Shown here: one piece after another, positions 1 through 64,000 of the stretch | Numbering within the stretch: position 1 is the stretch's first letter | Layout: every line of letters starts with the position of its first letter | Source: Planctomycetota bacterium | GTDB lineage: Bacteria > Planctomycetota > JAJSAM01 > JAJVHW01 | Length of the DNA: 64,000 bases | Reading direction: 5' to 3' | Assembly (NCBI GenBank): GCA_965248445.1 | Contig: CBDFJG010000004.1 | Span: 64,001-128,000 of the forward strand | The notes under the pieces: model-generated | The model's input: only the letters and a program-made list of their open reading frames with translations | The model's database searches: none | Told to the model about the DNA's origin: nothing | Made by a program: the position numbers and the translations under genes

Positions 1-147
1 CAACCGGCTCTTCTCGCGCCGCAGGTTGCGCGAAGCCTGCCCGACCACGCCGGGGAACGCCCCGGCCACGAAGAGTTGCAGTCCACCGAGAGCGAGAAGG
101 GCTCCCAGGATGATGAGGGTGATGCCCCAGACGGTTCCAGTCGTCAT
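1..147 (-). CDS. membrane protein, 5' part (runs off the window), with an apparent +1 frameshift near 60
   Basis: ATG at 147 follows a GGAGG RBS and encodes hydrophobic MTTGTVWGITLIILGALLALGGLQLFVAG. The reading continues more naturally (AFPGVVGQASRNLRREK) if one G is removed from the GGG run. Confidence 0.5.
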   Translation of the reverse strand, partial: MTTGTVWGITLIILGALLALGGLQLFVAGAFPGVVGQASRNLRREKSRL

Positions 148-231
148 CGCAAACGCCTCCCAGGGGCGTCCGCGACCATCCGCCGGCCCCACTCGTGAAT
201 GGGACCTCCGTCCTTCGGTTTGGACGAACGA

Positions 232-1071
232 CTAACGGAGGAGCGGAATGAGAAAGTCCGCGGTGGTCTCGACGAAGCGGTCGAAGGCCGGCGTCCGGCC
301 GTGCCACGGATGCCGGCAGTTCAGCACGTGGTCGCAGTCCTCGAACTGCGCGTAGACCCCACCGGGCGCAGCCTCGGCCAGTTTGCGTCCTTCGTTGCAC
401 GGCACCGATGTGTCGTTCGCACCGTGCACGACCAACAGCGGGCTGGTCAGACGCGACGCATGCGACGCGGCGATGTCCTGGACGTCGTCTCGGTCGCGCA
501 TCTCCAGGATCGCCTCCCGGCCGAAGCGTAGGATCTCGCCGGTCCGCGTGTTCTTGATCGGAACGAAACCGTCGGCGAGCCCCTGCGCGACGACCTCGTC
601 GGGGAAGCGCCTCCCCGTTGCGATCGGCGCGAGGGCCACGACGGCGCGCACGGCCGGGTCGTCAGCAGCGTGGACGATCACGAGCGCTCCGCCCCGGCTG
701 TGGCCGAGGAGCGCGAGACGGTCCGCGTGCAGGCGCTCCTTGCCGGGCAGAGCGCCGTTGCGCAGCGCGCCGAGCACCGCCACGAGGTCCGCCTGTTCCC
801 GCACGAGCGTGTTCTTCTCGAACAGGTGCTTCTCGTCGAAGACGAGGCCCTCGGCACCGACGCCGTTGTGCGAGCCGTCGTACCGGACGACGCCGAAACC
901 GCGCTCCGCGAACGCCTTGGCGAAGCGCGGCCAGAAACCCCAGCGGCGGAAGCCCTTGAAGCCGTGCGCTCCGACGATCACAGGGACCACTCGATTGCCA
1001 TCCGGCAGATCCACGTCGCCGCGCACGGGCAGCCCATCGCTGCCGGTGATCTCGAAGGGAAGTCGTGCCAT
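232..1071 (-). CDS. alpha/beta-fold hydrolase
   Basis: HGFKG oxyanion motif, GHSRGG nucleophile elbow, HGANDTSV acid and a downstream His. Start placed at MARLPFEI rather than at 1845. Confidence 0.9.
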   Translation of the reverse strand: MARLPFEITGSDGLPVRGDVDLPDGNRVVPVIVGAHGFKGFRRWGFWPRFAKAFAERGFGVVRYDGSHNGVGAEGLVFDEKHLFEKNTLVREQADLVAVLGALRNGALPGKERLHADRLALLGHSRGGALVIVHAADDPAVRAVVALAPIATGRRFPDEVVAQGLADGFVPIKNTRTGEILRFGREAILEMRDRDDVQDIAASHASRLTSPLLVVHGANDTSVPCNEGRKLAEAAPGGVYAQFEDCDHVLNCRHPWHGRTPAFDRFVETTADFLIPLLR

Positions 1072-1157
1072 GCCGCGCACGCTACCAGCGGGCCGAAGAC
1101 CGCGTGCGCGGTCTCGGAGGACGCAGACGGGCGGGCGCGGCGGCCCGCCCCTACGAA

Positions 1158-2372
1158 TCACGCCGCGCGGCGGAACGTCGGGTGGGTCGTGTGGATGGTC
1201 GCGATGAGCACGAGTGAGATCACAGCCGCGACCGTCGTGGTCCTCGGCGCACCGAAGCGCTCGGCCGCGAGACCTCCCAGCAGGCCGCCCAGCGGGAAGC
1301 ACGTCAGGACGCACATCGTGAACAGCGACGAGATGCGGCCGCGCAGCTGATCCGGCGCATGACTCTGGACCATCGAGCTCGCGCCCGCGTGACACTGGAT
1401 CAGGAGGAATCCGAGCGTGACCACAAGCAACGAGCCCGGCAACACCCCGCCCGCGTGCGCGAATGCGATCAGCAGGGGAACGATCAGCAGTCCGCAGATC
1501 AGCAGCAGCCGGCCGCGCTGCACCACGCGGCTTCGCGCTGCGAGGAAGATGCCCCCGGCGAACGCACCGACGGCCATCGCGCCGCGCAGCCACGCAAAGT
1601 CGTCGGCCGTGCCGTGCCACTCCGACTTGGCGTAGACGACGAGCAGCTGACTGACCATGAATCCGAACATCGCCGTAGTGACCGCGGTCATCAGCGCGGC
1701 GCGGATGATGGGCGTGCGCAGCGCGTGACGCACGCCGTCGAGCATGCGCCCCCGCTCGTGGCGTGGTGCCGGTGGCGCCGTCTCGCGCACGAAGAACAGA
1801 CTGATCAACACGAAGAAGAACGAGACGACGTTCAACGCGAGACATCCGCCTTCACCGAGGTCGGTCGTGGCCATCAGTACCCCGAACAGCGCCGCGCCCC
1901 CGACGTGCGCTACCTGGTACGCAACCGCGTTCAGCGCGAACGCGTTCGTGATCTCCTCGCGGCCGACCAGTCGCACGATGAAGGCGTGACGGGCCGGCGC
2001 GTCCACAGTGAACACCGCGCTCGCGTAGACCGCGTACGCGACTACGTGCCACGCTTCGACTCTCTCGGTGAGCGTGAGCCAGGCGATCACCGCCGCCCCG
2101 AGCAGCATCCCTGTCTGCGTGGCGAACAGGAGACTGCGGATGCGGACGCGGTCCACCACGATGCCCGCAGGCAATGAGAGCAGCAGCGCCGGGATGAGGG
2201 GGGCGCCCATGGCGAGGCCGAGCCAGGTCTCGGAGTCGTCCGTCAGTCGGTAGATCAGCCAGGCCAGCGCGGCGCGCTCCATCCACGTGCCGATGCCGGA
2301 GAGGACGAATCCGGCGTAAAAGATCGCGAAGTTGCGTTCGCGGAGGGCTGAGAAGGCTCTCGGCAGGGGCAT
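1158..2372 (-). CDS. MFS transporter (MFS_3/EntS-like)
   Basis: About 12 hydrophobic segments, with family-typical AFSALRERNF..., GIVVDR and PDQLRGRISS motifs. Confidence 0.9.
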   Translation of the reverse strand: MPLPRAFSALRERNFAIFYAGFVLSGIGTWMERAALAWLIYRLTDDSETWLGLAMGAPLIPALLLSLPAGIVVDRVRIRSLLFATQTGMLLGAAVIAWLTLTERVEAWHVVAYAVYASAVFTVDAPARHAFIVRLVGREEITNAFALNAVAYQVAHVGGAALFGVLMATTDLGEGGCLALNVVSFFFVLISLFFVRETAPPAPRHERGRMLDGVRHALRTPIIRAALMTAVTTAMFGFMVSQLLVVYAKSEWHGTADDFAWLRGAMAVGAFAGGIFLAARSRVVQRGRLLLICGLLIVPLLIAFAHAGGVLPGSLLVVTLGFLLIQCHAGASSMVQSHAPDQLRGRISSLFTMCVLTCFPLGGLLGGLAAERFGAPRTTTVAAVISLVLIATIHTTHPTFRRAA

Positions 2373-2543
2373 CCCACGGGGACCTTGCCGGTGGGGGCTC
2401 GGAACCCCAAAATCCCCGCAGCCCAAATCCGACCCTGGCGGGCGACGACCGAAACATGGCGCCGAGCAGGCGTGTTCAGGGGGCGACCCGAGGCCGAGAG
2501 CCTCCCAGGTTCGACCACAGCCAATCCAGCAGGAGACTCCACG

Positions 2544-3308
2544 ATGTCCACGAAGCTCTTCCCCCTCGTGCTCGCGGCGGCCTTGGCCGTCCCGGCCCTC
2601 GCGGCGTGCTCGGCCGGTGACACCGGAAGTGGCGACGACATCGCTGCTCTCAAGTCCGCCATCACCGAGCTCGAGCGCACGAACGAGCGCCAGACGGCCA
2701 AGATCGAGAAGCTCGAGCGCCGCGTCTCCGGTAACGGTGAGGACATCGACCGCCTCGCAGCGGCGGCGCTCCAGCCGGGCCGCATCACACCCGCGGTCGC
2801 CGATGCCGGTGACGGAGAGGACAACGCCGGTATGGCGAACGCCGAGACCGTCCTCGCAGAGGGCGGTGCCGCGCTGGCAAAGCTGCTCGAGACGGACAAG
2901 GGCCAGGAGCTCGTCGGCAAGGCGATGGAAGCGGCCGATGAGCGCCGCCGCAGCGCGCGCATGCAGGACTGGGCCACATCGATGGTCGACCGTTTCGCCG
3001 AGCGCGCGGAGCTGACCCCCGACCAGCGCACGAAGATGCTCGATATCTCCACGCGTTCGATGACCAAGATCCGCGACGTCTGGAGCTCGATGCGCGACGC
3101 CCGCAACATGTCGCCCGAGGAGCGCGCCGACCTGATGACCGACAACCGCGCGAAGATGGAGGGCATCCGCGAGGACGCAAACGAGGAAGCCAAGGGCGTG
3201 CTGAACTCCGCTCAGTACCTCATCTACGAGGAAGAGGTCGCGAACATGAGCCGCGGCTTCGGCGGTCGTGCCCGCGGCGGGAACGACGGCGGCAACCGCG
3301 GACGCTGA
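2544..3308 (+). CDS. putative lipoprotein with coiled-coil and Spy/CpxP-like helical region
   Basis: AGGAG RBS, signal peptide ending in lipobox LAAC, ELTPDQR and LNSAQY repeats, Gly/Arg-rich tail. Confidence 0.75.
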   Translation: MSTKLFPLVLAAALAVPALAACSAGDTGSGDDIAALKSAITELERTNERQTAKIEKLERRVSGNGEDIDRLAAAALQPGRITPAVADAGDGEDNAGMANAETVLAEGGAALAKLLETDKGQELVGKAMEAADERRRSARMQDWATSMVDRFAERAELTPDQRTKMLDISTRSMTKIRDVWSSMRDARNMSPEERADLMTDNRAKMEGIREDANEEAKGVLNSAQYLIYEEEVANMSRGFGGRARGGNDGGNRGR

Positions 3309-3457
3309 TCGGCGGATCGCGACGGAGCGGGCGTGCGGCGATGCCGCACGCCCGCTCTCGATTCCGGCCCGCGCATTGCTTCACGGGGGAGAGCACCGCG
3401 TTCTCGCGAGCCGAATCGGCCTCGACACGCGGCGGCCCGAGGCCACGAACCCCCAAC

Positions 3458-3880
3458 ATGTCCAACCAGATCGACGCCCTGCCGCCGCCGACGGGGGACT
3501 CCACGGCCGCTGTGGGGACCGCCACGCGCGAGTGCCCGGACGCCCGTTTCGAGGCCGGAGTCGCAGACTTCCTGCGGCACCTGGCCCAGGCGGGATGGGG
3601 CCTGTCTGCTCCTCTGGCGACGGCGCCGCCGGAGGTCACTGTTTGCCTGGTGGCGCGCCCCCCGCAACCCCGCGCCGGCACGCCGGGACCGCATCTCCTC
3701 TACGTGTACGGCCGTGAGACCGATCTGTGCGTGGACGACCTCTGGCGGATCGCGACCGATGCGCGCACGTCGGGCTGTGAGCACGCCGTCATGCTGTTGG
3801 CGCCCGACGCCGTGATCTCGGTGCCGCTGCGTGGCGCCGCCGCGCGCCTGCGCGTGCGCGTACTCCGCCTCAACGCCTAG
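3458..3880 (+). CDS. hypothetical protein
   Basis: 140-aa ORF with host-like codon usage. Its TAG stop lies in the CTAG target site of the IS1380. Confidence 0.55.
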   Translation: MSNQIDALPPPTGDSTAAVGTATRECPDARFEAGVADFLRHLAQAGWGLSAPLATAPPEVTVCLVARPPQPRAGTPGPHLLYVYGRETDLCVDDLWRIATDARTSGCEHAVMLLAPDAVISVPLRGAAARLRVRVLRLNA

Positions 3881-5549
3881 CCGCATCTGTTCACGAGACG
3901 TCGCGATGACGGTGCTTTCGGAGTCCACAGGGTCAGATCTTGGCCAGGCGAGGGCGGATGCTGTCGTCGTTGCCACAAGGGCAACGCGAGTGAGCGGCCG
4001 AAACGGCGCGGATTCTGCGGTGTGGGCAGACCGTAGGCCGGGCGGTGGTGTGGCGGACGGCGCGGCGGGACGTCAGGTCGGCTTCGGGGATGCCAGCAGT
4101 CGTTGCGCGCAGCGCTCGAAGACGTGCTGCCAGGGCCACGACGAGGACATCGAGACCCAGATCCGGCGCGTCGTGATCCGCACGAGCGCGCCGATCTTGA
4201 GCAGCCGCAGGCGGATCGTGCCGGCTTGCGCACGCGCCATCTCGGTGCCGGCGAGACCGATGCGTCGCAGCGCACAGGTCAGGACGTAGGCCATGGCCGA
4301 CATGGCCATCCGCACGGCGTTGCCCTGCATCGTGTGCACCGACAGACGGGTGCCGAAGAGCTCGAGCTGCTGCTCCTTGATGCGATTCTCCGCCTCGCCC
4401 CGGGCGCAGTAGAGCTGCTCGTAGAGACGCTTGCTGCTCCAGCTACGAGGCGGCAGATTGGTCACCACGAAGCGGGGATTGCGCTTGCCGCCCGGCAGGT
4501 GCTCGGCCTTGGCGACCACGCGACGCCTCTGGCTCCAGCTCCCCAGCGTGGTCCAGGCAAAGTCGCGAAAGACCCGGGCTGCTCGGCCGGTCTGCACGGC
4601 ACGGGCTGCGGCCTCATCGAGCGCGTCTTCGACGTGTCGCTCAAGGCGCTCATTGCGCGCCATGCCCAGCAGGTAGAAGTGGCCGGCGGCCTCGCACCAG
4701 GCCATCAGCTCCTCGCGGCAAAAGCCCGAGTCTGCGCGCACGAGCACCTTGGCCCGGGGCCAGCGGCGCCGCAGACGTAAGACCAGCGCACGGAGCTCGT
4801 CCACGACTCCGCGCGCGGGATCTCTGTCAGCGGTCTGGAGCCGAGCGAGCAAGAGGTGCTCGCCGCAGAAGACGTACAGCGGCAGGTAGCAGTAGTGCCC
4901 GTAGTAGCCGTGGAAGAAGCGGCCCTCCTGCCGGCCGTGCAGCCGCACGTCGGAGTGGTCCAGGTCCAGCACGAGCAGGCCCGGATCCTCCGGCCCCATG
5001 GCCTCGCAGAAGACGTCGCTGAGCACGCTGTCCACGCGCTCCTGGTCCATCTCGATCTTGGCGTAGCGCGTCTGTGCCGTGGCGCCGAGCTGCGTGGTCT
5101 CGAGCCGCGAGAGCGTCGGGTGCGTGGCCAGAGCACCCTCGCGCTTGCCGCACGCCGCGGCAAACAGCGGGTCCTTGCCGACATGGTCGTGGTCCACCAG
5201 ATCCTCGTAGCCCGCGCACAGCCCGAAGACCCGCTGACGCAGCATCTGGCCGACCGTGTGCTCGACCCGACGCGGGTCCCGGTGGTCCCCGAAGCAGCGC
5301 GCAAACCGCGAGAGCAGATCGATGCGACGATCGGTCCGCTCGAGCAGCAGCACGCCCCCGTCGCTCGTCACGGTACCGGCGTCGAAGCGCGTCACCGCGG
5401 TGCGTCCACAGATGCCCGCGAAGAGGGTCCCCTGCGGGCTACAGTCTGTCGTCATCGGGCCGGCGCTCCTGTCGGTGCAAGTACTAGCGAGTACGAGCAC
5501 TTAGACAGACGACGGCCCGCTCAGATTCCCGGCTGGTGAACGATTCGGG
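3881..5549 (-). mobile_element. IS1380-family insertion sequence, type A, copy 1 (1669 bp)
   Basis: Imperfect TIRs CCCGAATCGTTCAC / CCGCATCTGTTCAC. CTAG on both sides (3877-3880 and 5550-5553). Confidence 0.95.
4073..5455 (-). CDS. IS1380-family DDE transposase
   Basis: TSDGG, GYED, LDLD, HGRQEG, FHGYY, RADSGF and YCARGEAENRIKE motifs. Confidence 0.95.
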   Translation of the reverse strand: MTTDCSPQGTLFAGICGRTAVTRFDAGTVTSDGGVLLLERTDRRIDLLSRFARCFGDHRDPRRVEHTVGQMLRQRVFGLCAGYEDLVDHDHVGKDPLFAAACGKREGALATHPTLSRLETTQLGATAQTRYAKIEMDQERVDSVLSDVFCEAMGPEDPGLLVLDLDHSDVRLHGRQEGRFFHGYYGHYCYLPLYVFCGEHLLLARLQTADRDPARGVVDELRALVLRLRRRWPRAKVLVRADSGFCREELMAWCEAAGHFYLLGMARNERLERHVEDALDEAAARAVQTGRAARVFRDFAWTTLGSWSQRRRVVAKAEHLPGGKRNPRFVVTNLPPRSWSSKRLYEQLYCARGEAENRIKEQQLELFGTRLSVHTMQGNAVRMAMSAMAYVLTCALRRIGLAGTEMARAQAGTIRLRLLKIGALVRITTRRIWVSMSSSWPWQHVFERCAQRLLASPKPT

Positions 5550-5584
5550 CTAGCAACCACCGACGCATGCAATCCGCTGTCCGG

Positions 5585-6642
5585 TCAGTCTCTCGCGGCG
5601 AGGCGGGCGCGCTCGAGCATCTCGTAGAGCTCGGCCACGCCGTCTGCTCCCTCGTGCACGTAGTGCCGCCGATAGGAGCCGGCCGACCGAAGCGTGACGC
5701 ACCTGCGGACGCGTGCTTCCGGCGTTCCGGAGCTCGATCCGGCGAGATTGTGCGAGGTGATCCACTCCCAGATCGCGTGGTAGTCGTCGCCCGACATCTT
5801 GCCCTCTGTGATGTCCCACCCCACGACGTTGATCGCGCGATCGTCGCGCACGATCCACGTGACGCCGGACTCGGTACCGAACTCGACGGAGCGTCCGGGA
5901 GACTCGACGCCCTGTCCAAGACGCTCCGCGAACCACCCGTCACCCTCGGTCGGCACGAGTCCCGGGTCGTCAGATGTACGGCCGCTGTGCGAATCGATGA
6001 AGCCGCCGAGTGGCTCGAGGACGAGCAGATCCACCGGCGAGTTCCCGCTGAGAGTGGAGCCCTCGATCGTGGTCCCGGTCGCGGCGTTGAGCAGTCCACC
6101 CCTGGCCGCGCCGTGAATGCCGGTGCCGCCGACATGGCCCGCGTCCGAGCCGGGTTCGAAGCAGATCCCGAAACGACCGGCGCCGCGGATTATCGTGTTG
6201 CGCACGTCGACGTTCTCAGCGTACACGACGATGCCGTCGATTCCGGTGCCGGTGACCGTCGTGTCTTCGACGCAGTGTTCGCCGCCGATGAGCGCGATCC
6301 CGTGTCCGCTCGCGTCGCGGATGTCATTGCCGCTGAGTTGACCGCCGACGCCCTCGACGACGACGCCGTGCGAGCGCGTGCCGTAGATCGAGTTGTCGGA
6401 CACGTGGGCGTCGTCACCCAGGATGTCGATGCCGTGCCCTTCGAACGGCGTGTGCGTGTGCCCGTGCTGCACGATGTCGTTCGACGCCACCGTGACGTCG
6501 TTGCCGACCACGCGGACCGACGTCGAGCTGTGCCGGCCGCCGAACAGATTGCGTTCGATGACCGCGGAATCGGCCGAGACGACGACTCCGCTGCCTTCGC
6601 GCTGCACGACCGTGTTGTCGCAGATCCACGTGCCGTCACCAG
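5585..6642 (-). pseudogene. right-handed parallel beta-helix repeat protein, 5'-truncated
   Basis: Repeated GIxIxGxxxxVxDNxI-type units. No credible start or signal peptide; the ORF abuts a truncated receiver domain on the opposite strand. Confidence 0.7.
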
Positions 6643-6897
6643 ATGCCCGTGATGGACGGCCTGCACGCAACGCGTCAGCTCCGGGAATCCGGGTACGTTG
6701 GACCGATCTTCGCTCTGACGGCGAACGCGTCCACCGAGTCGGCCGACGCGTGTCGCGACGCAGGCATGGATCACTTTGTTACCAAGCCTGTCAGCCTCGA
6801 GCGAGTACGCGAGGCGCTGTTACTGGCTCGCCCCGTTCTTGAATCCACCTCGAGTGAGAGTCGGTCCCATCGATCCGCTGGGCATCGGCACGCGTAG
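6640..6897 (+). pseudogene. C-terminal half of a response-regulator receiver domain (hybrid-kinase type)
   Basis: QMPVMDG...IFALTANA...AGMDHFVTKP. The phospho-acceptor Asp and the N-terminal half are missing. Confidence 0.85.
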
Positions 6898-7070
6898 CGA
6901 GTCGCCGGCCTCGCTACGGTGTTCTCGATGGCACCACCACCCCCGCGACGTGGTCTGCGCACAACCCACTCTCGCTGCCGAGAACCGACAGCACGCGAAA
7001 GTCGAAAGAACGCGTGCGGCACGGTTTCTCGCGGTCTTTCGAGATGACTGAGACGACCCCGCGAATCGAG

Positions 7071-7113
7071 ACGCCCCGCGGAGTGGATCACTCCGCGGGG
7101 CGTTCTGTGTTGT
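7071..7113 (+). terminator. rho-independent terminator-like hairpin
   Basis: Perfect 15-bp stem ACGCCCCGCGGAGTG-gat-CACTCCGCGGGGCGT followed by T-rich TCTGTGTTGT. Confidence 0.7.
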
Positions 7114-7129
7114 TGGGCTGCGCGACTAG

Positions 7130-8798
7130 CCCGAATCGTTCACCAGCCGGGAATCTGAGCGGGCCGTCGTCTGTCTAAGTGCTCGTACTCGCTAGTACTT
7201 GCACCGACAGGAGCGCCGGCCCGATGACGACAGACTGTAGCCCGCAGGGGACCCTCTTCGCGGGCATCTGTGGACGCACCGCGGTGACGCGCTTCGACGC
7301 CGGTACCGTGACGAGCGACGGGGGCGTGCTGCTGCTCGAGCGGGTCGATCGTCGCATCGATCTGCTCTCGCGGTTTGCGCGCTGCTTCGGGGACCACCGG
7401 GACCCGCGTCGGGTCGAGCACACGGTCGGCCAGATGCTGCGTCAGCGGGTCTTCGGGCTGTGCGCGGGCTACGAGGATCTGGTGGACCACGACCATGTCG
7501 GCAAGGACCCGCTGTTTGCCGCGGCGTGCGGCAAGCGCGAGGGTGCTCTGGCCACGCACCCGACGCTCTCGCGGCTCGAGACCACGCAGCTCGGCGCCAC
7601 GGCACAGACGCGCTACGCCAAGATCGAGATGGACCAGGAGCGCGTGGACAGCGTGCTCAGCGACGTCTTCTGCGAGGCCATGGGGCCGGAGGATCCGGGC
7701 CTGCTCGTGCTGGACCTGGACCACTCCGACGTGCGGCTGCACGGCCGGCAGGAGGGCCGCTTCTTCCACGGCTACTACGGGCACTACTGCTACCTGCCGC
7801 TGTACGTCTTCTGCGGCGAGCACCTCTTGCTCGCTCGGCTCCAGACCGCTGACAGAGATCCCGCGCGCGGAGTCGTGGACGAGCTCCGTGCGCTGGTCTT
7901 ACGTCTGCGGCGCCGCTGGCCCCGGGCCAAGGTGCTCGTGCGCGCAGACTCGGGCTTTTGCCGCGAGGAGCTGATGGCCTGGTGCGAGGCTGCCGGCCAC
8001 TTCTACCTGCTGGGCATGGCGCGCAATGAGCGCCTTGAGCGACACGTCGAAGACGCGCTCGATGAGGCCGCAGCCCGTGCCGTGCAGACCGGCCGAGCAG
8101 CCCGGGTCTTTCGCGACTTTGCCTGGACCACGCTGGGGAGCTGGAGCCAGAGGCGTCGCGTGGTCGCCAAGGCCGAGCACCTGCCGGGCGGCAAGCGCAA
8201 TCCCCGCTTCGTGGTGACCAATCTGCCGCCTCGTAGCTGGAGCAGCAAGCGTCTCTACGAGCAGCTCTACTGCGCCCGGGGCGAGGCGGAGAATCGCATC
8301 AAGGAGCAGCAGCTCGAGCTCTTCGGCACCCGTCTGTCGGTGCACACGATGCAGGGCAACGCCGTGCGGATGGCCATGTCGGCCATGGCCTACGTCCTGA
8401 CCTGTGCGCTGCGACGCATCGGTCTCGCCGGCACCGAGATGGCGCGTGCGCAAGCCGGCACGATCCGCCTGCGGCTGCTCAAGATCGGCGCGCTCGTGCG
8501 GATCACGACGCGCCGGATCTGGGTCTCGATGTCCTCGTCGTGGCCCTGGCAGCACGTCTTCGAGCGCTGCGCGCAACGACTGCTGGCATCCCCGAAGCCG
8601 ACCTGACGTCCCGCCGCGCCGTCCGCCACACCACCGCCCGGCCTACGGTCTGCCCACACCGCAGAATCCGCGCCGTTTCGGCCGCTCACTCGCGTTGCCC
8701 TTGTGGCAACGACGACAGCATCCGCCCTCGCCTGGCCAAGATCTGACCCTGTGGACTCCGAAAGCACCGTCATCGCGACGTCTCGTGAACAGATGCGG
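7130..8798 (+). mobile_element. IS1380-family type A, copy 2 (1669 bp, inverted relative to copy 1)
   Basis: Same TIRs, CTAG at 7126-7129 and 8799-8802. About 3 substitutions versus copy 1 seen (e.g. ERVDRR vs ERTDRR). Confidence 0.95.
7224..8606 (+). CDS. IS1380-family DDE transposase
   Basis: Near-identical to 4073-5455. Confidence 0.95.
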   Translation: MTTDCSPQGTLFAGICGRTAVTRFDAGTVTSDGGVLLLERVDRRIDLLSRFARCFGDHRDPRRVEHTVGQMLRQRVFGLCAGYEDLVDHDHVGKDPLFAAACGKREGALATHPTLSRLETTQLGATAQTRYAKIEMDQERVDSVLSDVFCEAMGPEDPGLLVLDLDHSDVRLHGRQEGRFFHGYYGHYCYLPLYVFCGEHLLLARLQTADRDPARGVVDELRALVLRLRRRWPRAKVLVRADSGFCREELMAWCEAAGHFYLLGMARNERLERHVEDALDEAAARAVQTGRAARVFRDFAWTTLGSWSQRRRVVAKAEHLPGGKRNPRFVVTNLPPRSWSSKRLYEQLYCARGEAENRIKEQQLELFGTRLSVHTMQGNAVRMAMSAMAYVLTCALRRIGLAGTEMARAQAGTIRLRLLKIGALVRITTRRIWVSMSSSWPWQHVFERCAQRLLASPKPT

Positions 8799-9251
8799 CT
8801 AGTGGGTGATGAGGCCTTCCATGCCCTTGGCCTGATCGACCCAGCCCTCGACCTTCTTCGTGTCGGGTGCGACGCGCGCCAGCTTCTTCTCGGTGTTGAC
8901 CTCCAGCATCTTCGCGGCCAGGTTCTCGGCCTTGCGGTGCTTGAGCTCCTTCACCGTGTCGACGCCGGCGGCCTCGAGCAGCTCGGAGAACTGCGGGCCC
9001 ACGCCGTTGATGCGCATCAGGTCGGCCTTGTTCGTCCAGTTCAGGACGAGCTTCTCGCTGATGCCCGTGCTCTCGGCGATGGACGAGCGGCCCTGCTTGT
9101 TGCAGCACATCTCGAGCAGCTTGTCGGTCGTCGTGATGCCCGCCGTCTGCAGCTTCTCGCGGAAGCTCGGTCCGATGCCTTCGACTTCGTCGGTATTGTG
9201 CCCAGGCTCAAATCGGAGCGATGGGGCCGATAAAGAGTCCGATGGGTCCAC
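8799..9251 (-). CDS. DUF4332-domain (helix-hairpin-helix) protein; native N-terminus apparently replaced
   Basis: EVEGIGP, ADLMRINGVGPQFSELLEAAGVDTVKELKHRK and WVDQAK motifs. Similarity to the family begins near 9192. Confidence 0.85.
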   Translation of the reverse strand: MDPSDSLSAPSLRFEPGHNTDEVEGIGPSFREKLQTAGITTTDKLLEMCCNKQGRSSIAESTGISEKLVLNWTNKADLMRINGVGPQFSELLEAAGVDTVKELKHRKAENLAAKMLEVNTEKKLARVAPDTKKVEGWVDQAKGMEGLITH

Positions 9252-9310
9252 CGATCGAGTACATTCTGGCGCCGGCGAACCGTGTGAACGCCGCCCCCAG
9301 AGGAGCCGTC

Positions 9311-10540
9311 ATGGCGAAGCGCCTCCCGCCGGAAATCCGGGCCTGGCAGGTCCTGCATCCCGGGTGGACGATCCGGCCGCGCGTCCTGCCTTCGGGCATC
9401 AGGCGCTACTACCTGCGGGCGCGCCCTCCCGGCGGCGGCCGTGTCAACCGAGCGCTCGCGGAGGACGTGGCTAGCACCATACGTCTGGCGAACGAGATCC
9501 ATGACGCGGTCCTCGCCGAGGACGAGGCGTGCCTTGAGGCGTGCCTCGAGGCGCGCGTCGCGCAGCGCGTGACTCTCGCCGAGTTCCTGCCCCGGGCGGT
9601 TGAGTTGCTCACCGGGCAGAACCGCGCCGAGAAGACGGTCATCGCCACCCGGACCGCCGTGCACAAGATCGCGCCGTTCCTGCCTCAGATGATGGACACC
9701 GTGACGGTCCGGGACGCGGCCCAGGTGGTCGCCCACCTGGCCGGCCGCGAGGGCCTCTCCCCCGAGACCATCCGAGGCTACGTGTCGCGGCTCGCCGGCG
9801 TCTGGCGACTCGCCGAGGCCGAGGGGCACGTGCGCGAGGACGCGAACCCGTGGGAGCGTCGGCGCAAGCTCGGGATCCCCGCGCCCAGGGCGAAGGGGCC
9901 GCCCCGGACGTTCACGCCGGCGCAGATCGAGACCTTCCTTCGGTGCGCGCCGACGCCCGAGGCCCGCGACATCCTGCTCACCTACTACGAGACCGGCCTG
10001 CGGCGCTCGGAGCTCTTCGACCTGCGGTGGTATGACGTGGCCCTCGACCGCCCCGACACGGACCACGGCGTGGTCGTGGTGCGCCCCGAGACCAGCAAGG
10101 GCGGCTATAGCGGCCGGGTGGTCGTGCTCACGGCACGCGTCGCCGACGTGCTGCGCCGGTGGCGCCAGTCGCGGCCCACCCCGGCGGCGGACGGCGCGGA
10201 CTTCGTGTTTCTGCGCGACGACCGCCGGAGCCCCCCGGCGGGCCGATTCTCCGCCGAGCGCATGAGCATCATCGTGCGGCAGACCCGCGAGCGGGCCGGG
10301 AAGATCGACCCCGCCCTCGGGGGCCTGCGCGTGAAGGACCTGCGCAGCTCCTTCGCCACGCACCTGTTCGACCGTTCGGGCAACCTGGCCGTCACGCAGG
10401 ACGCTCTTGGCCACCGCTCCCCGAGCACGACGAACCGCTACCTGGGCGTCAAGGACATCCGGCACCGCGTCGCAGCGATGCGGGAGGCGTTCGTGGGGGA
10501 CGGCCGCGGCGGCGCTCACCGAGCTGCCTCCGGCGACTGA
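9311..10540 (+). CDS. tyrosine recombinase / phage integrase
   Basis: AGGAG RBS; TGLRRSEL (R), SKGG (K), KDLRSSFAT (HxxR position), LGH and TTNRY (Y). Confidence 0.92.
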   Translation: MAKRLPPEIRAWQVLHPGWTIRPRVLPSGIRRYYLRARPPGGGRVNRALAEDVASTIRLANEIHDAVLAEDEACLEACLEARVAQRVTLAEFLPRAVELLTGQNRAEKTVIATRTAVHKIAPFLPQMMDTVTVRDAAQVVAHLAGREGLSPETIRGYVSRLAGVWRLAEAEGHVREDANPWERRRKLGIPAPRAKGPPRTFTPAQIETFLRCAPTPEARDILLTYYETGLRRSELFDLRWYDVALDRPDTDHGVVVVRPETSKGGYSGRVVVLTARVADVLRRWRQSRPTPAADGADFVFLRDDRRSPPAGRFSAERMSIIVRQTRERAGKIDPALGGLRVKDLRSSFATHLFDRSGNLAVTQDALGHRSPSTTNRYLGVKDIRHRVAAMREAFVGDGRGGAHRAASGD

Positions 10541-10891
10541 CGCCGCCCTATCCGGCGCCTGCGCACCCTCGGCCGCGGGGGCTCCGCCGGCTGTGGCCTC
10601 TCGGGCACCTCGGCGGTCCCGGCCCGCTCCCACGCCGCGTCCACATCTTCGCGCCGCACGCGCAGGCCCTTCACGGCACCGGGCCGACTCGGGAGGAGCG
10701 GCACGTCCCACGCCCGGCACCAGTGCGTCGCCTGCTCTCCGGTCAGGCCCAGCAGGACGCCCAAGGTCAGCCATCGACAGGTACGGCGCCACGGATGCGC
10801 GCAGGAGCGCCACGATGGCGTTCTGCCCCTCCTCGGGCAGCGCAGCGACGATGGCGGCCGTCGCGGGGCTGGGGTCCTGGGAGCCGCTCAC
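10516..10891 (-). pseudogene. excisionase-like HTH protein with a +1 frameshift at ~10761
   Basis: GTG overlaps the upstream TGA. Joining the two frames gives YLSMADLGVLLGLTGEQATHWC...LRVRREDVDAAW, a Xis/HTH_17-like pattern next to the integrase. Confidence 0.6.
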
Positions 10892-11535
10892 GAAGTCGCC
10901 CTCCCCTTCAACTGCTGACGGACCTGTTCCGCCGCCCACTGCACGCGGTCCCACTCCGACCGCTCGCCGCCCTTGTCCGGGTGCGCCTCCTTCAGGCACG
11001 CCCGGATCTCCGCCTCGATGGCCTCTGCCGGCCACTCCGGGTCGCACCCGAGGAAGTGCCACGGGTCGATGCCGTGGGTCTCCCCCGGCGCCGGCAGCGC
11101 CTTGAAGCCCGTGAAGACGGCGCGGACCATGGACTCGCCGACCCACCGCTCCTGCCCGCGCGTGGCTTCGATCCACTTCGCCAGGGCGACGAGGTTGTCG
11201 GCCACGCGGTCCCACCTGTCGCACGCGAGGCAGAGGTCGTCGCCGTTCAGTGTGAAGTAGACGGCGACGCCGGGGTCCTCTGGCGCACGGCGGTTCGAGT
11301 AGGGCAACCCGTCCAGGCGAAGCTCGACGTTGGTCGAGAGGACCTGGTCACGCGCGCCGAGGCGGCTCAGTTCCTCAAGGATCTGCCCTGTGGCGTGGTT
11401 GAGGCTCACCTCCTGGAGGCGGCCATCGCGCTTCCACCCGTCCGTCTTCGCGCGCCTCCCGAACCGAGCGCGCGTGCGCTGGTACGTTGGCGTCCTCTGG
11501 CGGCCGAGAGGCCACGCCAGGGGGTAAGCAGTCAC
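10888..11535 (-). CDS. phage protein with C-terminal J-domain
   Basis: AYPLAWP...STNVELRLDGLP...DPGVAVYF...CDRW...FTGFKALP, then PWHFLG...AHPDKGG (HPD motif). Confidence 0.85.
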   Translation of the reverse strand: MTAYPLAWPLGRQRTPTYQRTRARFGRRAKTDGWKRDGRLQEVSLNHATGQILEELSRLGARDQVLSTNVELRLDGLPYSNRRAPEDPGVAVYFTLNGDDLCLACDRWDRVADNLVALAKWIEATRGQERWVGESMVRAVFTGFKALPAPGETHGIDPWHFLGCDPEWPAEAIEAEIRACLKEAHPDKGGERSEWDRVQWAAEQVRQQLKGRATS

Positions 11536-11564
11536 CGCGGGGCCGGAGACGTTGGAGACCAACA

Positions 11565-12035
11565 CTAGGCCACCTCCAGCGCAGCGGCCACGGCTTCCAC
11601 CGGTTCCAGTGTCGCCGTTAGCCCGGGCAACTCGTCCTGCGCACCGGTGAGTTTCGAGGCGTGGAGTTCCACTACCTGGCGATCGTCCTTCCACAGCACC
11701 CCGTTGGCCGCGTCCATGAAGGCCTTCGCAACGTTGTCGATGTCCTTCGCGTTGAGCGACGGCTCGCGGCCGCGCGGCTTCGTCTTGCGATACGTCGACT
11801 TGGGCCGCGAGAAGATGGCCACGATGGTGAGTTTGACTGCCAACAGGCACGGTTCGCGGCCCGCGAGCGCCACGCGCATGTGCACCTGCGCCGCGCCCTT
11901 CCACGAACGGAGAGCAGGCCTGGTGAACCGCTGCGCGCGCGCCTTGCCAGTGCCGTCGATGTACCCGCGGGCGCCGGAGCGGGACCACGACACTGGCTCG
12001 CCGGGGATGTGGATCACCAGAGGCTCCAACGTCAC
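11565..12035 (-). CDS. rusA: RusA-family Holliday junction resolvase
   Basis: IPGEP...DIDNVAKAFMDAANGVLWKDDRQVV catalytic pattern. Confidence 0.9.
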   Translation of the reverse strand: MTLEPLVIHIPGEPVSWSRSGARGYIDGTGKARAQRFTRPALRSWKGAAQVHMRVALAGREPCLLAVKLTIVAIFSRPKSTYRKTKPRGREPSLNAKDIDNVAKAFMDAANGVLWKDDRQVVELHASKLTGAQDELPGLTATLEPVEAVAAALEVA

Positions 12036-12325
12036 GACCCGCCTCCATCGAACAGCGTCCCCTGCTGCTCGCGCTTCCTTTTCTTCCGCGTCCTGGCCGC
12101 GATCGTCCGTTGCAGTCGCTGCTCGGGCTCCGCGTCCTCTTCGCCCCACGACGCGCTGTCGGCGCCGTCGAGCATCTCCGCCATCGAGTCCGACCTCGAT
12201 CCCCGCACGAGCATCGGGCAGTCGTCGCGGTGCGTGAGCACCGATCCGAAGCCGTCGGAGCAGGGGCCCGACTTCGCGCCGCAGTGCGGGCACGTCACGT
12301 CGTGGGGGTCGGTGTCTGTCGTCAT
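12032..12325 (-). CDS. small phage protein with a CxxC motif
   Basis: CPHCG...C...H...CP, QGTLF tail, coupled to rusA by GTGA. Confidence 0.6.
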   Translation of the reverse strand: MTTDTDPHDVTCPHCGAKSGPCSDGFGSVLTHRDDCPMLVRGSRSDSMAEMLDGADSASWGEEDAEPEQRLQRTIAARTRKKRKREQQGTLFDGGGS

Positions 12326-12329
12326 GGCA

Positions 12330-12600
12330 CTAGCCGTAGACGGGGATCTCCGTGCCGACTTCGCCGCCGACCCAGTCCCGGACGCGCTTGATCGCGTCGA
12401 GCTTCCAGCGGCCGCCGTCGGCCTCGAACAGCGCGCACGTCGGGAGCTTCCCGTCGCCGCCTCCGCGCAGACGGAGCACGAACGGTGACGCGACCTGCTC
12501 GGTCTCGGAGAAGGAGCGATAGGGCGTCAGGATGACCGGGCTCGGCACGTCCACGTTGGCGACCGTGGCCACGCCCTGGCGAGCGGTGGCCTGTTGGGAG
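12330..12600 (-). pseudogene. C-terminal part of a conserved phage hypothetical protein
   Basis: SQQATARQG...VPSPVILTPYRSFSETEQ...ALFEADGGRWKLDAI resembles the C-terminus of a recurrent phage protein family (from memory). The upstream in-frame sequence looks non-coding. Confidence 0.55.
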
Positions 12601-12751
12601 AGGGGCGCCGGGCCTTTCGAAGGATCGGTGGCTAGGTGTCGGGCTCCTCTCGTTGAGGTGCCCCACCCGGAAAGCCCCGACGCAGCCACCGACCGGTGGT
12701 GGTTACTCACCCATGAGAGTGGGCGCTCCCGTCGGGGCAGGACGGGCATGG

Positions 12752-12994
12752 TTAGTTCGCGGCCTCGGTCGTGGCCGCGGCCTTGCGCTTGCGCGGCAGC
12801 ATCCGCGTGAAGGTCCGCCGCTCGACCTTGAGGTCCCGGATGCTCTGCTCGTCCGCCGTGATGTCCTCCCGGATGTCGGCGATCTTGCGGTCGATGTCCG
12901 CGATGGCGTCGCGGACCCCTGCCTCCATCTCCGCCGCGGTCTGGGGCTTCGTCGCAGGGCCTGCCACCTTCGCCCCGTCGTTTGTCTCTGCCAT
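12752..12994 (-). CDS. small coiled-coil phage protein
   Basis: GAGGAG RBS and a heptad pattern. Confidence 0.7.
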   Translation of the reverse strand: MAETNDGAKVAGPATKPQTAAEMEAGVRDAIADIDRKIADIREDITADEQSIRDLKVERRTFTRMLPRKRKAAATTEAAN

Positions 12995-13010
12995 CGGTCT
13001 CGGTCTCCTC

Positions 13011-15464
13011 TCAGGCCACTACCGTGAGCTGGCCGTCCTTCACTTCGATTCGCGCGTCTGCCAGAGCCCAGAGCTCCGGCGAGTGGGTCACGAACAGCAC
13101 GCGGTCCGCGCCGATCAGGTCAGCAGCGCGCCGCAGCATGGCCACGTACGCGGGCCCGGCGTCGGGGTCGAGAGCCGCGCCCGTCTCGTCGCGCACCAAC
13201 GTCACCCCGGACAGCCCGGCGCGCCGGCACGACACCGTCGTCAGCGCCAGTCGGATCGCCTCGCCGACGAGCACGCGCTCGCCGCCCGAGAGCCGGTCCG
13301 CATCGCCGTCGGTGCCCTGCTCGGTGTCGACGACGTTGACGTAGCACTCCTCGAGCTCCCGCTTGCCGGTGGCGTCGAGCCGCGTCGTCTCGATCGAGAC
13401 CGTGAACCGCGGGCCGTACGATCTGTGCAGGAGGTCGGTCGCGAGCTCGGAGAGCTCCGGGCCCGCGGCGTCGATCTCCAGCGCCTGCAGCCCGTCCTTC
13501 CCGAGGTCCAGCGCCAGCCGGGCGTAGTCCTGGAGCTCCGCGTGGTGCGCCTGAACCTGTCCGGTGATCTCTGCGATACGCTCCGCCTCTCGGCGGGCCT
13601 CGGCGAGACGGTCGTCCCGGACAGCCACCGCCTTCGCGGCGTCGACGTGGCGCTCCTTCGCCTCGCGGACCGCCGCCTCTTCGACCGACAGGTCGGGAAG
13701 CGGTTCGGCATCCGGTGGGAGCGGAGCGGCATCGAGTTCCTCGAGCACGGCCGCCAGGTCGCCCCGCGCCGTCTCGGCCTGCGTGCGGAGATCACCGAGC
13801 AGCGTCTCGGCACTCTCCAGGCGCTTGAGCTGTTCCGCGGCGGTGCTTAGGCCGGATCGCTGATCTTCCAGTTCGGCGCGACGCCGCTGCTCGTGCTGCT
13901 GGTCGCTGTGGGCTTTCGTGGCCGCGCTCTCGGCAGCCTCCGAGTCAGCCTTGGTCGTCTGGAGTCGAGCCACCAGGTCGCTCGCTTCTCCGAGCGCTAC
14001 CTCGAGGTCGGCCTCCGCCGCCTCGATCGCGGGCAGCCGGTCGACCAGGCCCTGGAGCCGAAAGACGTCGTCGCGCTCACTCGCCTCGGTGACTCGCGCC
14101 TGGCGGTGCCGATGGTCGGCATTCGGGATCTCGGTGACGGCTGACGCGGCCTCGGCCGCGGCGCTGTCGTCGGTCGTGAGCACTCTGCCCGCATAGGCGT
14201 CGAACTCCTCGACGAGGACGTTCTCCGACAGCTCGCGCAGGCCGTGCCGCAGACCCTCGATCCGCGACTCGGTGGACTTGGCGACCAGGTCGCGCAGGTC
14301 TATCGCGACCTGCTCCGCCGCCGTGATGGCCTCCCGGGCAGCGTCGCGTGCCTCTCGCGCGCCCGGCAGGTCCTCGACCGCCTTGCGGACGACGGCCGCG
14401 TCCGTTGCCCGAGAGCGTGCCAGGCTGACCCGTCCCTCGGCGGCCTTGTGGGACCGCGCGAGGTCGCGGTGCGCGGCATGCGCACGGTCCGCAGCCCCGC
14501 GGGCCCGACCCACCTCTCCCGCCGCGGTCGCGAGCTGGGCTGATGCACGCTCGATCTGCGTCTCGATGCGGGCGAGCTCGCCCGCCTTCTGGCGGATCCG
14601 CTCAGCGTCAGCGACGAGCTGCTCGTTCAGTTCGATGCGCTTGGCGAGGTTGCCGGCGCGGTTGCGCAGGTCGGTCTCGCGCGAGACGATCGCTGCACGC
14701 TTCGCCAGCGCGCGGTCCCGGTTGCGCTGCGCGTCGAGGAGGCCTGCGTGGCGGTCCTGCGCAGCCTTGAGCCGGGCCTCGGCCGTGGCAACCATCTCGG
14801 CAGCGCGGGCAGCCGCCGTGCGCGTGGACTCCAACTCGCGCTGGATCTCCTCAGGGTCGCCGGCGGCGTCGGACAGCTCGTCGCGCCGCGCCTCCAGCCG
14901 GCGGATCGCCTCCGAGGTCTCGCGCTCGTGACGCCGGGCGATCTCGGCCAGGGCCTCGTACCGCTCGATCCCCAGGTAGCGCAGCAGCGTGGCCTTGCGG
15001 TCGCCGCGCGAGAGGTCGAGGAAGTTCGGGCTCTTGGCGCCCTGGCGCGCGAAGAGGCTGGTGAAGAAGACGCCGGGGTCCGGGAGGTGGATCTTCGCCC
15101 ACTCATCGAACGTCGTCACCTTGGCGTCGAGCAGGACGGGCTTGCCGTCGCCGTTCAGCACGAGCGCCTCGGCCTTTCCGCTCACGTGGTCGTACGTCTG
15201 GCGGATCGTGTACGGCGTCCCGTCGGCCGTGACGATGCCCGCCTCCCGGTAGGAGTCGCGGGCCTGGGAGAGTGTGGCGAGGCGGCCCTGGTCGAACGTG
15301 CCGCGGTACATGGCGCCCGGCCAGCACTTGAGTGCCGTGGACTTGCCCGCACCGTTGGCTCCGATGAGGGCGACGACTCGGGCGGTGCCGAGGTCGGCCA
15401 TGTCGAGGCGGACCTCTCCGGGGAAAGGAACGAGGCCGCGGGCGGCGATGTGGGTGAGCTTCAT
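13011..15464 (-). CDS. sbcC: SbcC/Rad50-like SMC ATPase
   Basis: Walker A GANGAGKS, Q-loop, long coiled coil, signature LSGGE, Walker B/D-loop LVRDETGAALD, H-loop FVTH. Confidence 0.9.
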   Translation of the reverse strand: MKLTHIAARGLVPFPGEVRLDMADLGTARVVALIGANGAGKSTALKCWPGAMYRGTFDQGRLATLSQARDSYREAGIVTADGTPYTIRQTYDHVSGKAEALVLNGDGKPVLLDAKVTTFDEWAKIHLPDPGVFFTSLFARQGAKSPNFLDLSRGDRKATLLRYLGIERYEALAEIARRHERETSEAIRRLEARRDELSDAAGDPEEIQRELESTRTAAARAAEMVATAEARLKAAQDRHAGLLDAQRNRDRALAKRAAIVSRETDLRNRAGNLAKRIELNEQLVADAERIRQKAGELARIETQIERASAQLATAAGEVGRARGAADRAHAAHRDLARSHKAAEGRVSLARSRATDAAVVRKAVEDLPGAREARDAAREAITAAEQVAIDLRDLVAKSTESRIEGLRHGLRELSENVLVEEFDAYAGRVLTTDDSAAAEAASAVTEIPNADHRHRQARVTEASERDDVFRLQGLVDRLPAIEAAEADLEVALGEASDLVARLQTTKADSEAAESAATKAHSDQQHEQRRRAELEDQRSGLSTAAEQLKRLESAETLLGDLRTQAETARGDLAAVLEELDAAPLPPDAEPLPDLSVEEAAVREAKERHVDAAKAVAVRDDRLAEARREAERIAEITGQVQAHHAELQDYARLALDLGKDGLQALEIDAAGPELSELATDLLHRSYGPRFTVSIETTRLDATGKRELEECYVNVVDTEQGTDGDADRLSGGERVLVGEAIRLALTTVSCRRAGLSGVTLVRDETGAALDPDAGPAYVAMLRRAADLIGADRVLFVTHSPELWALADARIEVKDGQLTVVA

Positions 15465-15682
15465 CCGTCGCTCCCAGGGAGAAAGAGCACCGGCTCGCCG
15501 TAGGACGTCACGCACAGCCCGACCTTCGTGTGTTCGACCGCGGCCTCGCAGACCCGGCGCGCTGCGGTCTCGGCCGATCGGCGTGCCTGCGTCCGGACTT
15601 GACCGAGGGAGCATTCGTCGCCCCACGAGCCAGACTCGAACACCATCTCGAACGACACCCGGACCTTCGCCCGCGTGCTCAC
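15461..15682 (-). CDS. small hypothetical phage protein
   Basis: Coupled on both sides by 4-nt start/stop overlaps. Confidence 0.65.
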   Translation of the reverse strand: MSTRAKVRVSFEMVFESGSWGDECSLGQVRTQARRSAETAARRVCEAAVEHTKVGLCVTSYGEPVLFLPGSDG

Positions 15683-16095
15683 GGGGTCACCGCTTCAGCA
15701 AGGCCCGGCCGGGCGAGGTCCGCGAGCGCATCGACGGCGCGGGCGCCGAACCCGCACTGGCTCTCCTGGACGTTCACGAAGTCCGCGAACGTGGCGCACC
15801 ACTGGTCGCCGTCGCGGAACAGCCGGAAGACCGGCTCGCCCTTGGACGTCGCCTGCTTGACGAACTCCAGGGCGTCGTCGTCGGTCAGGCCCCACTTCGC
15901 GATGAGCGCCTCGGTGCGCGACTTCCGGGCACCGAGAGCCATCGCCTCGATGATGATCAGCCAGGCGTTCCCGCGGTCGCTGGTGTCGAGCTTCCAGACC
16001 TTCCGGACGAACCCGCCGGCCTCCACCTCGGGCCGGAACCGCTTCCAGATCAGGTCGCCGTTCGTGTGCAGGTAGTACCAACCGTGTTCGTTCAC
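15679..16095 (-). CDS. hypothetical phage protein
   Basis: GTG overlaps the upstream TGA; GWYYLHTNGDLIWK...DGDQWCAT...QESQCGFG. Confidence 0.75.
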   Translation of the reverse strand: MNEHGWYYLHTNGDLIWKRFRPEVEAGGFVRKVWKLDTSDRGNAWLIIIEAMALGARKSRTEALIAKWGLTDDDALEFVKQATSKGEPVFRLFRDGDQWCATFADFVNVQESQCGFGARAVDALADLARPGLAEAVTP

Positions 16096-17270
16096 GAAAC
16101 CACCTCCATCTCGATCGCGTCGAGCCGCGACAGCACTGACGCCTCGCGCTCGGGCGTCATCTCGATCTCGCGGTGCTTCCACAGGCCGCGGAGCTTGTCC
16201 GGCAGGCCGCGGACGGCGGCGATCTCGGGCGCGCGGGCTGTGGTCGTCTGGCGGACGACCTCCTCGACCTTCACCACGGCGGCGCCGAGGCTCAGGGCGT
16301 GGGCTTGCCAGAGCTTCGCAGCGGCGGCGGCCGCCTCGCGCTGATCCGACTCCACGCGATAACGGAGTCTGATCTCTGCGCCTTGCGTCTGCGCTGCGCT
16401 CGGCAGGTGGCTGCCGCCCGTGACGACCATCTCCCCAGCCGCCCACTCGTACTCGACGAGGTGCATCGGAGTCGCCGGAGTCGGGACGCGCTGCCACGCG
16501 ACCGGCATCTGGCCGTCAGCGCCGCGCTCGCCGAACTCGATGACGACGTAGCCCTTCGGCTCCAGCTCGCCCTTCGCGTAGGCGGTGCGCCTCGGGCTTC
16601 CGCTGTAGATCACCGGAACCCCGATCGCGTCCTCCCACTCCTGCGGCTTGTGGATGTGGCCCAAGCACACGACATCGCTCCCCGCGAGAGCTAGGTCGGC
16701 CAGCGACAGGTCCATGTCCTTGCCGACCAGCGGCGGCTGGTCCGGGCCCACCGAGGAGCCGCTCACCGTGCAGTGGCCGAGCAGGATGCGCGGGCCGTCG
16801 AAGGCCTCCAGTTCCCTGCGGAAGCCCCGCAGGACGTCCCTGAGGGCCTCTCTCGCGAGGTCGTCGCTCTCCTCGTGTCCCAGGGCCTCGTCGGCGCCAG
16901 CGAGCAGCCAGGATTTCCGTGGGTACGGCAGCGCCACGATCGCGCAGCCGGCCAGGTACTCGTCGCACGCGCCCTCGACCGCGTAGATGTTGCGATCGAC
17001 GTCGTGCAGCTCGGCGACCTCCCCCGGGTCCTCGTGGTTGCCGGAGATGATGAACACGGGCATGAACTGCGCCACCAAGCGGCACCAGTCGCGGATCCGC
17101 TGGCGCTCCTGCGCGGTGGATCGGCGCTCGTAGATATCCCCGCCAACCAACATGAGGTCGCACCAACGCTCGATCGCGTCGTGGGCCACGAAGTCCATCA
17201 CGCGATCATGCTCTTTCAGCCGAGACCGCTCGTCGATCTGGTTGTCGGCGAGGAACGCAACGCGGATCAT
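16092..17270 (-). CDS. sbcD: SbcD/Mre11-like metallophosphoesterase nuclease
   Basis: ADNQ, GGDIYE, GNHE, GH, LGHIH and YSGSP motifs; upstream of sbcC. Confidence 0.88.
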   Translation of the reverse strand: MIRVAFLADNQIDERSRLKEHDRVMDFVAHDAIERWCDLMLVGGDIYERRSTAQERQRIRDWCRLVAQFMPVFIISGNHEDPGEVAELHDVDRNIYAVEGACDEYLAGCAIVALPYPRKSWLLAGADEALGHEESDDLAREALRDVLRGFRRELEAFDGPRILLGHCTVSGSSVGPDQPPLVGKDMDLSLADLALAGSDVVCLGHIHKPQEWEDAIGVPVIYSGSPRRTAYAKGELEPKGYVVIEFGERGADGQMPVAWQRVPTPATPMHLVEYEWAAGEMVVTGGSHLPSAAQTQGAEIRLRYRVESDQREAAAAAAKLWQAHALSLGAAVVKVEEVVRQTTTARAPEIAAVRGLPDKLRGLWKHREIEMTPEREASVLSRLDAIEMEVVS

Positions 17271-18191
17271 CAGATCGGGCTCCCGGCCGTCGCAGCCTCG
17301 CGCGCGTCCTCTGCGTTCTGCAGCCGCGTACACACGCGTCTCGTCGCTGATGTCGGTGTCAGACGACGCCAGCCACGGGCCGAGCTTGGCGATCAGCGTG
17401 TCCACGGTCCCCTTCGACGCCGCTGCGATGGGCCTGCCCGCGTCCTCGCCGTACGCCTCGTTGTCCGGCACGAGGGCCGGGTCCGGGCCACCGCCGGCGT
17501 CCCTGACGTCGGCCTGCTCGGTGACGTTTCGGGTGACCTCGCCCGTGTCGGTGTCCAGCGTCTCGTCGGGGCCGTAGAGTCTCTTCGCGGCACCCTCCGC
17601 ATCCACGGGGTCGGCGCGGAAGACCTGGGCCATGAAGACGGGGCGGCCGATGGCGTCCTTGCTCTGCGTCCGAGAGATGCCCGACTCGGCGATGCACCGC
17701 GACTTCGCGTAGGTCGTCGTCAGCTCCTGGATCTTCTTGCGCATCCGCTTGAGTTCCTTGCCGCTCTTGCCGTGCGCCTCGACCGCCTCGTCGCGCAGGT
17801 CGAGCTGCGCGTCCCCAGTGATGGCCCTCCATTGGCCGGTGTAGTCCCGGTAACGGCCCTTCACCTCCACCGAGCACACGAACGGGTGGACGTAGCCGTC
17901 CAGCCGCTTCATCCCCACCCACTCGATACCGATCCCGGCGGCGAGTAGCTTGAGGAACGTCGCTTTGAAGCATCGCTTCTTGCTCGACTCCTCGACGTAG
18001 ATGTCCCCTTCGTTCGGGGTGATCGACGTCACGTTGACCTTGTGGCCCTCGGCGATTCCCAGGCACTCGACCGTGCCGCCGGGCGCGTACACCGGCCCCT
18101 CCTGGGAAAGGGCGACGAGCGCGTGCGTGATGGAAGTCGGCTCGTCCTTCATGCCGAGGAAGGCACCGAGAGGGTTGGCTTGGTCGGTCAT
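17270..18191 (-). CDS. phage protein, candidate single-strand annealing protein; in-frame with sbcD as assembled
   Basis: GGAG RBS, globular N-terminal domain, acidic DTDTGEV linker typical of phage recombinases, position directly before sbcD. Confidence 0.55.
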
Positions 18192-18240
18192 GTCCGGTCT
18201 CCGTTGGTGGTGGCGGGGTGGTCCGTGGCGAGGGCGGCGG

Positions 18241-18408
18241 TCACGAGAGAATCCGCCTGACCAGCTCCGGCGAGAGCGCCGCCGCCAGCCAGGCCACCGA
18301 TCCGATGGCCACGACGGTCAGGATGATCGCCACCGTCTGAGAGGTCTCGGCCTGGTGCTGGGACCGGCCCTGGCCGGGGGCGACGAGGGGCTCGCGGTCG
18401 GCGGTCAT
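18241..18408 (-). CDS. small single-TM phage protein
   Basis: ATGA coupling; hydrophobic VAIILTVVAIGSVAWLAAAL. Confidence 0.55.
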   Translation of the reverse strand: MTADREPLVAPGQGRSQHQAETSQTVAIILTVVAIGSVAWLAAALSPELVRRILS

Positions 18409-18944
18409 GCCTTCGCTCCATGCACGCGCAGCGGCTTCATGGCGGCTTCCCCGCGACGCTGGCGCTGCTTGGCGTGGCCTTGGCAGTAGCGGCTCTTGCG
18501 CGTGCGCCCACAGCCCGGGAAGTCGCACGGTCGGGGGTCTTTCACGCGCCGGACGATCACCCGGATGAACTGCGGGGGTGCGCCCAGGCTCCAGACCGAG
18601 GTGTGTCCGTTGACGCAGTGCAGGTACCGCTCGTCTCGCCGGTTGCCGCCCTTGTGAGCCGCCCACAACTCCTCGTCGCAGTCCGGGCAGTCAGCACGGA
18701 TACGCAAGCCGCGAAACCACGGCACGGACAAGCCATCAGGGGCGTCCAAGGCCACGCCTCTCCGCTGGCGCGCCAGATGGGTGTTGCACAATCCGCGAGA
18801 CCAGATCGGTCGAGGGCAGCCGTCTATCGGGCAGGAGTTGACGCCCCTGGCAGCGCCCACGCTCGAGTTCTTCCCGCTCACGACTGCCCCTCGGGCTGGC
18901 CGGCGTAGTGGCGGCGGGCGGCCGGTGGCGGTAGGTTCGGACAC
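18405..18944 (-). CDS. Cys/His-rich zinc-finger phage protein
   Basis: Two CxxxGC...C..H repeats flanking a CPDC...CVNGH ribbon. Confidence 0.65.
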   Translation of the reverse strand: MSEPTATGRPPPLRRPARGAVVSGKNSSVGAARGVNSCPIDGCPRPIWSRGLCNTHLARQRRGVALDAPDGLSVPWFRGLRIRADCPDCDEELWAAHKGGNRRDERYLHCVNGHTSVWSLGAPPQFIRVIVRRVKDPRPCDFPGCGRTRKSRYCQGHAKQRQRRGEAAMKPLRVHGAKA

Positions 18945-19299
18945 ATCGGACCCTCCGTGGGTTCGTCAGGGCTGGGGGGACTCGTCGGCAAACTGGACCC
19001 CCCCGGCCCGCCTCTGTTCTGTCAGCTCATGCGGCCTGGTGCGCCGCCCCCCGGTGGGTGCCCGCGGGCAGATCCACGCGCGGAGCGCGAACCCGACTCA
19101 CCCCGGTGGCCGGTGCGCGGATTCCGCCGCTGGCGCCCTCGACGAGGACGGATCGAGCGTTTTCCGCGATTGCCCGAAACGAAACGCGGGCTCGCTGCAT
19201 CAGGGAGATATGGGGTCCCGGTTCGCTGGGCCGCGCGTTCGCCGGAGATGACGCAGGAATCGCAACTTCCTTGTAATCTCGCTTCGAGGGTCCTTCAGG

Positions 19300-20342
19300 C
19301 ATGCATATCCGGTTAATGACCGCGCCCACTACATCTTGTGCTAGAAGGGCAGCGGGCTTGCAGGCTCGTCGGCGTAGACCTGTTCGTACGTGCGCGGCGG
19401 CGTCTTCGCCGCGATGCCGAGGACCGTCTGGAACGCTGCCTGCGGCGTGCGTCTCCTGTTGAACCGGAACGTGAACTCGTCGAGATACCGCTGCAGGTGC
19501 TTCTTCGAGACCCGGCCGTGGTGCGTGCCTACGAGCCAGGTCTTGAGGTTGGAGAAGACCAGGTGCAGGTGCCTCAGGACGTCCGCCTGCGCCGCGCCCA
19601 TCATCGTGGACTCGATCCCGTGCTCGTAGCCGAGTTTCTCGACTGCGTCGTAGGTCTCGTGGCCGTCGGTCACGACGAGCGCCCCACGCTCGATGCTGTC
19701 CTTGACGAACGCCAGCAGGTGCGGCTTCGATGAGGCCGGCACGTGGCGCAGCCGGATGCGTCCGGGCTGTGTGCCTCTCTTCGTCGGACGCACCTCGACC
19801 GCGCCGACCACGACGGCCTTGTCTGCCGCGGTGCGCTCCTCTCGGCCTCGAAACGGCGCTCCGATCAGCGCCTCGTCGACCTCGACGACGCCGAACAACT
19901 GCGCGCGCTCCGGCGCGACCATCGCAGATCGCAGTTTCTGGAGCATCTGGTACGCGGTCTCGTAGCGGGTCAGACCGAGCTGTCGCTGGAGTGCGAGCGC
20001 AGAGACGCCCCGCTTGTCCGTCGTCATCAAGTACGCGGCCCACATCCAGGACTTCAGCGGCAGCCGGCTGCGATGCAGCACTGTGCCCGCGGTGACCGAC
20101 GTGATCAGGTCGCAGCCCACGCACCGCATCGCTCTTCGATCTGGACGGGGCCAGTACTTCTTGCCGCCGCACCGGCGGCAGCGGAACCCGTCGGGCCAAC
20201 GACACTGCACGAGGTACTCGAGGCACTGCTCTTCCGTCGCGAACTGCTCCGTGAACTCCACGATGTTGCGAGGGTAGCCCGGCTTCGGCATGCGTCCGAG
20301 ACACTACCCCTTGGGGTCACGGTCGTCAACCGGATATGCATG
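19300..20342 (-). mobile_element. IS1595-family IS (ISSod11-group-like ends), copy 1 (1043 bp), no TSD
   Basis: TIR CATGCATATCCGGTT at both ends. Flanks CCTTCAGG and GTTTGGAC differ. Confidence 0.93.
19341..20291 (-). CDS. IS1595-family transposase
   Basis: N-terminal Zn ribbon, VEVDE, VVTDG and HLQRYLDEFTFRFNRR motifs. Confidence 0.95.
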   Translation of the reverse strand: MPKPGYPRNIVEFTEQFATEEQCLEYLVQCRWPDGFRCRRCGGKKYWPRPDRRAMRCVGCDLITSVTAGTVLHRSRLPLKSWMWAAYLMTTDKRGVSALALQRQLGLTRYETAYQMLQKLRSAMVAPERAQLFGVVEVDEALIGAPFRGREERTAADKAVVVGAVEVRPTKRGTQPGRIRLRHVPASSKPHLLAFVKDSIERGALVVTDGHETYDAVEKLGYEHGIESTMMGAAQADVLRHLHLVFSNLKTWLVGTHHGRVSKKHLQRYLDEFTFRFNRRRTPQAAFQTVLGIAAKTPPRTYEQVYADEPASPLPF

Positions 20343-20460
20343 GTTTGGACCCGGTGCACGTTGAGGCATCCGCTCGAGGACGACGCTGCCATCAGTTACG
20401 CGGCCTCAGCTTGCGCTGGGCCCGTTCAGCCACCGCAGTCGCCGCACCTTCGAGTTGGGA
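20343..20460 (-). ncRNA. putative guide (bridge/seek) RNA region of IS110 element 1, 3'-truncated by IS1595
   Basis: Long non-coding end downstream of the transposase (IS1111-type layout). Contains GTAACTGATG, a 9/10 match to the element's inferred flank. Confidence 0.55.
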
Positions 20461-20534
20461 GATGGGCATCGCCCGCGTAGGCGCGTTGCTCGGTCGATCA
20501 GGCTCCCGTGTTGTTCGTGGTGTTCAGTCGGTCA

Positions 20535-21578
20535 TCACGCCGCTCGAGCGAGCGGCTCGTACGCGCGGTCCTTCGTCCAGAGCGCGTGGAAGAGTACGGC
20601 GAGCTTGCGGGCCACCGCGACGGTCGCCCGCTTCTTCGCGTTCTTCCCGCCGCGCTCCGCCAGTGCCAATCCCCAGCGTCTCACGTCGCTGTCGGGCCCA
20701 TGCGGCCCGAGCACGTAGTGCGCGCACTGCACGAGCAGGCGGCGGAGCATTCGATCGCCACACTTCGTGATCCTCAGCTGTCGGTCGATCTTGCCCGACT
20801 GGTCCTGACGCGGCACCACGCCGATGTACGCTCCCACGTCGCGACTGCGGGAGAAACGCCCCGGGTCGTGGATGACGAGCACGTAGGCCAGCGCGGTCAG
20901 CGGCCCCACACCGGCGACCTGGCGCAGACGCTTCGTCATCGGATAGACCTCCTGGCAGAGTCGCGCGACGTGCTCGTCGTAGCGATCGATCGTCTTCGTG
21001 AGAGACTCGATCGCGTCCAGCAGTGGAGTCAGCGCGTCCCGCAGGACCTCGGGCACGGACTCGCGCACCCGCCGGTGGAAGCTCCTCGCAGAGCACGACG
21101 GCAGTCGATGCCCCAGCGACTTGACGGCGCCGCGTGCGGCATTCACGAGTTTCGTGCGCGCAGAGACCACGCGCTCCCGCGCGCGCAGCAGCGCCATGTC
21201 GGCCTGCATGGACTCGCCCCGGTGGACCACCGGATGCAGCAGGCCGGGATGCCCCGCACCGAGCTGCGCCAGCACCAGTGCGTCGCGCCGATCCGTCTTC
21301 TTCGGCGAGTCCCAGATCGCTCGCAGCCGTCGCGCGTCCGCCACGATCACGTCGTGGCCGTGGGACGCGACCAGCCGGCTGATCCACGGAGAGTGCGTCC
21401 CGCTCTCCATCACCACCTTGGACCGCTCCGTCTGCTCGAAGAACTTGCCGAGCGCCTTGCGTGTCGCCCCGACCCGTCCCTCCCCGACGACCTCCCCCGT
21501 CTTGCGGTCGAGCATGCAGACATGCACCACGCGATCACCCAGGTCCATCCCGATCACGAAACGTGTAGCCTTTGCCAT
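20535..21578 (-). CDS. IS110-family recombinase (element 1, non-coding region 3' of the gene)
   Basis: DEDD RuvC-like IGMDLG, VMESG, KTDRRDA; GVVPRQDQSG catalytic Ser loop; VAVARKLA. Confidence 0.95.
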   Translation of the reverse strand: MAKATRFVIGMDLGDRVVHVCMLDRKTGEVVGEGRVGATRKALGKFFEQTERSKVVMESGTHSPWISRLVASHGHDVIVADARRLRAIWDSPKKTDRRDALVLAQLGAGHPGLLHPVVHRGESMQADMALLRARERVVSARTKLVNAARGAVKSLGHRLPSCSARSFHRRVRESVPEVLRDALTPLLDAIESLTKTIDRYDEHVARLCQEVYPMTKRLRQVAGVGPLTALAYVLVIHDPGRFSRSRDVGAYIGVVPRQDQSGKIDRQLRITKCGDRMLRRLLVQCAHYVLGPHGPDSDVRRWGLALAERGGKNAKKRATVAVARKLAVLFHALWTKDRAYEPLARAA

Positions 21579-21669
21579 AGCCGGTTCCTCCTCGGGCTCG
21601 CAAGCCCGTCAGCGCCTCTGGAAACCGCTACGGGTTACACCGAGGCAGGGACCGGCCTTCTTGTATGAC

Positions 21670-21880
21670 GTCCACTCATGCCCGCGACCTACGGTGGACA
21701 GAGATCGACGAGAGCCGGGAGAGGGTCGCCGCGGCCTTCACGAGGCGCAGTCCTCGGAGATGAGATTGGCGCCCTCGACCGGCGACCCACGCTCGGACGG
21801 GATCCTGAGGCGCGCAGACGCGCGTCCTCGCATGAACAAGGATGAGTACGGTCGCCGGCTCCGAGGCTCCCGGTCCTCCT
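21670..21880 (+). ncRNA. IS110 bridge RNA (target-binding and donor-binding loops); ends approximate
   Basis: Two stem/internal-loop/stem modules. Guides: CGGCCTTC 21732-39, GAGATGAG 21757-64, ACGGGATC 21797-804, ACAAG 21836-40. Confidence 0.88.
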
Positions 21881-22924
21881 CGTCGCATGACAGGAGGTGC
21901 ACGATGCGCTACGCGGGGATAGACATCGCTTCGAAGAAGCACGTCGTGGCGGTGATGGACGAGGACGAAGAGATCCTGGTGCGGCCCACCGCCTTCGGTG
22001 AGGACGCACAGGGCTACGAGGAGCTCTTCGAGTTGCTCGGCGTCCCTCGAGACGTGCTCGTGGCCTTGGAGGCGACCGGGCACTACTGGCGCAACTTGGC
22101 GGCGGAGCTTCTCTCGCGCGGTTTCGCCATGGTGCTGATCAATCCGCTGCGGACCCACCGCTTCGCCGGCGAGGACCTGCAGCGGACCAAGACCGATGCC
22201 ATCGACGCCCTCGGGCTCGCCCGGTTCGCTCGCCAGAAACGCCCGGAGCCCACGCGGCTGCCCGACTCCGGCACCGAGGAACTGCGCGAGCTCGTCAGAC
22301 TCAGGGATCGCGTGGTCCAGGACTTTGGAGACCGGGTCCGCCGGCTTCACCGCTTGGTGGACCTGGGTTTCCCGGAGTTCACACGCCACGTCCGCACCCT
22401 CGACAGCGAACTCGCCACGGCGCTGCTCAACCGCCATCCCACCGCGCAGGCCTTTGTGGGTGTCTCGGTCAAGCGACTCGCCGCGCTCCATTACGACGGA
22501 CGTCACCGAGTCGGGCGGCAGCTTGCCCAAGACCTGGTCCGTGCAGCCAAGTCGTCCGTGGGCCGCCACCACGCCGAGGCCTATCGCACTCAGGTCCGGT
22601 ACGCCTGCGAGGATCTGGACTTGCTGCGCCGGCGCCTTCGCGACTTGGAGAAGCTGATCGGGGGAACCCTGGAGCACCACGAGGTCGGCAAGCTCCTCAC
22701 GACCATCGACGGCATCGGGCCACAGACCGCCGCGCGGCTCGTCGCGGAGCTGGGCGACATCACTCGTTTCCGCGACGCCAAGGCGCTGGCGTCATACATC
22801 GGGGTCGTCCCGGCACTCAAGCAGTCCGGACGCAACCAGGGCCAACGCGCCGCCATCACCCGCATCGGGCACGCCCGGCTGCGCAGGGCCCTGTGGATGC
22901 CCGTCCTGACCGCGGTGCGCAGGA

Positions 22925-23967
22925 CATGCATATCCGGTTGACGACCGTGACCCCAAGGGGTAGTGTCTCGGACGCATGCCGAAGCCGGGCTACCCTCGCA
23001 ACATCGTGGAGTTCACGGAGCAGTTCGCGACGGAAGAGCAGTGCCTCGAGTACCTCGTGCAGTGTCGTTGGCCCGACGGGTTCCGCTGCCGCCGGTGCGG
23101 CGGCAAGAAGTACTGGCCCCGTCCAGATCGAAGAGCGATGCGGTGCGTGGGCTGCGACCTGATCACGTCGGTCACCGCGGGCACAGTGCTGCATCGCAGC
23201 CGGCTGCCGCTGAAGTCCTGGATGTGGGCCGCGTACTTGATGACGACGGACAAGCGGGGCGTCTCTGCGCTCGCACTCCAGCGACAGCTCGGTCTGACCC
23301 GCTACGAGACCGCGTACCAGATGCTCCAGAAACTGCGATCTGCGATGGTCGCGCCGGAGCGCGCGCAGTTGTTCGGCGTCGTCGAGGTCGACGAGGCGCT
23401 GATCGGAGCGCCGTTTCGAGGCCGAGAGGAGCGCACCGCGGCAGACAAGGCCGTCGTGGTCGGCGCGGTCGAGGTGCGTCCGACGAAGAGAGGCACACAG
23501 CCCGGACGCATCCGGCTGCGCCACGTGCCGGCCTCATCGAAGCCGCACCTGCTGGCGTTCGTCAAGGACAGCATCGAGCGTGGGGCGCTCGTCGTGACCG
23601 ACGGCCACGAGACCTACGACGCAGTCGAGAAACTCGGCTACGAGCACGGGATCGAGTCCACGATGATGGGCGCGGCGCAGGCGGACGTCCTGAGGCACCT
23701 GCACCTGGTCTTCTCCAACCTCAAGACCTGGCTCGTAGGCACGCACCACGGCCGGGTCTCGAAGAAGCACCTGCAGCGGTATCTCGACGAGTTCACGTTC
23801 CGGTTCAACAGGAGACGCACGCCGCAGGCAGCGTTCCAGACGGTCCTCGGCATCGCGGCGAAGACGCCGCCGCGCACGTACGAACAGGTCTACGCCGACG
23901 AGCCTGCAAGCCCGCTGCCCTTCTAGCACAAGATGTAGTGGGCGCGGTCATTAACCGGATATGCATG
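22925..23967 (+). mobile_element. IS1595-family IS copy 2 with 8-bp TSD GCGCAGGA
   Basis: Same TIRs and length as copy 1. GCGCAGGA at 22917-22924 and 23968-23975. Confidence 0.97.
22976..23926 (+). CDS. IS1595-family transposase
   Basis: Protein identical to 19341-20291. Confidence 0.95.
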   Translation: MPKPGYPRNIVEFTEQFATEEQCLEYLVQCRWPDGFRCRRCGGKKYWPRPDRRAMRCVGCDLITSVTAGTVLHRSRLPLKSWMWAAYLMTTDKRGVSALALQRQLGLTRYETAYQMLQKLRSAMVAPERAQLFGVVEVDEALIGAPFRGREERTAADKAVVVGAVEVRPTKRGTQPGRIRLRHVPASSKPHLLAFVKDSIERGALVVTDGHETYDAVEKLGYEHGIESTMMGAAQADVLRHLHLVFSNLKTWLVGTHHGRVSKKHLQRYLDEFTFRFNRRRTPQAAFQTVLGIAAKTPPRTYEQVYADEPASPLPF

Positions 23968-24407
23968 GCGCAGGAACCCCTGGCTGCGCGCCTTCTACGA
24001 ACGGCTTCGGTCCCAGGGCAAGCTCCCGAAGGTCGCCCTCGTCGCGTCCATGCGAAAGCTCCTGGTCGCCGTCCACTGGGTGGCTCGAAACAAACAGCCC
24101 TTCGTCCCCCGGCCCACACCCGTGGCCACGTCGGCCACGCAGGTGCCCGCATGAGCCACGAGTCTTCCGAGCGAACTCGCGCGCGCTCCGCCGCCCCGGA
24201 TTCATGCCCGAGCCGACAGGCGAAGGCGTCGCACCACCCAACCTGTCCTCGCGGCCCGCCGAGCGCGGTCCCCGCGCGCAGGCGAGGCGGGCAGCGCCAA
24301 CAACGCTCTAAGAACCTTGGTCGAGAAGACGGGATCTCATCTCATCAGGTACTCCTCAAGATCGTCGAGCGAAAGCTCTTCGGGTAGGCGAGACGGTAGA
24401 CCCAGGT

Positions 24408-25064
24408 TCACTCGTCCGCGCCGCGGTGGCGCGTCGCCTCCTCGTCCACCCAGTCCTCCTCCTCGTAAGTCATGCCGCGACGACCGGGGACGCTTCGTGT
24501 GGGTCCCGCTCGATAGATCGGGCACGCGAGCGGTCCGTAGCAGAAGGTCTCGCGCCGGTGCCGCTTCCGGTCGCGGTTCCACTGGTCGATGATGATCTCT
24601 ACGGGCATCTCGCAGCCCCATACGCAGCTCGCGCAGCGCGCCGCGTAGGTACGAGCGGCGAGTCGTCGATGACCGCGTCGGCGGTACTCAGTGAGCGACG
24701 GCGCAAGGCCGTGCCAGGGCGGATCGTCGCCCTCGGTCATGCGCTCTCCGGGCGCGTGCTTCAGCGCGCTCACGCGGTAGAACTCCGCTGTCTCAGTCCG
24801 CGGATCGGCGACCGACACCGCCTTGCCCGACAGAGCGTCGCCAATGCGGAAATCGTGCTTCACGTGCTGCGACTTGCTGACGGCAACGGCGAACTCGTGG
24901 GGGTCACCATCGACCTCGCCGTCAAGCCGCAGGACGTATCCCAGGTAGGAGTGCGTGCGCTCGTCGAACGAGCGTGTGAGCCGGATGCGGGGCTGGACCG
25001 AAACGATGCGGCCCGACCACGAACGCTTCGGTCCAAGAGTCCGTCGCCGACGTCGCAGCGGCAC
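24408..25064 (-). CDS. conserved hypothetical protein with Cys cluster (start uncertain)
   Basis: VQPRIRLTRSFDER...CASCVWGC...ETFCYGPLACP; protein-like composition. Confidence 0.75.
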   Translation of the reverse strand: MPLRRRRRTLGPKRSWSGRIVSVQPRIRLTRSFDERTHSYLGYVLRLDGEVDGDPHEFAVAVSKSQHVKHDFRIGDALSGKAVSVADPRTETAEFYRVSALKHAPGERMTEGDDPPWHGLAPSLTEYRRRGHRRLAARTYAARCASCVWGCEMPVEIIIDQWNRDRKRHRRETFCYGPLACPIYRAGPTRSVPGRRGMTYEEEDWVDEEATRHRGADE

Positions 25065-25069
25065 AAGAC

Positions 25070-25143
25070 TAGCGGCGACCCGTTTCTGGATCCAGCCTCA
25101 GATCAACCTCGAATCGGGGCTCCTGGCCCCCGTGAACGGTTAC
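25070..25143 (-). mobile_element. isolated left end of an IS66-family element
   Basis: TIR GTAACCGTTCAC plus the subterminal CTGAGGCTGGATCCAG motif shared with the other IS66 left ends. Confidence 0.6.
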
Positions 25144-25291
25144 CCGCACCCGCCCCCAAGTGCATCCCCAAGTCGGAATGGAGGCGCGTCGCGAATTCCG
25201 CGAATACCGGCGAATGGACGATGGTAGCAAGTCGTTGAGGCACGTCCGGCTTCCCTGACTCAGAGCATTATGGGCGTTTCCCTCCCCCATC

Positions 25292-26036
25292 GTACCCGTT
25301 CACGCCTTCGTCCTGAGCCCGGATCCAGCCATCGGCGCTGGCGGTCGATCAAGAGGGTGTGGGCGAAGATCTTCCCAGCGATGTGGCGGAGCTGCGCGAG
25401 CTCGTCGGTCGCCTGCTGCGTCGCATCGCCGAGCTCGAGGGTCGAGAGCGCCAGCACTTGCGGCGCATCGGGCGCATCGAGCAGCTGGAGTCGCGCCTCA
25501 GGCGCGACTCCAGCACGTCCTCACGCCCTCCGTCGAGTGACGCTCCGTGGTCCAAGCGCCGCGGCCATCGCCGTCCGCCGTCTGGCAAGAAGCAGGGCGC
25601 TCAGCCCGGCCATCCGGGCAAGACGCGCAACCTCGTCGATCCAGGCGACGTCGATGAGATCGTCAACCACGAGCCGAGCGCGTGCCGCACATGGGGACAC
25701 GACGAGCTCGTGGACAGCGATCTTGCGCCTCGCCGCCACCAGGTGACCGAGATCTCGCCGCTCTTGGCGACGATCACCGAGCACCGCCTACACGGGCGGC
25801 TCTGCCGGCACTGCGGCGACGAGGTCTTCGCCGATCTGCCCGAAGGCGTGTCCCCCAGCGCCTTCGGGCCGCGGCTGCAGGCTCTGGTCGTCACCCTCGT
25901 GGCCGCCTACCAGCTGAGCCGTTCCGAGGCGGCACGTCTGCTCTCCGAGGCCTTCGACGTGAAGATCTCGGTCGGCAGCGTCAGCAACATCGAGCGGCGG
26001 ATGTCCCGGGCGCTCGAGGCCGCGTTCGAGCGGACG
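25292..26036 (+). mobile_element. truncated IS66-family element (5' part of transposase from 25359)
   Basis: TIR GTACCCGTTCAC; leucine zipper, SSRPPSSD, GAQPGH, Zn ribbon, FGPRL. The DDE region is missing. Confidence 0.88.
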
Positions 26037-26054
26037 CTTGAGCCGTTGCGCGGG

Positions 26055-26305
26055 ACCGCTGCACTATCGCTGCACAACGTCCGCCCGCTCCTGCGGCTTG
26101 TGCGGCTTGTGCAGCGAGGGGCACGCGTAAGTCCTTGCTGGACAACGATCTCTCGTTGCTTCGGGAGCAAGAGGCCGGAGGTTCAAATCCTCTCGCCCCG
26201 ACCACTTGTAACCATTGCCGCACGAGCGAGTTACGGCGACTTCGCGCGCCCCATTCGGACCCCGCGTTTCAGGCCGATTCCGGCTACCGCTGCACTACCG
26301 CTGCA
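26055..26305 (+). other. attP-like site: tRNA-derived core flanked by arm-type direct repeats
   Basis: ACCGCTGCACTA(T/C)CGCTGCA at 26055-26074 and 26286-26305, on either side of the tRNA fragment. Confidence 0.7.
26156..26204 (+). tRNA. 3' fragment of tRNA-Pro(CGG) (att core, not a complete tRNA)
   Basis: TTGC-TTCGGGA-GCAA anticodon arm, GGAGG-TTCAAAT-CCTCT T arm, CGCCCCG-A-CCA end. No D arm or 5' acceptor strand upstream. Confidence 0.88.
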
Positions 26306-26398
26306 GATCGTCACGCGACCGACGGGAGCGATCGACGCTGTGAGGTGGCGCTCTCCGTCGTCGGCGTCGCACAGGGGGCGCCCGTTACGATGGGGGGC

Positions 26399-26525
26399 AT
26401 GGCGACGCATCCCTTCTCGATCGGCGAACTGGCCCGAGCCGTGGGCGTCCCGACGTCCACGCTGCGCTACTCCGAGCGCGCGGGCATCCTGCGGCCTACG
26501 GGTCGGACCGGGGCGAACTACCGCC
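26399..26525 (+). pseudogene. MerR-family HTH fragment
   Basis: FSIGELARAVGVPTSTLRYSERAGILRP...ANYR, after which similarity is lost. Confidence 0.8.
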
Positions 26526-26575
26526 AGAGAACACCAGGAACCCGACTGCCATGCTGAACCTCCCCCCAATGGGCC

Positions 26576-26880
26576 GTGCTCACGACCCTGCTCCTGGCTT
26601 CGGTCGCTGCCACCGTTGGACTCGCCTTCACCTCAGGCGAGGTGTCGGCCAACGCAACGGACACCGTCATCTGCCCGCAGACCGGCGAAGAGATCTCCCA
26701 GGACGACTGCCCGCTCGTCGATGCGACTCGCCCGGACTGCCCTGGGAAGATCGAGTGCCCTGTGACCGGCGAACTCGTCTGCCGTGACCGCTGGACCGCT
26801 GCCCGCTGGAGGCCGAGGCTCAGGCAGCAGGGGCCGACGACGTCCCTGCGTGCTGCAAGCAGAAGTGATCCGACGAGGGG
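26576..26880 (+). pseudogene. small secreted Cys-rich protein, frameshifted remnant
   Basis: Signal-like N-terminus; repeated ICPQTGE / IECPVTGE motifs. Confidence 0.5.
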
Positions 26881-26883
26881 CGC

Positions 26884-28104
26884 TCAGCTCACCGGCGGGG
26901 TTTCCGCGAAGTCGAGCGCCATGACGGCCGCCCTGCGCCGTTTCGAGAGCGCGCTCGCGTAGACCTGGGTCGTCGCGAGCTCGGCGTGGCCGAGCTGCTG
27001 CTGGAGGTCGGTGACCGCGCCGCCGTTCTGGAGGAAGTGGGTCGCGAAACTGTGGCGCAGCGAGTGGGGCGTCAGCCCCTTGCGGCCACCCAGCCCGGCG
27101 GCCTTCAGCGCCAGTTCCCACGACCGGCGGATCTCAACGAAGGGCGTCCCGCGGGTCGAGAGGAACACATGGTCGTCCGGCGAGACGTTCGGTCGCTCGT
27201 CCCGCAGTCGCTCCAGTTCCCCGGCCACCGCGCCGTGCAGGTCGAGCAGGTCGGCGGTCCCGGTCTTCGGCCGGTAGAGCGAGATCTTCGCGTCGGTGAA
27301 GTCGATGTCCGACCAGCGAAGTGCCGTGAGCTCACCCTTGCGCGCACCCGTGTAGATGGCGGTCAGGAGGAAGGGCCGGAAGTGCTCGGGGCAGTTGGTG
27401 ATGAGCGCGCCGAGTTCCTTCTTCGTCAGGTAGCGCCGCGGACGGCGCGTCTCGCGCAGCTTCTTGATGCCGGCGAGCGGGTTGGCGTCGAGGTGCCCGT
27501 CGAGCACGGCCTCGTTCAGGATGCGGATGACGCTCTGCTGGTCGGCGTTCAGCGTCCGTGGGCTGACGGTCGTCTTCTTCCCGTAGGACGAGTTCCGGGT
27601 CGTCGCGCGCCAGGCCCGGTAGTCCAGCCAGCGGGCAGGCGTGATCTCATCCAGCCGCACGGCCCGCTGGCCGTCACGCTCCCCGAAGTACTCGGTCCAA
27701 GCCCGAAGTGCCGCGCGGTAGACACCCATGGTCCCCTTGGCCAGGACCGGCTCGAAGCGGCGCTCGATCACGTCCTTGGCGTAGCCGACCAGCGTGGGGA
27801 CGTCGCGTGGGGCGCTCTCGACGCTGGCCTGGACGGCGCGCTCCTGCGCCTCCGAGAGGGTAGGCGGGACCTCGTAGGCCTCGGCGAGGATGCGCTTCTC
27901 CACCTCGTCGAGGAAGTCCTTGGCCTCCTTCTCCGTGTCGAAGGCCCGGGTCAGCCAGCGCCGCTCAGTCCGGCAGAACCACTTGGCCGACCAGGTCCGG
28001 CGGCCCGACCCCCACTTGCGCGAGTAGATGCTGCCGAAGCGGCGCTTGCGCTTGCCGCGCCGGCGGTTCGCCGGGGGCTCCTTCGTTCTCGTTTCTGCTT
28101 CCAC
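26884..28104 (-). CDS. tyrosine recombinase / integrase
   Basis: N-terminal arm-binding GSIY...W; TGARKGEL, PKTG, HSLRHSFAT, LGH, TTQVY. Confidence 0.95.
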   Translation of the reverse strand: MEAETRTKEPPANRRRGKRKRRFGSIYSRKWGSGRRTWSAKWFCRTERRWLTRAFDTEKEAKDFLDEVEKRILAEAYEVPPTLSEAQERAVQASVESAPRDVPTLVGYAKDVIERRFEPVLAKGTMGVYRAALRAWTEYFGERDGQRAVRLDEITPARWLDYRAWRATTRNSSYGKKTTVSPRTLNADQQSVIRILNEAVLDGHLDANPLAGIKKLRETRRPRRYLTKKELGALITNCPEHFRPFLLTAIYTGARKGELTALRWSDIDFTDAKISLYRPKTGTADLLDLHGAVAGELERLRDERPNVSPDDHVFLSTRGTPFVEIRRSWELALKAAGLGGRKGLTPHSLRHSFATHFLQNGGAVTDLQQQLGHAELATTQVYASALSKRRRAAVMALDFAETPPVS

Positions 28105-28201
28105 GTCGTGCTCTCCGGGGCTCGTGCCCCGCAGCAGGCGGAGCACGTGTGGTCCCGATGCACGCTCTTGCGTCCCTGAACATCCAGTACCTTCGACCGG
28201 C

Positions 28202-28471
28202 CTACGCACGGGTATCTCCGAGCAGTCGCGTGACCCGTCCGGGGAGGCCTGCCTTCCGGGTCCTGCGGTCGAGGAATGTGCGGACGTCGTCCGGGCGGAA
28301 GCGCAGGACACGAGGCGCGACGTCGATCGCGGGGAGGGCCGCCTTCTTCGCCAAGCGGTAGACTGTCGTCGTGTCTACAGAGAGGTAGGCGGCCACCGTG
28401 GCGGCATCGACGAGCGGCTCGCCGAACGGCGAGACGGGCGTCGCAGCAGGCAGGCGCATCCGGTCCGTCAC
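28202..28471 (-). CDS. excisionase-like HTH (HTH_17)
   Basis: LVDAATVAAYLSVDTTTVYRLAK...LRFRPDDV. Confidence 0.85.
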   Translation of the reverse strand: MTDRMRLPAATPVSPFGEPLVDAATVAAYLSVDTTTVYRLAKKAALPAIDVAPRVLRFRPDDVRTFLDRRTRKAGLPGRVTRLLGDTRA

Positions 28472-31173
28472 ATCGTCCCCGCGAGGCTTGGGAAGAGATC
28501 GTCGAGGCCGTCGCCAAACCCGCGCGTGACGGCGGGCGCTTCGTCAGTGGGCGCGGACTGCCCGGCATCGTCGGCAACGAGCCGGTACTGTGCCGCCTTG
28601 GTGTTCGAGTTGCGGCCGGCCACGATCCGGTGCTCTCCGAAGTGACGATCGCGCGCGGCTGAGAGCGCGCGGCCCAGCCGGATGAGCTGCGAGCGCTCGG
28701 ACTTGTCTCCGATCACCTGGCCGAGGAGATCCTGCTCTGTGGTGATCTGCAGCAGATCGCGCGAAGCGACCCACGCGCCGCCGTGCTGCTCCCACCACGC
28801 GGTGACGAGCTGCCGCCACTCTTGTCCTTCGGTGTCGGCGTGCTCGTAGAGGTCCTCGGCGTCGCCGAGGAACCCCTCGATCCCGGCATGGGCGAGCACA
28901 CCCCCGACGACCTCGGCCCAGCTCTCGAAGGAGCCGAGCGTCGCGCCGCACGCCGGACGCTCCGCGGCGATCCACGACTGCACGAGCACGAGGACCGCGT
29001 GGACGAGCGTCGCGCGGTTCTGACGCGCCCAATCCCTGAGGGGCGCGTGCTTGAAGCCCGTGCGCTCCCACGGGCGGTCGCGCTTTGCATCGAGCCGCAC
29101 GCGCACGCAGCGCCGCGCGATCTCCAGGGAGAGCCGCGGGTTGTTCGCGGTGACGAGCCACGTGGCTCGGTTCGGGAGGTCGATCATCTTCGTCTGGCCG
29201 AGCATCCGGTCGGACCAGGTCTCGGCCGTGAGCGCCGCCGCGAGCTGCGCCGAGTCGAGCCCGTGGCGGATGTTGTCGATGAGGATCAGCGGCTGCGCCC
29301 GGGCGAGGATCGAGGTGATCTTCTTGCGCGCCTCGTCCTCGTCCCGCGTGATCGTCGTCGGGTCGCACGGGCGGCCCAGTGCGACGATCGCGACGATGTC
29401 GGCGAGGAGGCCCTTGCCGCTCCCGGGTGTCGGGGCCTCGATGAGGTGGATCGGCGTGCAGCCACTGACCATCCGCCGGACGAACGGCAAGATGAGCGTC
29501 GCCACCGCGTGCGCGCGGTCCGAGGCCGCCGCGAACGGGAAGTCGACGAAGAGCTCGTCGAGGATGAGTTCGCGGGCAGCGCGCACGTCGTTGTCGGCCG
29601 GCTGCTTGGGCACCTCCGCGACATCGAGGTCCGGCGCACGGTGGAGCCAGAGCCGCGCTTCCCTGTGGTAGCCGGGCGTGGAGACGAGGCGCCCCTCCGA
29701 GTCGAAGACCGGCGTCGCGACGATTGCTTCGAGGGGCGGGAGATCTTCGGCGGGATTGACGAGCATGTCGCGCGCGACGTCCTTGGGTGGCGGGGTGTCG
29801 AGGACTGCGTCCTGCGTGACGCGGACCCAGTTGGCGACGCGGAACAGGTGCCCGAACATCGCCGCCTCCTCGACGGTCTCGATGCGCAGCCCCGCCTCGG
29901 CCGTGCCGAGCCGTACCACGATGCCCGAGCGGACGAAGAGCGCGGGGCGCTTGTTCGTCGCGTGGACGACCCGCCAGGCGTCGGCGAGGACGTCGCGGAG
30001 TTGGCGGTTGTTCACGCGGATGCGGGGCCGGGAGGCGTTGCGTGGAGCGGGAGGCGGCTTCGGCAACGCGACGCCCGAGTATCGGGCGACGAGCGCCATC
30101 GCCCCGCGGAAGTCGGTCGCCGTCCCGTGCTCGACCAGGAAGTCGAAAACCGAGCTCGTCTTCCCTGAGATGAACGAGTGGAACACGCCACGCTCGGCAT
30201 CCCCCGTGCCGTCCGCGACGCCTGCCGAGGGGTTCGTATCGCCGGAGGGGGACGAGGGATCCCGGCACTCCATCCACGCGGGACCCGACGACCTGCCCGT
30301 GAGCCAGGCGCTGTAGACGGACTCCAGGGGAAGCGCGTCGAGCGCTTGGCGCCGCCAGCCCGCCCACGTTGCGCCGTGTTCGGACGATGTGTTCGCATCG
30401 ACGCCCGGGGCCACCGCGGCCTCCAGCGCGGCGACGTCGGCCAACACGCGCGCGACGTCGGCCGTGTCCGCGACGTCGAGGTCCTCGGGCGTGAAGGGGG
30501 CGAGGTGGCCGGCGTCTCCCGGGCGGTAGAAGAGGTTGGCGCCCTCGGGAGCCCCGTCCCACCACGGGAGCCACACGAGGTTCCCGTAGCCGTTCTTCCT
30601 GATCTTGGCCTGCTTTGGGAACACCTCGATCCCGCGTGCGGATCGCGGGTCCGCCACACCGCCGTTGGCGAGAGGGGCGTCCGTCGGTGCGAGCGCGCGC
30701 CCCAGGGCCTGCGCCTTCGCGGCCGGGATCGGTGGGTCGAAGAAGCACCACAGGTGCCAGCCGTTCCCGCCGCCCGATCGCTCGAGGTACGCCGGGAGGC
30801 CCGCTGCAGCGAACCGGTCGTAGGCCGTGCGCGCGACGGCCGCCGGATCCGCCAGCGCCTCGGCGTGGCCGGCGCCGTCGAAGTCGAGGCAGAGCCAGCG
30901 GGTGCTGTTGTCCGGCGCGGGGCAGTAGCTTCCGATGCGGAAACGGCCGGACATCGCGCCGGCGCCGCGGCTGCTGCGGAAGCGGACCTTGGCGATGGGC
31001 GCGGCGTCACCGAGCAGGTGTCCGCGCAACAGCCCGTCCAGCGTGCCGTTGGCATCCACCGGACGAGGCGTGCCGCGGTCGGTCCGGACGGCCACGCAGT
31101 CCGTGCGGTTGAGAAACCGTCGCTGGAAGAGGTCGATCGCAGCGTCAGCGGCGGGGCGAGCGCACGTCGTCAT
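28468..31173 (-). CDS. AEP-superfamily (TOTE-like) primase fused to a P-loop helicase-like domain
   Basis: LCLDFD, LERSGGGNGWHLW, IEVFPKQ and GNLVWLP primase motifs; PGSGKG, LIDNI, TANN in the C-terminal part. Confidence 0.85.
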   Translation of the reverse strand: MTTCARPAADAAIDLFQRRFLNRTDCVAVRTDRGTPRPVDANGTLDGLLRGHLLGDAAPIAKVRFRSSRGAGAMSGRFRIGSYCPAPDNSTRWLCLDFDGAGHAEALADPAAVARTAYDRFAAAGLPAYLERSGGGNGWHLWCFFDPPIPAAKAQALGRALAPTDAPLANGGVADPRSARGIEVFPKQAKIRKNGYGNLVWLPWWDGAPEGANLFYRPGDAGHLAPFTPEDLDVADTADVARVLADVAALEAAVAPGVDANTSSEHGATWAGWRRQALDALPLESVYSAWLTGRSSGPAWMECRDPSSPSGDTNPSAGVADGTGDAERGVFHSFISGKTSSVFDFLVEHGTATDFRGAMALVARYSGVALPKPPPAPRNASRPRIRVNNRQLRDVLADAWRVVHATNKRPALFVRSGIVVRLGTAEAGLRIETVEEAAMFGHLFRVANWVRVTQDAVLDTPPPKDVARDMLVNPAEDLPPLEAIVATPVFDSEGRLVSTPGYHREARLWLHRAPDLDVAEVPKQPADNDVRAARELILDELFVDFPFAAASDRAHAVATLILPFVRRMVSGCTPIHLIEAPTPGSGKGLLADIVAIVALGRPCDPTTITRDEDEARKKITSILARAQPLILIDNIRHGLDSAQLAAALTAETWSDRMLGQTKMIDLPNRATWLVTANNPRLSLEIARRCVRVRLDAKRDRPWERTGFKHAPLRDWARQNRATLVHAVLVLVQSWIAAERPACGATLGSFESWAEVVGGVLAHAGIEGFLGDAEDLYEHADTEGQEWRQLVTAWWEQHGGAWVASRDLLQITTEQDLLGQVIGDKSERSQLIRLGRALSAARDRHFGEHRIVAGRNSNTKAAQYRLVADDAGQSAPTDEAPAVTRGFGDGLDDLFPSLAGTM

Positions 31174-33386
31174 CCACGGCCCCCGGAGGAGTCCGCAGGG
31201 AAGTCCAGGACGGAGAGGAACGTCTTGCGCTTCTCGACCTGCTCCTTCTCAGCGCAGTTGCGCATGCCCCACGAGTCACCGACCAGGATCGCGACATCGC
31301 GTGCTCGCGTGACGCCGGTGTAGAGGAGGTTGCGGTGGTGCATGAAGGAGTGCGCCTTGTGAACGATGATCACGGCGCACGGATACTCGCTCCCCTGGCT
31401 CTTGTGGATCGTCAGCGCGTAGGCGAGCGCGAGGTCGCGCGTTCCCTCGTTCTCGGGCGTGTAGGCGACGTCCGCGTGGTCGAAGCGCACGGTGAGCTCG
31501 CCGCGGCGCGGACCGATTTCGGTCACGATCCCAATCGCGCCGTTCATCACGCCGAGGTCGTAGCTGTTCCGCGTCTGGATGACGCGGTCGCGGAGCAGGA
31601 GTCTGGGCCTGCGTCCCGGCGCCGGTGGCGGGACCGTGACGCCGTGGAGCTTGCGCTGCACGAGGCGTTGCAGGAGCACGTTCAGTGCCTCTGTCCCGAG
31701 CGGGCCCTTGCGAGTCGGGGTCAGGAGTTGCACGTCGGCGAGAACGTCGAAGCGAAGCCGCTCGACGAGGGCGGACTCGAAGAGCTCCAGAACGCAGTGC
31801 TGGACGTCGAGGATGTTGGACCGGTGGTTCAGCGCGACCCAGGGCGGGCGTCCGTCCGGCCCGTCAGGAGCTGTTGCGCGTACGTCGCCCGCGAGGATCG
31901 CGAGCGAGTTCTCCTTGAGCACGCCCGCTTGGCGGACGACTTGGTCGAGGACGACGGTCGGACACGGCCGTCGCTCGATCAGATCGCGCAGCAGGTTCCC
32001 CGGACCGACGGGCGGGAGTTGGTTGTGATCGCCGACCAGGACGACGCACGTGCGACGGAGATCGATCGCCTGGAAGAGCCGCCATGCGAGCGGCACGTCT
32101 ACCATGGATACCTCGTCCACGATGACGACGTCGGCTTCGATCGGATCGTCGGGCCCGGCTGAGTACGCGTGCCCGTTGAACCCCAGCAACCGGTGGATCG
32201 TCATGGCCTCGCGGCCAACGACCTGCTCGATCCGCTTGGCCGCCTTCCCGGTCGGCGCGGCGAGCACCACGTCCAGCCCGGCGGTCTCGTACATCCGCGT
32301 GATCGCGGCGATGGTGTACGTCTTCCCCGCACCGGCCCCGCCGCAGATGAGGACCACGTTCTCGCGGGCAGTGGCTTCGAGCGCGCGCCGCTGGCACTCG
32401 TTCAGGTCAGACCCCGCGGCATCGAACAGTTCGTCGGGCTCGTCCGCGGCGAAGTGTGGGTTCCCGCAGCCGCGCGCGGTGAAGACCTCGGCGAGGTCGC
32501 ACTCCATCCGGTGCATCGCTGGCTGCGCGACCAGAAACCTCCCGCCGACCGAGACGCACGCCAGCGCGCCCTCCGCGATCAGCGAGTCGAGCGCCCCCTC
32601 GATGCGATCGCGGCTGTCCGCGACGTCGAGGACAAGGAGGAGGTTCGCGAGGTCGACCAGGTGCTCGTACTCGATCCAGCAGTCGCCTCGATCGAGCCGC
32701 TCGGCGACGCAGTGGACTACGCCCGCGCGCAGACGCGAAGGGTGCTCCTTCGGCGTCCCCATCTTGCGCGCCACGAGATCGACTCTCTTGAAACCGAAGC
32801 CGGGGACCTCGCGGACGAGCAGGTAGGGATCGGTCTTCAGCACCGTGACCACGGCGTTCCCGAACTTCTCGATGAGCGTCGTCATCTGGTGGTGCGTGAG
32901 CTGGAACGAGGCGAGCCAGGTCATCGCGGCGTTCAGCGTGCGCGTGCCGAGCCACTCCTCACGCAGCGCCATCGCGGCTGCGAGCGGCACCTTGGCGACT
33001 GCCGCGACGCGCTCGGGCTCCTCGTCGATCACGCGGTCGAAGTCATCACCGAACGTCTCCGCGATGCGGCGCGCCTTGACGGGGCCGATACCGCGGATGC
33101 CCTTGTGGCTGGCGAGGAAGTGAGCGAGACCCTCGGCCGTCAGCCGCTGGTCGAACGTGAAGCGCGCGACCTTGAGCTGACGCCCGTACTTCGCGTGCCG
33201 CTCGAAGGTCCCGTGAAGAACCACGGCGTCGTGCTGCTGGACCATCAGCGCACCAGCGAAGGAGACGGTCTTGCCGTCGTCCGTGCGCAGACGACCGGCG
33301 CTGAAGCGCGGGCTCGCGTAGAAGACGGTTTCCACGCGGCCGCACACCGCGACGGTCTCTGCCTCCATGGCGCGCGTTCTGGTCAT
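31170..33386 (-). CDS. recD2: RecD2-like SF1B helicase
   Basis: GIGPVKA HhH, GGAGAGKT, APTGKAA, DEVSM, GDHNQL, YALTIHKSQGSE, YTGVTRA. Confidence 0.93.
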   Translation of the reverse strand: MTRTRAMEAETVAVCGRVETVFYASPRFSAGRLRTDDGKTVSFAGALMVQQHDAVVLHGTFERHAKYGRQLKVARFTFDQRLTAEGLAHFLASHKGIRGIGPVKARRIAETFGDDFDRVIDEEPERVAAVAKVPLAAAMALREEWLGTRTLNAAMTWLASFQLTHHQMTTLIEKFGNAVVTVLKTDPYLLVREVPGFGFKRVDLVARKMGTPKEHPSRLRAGVVHCVAERLDRGDCWIEYEHLVDLANLLLVLDVADSRDRIEGALDSLIAEGALACVSVGGRFLVAQPAMHRMECDLAEVFTARGCGNPHFAADEPDELFDAAGSDLNECQRRALEATARENVVLICGGAGAGKTYTIAAITRMYETAGLDVVLAAPTGKAAKRIEQVVGREAMTIHRLLGFNGHAYSAGPDDPIEADVVIVDEVSMVDVPLAWRLFQAIDLRRTCVVLVGDHNQLPPVGPGNLLRDLIERRPCPTVVLDQVVRQAGVLKENSLAILAGDVRATAPDGPDGRPPWVALNHRSNILDVQHCVLELFESALVERLRFDVLADVQLLTPTRKGPLGTEALNVLLQRLVQRKLHGVTVPPPAPGRRPRLLLRDRVIQTRNSYDLGVMNGAIGIVTEIGPRRGELTVRFDHADVAYTPENEGTRDLALAYALTIHKSQGSEYPCAVIIVHKAHSFMHHRNLLYTGVTRARDVAILVGDSWGMRNCAEKEQVEKRKTFLSVLDFPADSSGGRG

Positions 33387-33817
33387 CCATCGACCTTCCT
33401 GTGGTAGCGGAGCAGGAGCCCCTGGACGAAGCGGCAGGCCAGCTGCCGATCGCTGCAGAAGAAGACCGGCACGCGAAAGTCCACGACCATCGAGAGCGTC
33501 GCGCCGAAGACCGATTGCGGGTGCGCGCCCGATCGGTAGCGGTGGGCGAGGACGTCCTCCAGCGTCGCCTCGACGACCACGCAGCCGAGGTCGTAGGTCG
33601 CAAGGAGCCGCAGCTCCCGCGCGAAGCGTTCCCGGTTGCGCACGGCCGTCGTGACGAAGTCGTCGAGTGACTTGCGTTCGACCGCCACGACTGTCTCGTG
33701 TCCGACGAGCGAGTAGTCGCCCGCGGGCAGCGCCCGCCTCACGGGCGCCACCCGTGCGGGATCAAAGCCGTAGGGCTCCTGCTCCCGCGTGTCGATGACG
33801 ACGGCGATGCGCGTCAT
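33383..33817 (-). CDS. ERCC4/XPF-domain nuclease
   Basis: IDTREQ, GDYS and VERKSLDD motifs. Confidence 0.92.
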   Translation of the reverse strand: MTRIAVVIDTREQEPYGFDPARVAPVRRALPAGDYSLVGHETVVAVERKSLDDFVTTAVRNRERFARELRLLATYDLGCVVVEATLEDVLAHRYRSGAHPQSVFGATLSMVVDFRVPVFFCSDRQLACRFVQGLLLRYHRKVDG

Positions 33818-33818
33818 C

Positions 33819-34316
33819 CTAGAAGGGGATCAGCTCGTCGCCGAGGGCGGCGCCCGGGCCCGAGGTCGTGTCCCCGACGCCTTCATCCACCACGATCCGG
33901 CGGTTGAAGTAGACGTTCTCGTTCTCACCGCGCGTGCGCTTGGTGATCTCGAGCTTCACGTCGAGCAGTTCCTCCAGACGGCCCGGCAGGTCCGAGACCT
34001 TCGCGAGGTCGAGACCGCAGGTGTGGAGGTCGTTCTTCAGCCACTTCATGTTCTCGCGCGTGGCCATCACGTTGTTGCGCCAGAGCAGGCGGCCGCGGCA
34101 CTGCGGCGCGATCACGCGCAGCGTCCACTTGAGCATGGGGTTGCCCGAGCTCTTGGCGCGGGTCAGCTCGACCTTCTCGACGTTGATCTGGTACTTGCCG
34201 TCGGGGATCGGCTCGAACTCGCGCTCCTCGATCGGCGCGCCGGCGAAGTCGTCGTCGAACTGCGAGAGATCGAAATCGTCTGCGCGGCCGGCGCGGTCGT
34301 TGTTGGACTCGTACAT
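33819..34316 (-). CDS. DUF669-family putative ssDNA-binding protein
   Basis: IPDGKYQ...SSGNPMLKW; acidic tail ending DELIPF. Confidence 0.85.
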   Translation of the reverse strand: MYESNNDRAGRADDFDLSQFDDDFAGAPIEEREFEPIPDGKYQINVEKVELTRAKSSGNPMLKWTLRVIAPQCRGRLLWRNNVMATRENMKWLKNDLHTCGLDLAKVSDLPGRLEELLDVKLEITKRTRGENENVYFNRRIVVDEGVGDTTSGPGAALGDELIPF

Positions 34317-34334
34317 GGGGCTTTCTCCTGGGGG

Positions 34335-35051
34335 TTACTTCGTGGCCTTGCTGGGACGCCCCGCCGTGAACGCGGCGAGGAACTTGGGGTAGTCGAGGTC
34401 GATCACCTCGGGCAGGCGACCCGTGCGGTCGCCGGCCTCGTACTGTGCGGAGGGCTTCGTGCGCATCACGCGGCGGACGACGGTCTTGCCGTCCTTGCCG
34501 ACGCTCGTCTCCAGGTCGCAGAACAGGATCATGTCGACCATGCCGAGCACGATCTGCCGCGCCTTCTCGGGCAGCGTCGGGACGATGCGCATCACCTTCC
34601 CGGTGCGCGTTTCGAACTCGCGCTCGACGGAGTGCGACACGAGGAAGAGCCCGTAGGGGAGCAGCGCGAGCTTGTTCAGCACGCGGTGGAACTCGTTGTT
34701 CACCAGCGCGTAGCCCTTGCCGTAGGCGAGGTCGCTCTGGTGGTCGACCTTGAACTTCGCGCAGATGTAGTCCGCGCACATGCGGTAGGCGTTGTCCACC
34801 GTGTCCAGCACGATGGTCTTGAAGGGGTGCTCGCCCTTGCCGATCTCCGCACACGCGGCGAGGAGCTCTTCCCAGGTCCCGACCGGGGACTGGAAGACCT
34901 CCAGGCTGTTGAGGCCCGCCTCGGTGGCGAGGAACAGTGCGTCGCCCGGCTGCGAGCACCACGTGGACTTGCCGATCTTCGTCGGTCCGTACACCAGCAC
35001 GGTCAGGTCGGCGAGCGCATCTCGCGGGGGCGTCTTGGCGGTTGGAAGCAT
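34335..35051 (-). CDS. AAA_24 / Sak4-like ATPase
   Basis: YGPTKIGKST, TIVLDTVD, YGKGY, AGDR. Confidence 0.85.
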   Translation of the reverse strand: MLPTAKTPPRDALADLTVLVYGPTKIGKSTWCSQPGDALFLATEAGLNSLEVFQSPVGTWEELLAACAEIGKGEHPFKTIVLDTVDNAYRMCADYICAKFKVDHQSDLAYGKGYALVNNEFHRVLNKLALLPYGLFLVSHSVEREFETRTGKVMRIVPTLPEKARQIVLGMVDMILFCDLETSVGKDGKTVVRRVMRTKPSAQYEAGDRTGRLPEVIDLDYPKFLAAFTAGRPSKATK

Positions 35052-35080
35052 GGGATCTCCTTCGTTTGATCAGTGGTTGT

Positions 35081-35203
35081 TCAGGACTGGCAGGCGTCGC
35101 CTTCGCACCCCGCCGGCTCGGGCAGCCGCTCGAGCACGGCGCCGCACGTCGTGCACAGGCGCACGGCGGGGCCGGCAGCGACGGTGACCGCGTGCTCGCA
35201 CAT
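35081..35203 (-). CDS. small Zn-ribbon protein
   Basis: MCEH...CTTCG; TGATG coupling to the upstream nuclease. Confidence 0.5.
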   Translation of the reverse strand: MCEHAVTVAAGPAVRLCTTCGAVLERLPEPAGCEGDACQS

Positions 35204-36216
35204 CAGAAGGGCACGGGCTCGGCGGTCTCCGCGTCGCGCAGTTCCTCGTGGGGCGCCACGCGCTGGTAGAGGTTCTCGATGACGTTCGGGCTCCCGCCCG
35301 AGCGGCAGAGCGGGAAGTACGCGCACGGGCGCCCCCAGCGGAAGCAGTACGAGGTGTTCTCGTAGAAGACGTTGCGCCTTCGCGCATCGAGGAACGCCTG
35401 GGTCAGCTCCCAGAGTTCGGCGCGCAGCGTCTCGAAGCGATCGCGCGAGATGTAGATCGGCTCGCGATGGAACATCCCGGGCTCGGCATGCTTGACGAGG
35501 AGGCGCGCCTGGAAGTCCTCGTCGCTCTCGGGCATTCGGCGCTTGGCCGAGCTCTTCCCGGTCTTCGACTTGGCGATCAGCGCGGCGCGGCGCTCCTCGT
35601 ACTCGATCTGCGTCTCGCCGGCGCGCTGCTTCAGCCGCGTCTTGACCAGCACGTTGTAGAGGACCCCTGCGATGCGGATCCCGAGCGCCTGCTCGACGTA
35701 GTGCGCGTAGAGCGTGATCTGGAAGTCGGTCCAGAGGCGTTCGAGGTAGCTGGCGTCGAGGACGCTGGCCGTCTTGTGCTCGAGCAGGAAGTGCTCGTCT
35801 CCGATGCGGACGATCCCATCGACCTTCCCGGAAAGGACGAAGCTCCGGCTCGCGGCGCCCGTTGCGGGGTTCACGATCCGGCCCTCGAACGTCTTCTCCA
35901 GCGCGACGACCTCGAAGTCCTCGGTCGGGTAGCGCGCCGCGTAGCCGCGCATCATGGCCGTGGCCAGGTGCCACGTACGGTGCTGGTCCTCATCGCGAGC
36001 TCGGTCCGCGCAGGCGCGGTCGATGTGGTCGAGCGCTGCGGACAGATCGCGCGTCCCGTGCCAGATCTCCAGGCACTCATGAATGAGCGAGCCGAAGCGG
36101 AGGTTGCGGTCGCGCTCCAGCGGGACGAGATCCAGCAGGTAGCGCCACTGCGCGGCCTTGCGGCAGTTCCGGAAGAGCGACCACATGGAGTAGGTCGTGA
36201 CTACGCGCGTGTTCAT
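35203..36216 (-). CDS. PD-(D/E)XK nuclease, AddB/Cas4-like with Cys cluster
   Basis: N-terminal C; FGSLIH, E, GKVDG, EHKT, QITLY; C-terminal C...C.....C. Confidence 0.9.
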   Translation of the reverse strand: MNTRVVTTYSMWSLFRNCRKAAQWRYLLDLVPLERDRNLRFGSLIHECLEIWHGTRDLSAALDHIDRACADRARDEDQHRTWHLATAMMRGYAARYPTEDFEVVALEKTFEGRIVNPATGAASRSFVLSGKVDGIVRIGDEHFLLEHKTASVLDASYLERLWTDFQITLYAHYVEQALGIRIAGVLYNVLVKTRLKQRAGETQIEYEERRAALIAKSKTGKSSAKRRMPESDEDFQARLLVKHAEPGMFHREPIYISRDRFETLRAELWELTQAFLDARRRNVFYENTSYCFRWGRPCAYFPLCRSGGSPNVIENLYQRVAPHEELRDAETAEPVPF

Positions 36217-36560
36217 CGGCCGTTCCTCGCGTGAAGGTCCATGTCGGGGCGTCCGATCCGCTCCTCCGAGGCGACGCGTTCGACCGTGAAGGCGTCCTCC
36301 CCGAACTCGCGGCCCAGGAACGTGGTGAAGACCTTGGCGATCGTCTCGCCGGCCGGCGTCGTGGCATCGACGACGCAGGCGCGCTTCGCTTCGTCGAGCA
36401 GGAACTCACCGTCCATCCGCACCTGGGAGTGGCCGTGAACTCCCTCCGCCGCGAAGACGGCGAGAAGCAGCGAGTCTTCGACCTCGTCGAGGTCGACCGT
36501 CGGCCGGAACGAGTAGCGGTAGAGCGTGCGGGGCAAGTGGATCTCCGTGGGGGCGTTCAT
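36213..36560 (-). CDS. conserved hypothetical protein
   Basis: ATGA-coupled to the nuclease; ...FLGREFGEDAFTVER. Confidence 0.75.
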   Translation of the reverse strand: MNAPTEIHLPRTLYRYSFRPTVDLDEVEDSLLLAVFAAEGVHGHSQVRMDGEFLLDEAKRACVVDATTPAGETIAKVFTTFLGREFGEDAFTVERVASEERIGRPDMDLHARNGR

Positions 36561-36569
36561 CTGGTCCCC

Positions 36570-37093
36570 CTACTGATCACCTACCGGAGCCGCCGCCGAC
36601 GTGGCGGTGGACTGCAGGTAGATCCGCAACCCGGCGCGCTCGAAGCGGCCTCGGATGCGAGCGATCCGATCCCTGACGGTGCGCCGGGGGACGCCGGTTG
36701 CGCGGGCGACCTCGGTCGGCGTCTGGCGGGAGAGATGTCCCGCGAGGTCGCGCAGGTCCTCCGGCAGATCCGACAAGGCCGTCGCGACGTCGAACTGCAG
36801 GTCACGGAGGTCTGCGTCGTCGCGGGGTGTCCGGCCGTCGCTGCGGCCGAGGCGCTGGTCGATCGTTGCCCAGACGGGTTCGGCGTGCCCCTCGTCGTCG
36901 CCGGTCTCTGCGTCGAGCGAGGCAACGCACCGCGCGGGAGGCGAGTCAGGAGGTCGAGGTAGAGCTCCTGTTCGATGTCCCCGCGGTCCGAGACGGTGAA
37001 CTCTGGCCGTCTGATGAGTTGTCGCGCCTTGTGGCGGACGAGTCGAACGGCGTGCTGGTCGAGGCCCTGCTGGGCGGTGGTGTTGTGTGCCAT
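36570..37093 (-). pseudogene. ECF-like sigma factor with internal deletion/frameshift at ~36930
   Basis: Region 2 start (DRGDIEQELYLDLLTRLPR) in one frame; region 4 (DVATALSDLP...EVARATGVPRRTV) in another. Confidence 0.8.
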
Positions 37094-37245
37094 CGCCCGC
37101 GACTTGCGACAAGTCGCTGGGCGTGGCGTTGGGAGCGTTCAGGAGGCGCGGAGAATCGACGTAAGACGCAGTGCTCCAATGGGTTGAAGCGAGTGGGTTT
37201 CTTCGGGAATCCGAGATTGCTCCAGCGACATGTCGCTGGGCGGCG

Positions 37246-38313
37246 CTAGATCGAGAGCGAGATCACGGTGCGCCAGCCGCGGGGGCGTTGCGTGCTGAAC
37301 ACGATTGGGCGCCCCTCGGTGATCCGGAAGAAGGCGCGGAGATCGCGGACGAGTCGCTCGCACTGCTTCTTGCGATTCCGATGGGCGTCGCGGTCGCTCC
37401 AAGTGAGCCAGCCCTGGCGATTCGCGAACGTGCGCAGCAGTTCCCATTGGAGGGTCGGCTGATGCGTCTTCCGGTTCACCATGCCCATCTCGGCGTAGCT
37501 GAACCGCCCGGCGGTCCCGAGCACGTCGACCGAGACCGTGTGCGAGTCGGTGAACCGGACGTTGACGTCGCTCCACGTGGCATCGCCGGGCGTCGCGAAG
37601 TAGGCCATCCCGCTCTTGCTCGGGCCGTCAGCCGGCTCCGCGATGCCCTCGTGCAGGGACGCGAACACATCAGCCGGCGCCGTGCGGATCGCGAGCGCCC
37701 CTCCGTCCCCGAGGCCGGTGAAGTCGGGGAGCGCTACGACCGCGGCGCCGCGCGACGTGAGTTGGCGTGCCGTGTCCGAGGCGACGTGGTCGGTTGTCGG
37801 GACGATCAAGGCGAACGCTTCCGTCTCCAGCGCGAGGAGGCGCTCACAGACGCTGGTCATGGCCGCGCGGTTGGGTTGAATCGTCAGGTAGACGCCGAAC
37901 TCGCGGCCCGCTACCGGCCGGTAGATACCGCAGACGGCCGTGCGACGAAGCCCCGTCGCTTCGGTCGGTGCATCTCCCCGCAAGTCGAGTCCGTCGCGCA
38001 GCCATGTGGCGAGCCGCAGGAGATCCAACCGACGAATGACTACGTCCTCCCGCGTGAGCGTGAGCGTGTCGCACGTGAGCGGGTCGCGCTGACAGACTGC
38101 GACGATGTCGTCGGCGCCATGCTCGACGACGCGGCGCGGACAGCCATCGCTGCCGGGCTCCGGACAGGGGTACGACGTCGCGTACCCCTCTAACGTCTCG
38201 AGGAACGGCCACACCGCCGTGACCGCGTCCCCGAGGGCCTCTCGCCACTGCGCCTCGACGCCGGAGCGGACCGGCATCGCCTCAAGCGCGCGCCACAGGG
38301 TCTCCGCCGTCAT
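37246..38313 (-). CDS. hypothetical protein with N-terminal Cys motif and a possible C-terminal winged-helix
   Basis: YPCP...GCPRRV...VC; ends KQCERLVRDLRAFF...GWRT. Confidence 0.75.
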   Translation of the reverse strand: MTAETLWRALEAMPVRSGVEAQWREALGDAVTAVWPFLETLEGYATSYPCPEPGSDGCPRRVVEHGADDIVAVCQRDPLTCDTLTLTREDVVIRRLDLLRLATWLRDGLDLRGDAPTEATGLRRTAVCGIYRPVAGREFGVYLTIQPNRAAMTSVCERLLALETEAFALIVPTTDHVASDTARQLTSRGAAVVALPDFTGLGDGGALAIRTAPADVFASLHEGIAEPADGPSKSGMAYFATPGDATWSDVNVRFTDSHTVSVDVLGTAGRFSYAEMGMVNRKTHQPTLQWELLRTFANRQGWLTWSDRDAHRNRKKQCERLVRDLRAFFRITEGRPIVFSTQRPRGWRTVISLSI

Positions 38314-39491
38314 CGTCGAACTCCTCCGGGCGGGGCACGAGGAACTCGCGCATCCGCAGCCACTCCTCGACGTGCTTGCCATCGTCGTCGCGCGTGAAGG
38401 TCGCCACGTTCGGCGGTCGGACGTTCACGCTGCGCGGCGTCTTGCTGTCGCTGAACTTCACGCGGAACTTGGCCCCGCTGATCCGCACGCTGTTGAGGAG
38501 CTCGCGCTCGCGCGCTTCGAGGGCGGCGAAGATGTCGCTCGCGCGGCGAGTCTCCATCTCGTTGTACGCGCCGCCCCAGAAGTACGTCACCTCAGTGAGG
38601 TGGATCGAGTCGATGCCCTCGACGTCCGCGCACACGAGCGCCGCCTTGCCGTGCACCTGAAGCGGCTCGAGCGTGTACTTCCTGAGCGAGGCCGGGAAGT
38701 GCTCCTCATCGCCGAAGAGGTGCAGCCCGAACATGCGGCGGTAGAGGTCCTTCTCGCCCTTCGTCACCGCGTTCACCCGCAGCTCGCCGACGACCGGGTT
38801 GTAGACCACCACGTCGTGCTTCTCGGGGCGGTAGAACACGCTCGACGACTGGCCGTCCTTCACCGCGCCCTCGCGTCGGTACGTGTCGCCATGCCGCACG
38901 AGGAACCACACCTCGTCGGGCTTCGCGTACATGAGTACGCGCACGACGTCGCTCTTCTTCTTCTCCCCGAACCAGTTCCCGAGTGACCGCTCCAGGGCGC
39001 GCATCTGTTTCGCCCGTCGGCCGCGTGAACTGCGTGGTCGGACGATCCTTCGCCAGGAAGGACAGGAACGACTTCTTGCTCGCGACGACGGCCTCGGCGT
39101 GCTGGCGCTCCAAGAGTTCGGGCGAGTGGAGCCACACAGCGATCGCGACATCGCCGGGCGTCAGGTCCGACGAGTTGCCGAGGTCGGGACGGTCATCCAC
39201 CGGCATGCGGTCGATCGTCGCCAGGAGGGTCTGCATCCCGTCCTCCGTCGCCATCTCGTTGGAGATGAACAGCGCGTCGATGAGCGCCTGCGGCATCGTC
39301 TCGTCCGGGTCCACGAGGAAGCTGGCCAGCGCCTCGTAGTCCAGATCGTCACCTCCGGCCGTGCCGTTGACGTGGATCCCATGGTCGGCGAGATAGGGCC
39401 CGTGGGGCGCGAGCAGCTCCCGCAGAATCGGTGGTCGGATGCGCTTGAGTGCGTCGGCGCTGGCGAAGCGCCGGAGTTTGAACGTCGCCAT
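38282..39491 (-). pseudogene. conserved hypothetical protein split by a +1 frameshift at ~39010
   Basis: AGGAGG RBS and MATFKLRRF start. The two overlapping ORFs join as TRPTG-EQMRALER if one A is removed. Confidence 0.7.
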
Positions 39492-39668
39492 GAAACTGGT
39501 CCTCCTGTCCGTCCGCCCGGCTCCGAGGAGTCGGACCCCGCAACGTATCAGGAGGCGACGACGCGCTCAGGGCTCCGTGGCTGCTCCGGCCGGGATGTTG
39601 CGGGATGTCGGACCCCCACATCCCGCAACGATTACCGCAACGGAAGTCCTGCTCTGACAGCCACTTAG

Positions 39669-41337
39669 CCGCATCTGTTCACGAGACGTCGCGATGACGG
39701 TGCTTTCGGAGTCCACAGGGTCAGATCTTGGCCAGGCGAGGGCGGATGCTGTCGTCGTTGCCACAAGGGCAACGCGAGTGAGCGGCCGAAACGGCGCGGA
39801 TTCTGCGGTGTGGGCAGACCGTAGGCCGGGCGGTGGTGTGGCGGACGGCGCGGCGGGACGTCAGGTCGGCTTCGGGGATGCCAGCAGTCGTTGCGCGCAG
39901 CGCTCGAAGACGTGCTGCCAGGGCCACGACGAGGACATCGAGACCCAGATCCGGCGCGTCGTGATCCGCACGAGCGCGCCGATCTTGAGCAGCCGCAGGC
40001 GGATCGTGCCGGCTTGCGCACGCGCCATCTCGGTGCCGGCGAGACCGATGCGTCGCAGCGCACAGGTCAGGACGTAGGCCATGGCCGACATGGCCATCCG
40101 CACGGCGTTGCCCTGCATCGTGTGCACCGACAGACGGGTGCCGAAGAGCTCGAGCTGCTGCTCCTTGATGCGATTCTCCGCCTCGCCCCGGGCGCAGTAG
40201 AGCTGCTCGTAGAGACGCTTGCTGCTCCAGCTACGAGGCGGCAGATTGGTCACCACGAAGCGGGGATTGCGCTTGCCGCCCGGCAGGTGCTCGGCCTTGG
40301 CGACCACGCGACGCCTCTGGCTCCAGCTCCCCAGCGTGGTCCAGGCAAAGTCGCGAAAGACCCGGGCTGCTCGGCCGGTCTGCACGGCACGGGCTGCGGC
40401 CTCATCGAGCGCGTCTTCGACGTGTCGCTCAAGGCGCTCATTGCGCGCCATGCCCAGCAGGTAGAAGTGGCCGGCGGCCTCGCACCAGGCCATCAGCTCC
40501 TCGCGGCAAAAGCCCGAGTCTGCGCGCACGAGCACCTTGGCCCGGGGCCAGCGGCGCCGCAGACGTAAGACCAGCGCACGGAGCTCGTCCACGACTCCGC
40601 GCGCGGGATCTCTGTCAGCGGTCTGGAGCCGAGCGAGCAAGAGGTGCTCGCCGCAGAAGACGTACAGCGGCAGGTAGCAGTAGTGCCCGTAGTAGCCGTG
40701 GAAGAAGCGGCCCTCCTGCCGGCCGTGCAGCCGCACGTCGGAGTGGTCCAGGTCCAGCACGAGCAGGCCCGGATCCTCCGGCCCCATGGCCTCGCAGAAG
40801 ACGTCGCTGAGCACGCTGTCCACGCGCTCCTGGTCCATCTCGATCTTGGCGTAGCGCGTCTGTGCCGTGGCGCCGAGCTGCGTGGTCTCGAGCCGCGAGA
40901 GCGTCGGGTGCGTGGCCAGAGCACCCTCGCGCTTGCCGCACGCCGCGGCAAACAGCGGGTCCTTGCCGACATGGTCGTGGTCCACCAGATCCTCGTAGCC
41001 CGCGCACAGCCCGAAGACCCGCTGACGCAGCATCTGGCCGACCGTGTGCTCGACCCGACGCGGGTCCCGGTGGTCCCCGAAGCAGCGCGCAAACCGCGAG
41101 AGCAGATCGATGCGACGATCGGTCCGCTCGAGCAGCAGCACGCCCCCGTCGCTCGTCACGGTACCGGCGTCGAAGCGCGTCACCGCGGTGCGTCCACAGA
41201 TGCCCGCGAAGAGGGTCCCCTGCGGGCTACAGTCTGTCGTCATCGGGCCGGCGCTCCTGTCGGTGCAAGTACTAGCGAGTACGAGCACTTAGACAGACGA
41301 CGGCCCGCTCAGATTCCCGGCTGGTGAACGATTCGGG
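39669..41337 (-). mobile_element. IS1380-family type A, copy 3 (1669 bp)
   Basis: Same TIRs. Flanks TTAG (39665-68) and CTAG (41338-41) do not match. Confidence 0.95.
39861..41243 (-). CDS. IS1380-family DDE transposase
   Basis: Protein identical to copy 1. Confidence 0.95.
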   Translation of the reverse strand: MTTDCSPQGTLFAGICGRTAVTRFDAGTVTSDGGVLLLERTDRRIDLLSRFARCFGDHRDPRRVEHTVGQMLRQRVFGLCAGYEDLVDHDHVGKDPLFAAACGKREGALATHPTLSRLETTQLGATAQTRYAKIEMDQERVDSVLSDVFCEAMGPEDPGLLVLDLDHSDVRLHGRQEGRFFHGYYGHYCYLPLYVFCGEHLLLARLQTADRDPARGVVDELRALVLRLRRRWPRAKVLVRADSGFCREELMAWCEAAGHFYLLGMARNERLERHVEDALDEAAARAVQTGRAARVFRDFAWTTLGSWSQRRRVVAKAEHLPGGKRNPRFVVTNLPPRSWSSKRLYEQLYCARGEAENRIKEQQLELFGTRLSVHTMQGNAVRMAMSAMAYVLTCALRRIGLAGTEMARAQAGTIRLRLLKIGALVRITTRRIWVSMSSSWPWQHVFERCAQRLLASPKPT

Positions 41338-41407
41338 CTAGCGTGCGTGTCCGTCATTGCCGACGGCTTCCCGGGTGGCAGAGTCCGTTGTGCTGAGGAG
41401 GTGCGAG

Positions 41408-44400
41408 GTGGCTAGCAAACGATGGTCCCACGGTTCTTTTCGCGGCGTGGTGCTCACGACGCTCGTGCTCGTTGTCGGAGTGTGGATGTTCGCCGCCGCC
41501 CTCTTGGCAGCCGACCCGGACGGCGGGTCGATGCCGACGTTCTCGGGTGCACCAGCGGGATTCCCGGCGCTTGCAGCTGGCTCCGCTCCTCAGGCAGGAG
41601 TCGGCGTGTTCGCGGCGACCGGCGAAGTCATGTGCGATATCGGAGTGGCCAGGGCGCGTGGCGTTGAGATGCCGTTCGGCTTCAATGCGTCGTACGGGTC
41701 GCACTCGCTGTACGACGGGCGGCTAGGATTCGGCTGGTGTTCGATTCTCGACTGGAATGCGTTCGAAATGCCGGACGGAAACGTCAACGTTCTCATGGAT
41801 GGCCGGACGTGGCTGTTCGTCAAGAACGGCAGTTCGTACGTCTCGCCATCCGGTGTCGTCGACGTGCTGGCGAAGAACGGCGCCGACAACTTCACGCTCG
41901 CGACGCCCGAAGGCCGGAGCTTCCAGTTCACACCTTACCTGTCGGTTGTCGCTGATCGGTTCGGTAACTCCATCGAAATCGGCCGAGATGTTTCCGGCGA
42001 CCCTCAACAGTTCACGGACACACGAGGGCAAGTTCATCCGATCGCTCTCTGGCCGAACACTGGGCGGCTCAAGACGATTACGATGGCCGATGGCCGAGTC
42101 TGGATGTTCAAGTACGATGCAAACGCGAATCTCACTGAGATCGCCGGCCCAGCGACAGTCCAGTTCCCAAGCGGGATCACGCTCGCCTTCGGGTACTCGA
42201 GTGGTAGTGGCACACCAGCGCTTGACCACAACATGACTTCGGCTACCGATGGACGAGGCGACATCTGGCTGCAGGCGCAGTTCGACACGTCCGATCGGGT
42301 CACGACGCAGACGATCGATAGCGGCACCTTCGTCTTCGACTACGCCGCTGCGGCGAGTTCGAAGACGACCGTGACCGATGATCCGGTTGGCAACGAGTCT
42401 GTGTGGGAGTGGCACCCCTCAAGCGGCGCCCAGACGGCGCTCACCCATAGGACGAACCGCAACGTGCGGCCGTCAGAAGGCGACTACACGACAACTTGGA
42501 CAGCCGACGCCGATGGCTACCACACGAGCGTGACCGATCCGGACGGCGGCGGAATGCGGTGGACGCTGAACGCGGTGAAGCTGCAACTTGTGGAGCGCGC
42601 GAAGTGCGACATGACCGCCTCGGACGACGACGATGCCGACATCGTACAGAGTTGGACATACGACGAGACCAAGCACTACGGCATGACCTCCGAGACTGAC
42701 GCCCTCGGCAGAACGACTACGTTTGCCCTGAACGACTTCGGTCAAGCGTTGACGACGACCTTCCCGACGATCACGAACGTCATCCCGAATATGACGATCA
42801 CGAACGAACACACATACAACGCGAACGGCGCCGTCGCCACCTTCACCGACGGCGTCGGCACGGTTACGGCGTACGAGTACTTCACGAGCGGCGCCAAGAA
42901 GGGCCAGGTCCAGTACGTCCGCGACGACTTCTATGGGATGATCCTCACGACGACCCATGACTACAACGCCTGGGGACAGAGAACATCGGTCACAGACCCG
43001 TCAGGCAACAAGACGACGTACATTGTCGACGCGTACAACAACGTAACCCAGATCAACTCGCCATCCGCACTTGGATACGTCACGAAGATCGCCTACGACG
43101 GCAACTTGAACGTGGTCAAGAAGGAGGTGAAGAATGTCGACGAACATGGACTGCCGCAGACGGTGCCCACCGCATGGTGGACCACAGAGTCCACATACAG
43201 CCCCGGAACCAATCACCTTCTGAGCGTCACAGAGTTCGTGAGCCCAACCCACAACCGTATCACGACAATGACATACGATGGGAACGGGCAGCGCCTGACT
43301 ACCGAGCGGGGGGGCTTCGTCGTCGAGCAGCAATACGACGAGCGGGGGTTGATCTTCAAGAGGATACGAGATCCCGGACCGAGTCCGCACCTCGGCGTAA
43401 CAGAGACGTTCGACTACAACGCCGACGGAGGTCTATCCACCTCGACGAATGGCCGCGGGAAGACGACGACCCTCACGTACGATTGCTTCGGTCGCGCAAC
43501 GAGGAGGACCGACCCTCTCGGGAACTACGAAGAGTGGGCGTACGACAAGAATGGTAGTCAGGTCGAGCACAAGTGGTGGGAGCAGAGTGGCAGTGGCGAT
43601 GTGTTGCTCACGCATAGTAAGTCGTTTTACGACGAGAACGGCGGCCTCTATCGCGAAGACGATCTACTGATCGGGTCCCCAAATGATTGGCTGACACGTT
43701 CTTACGAGTTCGACGAGCGAGGACTACAGACGGTAGTCACGGATCGTCTCGCTCGAGTAACTACGTTGGAGTACGACGGAATGGGGCGGTGCATCAAGGT
43801 AACGGACCCGCTCGGGAACGTGGAAGAGTGGACACACGACGCGAGCGGGAATGCGGTGAGCCACGTCGTCAGTGAGGTCGTGCCCGGGTCATCCAACGAG
43901 TCCTACGTAGCTACGTCGAACTTTGACGAACTCAATCGGATGACTAGCCGTACTGTGATCGATCCGAACGACGGGACCAACACGAAGGTGACCAGTTGGG
44001 AATTCGACTCCCGTAGTGCGCTGAAATCATCGACAGATGCGCAGGGAAGTGTCACGACGAGCACGTTCGACGGAGTCGGTCGCCGCACTTCTCAATCGTC
44101 GCCGATCTCCACGACGATTACCTCGACTACAACCTGGGCGTACGATGATAACGACAACGTCACGATGATCACAGACGACAACCTGAGCCAGACGTCTTTC
44201 ACATTCGACGACATCAAGCGAGTGACCACAGTCACGTATGCCGACGGAACGACGACATCGTACGTATACGATGCCAACGATAACACGATCCAGACTGTCG
44301 ATGCTAACGGGACGCAAGTCGATCGATCCTACGACGATACCGACCGATTGCTCGGCCGCGTAGCCACGTTGGCCGCGGGCGTTGGGGGTGATACCGTCGA

Positions 44401-46534
44401 GGCGTTCACCTACGACGGAATGGGGCGCCTCCTTCAGGTCACCGACAATGACTCTACGGTGGACTTTACGTACGACAGCTTGTCGCGCACGCTGACCGAG
44501 CATCAGGGTGCGAACCCTGTCGGAGGCACCGGTAAGACCGTCACGTACTCGTACGACGCGGAGGGGAACCGGACGTCGGTCACGTATCCCGGCGGGTTCA
44601 CGGCCCTACGAGCCTATGACGGGATCAACCGGCTCGTCCAGATCGACGACGGAAGCGCGAGTCTCGTTGCGGAGTTCGATCTCTACGGCGCCGGTGCACG
44701 CCTGCAGAAGACGACATTCGGCAATGGCACCGTCGCCACGTACGGCCATGACGGATTCCGGCGACCCACGAGCATCGTCCACAAGGACTCCAGCAACACC
44801 CTCGTCGCCGGCTTCTCCTACGGCTGGGACAAGCTCGACAACCCGCTCTACGAGGCTCGGACGCACTCTGCTGGGATTGGCGAGGTGTATGCGTATGACA
44901 AGGCGAGTCGGCTCGCGCAGGTGCTCTACGGCTGCGGCGACCCACCGGCAGAGGTCGCTACCCCGGGCAGCCAAACCTACAGCACGAAGCAAGCGCACAA
45001 CATGGACGGCGTGCTCAATCTCTCAAGCGTCGTCACGACGCCGTCCGGCGGATCACCTACAACCGTCAGCTATACGACTAACGCCGTCAACGAGTACACG
45101 CTCGTCGGCACGTCGAGCCTCGTCTACTTCGCGAATGGTGACCTCAAGGACGACGGCACATTCACATACACATACGATTGTCACGGACATCTCATCGAGG
45201 CGCGCCGCAAGAGTGATGGAGTTGTGGTGGGTGCATACAAGTACGATGCATTTGGGCGCGGTCGTCGGATAGAGCGGGACGCTGGAGGGACCGTGACTCG
45301 CTACGTTCACGCGGGAGGGCATGCGATTGAGGAGTACGACGATGCCAGCGGCTCGCTGCTCCGCCATTTCGCGTTTGGAGACCGATACGACGAAGTCGTC
45401 ATGGTAGATACGGGAACGCGCTACCACATCCACACCCAACTTGTCGGCTCCGTAGTCGCAGCCACGGGACCCACGGGGACTGTGGCGGAGCGATACGAGT
45501 ACGACGCTTTTGGGCGCACGACTATCAAAGATGCGAGTGGGACCACGCTCACCAGCACGCAGATCGGGAATCGGCACGGCTTCACGGGCAGGCAGTTCGA
45601 CGAGGAGACTCAACAGTACCACTATCGTGCCAGGCAGTACTCACCGGGACTCCGACGCTTCCTGCAGCGTGACCCGCTGGGATCGGCAGATGGACCGAAC
45701 CCGTACGCCTACGTCCACATGCGACCGACGATCGAAGTCGACCCGAGCGGCTTGCGCGGTCGACGCGGGCTCCCTCACGGCATCGAGGTCGATGCGACGT
45801 TCATCACGAATGTGAATCCAGGGCTCGCAAGGGCGTCCGGCGGCAACCCCGCGCATGCCGCCATCCGGGCGCTGATAAACGTCGGGGCTCCCCTCGGTAA
45901 GTCGAAAGGGAAGATCGACAAGAAGACGACGTGGAAATGGGCTCGGTTTTCTGGCTGGATGGGTGGTTTCGAGAAGGAGGGAGAGTCATTCGGCATCCGT
46001 CGCAGGCTGCGCAGAGGCGCTACGTCCCAACTCGTCTTTATTCAGACCGTCCGCGAGAAGTTGGTTTGGAAGACGCAACCTGGCCGATGGACCAACAGGG
46101 GCTTCACGAGCTGGGCGATTGACGACGGGGAGCAGACGCCGGGAGCGCCGACCACGCCGACGACGTCGACGTTCCCCGGTCAAGACGGTGACTCAGAATT
46201 TGGAGACAGACGACGCGTTGGCGCCTACGTAATGGGGGACTCTCCGGGGGCTGGTGCGGGAACTCGGCAGGCTCGCTTCGACGCGCTGAATCGGGATTTC
46301 ACAGGAACGGCGGGATTCGGCGATGGAATTCCAAATGGAGCGACGGACGTGAAGTGGATACTCGCCTTCAGAACCTACGTCTATGATATGGACCTGGATA
46401 GGACGCTTGGCTACTTCCCATGGGCAGTCGCGTATACGTACCGGACGACGCAAAACCCGAACCGCCCCGACGGCGAGCCAACTAGCAAAGAGAGAACCTA
46501 TTACCCGAAGAAGATGAAGTTCAAGCGGTTCTGA
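41408..46534 (+). CDS. RHS/YD-repeat protein 1 with predicted Sec signal peptide and an unassigned C-terminal domain
   Basis: GAGGAGG RBS then GTG; LGFGW motif, many YD repeats, core end FTGRQFD...YHYRARQY...FLQRDPLG...DPSGL. Confidence 0.95.
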   Translation: MASKRWSHGSFRGVVLTTLVLVVGVWMFAAALLAADPDGGSMPTFSGAPAGFPALAAGSAPQAGVGVFAATGEVMCDIGVARARGVEMPFGFNASYGSHSLYDGRLGFGWCSILDWNAFEMPDGNVNVLMDGRTWLFVKNGSSYVSPSGVVDVLAKNGADNFTLATPEGRSFQFTPYLSVVADRFGNSIEIGRDVSGDPQQFTDTRGQVHPIALWPNTGRLKTITMADGRVWMFKYDANANLTEIAGPATVQFPSGITLAFGYSSGSGTPALDHNMTSATDGRGDIWLQAQFDTSDRVTTQTIDSGTFVFDYAAAASSKTTVTDDPVGNESVWEWHPSSGAQTALTHRTNRNVRPSEGDYTTTWTADADGYHTSVTDPDGGGMRWTLNAVKLQLVERAKCDMTASDDDDADIVQSWTYDETKHYGMTSETDALGRTTTFALNDFGQALTTTFPTITNVIPNMTITNEHTYNANGAVATFTDGVGTVTAYEYFTSGAKKGQVQYVRDDFYGMILTTTHDYNAWGQRTSVTDPSGNKTTYIVDAYNNVTQINSPSALGYVTKIAYDGNLNVVKKEVKNVDEHGLPQTVPTAWWTTESTYSPGTNHLLSVTEFVSPTHNRITTMTYDGNGQRLTTERGGFVVEQQYDERGLIFKRIRDPGPSPHLGVTETFDYNADGGLSTSTNGRGKTTTLTYDCFGRATRRTDPLGNYEEWAYDKNGSQVEHKWWEQSGSGDVLLTHSKSFYDENGGLYREDDLLIGSPNDWLTRSYEFDERGLQTVVTDRLARVTTLEYDGMGRCIKVTDPLGNVEEWTHDASGNAVSHVVSEVVPGSSNESYVATSNFDELNRMTSRTVIDPNDGTNTKVTSWEFDSRSALKSSTDAQGSVTTSTFDGVGRRTSQSSPISTTITSTTTWAYDDNDNVTMITDDNLSQTSFTFDDIKRVTTVTYADGTTTSYVYDANDNTIQTVDANGTQVDRSYDDTDRLLGRVATLAAGVGGDTVEAFTYDGMGRLLQVTDNDSTVDFTYDSLSRTLTEHQGANPVGGTGKTVTYSYDAEGNRTSVTYPGGFTALRAYDGINRLVQIDDGSASLVAEFDLYGAGARLQKTTFGNGTVATYGHDGFRRPTSIVHKDSSNTLVAGFSYGWDKLDNPLYEARTHSAGIGEVYAYDKASRLAQVLYGCGDPPAEVATPGSQTYSTKQAHNMDGVLNLSSVVTTPSGGSPTTVSYTTNAVNEYTLVGTSSLVYFANGDLKDDGTFTYTYDCHGHLIEARRKSDGVVVGAYKYDAFGRGRRIERDAGGTVTRYVHAGGHAIEEYDDASGSLLRHFAFGDRYDEVVMVDTGTRYHIHTQLVGSVVAATGPTGTVAERYEYDAFGRTTIKDASGTTLTSTQIGNRHGFTGRQFDEETQQYHYRARQYSPGLRRFLQRDPLGSADGPNPYAYVHMRPTIEVDPSGLRGRRGLPHGIEVDATFITNVNPGLARASGGNPAHAAIRALINVGAPLGKSKGKIDKKTTWKWARFSGWMGGFEKEGESFGIRRRLRRGATSQLVFIQTVREKLVWKTQPGRWTNRGFTSWAIDDGEQTPGAPTTPTTSTFPGQDGDSEFGDRRRVGAYVMGDSPGAGAGTRQARFDALNRDFTGTAGFGDGIPNGATDVKWILAFRTYVYDMDLDRTLGYFPWAVAYTYRTTQNPNRPDGEPTSKERTYYPKKMKFKRF

Positions 46535-46831
46535 ATTCGGCGCCAAGGGAGCCATCGAGGGCATTTCGTGACAGTCGATCCGCGGAGCGGTGAGGGGGGC
46601 GTCGTGTCGGTTGCCGGCGTCGACTCGATCGTGACGCTCGCTCAAGTGAGACCGTGGACAGCGAGCATCGTGGCGTGCTGCGGTCTGTTTGGGTTTTCGT
46701 TCTTTCTCGGAGACGAGTTGTTTCCAGAGATCATCCGCGAACAATGGACCCCGCAGTATTATCGGACTCAGGGATTTCCGCAAGAGCGTCTGCCCGTGCA
46801 GATGATATTCGGCGTGCCCTCGAGCGCAGCA

Positions 46832-46861
46832 AATGGAGGAACTTCCAATGGAGGAACTTCC
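46832..46861 (+). repeat. 15-bp tandem duplication containing the RBS
   Basis: AATGGAGGAACTTCC twice, immediately before the ATG at 46863. Confidence 0.9.
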
Positions 46862-46862
46862 G

Positions 46863-47363
46863 ATGACCCGGTCTCGTTCACGCAATCTCGCGTTCGGACT
46901 TCTTGCCCTGGTGGCCGTGGCGCTGTCAGCCACGGCGCACTCTGGCCCGAGCAACGAGAGGGTCACACGCCTCCGAACGATCTGCGAGTCGCCGATCGGT
47001 GTCTCGCGTCGCGCGGCGCTGATGGAGGAGCTTCTGGGCATCGGCACCGGCGCGTCTCGGAGCGCGCTTACTGCCATGGCGGCGAGCAAGGACGACAAGC
47101 TGGCCGCGATGGCGATCGCCACGATCGGTCGCGGCGACTACTCAGGCGCTCGCGCGAAGCTGAAGATCATCTACGAGGACACCAAGCGGACCGACGGCGT
47201 GCGGTGCGCCGCGCTCGCTGCCTGGTGTCGCGCAGAGAAGTCCGACAGCAAGAAGTGGAAGGACGTGAGCTCGTACGTGAACGCGAAGGCGGGCACGAAC
47301 CAGCGTCTCCAGGGCATGGCGCTCGCGATCCGCGGTGGCCTGTTCGGGGAAGGGGGCCGCTGA
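46863..47363 (+). CDS. secreted HEAT-repeat-like helical protein
   Basis: Signal peptide; helical repeats (RRAALMEELL, AAMAIATIG, VRCAALAAW); TGATG-coupled to RHS 2. Confidence 0.75.
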   Translation: MTRSRSRNLAFGLLALVAVALSATAHSGPSNERVTRLRTICESPIGVSRRAALMEELLGIGTGASRSALTAMAASKDDKLAAMAIATIGRGDYSGARAKLKIIYEDTKRTDGVRCAALAAWCRAEKSDSKKWKDVSSYVNAKAGTNQRLQGMALAIRGGLFGEGGR

Positions 47364-50300
47364 TGCGGACGAAGCACGCGTTCTCGCTGGCTGCCGTGCT
47401 GCTCTTCGGTTGGACGACAGCGGCGTTCGCCGCGGACACCGACGGCGACGGACTGGACGACGTCTTCGAGGGCACGATCCTCGGCACCAACCCGGCAGCC
47501 GCCGACAGCGACGGCGATGGCTGGAACGACTTCAAGGAGGTGTTCGAGACGGGCACCGATCCCAACAACCCCGACTCGGACTTCGACACCTTGCTCGATC
47601 TCATCGACCCGTCCCCGCTCGACGGTGGCCCGGGTGTGCACGACGGAGCCACGGTCCCGACGCTCGCCGGTTTCATGACGGCGGAGCCCTTTGCGCCCTC
47701 GGGGCAGTCGGCGTTCGTGGGGCGCAGCTTGGCCATTCACAACGGCGCGTTCGCGCGGCGTTACACGATCGGCCGATCCCGCGGCGTCCGCCCGATGATC
47801 CTGATGCCGGAGTGCTGCTCGGTCTCGAACGCCCCCACGATGATGGTGGCCAGCACGAGCGAATCCGGCATCGCCCTGACCTACAACTCGCAGAGCGCGT
47901 TCGACAGCTCAGTCGGGTACGGCATGGGCAGCGTGCTCGATTCTAGCTACACCGTCAACGGCGCCGGCGACGTCGCGATCCTCAAGGAGACAGGCGTCCT
48001 CAGCACGTACCTGTTCAACGGCGTCGGTTACACGACACCGGTCGGCCTGCGGGACACCCTCACGGCGACCCCTGGCGGCTACGTACGAACGCTCCCCGAG
48101 GGCGGCACGTGGACCTACTCGAACGGCTGGCTCACGTCGGTCGCGGACGCGTTCGGTAACACGACGAACTACGCGCGCAACCCCGCCGGCCAGATCACGA
48201 TGATCGGCGACAGCCGCGGGCTGGCGCACACGCTGGCGTACTACCCGGCGACCGGGCGCCTGATGTCGATTACGACGGCCGATGGAGCCGCGTGGACACT
48301 TCACTACAACATCAAGACGCAGCTCATGCGCATCGAGGGGCCGCCGACGACGAGCTTCCCCGGCGGCGTCTGGACGCAGTTCCTCTACATCAACGGCTCC
48401 GCCACCGCGGCGCTGAACGGCAACATGATCGCGGAGATCGACGGCCGCGGGAATTCGCACATCAATAATCAGTACGACGGCACGGACCGCGTCACCGTGC
48501 AGACGATCGGCGGCACGGACACGATGACGCTGGCGTACACGCCGCTCACGAACCAGACGACCGTGACCGACCGCGCCGGCAACCGTGAGGTGTGGACCTA
48601 CAGCGCCTCGACGCTCACTCCCACGCAGGTCGTCGAGGAGACGAACCGCGGCGTGCGGACCGGCGAGGGTGACTACACGACCAAGTGGGCGCACGACTCC
48701 GCCGGCTATCTCCTCACCGTGACGTACCCGCGTGGCAACGGGCTCAAATACACGCTCAACACGGCGAAGCTCGCAACCAAGCGGCGCCACAAGGAGGACA
48801 TGACGGCGGCCGACAGTGCGACGAACGACATCGTCAACACTTGGGCCTATGACTCGACCAAGAACTACGGCGTCACGAGCTACACGGACGGTCGAGGGAA
48901 CACGACGACGTACACCCTGAACGCGGCGGGCCAGCCGACGAGGATCACGTTCCCGACGATCACGAACCTCACGCCGAACGTGACCATCACGAACAGCTAC
49001 ACGTTCAACACGGACGGCACAGTGGCTTCCTTCACCGACGGTGAGGGGTACGTGACGGCGTACACGTACTTCGCAACCGGCAACACGAAGGCTCTCCTGT
49101 CGACGAAGACCGTCGATCAAGGCGGACTGGGACTCCTGACCACCATCGCTTACGAGAACTGGGGTGACGTCAATGCGATCACGGATCCCCGCGGGAACAC
49201 GACCAACCTGACGGTCGAGCGGTACGGCAACGTCACGCAGGTTGCCGCCCCCACCGCTCTGGGCTACATCACGAAGTTGACCTACGACGGCAACCTCAAT
49301 GTCACCAAGCGCGAGATCAAGAACATCGATCACTTGGGCATCTGGAGCTCCACTCCCCAGTGGTGGGAGGCGAGTTACACGTACACCGTCGAGAACGACC
49401 TAGCGTCCGCCGTCGAGGACATCACCGCCACGACGACTCGCACCACGACGTTCGAGTACGACCCGAACGACAACCGGTCCGCCATGCAGCGCGGTGACGT
49501 ACGTGTCGAGTTCACGTTCGACGAGCGCGACTTACTGCAGAAGCGCGTCGCCGACCCCGGAACGGGACACATCGCCGCCACGACGACCATCGATTACGAC
49601 GGGAACCGCAATCGGACCTCCGTGACGAACCCTCGCGGCAAGAGTTCGACAGCGATGTTCGACCTCTTCGATCGGCCCACCCAAGGCACCAACGCGTTGG
49701 GCCATTACACGCAGCTCGCGTACGACAAGGCGAACAACCTGACCGAACGCAAGAGCTGGCAGGACAACGACCCGTCGGCAGACGACCTCCTCGCCCACGA
49801 GAAGCGCAACTACGACGAGATCAACCGGCTCTGGCAGAGCGAGGCGGTGCTCCAAGGAACGCCGGACACCTGGTTGTATCGGACGAGGACACTCGACAGG
49901 CGCGGCCTCACCACGGTGCTCAACGACCGGCGGGGATACGACACGACTCGTGTCTACGACGGCGCGGGCCGGCTCACGAAGGACACCGATGCCATCGGCA
50001 ACCTGGAGGAGTACACGCTCGATGCGAACGGGAACGTCACGGAGATCAAGGAGACTGAGTTCCTGCACGGCACGACGGTCAGCGAGGTCTACGAGACGGA
50101 GTTCACTTACGACGCCTTGAACCGAAGGAGGACGCAGAAGCGCATCGACGCCGCGAACTCCGCGAACAGTCTCGTGACGGAGTGGAAGCTCGACGCGCTC
50201 AGCGTGGCGAGAGTGGAGATCGAGCCGGATGGCACCGACACGGAGTTGTTCTCGGACGGCCTGGCACGCATCACGAAGAAGAGCGTCGATCTGGGGTCGG

Positions 50301-52414
50301 GCGCGTCCCTTGACATCGAGTGGGACTTCGACATCCACAACAACGTGATCGTCTATCGCGACGACGCGGGGAACGAGACGCAGTACGACTACGACCTCAT
50401 GAACCGCCTTGAGGAAGTCACCTACGCCGACTCCGGCGTGGTCACGCTCAGTCTCGATGCGAACGGCAACGCAACGACGATCATCGATCAGAACGGCACC
50501 GAGTTCGACCAGGACTTCGACGATCTCGACCGTCTGATCGCCCGCGACATCACCAAGGGCACTGGCGTCCTCGGCGACACCGACGAGGACTTCGCCTACG
50601 ACGGCCTCAACCGTCTGACCGAGGCCAAAGACAACGACGCCATCGTGCAGCTCACATACGACTCGCTCTCGCGCGTCCTGACCGAGAAGCAGGGCAGCAA
50701 TCCACTGGGCAGCGAGGCGAAGACCGTCACGTACACGTGGGACGCGGAGTCCAACAAGACCAGAGTGACATACCCCTCAACGTTCGAGGCGCGGCGGACC
50801 TACGACGAGGTCTGCTGCCTGATGGAGGTGGACGACAAGACGGACACCTCGATCGTGTCCTTCGGCGTGATCGGCCGGCACCACCGACGGGACACGGTCA
50901 CCTTCGGGAACGGCACGACCACGACGGTCGGCTACGACGGCTACCGCCGCATCGTCGAGATCGCGCACGAGGATTCGAGCAGCCCGGAGTTCGCATCGTT
51001 CGACTACGCGTGGGACGCGAACTCGAACCCCCTCTACGAGGCGCGCGGTCATGAATCGGGGGCGGGCGAACTCTACACCTACGACCAGGCCAACCGCCTG
51101 ACGAAGACGTTGATGGCAGTGGCGGATCCGGCCAACGAGCTTGCGAACCCCGGCACCGAGACGTACACCGAGAAGCGCGACTTCAACATGGACGACGTGT
51201 TCAACCTCGCTTCGTACGTGGTGACGCCCTACGGCGGAAGCGCGACGACGACGAACTACACGTCGAACGTCGTCAACGAGTACACCGCCGTCGGCGCCAC
51301 GACGCACACCTACGACGCCAACGGCAACCTGACCGACGACGGCACGAACACGTACGCCTACGATGCGCACAACCACCTGCTCAAGGTGACGCGCAAGAGC
51401 GACTCGGCGGTGCTCGGCGAGTACAAGTACGACGCGCTCGGCCGTGGCCGCCGCACCAAGAAGACCGTCGGGAGCGACACGACGCGCTTCATCTACGACG
51501 GGCAGAGCGTGATCGAGGAGTACGACGGCACGGACCTTCTGCGGCTCTACGCCTACAGCGACAAGATCGACGATCCCGCGATGATGGAAGCACCCGACGT
51601 CGCCGACGTCGATGGCGACAGCAACACCACCGAACTCAAGCGCTTCTATTACCACGGCCAGCTCGTGGGATCGGTCACGCACGTAACAGATCCGGACGAA
51701 GTGGTGGTCGAGAGCTACAGCTACGACCCGTACGGCGAGGTCGCGATCGCGGACATCAATAGCAACTCAGTGGCGGCGTCGCAGATCGGGAACCCGTGGA
51801 TGTTCACGGGGCGGCGGTTCGATGAAGAGCATGGCCTGTACCACTACCGGGCGCGGGCGTACTCGGCGGAGTTGCGGAAGTTTGTACAGCGAGATCCACT
51901 CGGGTATGCCGACGGTCCGAACGCGTACTCGTATGTCAATCAGCTTCCAACGCTTCTCGTGGATCCACTAGGGCTATCCGGAGGCGCGCCGCTCCCAGCT
52001 CCGGTGCCAAACGCACCGCCTCCTCCACCGCCTCCTCCGCCCACGAGCAGTGGAGGCGGGATACTTGGCTTCCTCGGTGACGTCGCAGGGTTCCTGTGGG
52101 GTCTGCCGACGAATATTATCGGAGCGGGCATCTCGCTCCTCGGAGGCGACGGAGGAACGGACGTACGAGACGCCTGGTGCTGCCCTGTGGGTACTGCCTT
52201 GACCGTCGGAGACTTCGTCTTCTACGGCGATGCCAATCCAGCCCCGGACACAGAGAAGCACGAGGGCGCGCACGTAGACCAGCATGATGTGCTGGGACCG
52301 CTGTACCTCCCCGCGCACGCGGTCAGCTGGGCGATCTGGTGCTGTTCGTTCGGGTTGATTACGCCGCCACTCGAAACAGCCGCGGACGCGGCGGCAGGAA
52401 CGAATCTCTATTAG
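47363..52414 (+). CDS. RHS/YD-repeat protein 2 with signal peptide, DxDGDG Ca-binding repeats and C-terminal HExxH domain
   Basis: MRTKHAFSLAAVLLFGWTTAAFA, DTDGDGLDD / DSDGDGWND repeats, RHS core ending DPLGL, HEGAH motif. Confidence 0.95.
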   Translation: MRTKHAFSLAAVLLFGWTTAAFAADTDGDGLDDVFEGTILGTNPAAADSDGDGWNDFKEVFETGTDPNNPDSDFDTLLDLIDPSPLDGGPGVHDGATVPTLAGFMTAEPFAPSGQSAFVGRSLAIHNGAFARRYTIGRSRGVRPMILMPECCSVSNAPTMMVASTSESGIALTYNSQSAFDSSVGYGMGSVLDSSYTVNGAGDVAILKETGVLSTYLFNGVGYTTPVGLRDTLTATPGGYVRTLPEGGTWTYSNGWLTSVADAFGNTTNYARNPAGQITMIGDSRGLAHTLAYYPATGRLMSITTADGAAWTLHYNIKTQLMRIEGPPTTSFPGGVWTQFLYINGSATAALNGNMIAEIDGRGNSHINNQYDGTDRVTVQTIGGTDTMTLAYTPLTNQTTVTDRAGNREVWTYSASTLTPTQVVEETNRGVRTGEGDYTTKWAHDSAGYLLTVTYPRGNGLKYTLNTAKLATKRRHKEDMTAADSATNDIVNTWAYDSTKNYGVTSYTDGRGNTTTYTLNAAGQPTRITFPTITNLTPNVTITNSYTFNTDGTVASFTDGEGYVTAYTYFATGNTKALLSTKTVDQGGLGLLTTIAYENWGDVNAITDPRGNTTNLTVERYGNVTQVAAPTALGYITKLTYDGNLNVTKREIKNIDHLGIWSSTPQWWEASYTYTVENDLASAVEDITATTTRTTTFEYDPNDNRSAMQRGDVRVEFTFDERDLLQKRVADPGTGHIAATTTIDYDGNRNRTSVTNPRGKSSTAMFDLFDRPTQGTNALGHYTQLAYDKANNLTERKSWQDNDPSADDLLAHEKRNYDEINRLWQSEAVLQGTPDTWLYRTRTLDRRGLTTVLNDRRGYDTTRVYDGAGRLTKDTDAIGNLEEYTLDANGNVTEIKETEFLHGTTVSEVYETEFTYDALNRRRTQKRIDAANSANSLVTEWKLDALSVARVEIEPDGTDTELFSDGLARITKKSVDLGSGASLDIEWDFDIHNNVIVYRDDAGNETQYDYDLMNRLEEVTYADSGVVTLSLDANGNATTIIDQNGTEFDQDFDDLDRLIARDITKGTGVLGDTDEDFAYDGLNRLTEAKDNDAIVQLTYDSLSRVLTEKQGSNPLGSEAKTVTYTWDAESNKTRVTYPSTFEARRTYDEVCCLMEVDDKTDTSIVSFGVIGRHHRRDTVTFGNGTTTTVGYDGYRRIVEIAHEDSSSPEFASFDYAWDANSNPLYEARGHESGAGELYTYDQANRLTKTLMAVADPANELANPGTETYTEKRDFNMDDVFNLASYVVTPYGGSATTTNYTSNVVNEYTAVGATTHTYDANGNLTDDGTNTYAYDAHNHLLKVTRKSDSAVLGEYKYDALGRGRRTKKTVGSDTTRFIYDGQSVIEEYDGTDLLRLYAYSDKIDDPAMMEAPDVADVDGDSNTTELKRFYYHGQLVGSVTHVTDPDEVVVESYSYDPYGEVAIADINSNSVAASQIGNPWMFTGRRFDEEHGLYHYRARAYSAELRKFVQRDPLGYADGPNAYSYVNQLPTLLVDPLGLSGGAPLPAPVPNAPPPPPPPPPTSSGGGILGFLGDVAGFLWGLPTNIIGAGISLLGGDGGTDVRDAWCCPVGTALTVGDFVFYGDANPAPDTEKHEGAHVDQHDVLGPLYLPAHAVSWAIWCCSFGLITPPLETAADAAAGTNLY

Positions 52415-52424
52415 AGGAGTTCAC

Positions 52425-52919
52425 ATGAGAAGCTTGACGATCGCCACTTACACTCTCGCGGCGCTCGTAGTGTCCGCATGCGAAGCCATACCCACGGTCT
52501 ACATGTCCGTTCAAAGTTCGACGGAGGACCGGCCTGTCGTGTTCGTCAAAACCGACCGACCTGAGCCGGATCTCGACGTACTCGTCGAACGAGGCGTCCC
52601 TAGTGCCCTGATCAGCGTCACTGCTTGGACGGACGACTGCATGAGCAATGCGGCAACTGTGGATGGCCTCAACCGCAGCGCGAATGGGACTGGCAGTGTC
52701 GGGCACGGCAACGGTGACGATTGGCCTGTTGTCATGCGAACATCCGGAACCGGTCGTGCCCGATACGCCGAACTTCGACTGCGTCCGTTGCCGATCATCC
52801 CGTTCGCTCCGGTGCGTCGTTGTGTCACGGTCTCCGCGAGAGGGCATCAGACTCGAACATTCGAGATCGAGTTCACAATTGGTCAACACATCCTGGAGAT
52901 TCCACTGAAGCGCGAGTGA
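52425..52919 (+). CDS. lipoprotein, candidate immunity/accessory protein
   Basis: GAGGAG RBS, lipobox VSAC, 10 bp after the RHS 2 stop. Confidence 0.65.
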   Translation: MRSLTIATYTLAALVVSACEAIPTVYMSVQSSTEDRPVVFVKTDRPEPDLDVLVERGVPSALISVTAWTDDCMSNAATVDGLNRSANGTGSVGHGNGDDWPVVMRTSGTGRARYAELRLRPLPIIPFAPVRRCVTVSARGHQTRTFEIEFTIGQHILEIPLKRE

Positions 52920-53220
52920 GACGACGTTGTGGTCGTCGTCCCGCAGAAGTGGGGATACTGCCAAGGACGCCTCCTCGGCGGCAATTGGACCCGCGGAGCA
53001 AGTGGTCGTGCGCGGCAGTACCGAGGAGGCGCGCGACGACGAATTGGCCGATGCCTTCTGCTGGTACCCGGTCACGTCTTCGGGTCGGTAGACGCCGCGT
53101 ACGGAGGTGTGCGGGATTGCGCCTCCGGCGTGTGCCTCTTCCTCGCCATCTGCTGCCTCCTCCTGAGGCCCGGATCCTCACATCAGGTCCGGACCGGATC
53201 CAGGGGGGGCAGGTCACTAG

Positions 53221-53403
53221 CCGCATCTGTTCACGAGACGTCGCGATGACGGTGCTTTCGGAGTCCACAGGGTCAGATCTTGGCCAGGCGAGGGCGGATG
53301 CTGTCGTCGTTGCCACAAGGGCAACGCGAGTGAGCGGCCGAAACGGCGCGGATTCTGCGGTGTGGGCAGACCGTAGGCCGGGCGGTGGTGTGGCGGACGG
53401 CGC
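53221..53403 (-). mobile_element. 3' end fragment of IS1380 type A
   Basis: Matches 3881-4063, preceded by CTAG, cut by the IS66 TIR. Confidence 0.93.
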
Positions 53404-54935
53404 GTACCCGTTCAGGGTATGACGATCCGCGGCCTCAGCGCGTGATCGGGAGCGCGACGAGAGCCGGCGGCGAGCGGTTGTGCGCGAGTGCCGCGCTGAC
53501 GTCTGCGAGGTAATCGAAGACGCTCTCGCCACGCTGGCGGAGCGTGGCGGTGACGGTCAGGATGCGCTCGACGAAGCGGAGTCCGCGCTCGCTCTGACTT
53601 CCGTGCGTTGCGCGTCTCCACAGGACCGGCTTGCGCACCGCGCGCTCAGCGGCGTTGTTCGTCGGGGAGACGCCAGGGACGTCGGCGAAGGTCCACAGAG
53701 CCTCCGCTCGGTCGAGCAGATGCCGAGTCGTTCCGCGTACTCGGCGGTGCTTGCTGTCTGCGCCGCGCACGAGCAGCGTCAGGAGTCGGTCCCATGTGAG
53801 ACGCAGCTCACGCCGCATGCGGTCGCGGTCCCCGTGCTCGCCGAAGTGACGCTGAGCTCGCATGACAGCCTGGGCGAGACGCACGGCCTGCTTGCCGAAG
53901 CGCCGGCCGCCGCGCGAGCCCTCGGCCAGCGCTCGAAAGTCCCTCTCGAGATGCGCCCAGCAGATCTGGCGGCGCTCGGTGGGATGCTGGTCGTAAGCGC
54001 CCATACGGTCGGTCACGAGGACGCCCCTGAAGCGCTTGCCCACGAGTCGCCGCATGGCCTTGGCGCTCCTGCGCCGATCGATACGATGGACCGTGGCGTG
54101 CTCACAGACCGCGCTCCACAGCCAATGCAGCGTGCCACGACGCGACCACGGTGTCTCGTCTACATAGGCGACGCTGCTCGTGCGTACGGCCCCGAGGGCC
54201 TCGATGTGCGCTGAGGAGATGGCTCCCGACACCCGCTCCTCGATCGCACTGACCGTGCCCGGTGACATCGAGACGCCGATGACGTCACGCAACAGACGAC
54301 TGGTCTCGCGCCGCGACAGGCGGAAGACGCCGACCAGAGCCGCGGTGAGCGCACAGAGTCGCGGGCCGAAGGGACTCGCCGTCACACCGCTTGGCAGCGA
54401 GGCAGTGGACGTGGCGCCACAGTCCGTGCACCGTGCCCGGTGCAACCGGTGCTCGGTCACCTGGATCAGCCGTGGCGGGACCTCGAAGACCTGCTGGCGT
54501 GTCGGGGCGCGATCGATCGGGACGAGCACGTCGCTCCCACACGCGCTGCACTCGCGCGGGCGGTGGTCCTCTACGCCATCGACCTCGGACTCGTCCACGA
54601 GCTTGCGCGTCGCCCCTTTGTGGCCGGGCTGCGCACCCTGGCGCTTGTCCGACGGCGGCTTGCGCCGCCGCCGCTTCTTGGACCACGACGGATCCGAGGA
54701 CGGTGGGCGCGAGGAGGTGCGGGAGTCCCGGCGAAGACGGCTCTCGAGATCGTCGATCCGTGCCGCCTGCCGCTCGATCACCTCCGCCTGCTCGGCAATC
54801 GTCTCGTCCCGAGCGTCCAGACGACGGGTCAGGCGCTCGACCAGATCACGCAGCTCATCGGTGCCCACATCCGATTCATCGACCGAACGGAAAGCGATCT
54901 GGATCCGAGCTCAGAACCAAGGGCTGAACGGGTAC
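53404..54935 (-). mobile_element. IS66-family IS (single-ORF, ISBst12-group-like), copy 1 (1532 bp)
   Basis: TIR GTACCCGTTCAG at both ends; no matching TSD. Confidence 0.93.
53435..54868 (-). CDS. IS66-family transposase
   Basis: VDET, LVTDR, QICWAHLER and TNNAAERAVR motifs. Confidence 0.95.
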   Translation of the reverse strand: MGTDELRDLVERLTRRLDARDETIAEQAEVIERQAARIDDLESRLRRDSRTSSRPPSSDPSWSKKRRRRKPPSDKRQGAQPGHKGATRKLVDESEVDGVEDHRPRECSACGSDVLVPIDRAPTRQQVFEVPPRLIQVTEHRLHRARCTDCGATSTASLPSGVTASPFGPRLCALTAALVGVFRLSRRETSRLLRDVIGVSMSPGTVSAIEERVSGAISSAHIEALGAVRTSSVAYVDETPWSRRGTLHWLWSAVCEHATVHRIDRRRSAKAMRRLVGKRFRGVLVTDRMGAYDQHPTERRQICWAHLERDFRALAEGSRGGRRFGKQAVRLAQAVMRAQRHFGEHGDRDRMRRELRLTWDRLLTLLVRGADSKHRRVRGTTRHLLDRAEALWTFADVPGVSPTNNAAERAVRKPVLWRRATHGSQSERGLRFVERILTVTATLRQRGESVFDYLADVSAALAHNRSPPALVALPITR

Positions 54936-55171
54936 GAAAGTTTCGGCAGCCCTCTAGCTGGCCGCGCCGGGTCCCCGGGATCTCCCGCTCCGGTCTCGGC
55001 ACCGGCGTCTCTCTGTGTAGAAGCCGAGCGGCGCCACCTCGCCGCGGGGGCAGCAGTCGCGGAAGTCAACACAGCGGGAGTTACCAATTCCGAGCGTTTA
55101 GGTCGCGCGCATTGGGCGCAACGCCGAGCCTCGGGGCAACGGGGTCCCCCCCCGGTTAGTGGAGAAGAACC

Positions 55172-55543
55172 ATGAGACTACGCGCGATCACGGGTGCGTC
55201 TTGCGCTGTGGCGGTCATCGCCGGTTGTTTGATGATCACAGCCGAACCAGCGACGGCACACAGTGGCTCCGAGCCGACTAAGGTCAGGAAGTGCGAGGAC
55301 TACTCGCCGTTCCAGAGTGATGGCACGAACTGCCACATCATCGTCGTCAGCAACACGCAAGGCGCTGGAAGCAGCTCCTCGCAGACCGTCACGGTCACGT
55401 ATGCGAACGGGACTCAGACGACAAGCACGCTGACAGGCGGCCAGTCGACCAACATCGAGACGAATGTCACGCAGGTGACGATCCACGAGACCATTACGCC
55501 CAAGTCCGGTTCGCAGACCGACTTCGGACACCCGACTCCGTAG
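55172..55543 (+). CDS. small secreted Thr/Ser-rich beta protein
   Basis: GGAG RBS, signal peptide, two Cys in the mature region. Confidence 0.7.
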   Translation: MRLRAITGASCAVAVIAGCLMITAEPATAHSGSEPTKVRKCEDYSPFQSDGTNCHIIVVSNTQGAGSSSSQTVTVTYANGTQTTSTLTGGQSTNIETNVTQVTIHETITPKSGSQTDFGHPTP

Positions 55544-55583
55544 GGTCTGCGGAAGGCCACGACAAGAGAGGAGGTCCGGCCAC

Positions 55584-57239
55584 GTGAATTCCAAGCTGCG
55601 TCTTTCCACAATCGCTGTTGGCTTCGTGTTGATTGCGGGCCTCCTCCACTTCTGCGGGGCGTTCGAGGGCGCCAGCTCCCCCGACACAGCACTTGCGCCC
55701 GCCAGTGTCGAACCGGGCCAACGCCCGAGGACCAATCGACGGAGGGACGAACCGGCGTGGACCGAGTCCTTCGCCGACCTCGCAAAGCGCGCCGAAAGGG
55801 CGCAAGCAGAAGCCGCGGAAAATGCTCTGAACGCTCACGAGAACCTTGCCCGACTGCACGGCCAAGTATTCGGTCCCGACGGGAAGGCGGTCTCCGCCCG
55901 CGTATTTCTGCTGCGCGGCGGCGAAGTCTTGGGCGCGGTTCTTGCTGACCGCACGACCGAAGCCGATGGTCGTTTCCAACTGGCCGTGCCGTATTCATTC
56001 GACGACGCGACGACGGAGGCGATCATCGGCGCTGTCGCGGACGGAATGCTCCGTCACACTCAGGCAGTGACGCTGACCCCGACGTCGGATGCTGCTGTAG
56101 ATCTCCATCTGCAGGCCGGAATGAGCCTGCGCGGCAGGATCGTCACAGAAGACGGCGCACCCGTCCCCAACTTGCGCGTCTACGTTGCTTGCGGGAACCT
56201 TCCTCGCGGCATGGTATCTGGACACACGTTCGCCAAAGACGGGCAACTTCTGGCGCCGACGAGCAATGGTTATCACGAGGCGCGGCTCGTGACCGACGCG
56301 CGTGGTGAGTTCACAGCGAAGGGCCTCGGCAAGGGGCTCTACGCAGTGTTCAGCATGGACCCTGCGTGGTTCGTGTCGCACTCACGGCGCCATGAGCCCG
56401 GAGCCTCGGAGACGACGGAGTGGATCGCGCATCGCGCTCTGACCGTCGTGGGTTCGGTGCAGTCGAAGGCAACCGGAGAACCCGTGCCAGAGTTCGAGTT
56501 CTCCGCCAAGATCCAGTCATCGGAACGTCCGAACTACAACCTGAGCGGGCGTTGCCTCGATGGCAAGTTGTATGTCTCGTGGAAGCCCCAGTTCGAGGAG
56601 TCCGAACACGGTTGCCGAGTCATGGTCAAGATCGAGGCGGACGGGTACCACCCTGCTGAGGCGTCGCGCGAGTTCCGTGCGGGTTCCGCAACGACCGAGA
56701 TGACGTTCGCGCTGGAGCGGCGTGAGACCTCGGGAATTACGCTGAACGTCGTCGGTCCGAGCGGATCGCCAGTCGACTTCCCCCTGAACGCTGATGCAGT
56801 CGATCGGTACGATCAGTCCGTCCGGATTTCGCCGGTCACCGTGCGAGCCGTCGGGCCGGGACGCTACGAGATGGAGCTTCCCGCCGGGCAGTGGTTCGTG
56901 CGCGTCCACTCCACCGCTCCCCACGGTCGCAACGTGAAGTGGGACGGCGAGGTGGGAGTCTCCACGACTGGCGAGAGTTCCGCGTGGTGCTCATTGTCTG
57001 AGTTCGGGACGCTCCGAGTCGCGTTGCCGACGCCGTCCGAAGAGGCTCAGGAGACCGTTTGGTTGCGGGTCGGGTCTCGCGATGGCAAGAGCACCGGACT
57101 TTACGAGTTCCGGCGAGGACAACTCGAACTGAAAGGCTTCCCGGTCGGCGAATGGGTAGCGAGCGTCGTCGGGAGTCGTCGCGAGGTGGAGTTCAGTATT
57201 CGGGCCGATGAAGCGACCAGCATCGAGTTGAGCCCATGA
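55584..57239 (+). CDS. membrane-anchored protein with carboxypeptidase-regulatory-like (transthyretin-fold) repeats
   Basis: N-terminal TM; repeated GxVxxxDGxPV...TDxxGxF units. Confidence 0.8.
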   Translation: MNSKLRLSTIAVGFVLIAGLLHFCGAFEGASSPDTALAPASVEPGQRPRTNRRRDEPAWTESFADLAKRAERAQAEAAENALNAHENLARLHGQVFGPDGKAVSARVFLLRGGEVLGAVLADRTTEADGRFQLAVPYSFDDATTEAIIGAVADGMLRHTQAVTLTPTSDAAVDLHLQAGMSLRGRIVTEDGAPVPNLRVYVACGNLPRGMVSGHTFAKDGQLLAPTSNGYHEARLVTDARGEFTAKGLGKGLYAVFSMDPAWFVSHSRRHEPGASETTEWIAHRALTVVGSVQSKATGEPVPEFEFSAKIQSSERPNYNLSGRCLDGKLYVSWKPQFEESEHGCRVMVKIEADGYHPAEASREFRAGSATTEMTFALERRETSGITLNVVGPSGSPVDFPLNADAVDRYDQSVRISPVTVRAVGPGRYEMELPAGQWFVRVHSTAPHGRNVKWDGEVGVSTTGESSAWCSLSEFGTLRVALPTPSEEAQETVWLRVGSRDGKSTGLYEFRRGQLELKGFPVGEWVASVVGSRREVEFSIRADEATSIELSP

Positions 57240-57393
57240 GTTATCGAGTTACCGCATGGATGGCCCTGGCCATTGCCTTGGGGGCGTGCTCGCGCTACGA
57301 GCCAGAGCATCCTGAGCCGCACTCTTCTGATGCGCACGACCACCACCATCACGGCGTTCACGTGGGAGCAACCGATGGCCTCGGAGTGGATGG
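57236..57393 (+). pseudogene. His-rich lipoprotein, truncated by IS66
   Basis: Lipobox LGAC, HDHHHH tract, ATGA coupling; IS66 TIR begins at 57394. Confidence 0.7.
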
Positions 57394-58872
57394 GTACCCG
57401 TTCAGCCCTTGGTTCTGAGCTCGGATCCAGATCGCTTTCCGTTCGGTCGATGAATCGGATGTGGGCACCGATGAGCTGCGTGATCTGGTCGAGCGCCTGA
57501 CCCGTCGTCTGGACGCTCGGGACGAGACGATTGCCGAGCAGGCGGAGGTGATCGAGCGGCAGGCGGCACGGATCGACGATCTCGAGAGCCGTCTTCGCCG
57601 GGACTCCCGCACCTCCTCGCGCCCACCGTCCTCGGATCCGTCGTGGTCCAAGAAGCGGCGGCGGCGCAAGCCGCCGTCGGACAAGCGCCAGGGTGCGCAG
57701 CCCGGCCACAAAGGGGCGACGCGCAAGCTCGTGGACGAGTCCGAGGTCGATGGCGTAGAGGACCACCGCCCGCGCGAGTGCAGCGCGTGTGGGAGCGACG
57801 TGCTCGTCCCGATCGATCGCGCCCCGACACGCCAGCAGGTCTTCGAGGTCCCGCCACGGCTGATCCAGGTGACCGAGCACCGGTTGCACCGGGCACGGTG
57901 CACGGACTGTGGCGCCACGTCCACTGCCTCGCTGCCAAGCGGTGTGACGGCGAGTCCCTTCGGCCCGCGACTCTGTGCGCTCACCGCGGCTCTGGTCGGC
58001 GTCTTCCGCCTGTCGCGGCGCGAGACCAGTCGTCTGTTGCGTGACGTCATCGGCGTCTCGATGTCACCGGGCACGGTCAGTGCGATCGAGGAGCGGGTGT
58101 CGGGAGCCATCTCCTCAGCGCACATCGAGGCCCTCGGGGCCGTACGCACGAGCAGCGTCGCCTATGTAGACGAGACACCGTGGTCGCGTCGTGGCACGCT
58201 GCATTGGCTGTGGAGCGCGGTCTGTGAGCACGCCACGGTCCATCGTATCGATCGGCGCAGGAGCGCCAAGGCCATGCGGCGACTCGTGGGCAAGCGCTTC
58301 AGGGGCGTCCTCGTGACCGACCGTATGGGCGCTTACGACCAGCATCCCACCGAGCGCCGCCAGATCTGCTGGGCGCATCTCGAGAGGGACTTTCGAGCGC
58401 TGGCCGAGGGTCATGCGAGCTCAGCGTCACTTCGGCGAGCACGGGGACCGCGACCGCATGCGGCGTGAGCTGCGTCTCACATGGGACCGACTCCTGACGC
58501 TGCTCGTGCGCGGCGCAGACAGCAAGCACCGCCGAGTACGCGGAACGACTCGGCATCTGCTCGACCGAGCGGAGGCTCTGTGGACCTTCGCCGACGTCCC
58601 TGGCGTCTCCCCGACGAACAACGCCGCTGAGCGCGCGGTGCGCAAGCCGGTCCTGTGGAGACGCGCAACGCACGGAAGTCAGAGCGAGCGCGGACTCCGC
58701 TTCGTCGAGCGCATCCTGACCGTCACCGCCACGCTCCGCCAGCGTGGCGAGAGCGTCTTCGATTACCTCGCAGACGTCAGCGCGGCACTCGCGCACAACC
58801 GCTCGCCGCCGGCTCTCGTCGCGCTCCCGATCACGCGCTGAGGCCGCGGATCGTCATACCCTGAACGGGTAC
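57394..58872 (+). mobile_element. IS66-family IS copy 2 (1479 bp), transposase frameshifted by a 53-bp deletion at ~58410
   Basis: Inverted copy of 53404-54935 lacking CTCGCGCGG...CCAGGCTG (53 nt). Confidence 0.93.
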
Positions 58873-59969
58873 GCGCGCGTTGTCCTTGTTCACCTTCCCG
58901 GTGGCGACCAGCACTTGCGCCTTGAAGACCACGCGGCGGGACCTGCTCCAGCTCTTCGCCCGGTACTCGCAGTCGCCGTAGATCTGCGCCGTCTTGTCTT
59001 CCATCGCCGCCAGCACCGCAGCCGCTGTCATCTCGGCGTCGCACAGATCCAGGAGCCGCTTGTTCTTGGGCATCCCGACCACGTACTTCACGCCGAGTTC
59101 GTCCAGCGCGTCGAAGAGCCGCGAGCCGGCGAAGCCGCTGTCCAGGCGCACGAGGATCTGCGTGCGCGGAAACGCACGCCGAAGTCGCTTCACCATCCGG
59201 CGGATCGTCCGCAGCGACGTGCGGCCCTCCTTCGCGTTGCCCGGCCGCAGCCGCGCACAGAAAAGGTACTGCTCCGGATCGCCGTCGACCGTGAGGAAGC
59301 CGAAAACCGGCAGGTAGCACCACGTGTCGTAGAAGCCGTTGAAGAGCGCTCCCTGCTGTGCACCGTGGGTCGGGTCACAGCTCGGGTCCATGTCGATCGT
59401 GATGCGCCGGGCCCCCCGGTGGCGAGCGCAAAGACGCTCGATCACGTCCTCCTCGAGCTTGCGCGACAAGGCCACGAGCTCGTGCGCCGTGACCGCGTTC
59501 TCGAAGCGCGACAGCGTCGCCTGAGACGCCAGGTCGGCGCCCTTGATCGGCGCGCGGCCCGTGACCCCCTTGAGCATCGGGTCGGTGCCCACGCGAGCCG
59601 CGTCGTTCTGGTCGCTGTAGCCCAGGCCGATCGAGAAGACGCGCTGCCGAAAGAGCTCCTCCAACGAGTGCTGCACCCGCGTCGGGTCACGACGATCCAC
59701 CAACAGCGCAGCCAGACCTGCGGTCACTCCCATTCGACGGTCCACCGCGCGCAGCAGTCCCGCGCCTCCCTCGGACGTGTGCGCTTCGCCGTCGAACACG
59801 GCCGTGGTGACCTTCCCGAAGAGATCGGGAAACCGGACAGTGTGTGGGGTAGAATTCGTCACTCGGGCGTACCTCTCGCATCTGTGTAACTATTGCTCTA
59901 ACAACAGTTTATGCAATGCGCGGTGCGCCCGAATCTACGTTCCGGGCGTGGCATGATGAATTATGCAGG
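58873..59969 (-). mobile_element. 5' part of a second IS1380-family element (type B); transposase from 59862, truncated by IS66
   Basis: TIR CCTGCATAATTCAT with CTAG at 59970-73; TSEGG, IDMD, HGAQQG and RLDSGF motifs. Confidence 0.9.
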
Positions 59970-60834
59970 CTAGCCACCCGTCCGGGATGTCCGCGGGATC
60001 GGGGCGCGTGAACATGCGGGGGTCGGCGGCCGGGAGGACGTCTTCGCCCACGCCGTCCCGGACGAAGAAAGCGTTGATGCGGTGCTGGTTGCAGCCGACC
60101 AGTCGGTAGCCCTTGCGCTCAGCGAGCTTCACTAGGGCGCCCAGGGACGCGCCTCCGACCGTCGGGCCGATCTGTACGAAGTTCGGCTCGTAGCGGACCG
60201 TCACCGACTGTTCGGCGGCGAAGCGCGCGTTGTACTCGATCACGACAATCCGCGGTTCGACGCAGGTGATCGCTTCCCAGATCCAGTAGTCGACACCGTC
60301 GACGTCGATCGACAGGACGTCGATCTCACCGCGGAACCCGTTGCCGCTGATCAGGCCGTCGACGTTGCCGCGGTCCACCCACCCCGTGACCATGCGTGGC
60401 TGGTGGGATCGGGTGTCGCGGCACATTCCGTAGAAGCGCCGGCCCAGGTCGAGCTGCCGCGCACGGGCGTCCAGGAGCAGTCCGCGGAAGCCGTGATTGA
60501 TGACCAGGTTGGCGGTGTTGCACTCCACGCCGCTGCCACAGCCGACCTCGACTGAACGCCGTGTCGCCATACCGGTCTTCGTCAGCAGGTAGAGCAGCAC
60601 ACCGTCTTCGCCGTTCTGCGAGAACGAACGGAACTCGATGTCCTGCCACGACGGGGCCGTTCCGTTCATGCCGCGGTACGCGTGCATCAGAAGCAGTTGG
60701 TTCTGGCGGTCGATAGCGCCCACGCGGTCGAGGCGCTTGCGATAGTCCGCGACCACGTGGTCGACGCTGAACAGGCGCGGCAGGCCGCGCAGCAGTTTCT
60801 TCGTCCACTTCTCGGTTAGCCGGGCCAACTGCAT
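59935..60834 (-). CDS. FkbM-like methyltransferase-fold protein; last codons run into the IS1380-B end
   Basis: SQNGEDG, VEVGCGSG, LSIDVDGVDYWIW, VIEYN; GAGGAG RBS. Confidence 0.8.
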   Translation of the reverse strand: MQLARLTEKWTKKLLRGLPRLFSVDHVVADYRKRLDRVGAIDRQNQLLLMHAYRGMNGTAPSWQDIEFRSFSQNGEDGVLLYLLTKTGMATRRSVEVGCGSGVECNTANLVINHGFRGLLLDARARQLDLGRRFYGMCRDTRSHQPRMVTGWVDRGNVDGLISGNGFRGEIDVLSIDVDGVDYWIWEAITCVEPRIVVIEYNARFAAEQSVTVRYEPNFVQIGPTVGGASLGALVKLAERKGYRLVGCNQHRINAFFVRDGVGEDVLPAADPRMFTRPDPADIPDGWLACIIHHATPGT

Positions 60835-60922
60835 CTCCTCGCCCCGCAGGATCGCCAACGAACATGAACACTGAGTGACGCCTTCCCCACCTCGCGTGGA
60901 TGTTGCTAAGTTCCGCCGCAAC

Positions 60923-61612
60923 ATGAGCAGCGTTCGCCCCGAACCGCCGAAGAGCTCTGACGATCTCTTGGACTTCGCAATCGAGGTCTTGAACGAAGCG
61001 GCACCCGGCCGTGGCACGCTGCTCGACCTCCCGTGCGGCACCGGCCACCTCTCGATGCGGGCGCGGGAGACCGGATGGCACATCCTCCCCTGCGACCTGC
61101 ACCCTGACTTCTGGGAGGGTGACCCGGACGTTGCGGTGCAGCGCTGCAACTTCAACGAACTGCTGCCGTTCGACGAGGACAGCGCCGATGCGATCGCGCA
61201 CTGCGAGGGAATCGAGCACGTCGAGAACCCGTGGCAGATCCTGCGCGAGTTCCGCCGCGTGCTGCGCCCGGGCGGCACACTGGTGCTGTCGTTCCCGAGC
61301 ACGATCGACGTGCGGCAGCGGCTGCGCATGCTGCGCCGCGGTTACATCGGGCATTACCTGCCACGCGTCCCGGAGCACGTCAACCCGATGGGCACGTTCT
61401 ATCTGTGCCATGCGCTGATCCGCACCGGCTGGGCGATCGAGTCCGTGTCGACGCGTCAGAACTACGGAGGCATTGCGCACCGTGTGCTGGCGCGTTTCAT
61501 GGGTTTCGGGAAGCACTGCGGCCTGCCCAACGACGTCCGCGAGATGCTCTCGCGTTCGGATGTCCTGCGGGCCCGCACGGTGTACGTCGTGGCGCGGCCG
61601 GTCGGCGACTGA
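60923..61612 (+). CDS. class I SAM-dependent methyltransferase
   Basis: LLDLPCGTG, IEHVENP and RVLRPGG motifs. Confidence 0.9.
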   Translation: MSSVRPEPPKSSDDLLDFAIEVLNEAAPGRGTLLDLPCGTGHLSMRARETGWHILPCDLHPDFWEGDPDVAVQRCNFNELLPFDEDSADAIAHCEGIEHVENPWQILREFRRVLRPGGTLVLSFPSTIDVRQRLRMLRRGYIGHYLPRVPEHVNPMGTFYLCHALIRTGWAIESVSTRQNYGGIAHRVLARFMGFGKHCGLPNDVREMLSRSDVLRARTVYVVARPVGD

Positions 61613-61618
61613 CGCTCG

Positions 61619-62491
61619 TCAGATGCGGCGCGCGAGCCACTCCATGTGGCCGCCCTGCCCGGTCAGACGGACATAGAGACCGAGGAGCCGCCTGCGCAGC
61701 CCGTTGGGCATCTCGATCCCCCAGGTGCGCAGCGAGTGGAGCTCGAGGCCGGCCGTCTCGACGAGCCGCCGGGCCGTTTCCGGGTTGAAGTACGACACGT
61801 GACCCTGGCTCGCATATCCGTAGTACGACCACTTCGCGCCGGACCAACGGGCCGAGAACGACCGTGCGTTACCCGTCTTGCAGAACACAACGCCGCCGGG
61901 GCGTAGCACCCGCCGGACCTCGCGGAACAGCGGTACTGGGCTGTCCACGTGCTCGATCACCTCGCAGAGGTAGACGATGTCGACACTGGCAGATGGCAGT
62001 TCGGCGTCGGCGAGGTAGCCGGTGTGCACGTCGAGGTCGTAGCGCTCCCGCGCCAGGTCCGCGGTCTCGGCCTCGGGTTCGATCCCCCGCACGTCCCAGC
62101 CGGAAGATGCGGCAACATCGAGGAACAGCCCCTCGCGACACCCGATCTCGACGAGCTGCCCGTGACCGCGGAACGGCTCCAGTCGGCGCAACCGGCGCGC
62201 ATACTTGCGGCGGCGGTCGCGCAGTCGCCTGCTGCCCGGCTCGCCGTACTCCTCGCGCGCGTGACGCATCGGTGTGTTCGCGACGACCGGGTCCGCGTAA
62301 CGCGGATCGACGTAGACGAATGCGCACGCGTCGCACGAGACGTAGTCGAACCCCCGCTTCGTGAAGAGCTTCGACGGCCGGTGTTCCCCGCAGAGAGCAC
62401 ACGGATAGCTCTACAGCGTGCCCGCAAGATGCAGGTCCACCCGCTCGGTACCCTCCGCAGACGCTTCGGACGCGACCGTGTCGTGCGACAT
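61619..62491 (-). pseudogene. class I SAM-dependent methyltransferase with N-terminal Zn ribbon and an in-frame TAG at 62411-62413
   Basis: ATG 62491, then TAG, then CALC...CDAC, VEIGCREG, EVIEHV and VLRPGG, all in one frame. Confidence 0.75.
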
Positions 62492-62546
62492 GGCGCGCCA
62501 GTCTTGTCACCCGTACTGAACGGTCGGTGAACGGCCTCTTGGCGGG

Positions 62547-63338
62547 TCACGTACGGGTCGCGACGAGAACCAGGTCGTGCGACGAGCTGGCCTCGTACGG
62601 TCCGCCATGCATGTCGCCGTGCAGAGCGGCGTCGAACCCGGCGGACGCGAAGCGCGGGGTCAGGTCGGCGGGCGTCCACGCGCGCAGCGGCACGCGCCGG
62701 GTGCCGCGGACAGTGACGGGCTCCTCGGCGTCGTGCTGCAACTCCAGCGTCGTCGGGAAGAACAGGATCCGGCCGCCCCCCGCGTCCTTCATCAGGCGGA
62801 GGAACACGATCTCGGTTCGGTCGTCGTCACCCGCGCGCATGTTCACAGGCAGGTGACGGATGTCCTGAGACAGGATGCGCTCGTAGTTCAGGAGCTGCAC
62901 GAGCAGAAGTCCGCCTGGCAAGAGGAGTGAGTGCGCCGACGCGAGAAGCGTGTCGAGTTCGTCGTCCTCCTGCACGTGCGGCAGCATGTTCCCGAGGCAG
63001 ATGGCGAGACCGAAGGGTGGCTCGTCCGGCAGAACTGGATGCGCAGACAGCGCGTCGCCGAGCACGAACCGGCCGTCACCGCGCGACTCGTGCTCCTGCG
63101 CGGCCTCGATCATCGACTCGGAGCGGTCGAGCCCGACGGCACGGGCTCCTCGCTGCGCGAAGAACGCCGTGTGCTCGCCGGTCCCGCAACCGAGATCCAG
63201 CACCGAGCGGTCCGGCGCGCGGTCGAGCAGCGAGAGCAGGTACGGCGACTCCCGCTCGATGCGCCGCTGCCACGCGATGAGCCGCCGGTACTCCACACGC
63301 GAATACTGATCGCCGGGACCTCCGCTCTCCTTGCTCAT
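62547..63338 (-). CDS. class I SAM-dependent methyltransferase
   Basis: VLDLGCGTG, GLDRS, CLGNMLPH and LLPGG motifs. Confidence 0.9.
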   Translation of the reverse strand: MSKESGGPGDQYSRVEYRRLIAWQRRIERESPYLLSLLDRAPDRSVLDLGCGTGEHTAFFAQRGARAVGLDRSESMIEAAQEHESRGDGRFVLGDALSAHPVLPDEPPFGLAICLGNMLPHVQEDDELDTLLASAHSLLLPGGLLLVQLLNYERILSQDIRHLPVNMRAGDDDRTEIVFLRLMKDAGGGRILFFPTTLELQHDAEEPVTVRGTRRVPLRAWTPADLTPRFASAGFDAALHGDMHGGPYEASSSHDLVLVATRT

Positions 63339-63363
63339 TCGATCGATCAGGCTACTCGGCGTC

Positions 63364-63996
63364 TCACTTGGCAGCGTGGGTGCGATTCTCGCTCATCCGG
63401 CGCGCGCTCAGCCGGAACACGAAGTCGAGTGTCAGGTAGGCGAACACGATCAGCGCGAGCACGTACGCGCCGATCTTCACCTGGGTGGCCGAGGATGCCA
63501 GCGCTGTAAGCGTCGCGGAGGGTGCATCCGCGTCGTCCGGCACGCCGTACACGATGAACAGCAACAGGATGTTCTCGATCACATCGGCTATCAGCGCGAT
63601 GGCGCCGAGCACCGTGACCGGAATGCTCGCCGTGCGCCACCCACCGACACGCCGCGCTCCCACACGCGAGAGCGCACCCATCAGCGCGAGCGCGTAGAGC
63701 GTCATCACGCCGAAGAGGAGAGCGACGATGAAGTCGACCCACGTGGCGGTGGCGTAGAACGACCATGACGACGGACCGACCGACTCGAACACGTTGCGCA
63801 GATCGTCGGCCGTGTACCCACGCCACTGCATGTGTGGCCAGAGCGCCGGATCGACCCCGCCGCCCCACTGCAGGAGCTGCATCGAGAAGAAGATCAGCGC
63901 AGCGAACACGAACGCAAACATCGCGGAGACGAACGCTGCGAGGACCACGCGCTGCCACGCTCTGAAGCGTGTCGGGTCCACGTCAAGCAGTCTCAT
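63364..63996 (-). CDS. integral membrane protein (about 4 TM)
   Basis: Hydrophobic segments and ADVIEN motif; the start may lie beyond the window. Confidence 0.7.
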   Translation of the reverse strand: MRLLDVDPTRFRAWQRVVLAAFVSAMFAFVFAALIFFSMQLLQWGGGVDPALWPHMQWRGYTADDLRNVFESVGPSSWSFYATATWVDFIVALLFGVMTLYALALMGALSRVGARRVGGWRTASIPVTVLGAIALIADVIENILLLFIVYGVPDDADAPSATLTALASSATQVKIGAYVLALIVFAYLTLDFVFRLSARRMSENRTHAAK

Positions 63997-64000
63997 CGCC

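What the first reader, a model, noticed from the sequence alone, without database searches (positions are those of the whole stretch)
21653..24343. IS110 bridge RNA readable in full, apparently programmed to target the terminus of a different IS110 element (RNA-guided IS-on-IS parasitism)
Seen: the non-coding left end of element 2 folds into two stem/internal-loop modules. Loop 1 carries CGGCCTTC (21732-39), identical to the left flank plus core C at 21653-60, and GAGATGAG (21757-64), the reverse complement of core plus right flank CTCATCTC at 24336-43. Loop 2 carries ACGGGATC (21797-804), identical to the right end at 24329-36, and ACAAG (21836-40), the reverse complement of the left end CTTGT at 21660-64. 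Known: this is the LTG/RTG/LDG/RDG layout with a CT core described for IS621 bridge RNA. Inference: the reconstructed target CGGCCTT-CT-CATCT lies ~82 bp upstream of the start codon of IS110 element 1, within the last ~14 bp of that element's inferred end. Element 2 therefore seems programmed against another IS110's end, which would give it a safe, multicopy landing site and probably block the victim's excision.
Basis: partly seen in the sequence, partly recalled or inferred. Interest (0 to 1): 0.92.

Follow-up and report, generated by a model that had tools for sequence, protein, structure and literature searches.

The report
Guide-RNA transposon aimed at another transposon's end
A small jumping gene that picks its landing site with its own guide RNA is aimed at the tip of a second, unrelated-looking family of jumping genes, and every copy in this genome sits exactly there; the mechanism is the known bridge-RNA one, the choice of victim is the new part.

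Summary
All four guide strings are at the stated coordinates, in two stem/internal-loop modules.

Element 2 is a 1,627-bp IS110-group element, split in the window by an IS1595. Its left end encodes a bridge RNA. A covariance model built from 64 relatives, none from this genome, finds it at window 21711-21867 with 148.7 bits.

In relatives the two strands of loop 1 are hypervariable and covary with their own flanks (0 of 2,000 permutations reach the observed match, on either side).

In this genome the loop spells CGGCCTT-CT-CATCTC. That site lies 8 nt inside the left tip of an IS1111-like family (element 1), in the middle of its left subterminal inverted repeat.

All 4 of 4 element-2 copies sit there, in one orientation. 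The victims are of two types only 78-83% alike, while the element-2 copies differ by at most 1 nt.

Uninterrupted victims in other genomes, and one empty solo end in this genome, carry the contiguous target.

None of 105 relatives of element 2 sits beside an element-1-like gene.

That the insertion disables the victim is inference.

IS110-family elements that target ends of other mobile elements are already in print (IS1383, IS4321/IS5075). This scan has also noted similar cases on other DNA. I rate it a new member of a known kind.

The parts
21660..24337 (+). Element 2: IS110-group insertion sequence. It is 1,627 bp without the IS1595 and its 8-bp duplication, and is bounded by the CT core at 21660-21661 and 24336-24337.
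   Evidence: Four copies in the genome share these ends, with identical junction strings. Copies differ by at most 1 nt.
21711..21867 (+). Bridge RNA gene: target-binding and donor-binding modules.
   Evidence: Covariance model R1, built from 64 relatives without this genome, scores 148.7 bits, E 1e-26, full length. RNAalifold gives 32 pairs, 15 with compensatory changes. No Rfam family matched 19500-26000.
21670..21699 (+). Putative 5' stem-loop of the RNA (GTCCAC ... GTGGAC).
   Evidence: Read. The same hairpin position is conserved in relatives in the alignment. Its role is inferred by analogy.
21732..21739 (+). Left target guide (CGGCCTT plus C of the core), on the 5' strand of internal loop 1.
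   Evidence: Identical to 21653-21660. This column block is hypervariable in relatives and covaries with their left flanks: 3.86 of 7 against 2.44 permuted, 0 of 2,000 permutations.
21757..21764 (+). Right target guide (GAGATGAG), on the 3' strand of internal loop 1.
   Evidence: Reverse complement of 24336-24343. The four variable positions covary with relatives' right flanks: 3.05 of 4 against 1.40 permuted, 0 of 2,000 permutations.
21797..21804 (+). Left donor guide (ACGGGATC), on the 5' strand of internal loop 2.
   Evidence: Identical to the right end 24329-24336. Most relatives have ACGGTATC in both the loop and the right end. L055 and L154 have ACGGCATC in both. This element has ACGGGATC in both.
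21836..21840 (+). Right donor guide (ACAAG), on the 3' strand of internal loop 2.
   Evidence: Reverse complement of CTTGT at 21660-21664. Both are conserved in relatives, so there is no covariation to test.
21904..22924 (+). Element-2 recombinase gene, N-terminal piece, cut by the IS1595.
   Evidence: Pfam PF01548 (2e-37) and PF02371 (1e-25). Intact 399-aa ORFs exist in the copies at G000:C4:1972655-1974281 and G000:C3:478470-480096. The protein matches the ISCro4 and IS621 recombinases at E 3e-40 and 4e-37.
22925..23967 (+). IS1595-family element inserted in the recombinase gene. Its target duplication GCGCAGGA lies at 22917-22924 and 23968-23975.
   Evidence: Pfam PF12762 and PF12760 on ORF 22976-23926. 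Junctions. About 8 near-identical copies in the genome.
23976..24154 (+). Element-2 recombinase gene, C-terminal piece, with stop codon at 24152-24154.
   Evidence: Colinear with the intact copy.
24317..24322 (+). -35-like hexamer TTGGTC in the right end. After circularisation it would lie 17 nt from TATGAC (21664-21669).
   Evidence: The same arrangement is seen in all 57 distinct right-end/left-end junctions reconstructed (56 relatives plus this element): TTGAC(A/G) or TTGCT, 17 nt, TATGAx. Promoter function is inferred from IS621 (PMC11208160, passages read).
20343..21659 (-). Element 1 (IS1111-like, type A), body. Recombinase gene 20535-21578, 5' leader 21579-21659. The far (right) end is lost at 20343 to an IS1595 copy (19300-20342) that has no target duplication.
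   Evidence: Pfam PF01548 and PF02371. The copies on C1 and C3 run about 90 nt further. Relatives are listed.
24338..24345 (-). Severed 8-nt left tip of element 1 (ATGAGATG on its own strand).
   Evidence: Right flanks of the four element-2 copies share only this tip: CATCTCAT in three, CATCCCAT in one. Tips of multi-copy relatives are defined.
21654..21659 (-). Inner half of element 1's left subterminal inverted repeat (AAGGCC on its strand). The outer half, GATG, is at 24338-24341, and the AG/CT core lies between them.
   Evidence: 13 of 19 relatives have GATGAGAAGGCC upstream and its inverted copy GGCCTTCTCAT 262-609 nt beyond the end of the protein match. Multi-copy relatives confirm this.

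Best explanation
Element 2 is a bridge-RNA-guided IS110-group insertion sequence.

How it most likely works:
- After excision as a circle, the joined right and left ends probably form a sigma-70-type promoter that transcribes the left-end RNA (inferred).
- Loop 2 of the RNA pairs with the element's own joined ends (ACGGGAT-CT-TGT).
- Loop 1 pairs with the target CGGCCTT-CT-CATCTC.
- The DEDD/serine recombinase exchanges strands at the CT core.

The target is not host DNA. It is the middle of the left subterminal inverted repeat of an IS1111-like insertion-sequence family (element 1), 8 nt from that element's tip and 82 nt upstream of its recombinase gene.

Each insertion therefore cuts the victim's tip off from its body and puts 1.6 kb between any outside or junction promoter and the victim's gene.

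Shown: the RNA's structure, the guide/flank code in relatives, the site, the orientation, and occupancy of all four victim left ends that carry a recombinase gene.

Inferred: RNA expression, activity today, and any harm to the victim.
For: Guides and ends:
- The guide strings match the flanks and ends exactly: 7+2+6 nt for the target and 7+2+3 nt for the donor. The chance product is 1.6e-8.
- The layout follows the published rule, read as passages in PMC11208160: the left guide equals the top strand, the right guide is the reverse complement, and the core is included in both.

Recombinase:
- Pfam PF01548 and PF02371.
- E 3e-40 and 4e-37 to the solved ISCro4 and IS621 recombinases.

RNA:
- Alignment of 65 sequences: 32 pairs, 15 compensatory.
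- An independent covariance model scores 148.7 bits on the window and the same on the other three copies.

Guide code in relatives:
- Left: 3.86 of 7 against 2.44 permuted.
- Right: 3.05 of 4 against 1.40 permuted.
- 0 of 2,000 permutations reach either value.
- The left donor guide and the right end covary in three variants.

Occupancy:
- 4 of 4 element-2 copies sit at the same site and in the same orientation.
- Victim types A and B are 78-83% alike, while element-2 copies differ by at most 1 nt.
- The four right flanks differ beyond 10-18 nt.

The target is a transposon end:
- The motif is conserved upstream of related recombinase genes in 14 of 19 relatives from other genera of the phylum. 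An inverted copy is present at the far end in 13 of 19.
- Tips are defined by 3+3+2 copies in three genomes.

Empty site:
- G000:C4:1674409 carries the contiguous target with one mismatch. Its outer 1,086 bp are 99.5% identical to the right flank of the C1 copy.

Retargeting is peculiar to this element:
- 0 of 105 relatives carry the target motif at either boundary of the element. The three 1-mismatch matches found lie inside the recombinase gene.
- None of the 105 lies beside an element-1-like gene. The single tblastn hit, L091, is only 30% identical.

Other samples:
- Contigs of coded runs X5 and X6, from two other studies, bridge 21605/21607 to 21953/22140.
Against: - No RNA data. No holder run is on record as RNA, so expression was not tested.
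- No circle junction or fresh insertion was seen. Only contigs, not raw reads, could be laid.
- The victims on C1 and C3 are 99.6% identical (5 differences in 1,317 nt). Those two nests may descend from one insertion, which leaves a firm minimum of two independent events (types A and B). Three or four are likely from the different tips and flanks.
- One near-cognate site (C4:1674409) is empty, although the same one-mismatch variant is occupied on C1.
- Left-guide matches in relatives are imperfect. Only 12 of 56 have 6 or 7 of 7. Either my register is off for some, or the left side tolerates mismatches.
- 30 of 99 relatives could not be parsed by my pattern and were left out.
- The single-sequence fold is only about 2 SD better than shuffles and does not give loop 1 cleanly.
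Confidence: 0.88

Rival explanations
1. One old insertion, then copying. Element 2 entered one element-1 copy once, and the nest was then multiplied as a unit, by the victim's own transposition or by segmental duplication. The identity of the element-2 parts would be kept up by gene conversion. On this reading there is no continuing targeting.
For: The victims on C1 and C3 are 99.6% identical. No element-1 gene copy without element 2 exists in this genome. The genome is full of repeats that could drive conversion and rearrangement.
Against: Victim types A and B are 78-83% alike, and win against C4b is 97.8%, yet element 2 differs by at most 1 nt in 1,627. Conversion would have to stop exactly at the CT cores four times. 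The four right flanks differ. The guides match the site exactly, and in relatives the guides track the flanks.
Confidence: 0.06
2. The nest is a cooperating composite. The two divergently oriented recombinase genes form one mobile unit, and the split repeat is part of its design rather than damage.
For: The two are always adjacent and divergent. The victim's 8-nt tip remains next to element 2, so the outer ends of the pair are still victim ends.
Against: 0 of 105 element-2 relatives and 0 of 19 element-1 relatives examined show the pairing. The parts of the pair have very different divergence. Three of the four victims are otherwise damaged: far end lost in the window, truncated to 182 codons at C4b, and another IS in the leader at C3.
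Confidence: 0.04
3. Coincidence, or a host sequence. The matching strings are chance, or the target is a host regulatory motif that merely lies near IS110-family genes.
For: The genome is GC-rich, and short GC-rich strings recur. For example, CGGCCTTC occurs 5 times in the window on both strands.
Against: The joint chance is about 1e-8. The motif marks the boundary of multi-copy elements in three other genomes and has an inverted partner at their far end. The exact 15-mer does not occur anywhere else in the 5.4-Mb genome.
Confidence: 0.02

Closest known systems
IS621 / ISCro4 bridge recombinase with bridge RNA (IS110 group; PMC11208160 passages read, PMC11208158 listing only; structures 8wt6, 9t56)
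   Same: - DEDD plus serine-domain recombinase.
- RNA encoded in the left end.
- Two internal loops, each with a left guide equal to the top strand and a right guide complementary to it.
- CT core included in all four guides.
- Promoter-like hexamers split across the joined ends.
   Different: - About 400-aa protein against 328-341 aa. Sequence similarity is at the level of E 1e-37 to 1e-40, not close.
- The RNA is not matched by any Rfam family.
- The natural target is another transposon's subterminal repeat, not a REP element.
IS1383, reported to integrate specifically into the inverted repeats of IS1384 in Pseudomonas putida H (Muller et al. 2001; only the title was seen, in the reference list of PMC11208160)
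   Same: An IS110-family element whose specific target is the terminal repeat of another insertion sequence.
   Different: - The paper was not read here, so details are unknown to me.
- That work predates the guide-RNA mechanism.
- Here the victim is itself an RNA-guided IS110-family (IS1111-type) element, and the guide can be read.
[quoted passage not shown]
   Same: One position and one orientation inside the end repeat of another mobile element.
   Different: - Those are IS1111-type elements attacking Tn3-family transposons.
- Here an IS110-type element attacks an IS1111-type element.
IS1111-attC group (Tetu and Holmes 2008; Post and Hall 2009; titles seen in the reference list of PMC11187229)
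   Same: A family member specialised on a repeated recombination site carried by mobile DNA.
   Different: The target there is an integron cassette site, not a transposon end.

Membership tests
IS110-group bridge-RNA insertion sequences (element 2) | [quoted passage not shown] | tested here: met
   PF01548 2.1e-37, PF02371 1.3e-25. ISCro4 3e-40, IS621 4e-37. In that alignment GID, EAT, KTDxxDA and SG are shared. That these are the catalytic residues is recalled, not tested.
IS110-group bridge-RNA insertion sequences (element 2) | Structured non-coding RNA encoded in the left end, with the left end longer than the right end | tested here: met
   The left end is 244 nt (21660-21903) and the right end 183 nt (24155-24337). 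The RNA model hit lies at 21711-21867.
IS110-group bridge-RNA insertion sequences (element 2) | Two internal loops whose strands match target and donor, core included | tested here: met
   The rule was taken from PMC11208160.
IS110-group bridge-RNA insertion sequences (element 2) | Guides covary with flanks across relatives | tested here: met
   0 of 2,000 permutations reach the observed match on either side (56 and 58 de-duplicated loci; 30 of 99 relatives were not parsed and were left out).
IS110-group bridge-RNA insertion sequences (element 2) | Same core dinucleotide at both junctions and no long terminal inverted repeats | tested here: met
   CT at 21660-21661 and 24336-24337 in all four copies. 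The ends CTTGTATGAC and GACGGGATCT are not inverted repeats.
IS110-group bridge-RNA insertion sequences (element 2) | Promoter rebuilt across the joined ends of the circle | tested here: inconclusive
   Hexamers with 17-nt spacing are present in 57 of 57 distinct junctions. This is a motif only; no transcript data.
IS110-group bridge-RNA insertion sequences (element 2) | RNA is made, binds the recombinase and directs recombination | not testable with these tools
   No RNA run listed. An assay is needed.
IS1111-group insertion sequences (element 1, the victim) | DEDD recombinase of the IS110 family | tested here: met
   PF02371 5.9e-21, PF01548 6.9e-17.
IS1111-group insertion sequences (element 1, the victim) | Subterminal inverted repeats of 7-17 bp (definition from PMC11208160) | tested here: met
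   GATGAGAAGGCC and GGCCTTCTCAT are both present in 13 of 19 relatives, in 8 copies from three genomes, and in the C1 copy of this genome. The window's copy has lost its far end.
IS1111-group insertion sequences (element 1, the victim) | Right end much longer than left end, with the guide RNA in the right end | tested here: inconclusive
   The left end is about 90-120 nt. The inverted repeat lies 262-609 nt beyond the end of the protein match. A string equal to the right tip recurs inside the right end and changes with it: ATGGAAGGC in G350, CATAGAAG in G177. No partner for the left tip was found, and no model was built.
IS110-family elements that target ends of other mobile elements (IS1383, IS4321/IS5075) | All copies at one position and orientation inside the end repeat of another element | tested here: met
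   4 of 4 copies.

The most novel reading that the evidence does not exclude
This may be an RNA-guided conflict between two guide-RNA transposon lineages. An IS110-type element has retargeted its loop to the one string that a whole IS1111-type family cannot easily change: its own subterminal repeat, conserved across the phylum. By splitting that repeat it would immobilise every copy it enters, which would explain why no undamaged element 1 is left in this genome.

The mismatched pairing of victim bodies with tips and flanks also suggests that occupied and empty ends recombine with each other, by homology or by the recombinase itself, and so rearrange the chromosome. Examples are the C1 tip and flank belonging to a third, still-empty end type, and the C3 tip and flank resembling that of C4b.
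Probability: 0.3. Interest if true: 0.7.

Novelty: new member of a known kind. Interest (0 to 1): 0.48.

Why it matters
- It is a clean natural example of loop reprogramming. Within one RNA family the stems are fixed, while the loop-1 strands (7 nt and 4 nt) change with the landing site.
- In this genome the landing site is the conserved end repeat of a rival transposon family.
- That gives a ready-made pair for testing whether bridge recombinases are used in transposon-against-transposon competition.
- It also gives a 64-sequence alignment and model of a bridge RNA that no Rfam family matched.
- It is not a new mechanism. Targeting of other elements' ends by this family has been in print since 2001-2003.

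Tried and rejected
- Rfam scan of 19500-26000 at E up to 1: only a chance miRNA match outside the element.
- The search for related loci with the element-1 protein in genome contigs: nothing. Relatives were then found with the genome search.
- DNA search of 61 related genomes with element 2: only G037 holds a real relative (69% identity). Its guides point elsewhere and no element-1-like gene lies beside it. The short G005 match (L003) is a leader-like fragment without a gene.
- Covariance-model hit at window 29295-29408 (24 bits, E 0.005): it lies inside a 901-aa ORF on the other strand and was rejected as chance.
- ORFs behind the empty end at C4:1674409: no IS110-family domain, so it is a solo end.
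- Search for the victim's own guides in its right end: only a left-donor-like string was found. Not pursued.
- Sequencing runs: no RNA holder is listed. Parts of the stretch without contig cover in X5, X6, X7 and X9 mean nothing. Joints listed inside the IS1595 come from other organisms' IS1595 relatives.
- Literature: four searches and term look-ups in PMC11208160, PMC11187229 and 10.64898/2026.08.14.744561 gave no report of an IS110-group element targeting the subterminal repeat of an IS1111-group element. This covers only open-access text. Supplementary tables of natural targets were not opened and may hold such cases.
- No structure or complex prediction was run; none was needed.
Full report
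OBSERVATION

- CGGCCTTC at 21732-21739 equals 21653-21660.
- GAGATGAG at 21757-21764 is the reverse complement of 24336-24343.
- ACGGGATC at 21797-21804 equals 24329-24336.
- ACAAG at 21836-21840 is the reverse complement of 21660-21664.

From the composition of the 244-nt left end, the expected numbers are 0.007, 0.003, 0.005 and 0.16, with a product of 1.6e-8. Only 3 of 200,000 shuffles held both loop-1 octamers.

The single-sequence fold gives loop 2 cleanly. It gives loop 1 only in part, with a z-score of about -2. The structure therefore rests on comparative data, described below.

WHAT THE PIECES ARE

- ORF 21904-22938 carries PF01548 and PF02371. It is cut at 22925 by an IS1595-family element (22925-23967, target duplication GCGCAGGA).
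- The minus-strand ORF 20535-21578 is a second IS110-family recombinase, element 1.
- The window is G000:C4:64001-128000, in a 5.4-Mb, 68.8% G+C genome of 4 contigs.

COPIES IN THE GENOME

Element 2 has four copies:
- the window copy;
- C4:1972655-1974281, intact at 1,627 bp;
- C3:478470-480096, intact;
- C1:580464-584679, carrying an IS1595 at another place and a 1.53-kb IS near its right end.

The copies differ by at most 1 nt. The two intact ones keep a 399-aa ORF.

All four have the same 40 nt on the left, which is the leader of an element-1-type gene. On the right they share only CATCTCAT (three copies) or CATCCCAT (one copy) before diverging. C4b and C3 share 18 nt. The junction strings occur exactly four times each.

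The victims fall into two types:
- Type A: window and C4b, 97.8% alike.
- Type B: C1 and C3, 99.6% alike.
- A against B: 78-83%.

So at least two insertions were independent, one into type A and one into type B. Three or four are likely from the differing tips and flanks. C1 and C3 could descend from a single event.

THE TARGET IS THE END OF A TRANSPOSON FAMILY

Relatives of the element-1 protein occur in 32 of 401 genomes sampled from the phylum at E 1e-40 or better, with 38-56% identity for full-length matches. I examined 19 of the 30 loci returned. I left out those at contig ends, partial matches and the window's own locus.

- 14 of 19 have GATGAGAAGGCC (2 mismatches or fewer) 87-267 nt upstream of the gene. 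The sequence 5' of AGATGGGATGAG differs from genome to genome. The other 5 show variants by eye.
- 13 of 19 also have the inverted copy, GGCCTTCTCAT, 262-609 nt beyond the end of the protein match.
- Copies of one element at different sites fix the tips. These were three copies in G350, three in G177 and two in G001. The element starts ATGGGATGAGAAGGCC just after an AG and ends ...GGCCTTCTCATGGAAG(GC) just before an AG.

This is the IS1111-type architecture as defined in PMC11208160: subterminal inverted repeats of 7-17 bp and a long right end (passages read).

Element 2's core therefore lies 8 nt inside the victim's left tip, in the middle of its left subterminal repeat.

Among the 19 relatives, the 15-nt target is exact in 1, has one mismatch in 5 and two mismatches in 7. 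The guide is thus aimed at the most conserved string of the family.

In this genome the exact 15-mer does not occur. The only one-mismatch site, C4:1674409, is an uninterrupted left end with no recombinase gene behind it. Its outer 1,086 bp are 99.5% identical to the right flank of the C1 copy. This is a natural empty-site comparison: it shows flank-ATGGGATG-AG-AAGGCCGG contiguous, with a single core.

THE RNA AND ITS CODE

Relatives of the element-2 protein came from 25 genome contigs and 80 metagenome contigs, at 54-74% identity. The named records are Myxococcota, Proteobacteria, Rokubacteria and Acidobacteria MAGs.

None of the 105 lies beside an element-1-like gene; the one tblastn hit is 30% identical. 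None has the target motif at a boundary of the element: the three 1-mismatch matches found lie inside the recombinase gene.

Their left ends align over the whole RNA. Stems are nearly invariant or change in a compensatory way: 32 pairs, 15 with both-sided changes. The 5' strand of loop 1 (7 nt) and four positions of its 3' strand are hypervariable.

I could parse the loops in 69 of 99 relatives. The other 30 did not fit my pattern and were dropped.

After removing duplicates:
- The left strand matches the 7 nt before the element at 3.86 of 7, against 2.44 when flanks are permuted (56 loci).
- The right strand matches the flank after the element at 3.05 of 4 variable positions, against 1.40 (58 loci).
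- 0 of 2,000 permutations reach either value.

This element scores 7 of 7 and 4 of 4.

The left donor guide is ACGGTATC in most relatives, and so is their right end. L055 and L154 have ACGGCATC in both places. This element has ACGGGATC in both places.

A covariance model built from 64 relatives without this genome finds window 21711-21867 at 148.7 bits. It scores the other three copies equally, and G037's relative at 131.7 bits.

The strand rule agrees with PMC11208160: the left guide equals the top strand, the right guide is complementary, and the core is included.

The recombinase matches the solved ISCro4 and IS621 proteins at E 3e-40 and 4e-37.

Joining the right end to the left end gives TTGGTC, 17 nt, TATGAC. 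The same arrangement appears in all 57 distinct junctions reconstructed. This matches the promoter described for the IS621 circle. It is a motif-level inference only.

OTHER SAMPLES

Short contigs from sediment metagenomes of other studies bridge the left junction:
- X5: 21607-21953, 6 differences.
- X6: 21605-22140, 22 differences. Of the 22, 21 are listed, and all of those lie in the coding part from 21900 on.
- X7: a contig covers 24222-24347 and then runs on unlike the window, that is, just past the victim's tip.

These are contigs. They show presence only.

MECHANISM AND LIMITS

The best reading, at about 0.88, is ordinary bridge-RNA-guided insertion with a loop programmed for another transposon's subterminal repeat.

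What it does to the victim is inferred. The tip stays beside element 2, so the outer ends of the pair are still victim ends. But the repeat is split, and 1.6 kb now separates the tip from the gene.

PMC13626964 (abstract only) reports that excision uses the same recombinase-RNA complex reading across both junctions. How a split repeat would fare in that reaction cannot be said from sequence.

All four victims are occupied, and three have further damage. This fits a conflict but does not prove one.

No RNA evidence, circle junction or fresh insertion was available.

COMPARISON AND NOVELTY

The system is a member of the IS110-group bridge-RNA elements. All sequence-level defining features were met; activity was not testable.

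Targeting the end repeats of other mobile elements is in print for this family. IS1383 targets the IS1384 repeats, and IS4321/IS5075 target Tn21-family repeats. Only the titles were seen, in the reference lists of PMC11208160 and PMC11187229.

Four literature searches found no report of an IS110-type element aimed at an IS1111-type subterminal repeat. Supplementary target tables were not opened.

This scan's own notes list similar cases on other DNA: IS110 elements in another IS110's guide-RNA gene, in MITE tips, and in transposon-end repeats. I did not check those.

Verdict: a real and well-supported feature. It is a new member of a known kind, of moderate interest.

Noticed in passing
window 19300-20342 and 22925-23967: Two copies of one IS1595-family element lie within 3 kb. 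The one inside element 2 has an 8-bp target duplication. The other abuts element 1 without a duplication, and element 1's far end (about 90 nt plus its right repeat) is missing there. This suggests an IS1595-mediated deletion or rearrangement.
   Followed up: partly
whole genome G000, for example window 53404-54935 and 57393-58872: The genome is crowded with insertion sequences. A 1.53-kb element with ends GGTACCCGTTCAG... has about 45 near-identical copies, and related families at 66-78% identity have dozens more. One copy sits in element 2 on C1 and one relative sits in the leader of element 1 on C3.
   Followed up: partly
window 3878-4869, 7810-8801, 39653-40657 (from genome coordinates): Another repeat of about 1 kb has more than 25 copies at 99-100% identity. 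It was seen because one copy lies 1.4 kb from the empty element-1 end at C4:1674409. It was not characterised.
   Followed up: no
G000:C4:1672000-1675500 (L166) and G000:C1:579384-580466: A 1,086-bp stretch is duplicated at 99.5%. In C4 it abuts an empty solo left end of a third element-1 type. In C1 it abuts element 2, beyond which lies a type-B victim body. The C1 nest therefore looks recombinant, with the tip and flank of one victim type and the body of another.
   Followed up: partly
right flanks of element 2 at G000:C4:1974282 and G000:C3:478469: These two copies share 18 nt after the core (CATCTCATCACCAACGCC), although their victim bodies are of different types (A and B). Possible causes are shared target preference of the victims or exchange of flanks between element-2 copies.
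   Followed up: no
G000:C2:855575 and G000:C3:295663: Two further copies of the victim's right-end repeat context (GCTGAACATCCATGAGAAGGCCTCTTGTGT) occur without an adjacent element-1 gene match. They are probably solo right ends.
   Followed up: no
window about 25290-25366: A stretch of about 77 nt is repeated more than 70 times in the genome at 75-82% identity. In other places it lies next to copies of the 1.3-1.5-kb IS families, so it is probably an IS end. ORF 25359-26765 follows it.
   Followed up: no
L156-L158 (G350): The element-1 relatives of G350 are inserted in a GGAGACAGAGAC-type tandem repeat, so this victim family also has repeated landing sites of its own.
   Followed up: no
window 21605-22140 in run X6: In the metagenome variant of element 2, 21 of the 22 differences are listed and all of those lie in the first 200 nt of the coding sequence. 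At most one lies in the 295 nt that hold the junction and the RNA gene. The RNA part appears more constrained than the start of the protein.
   Followed up: no
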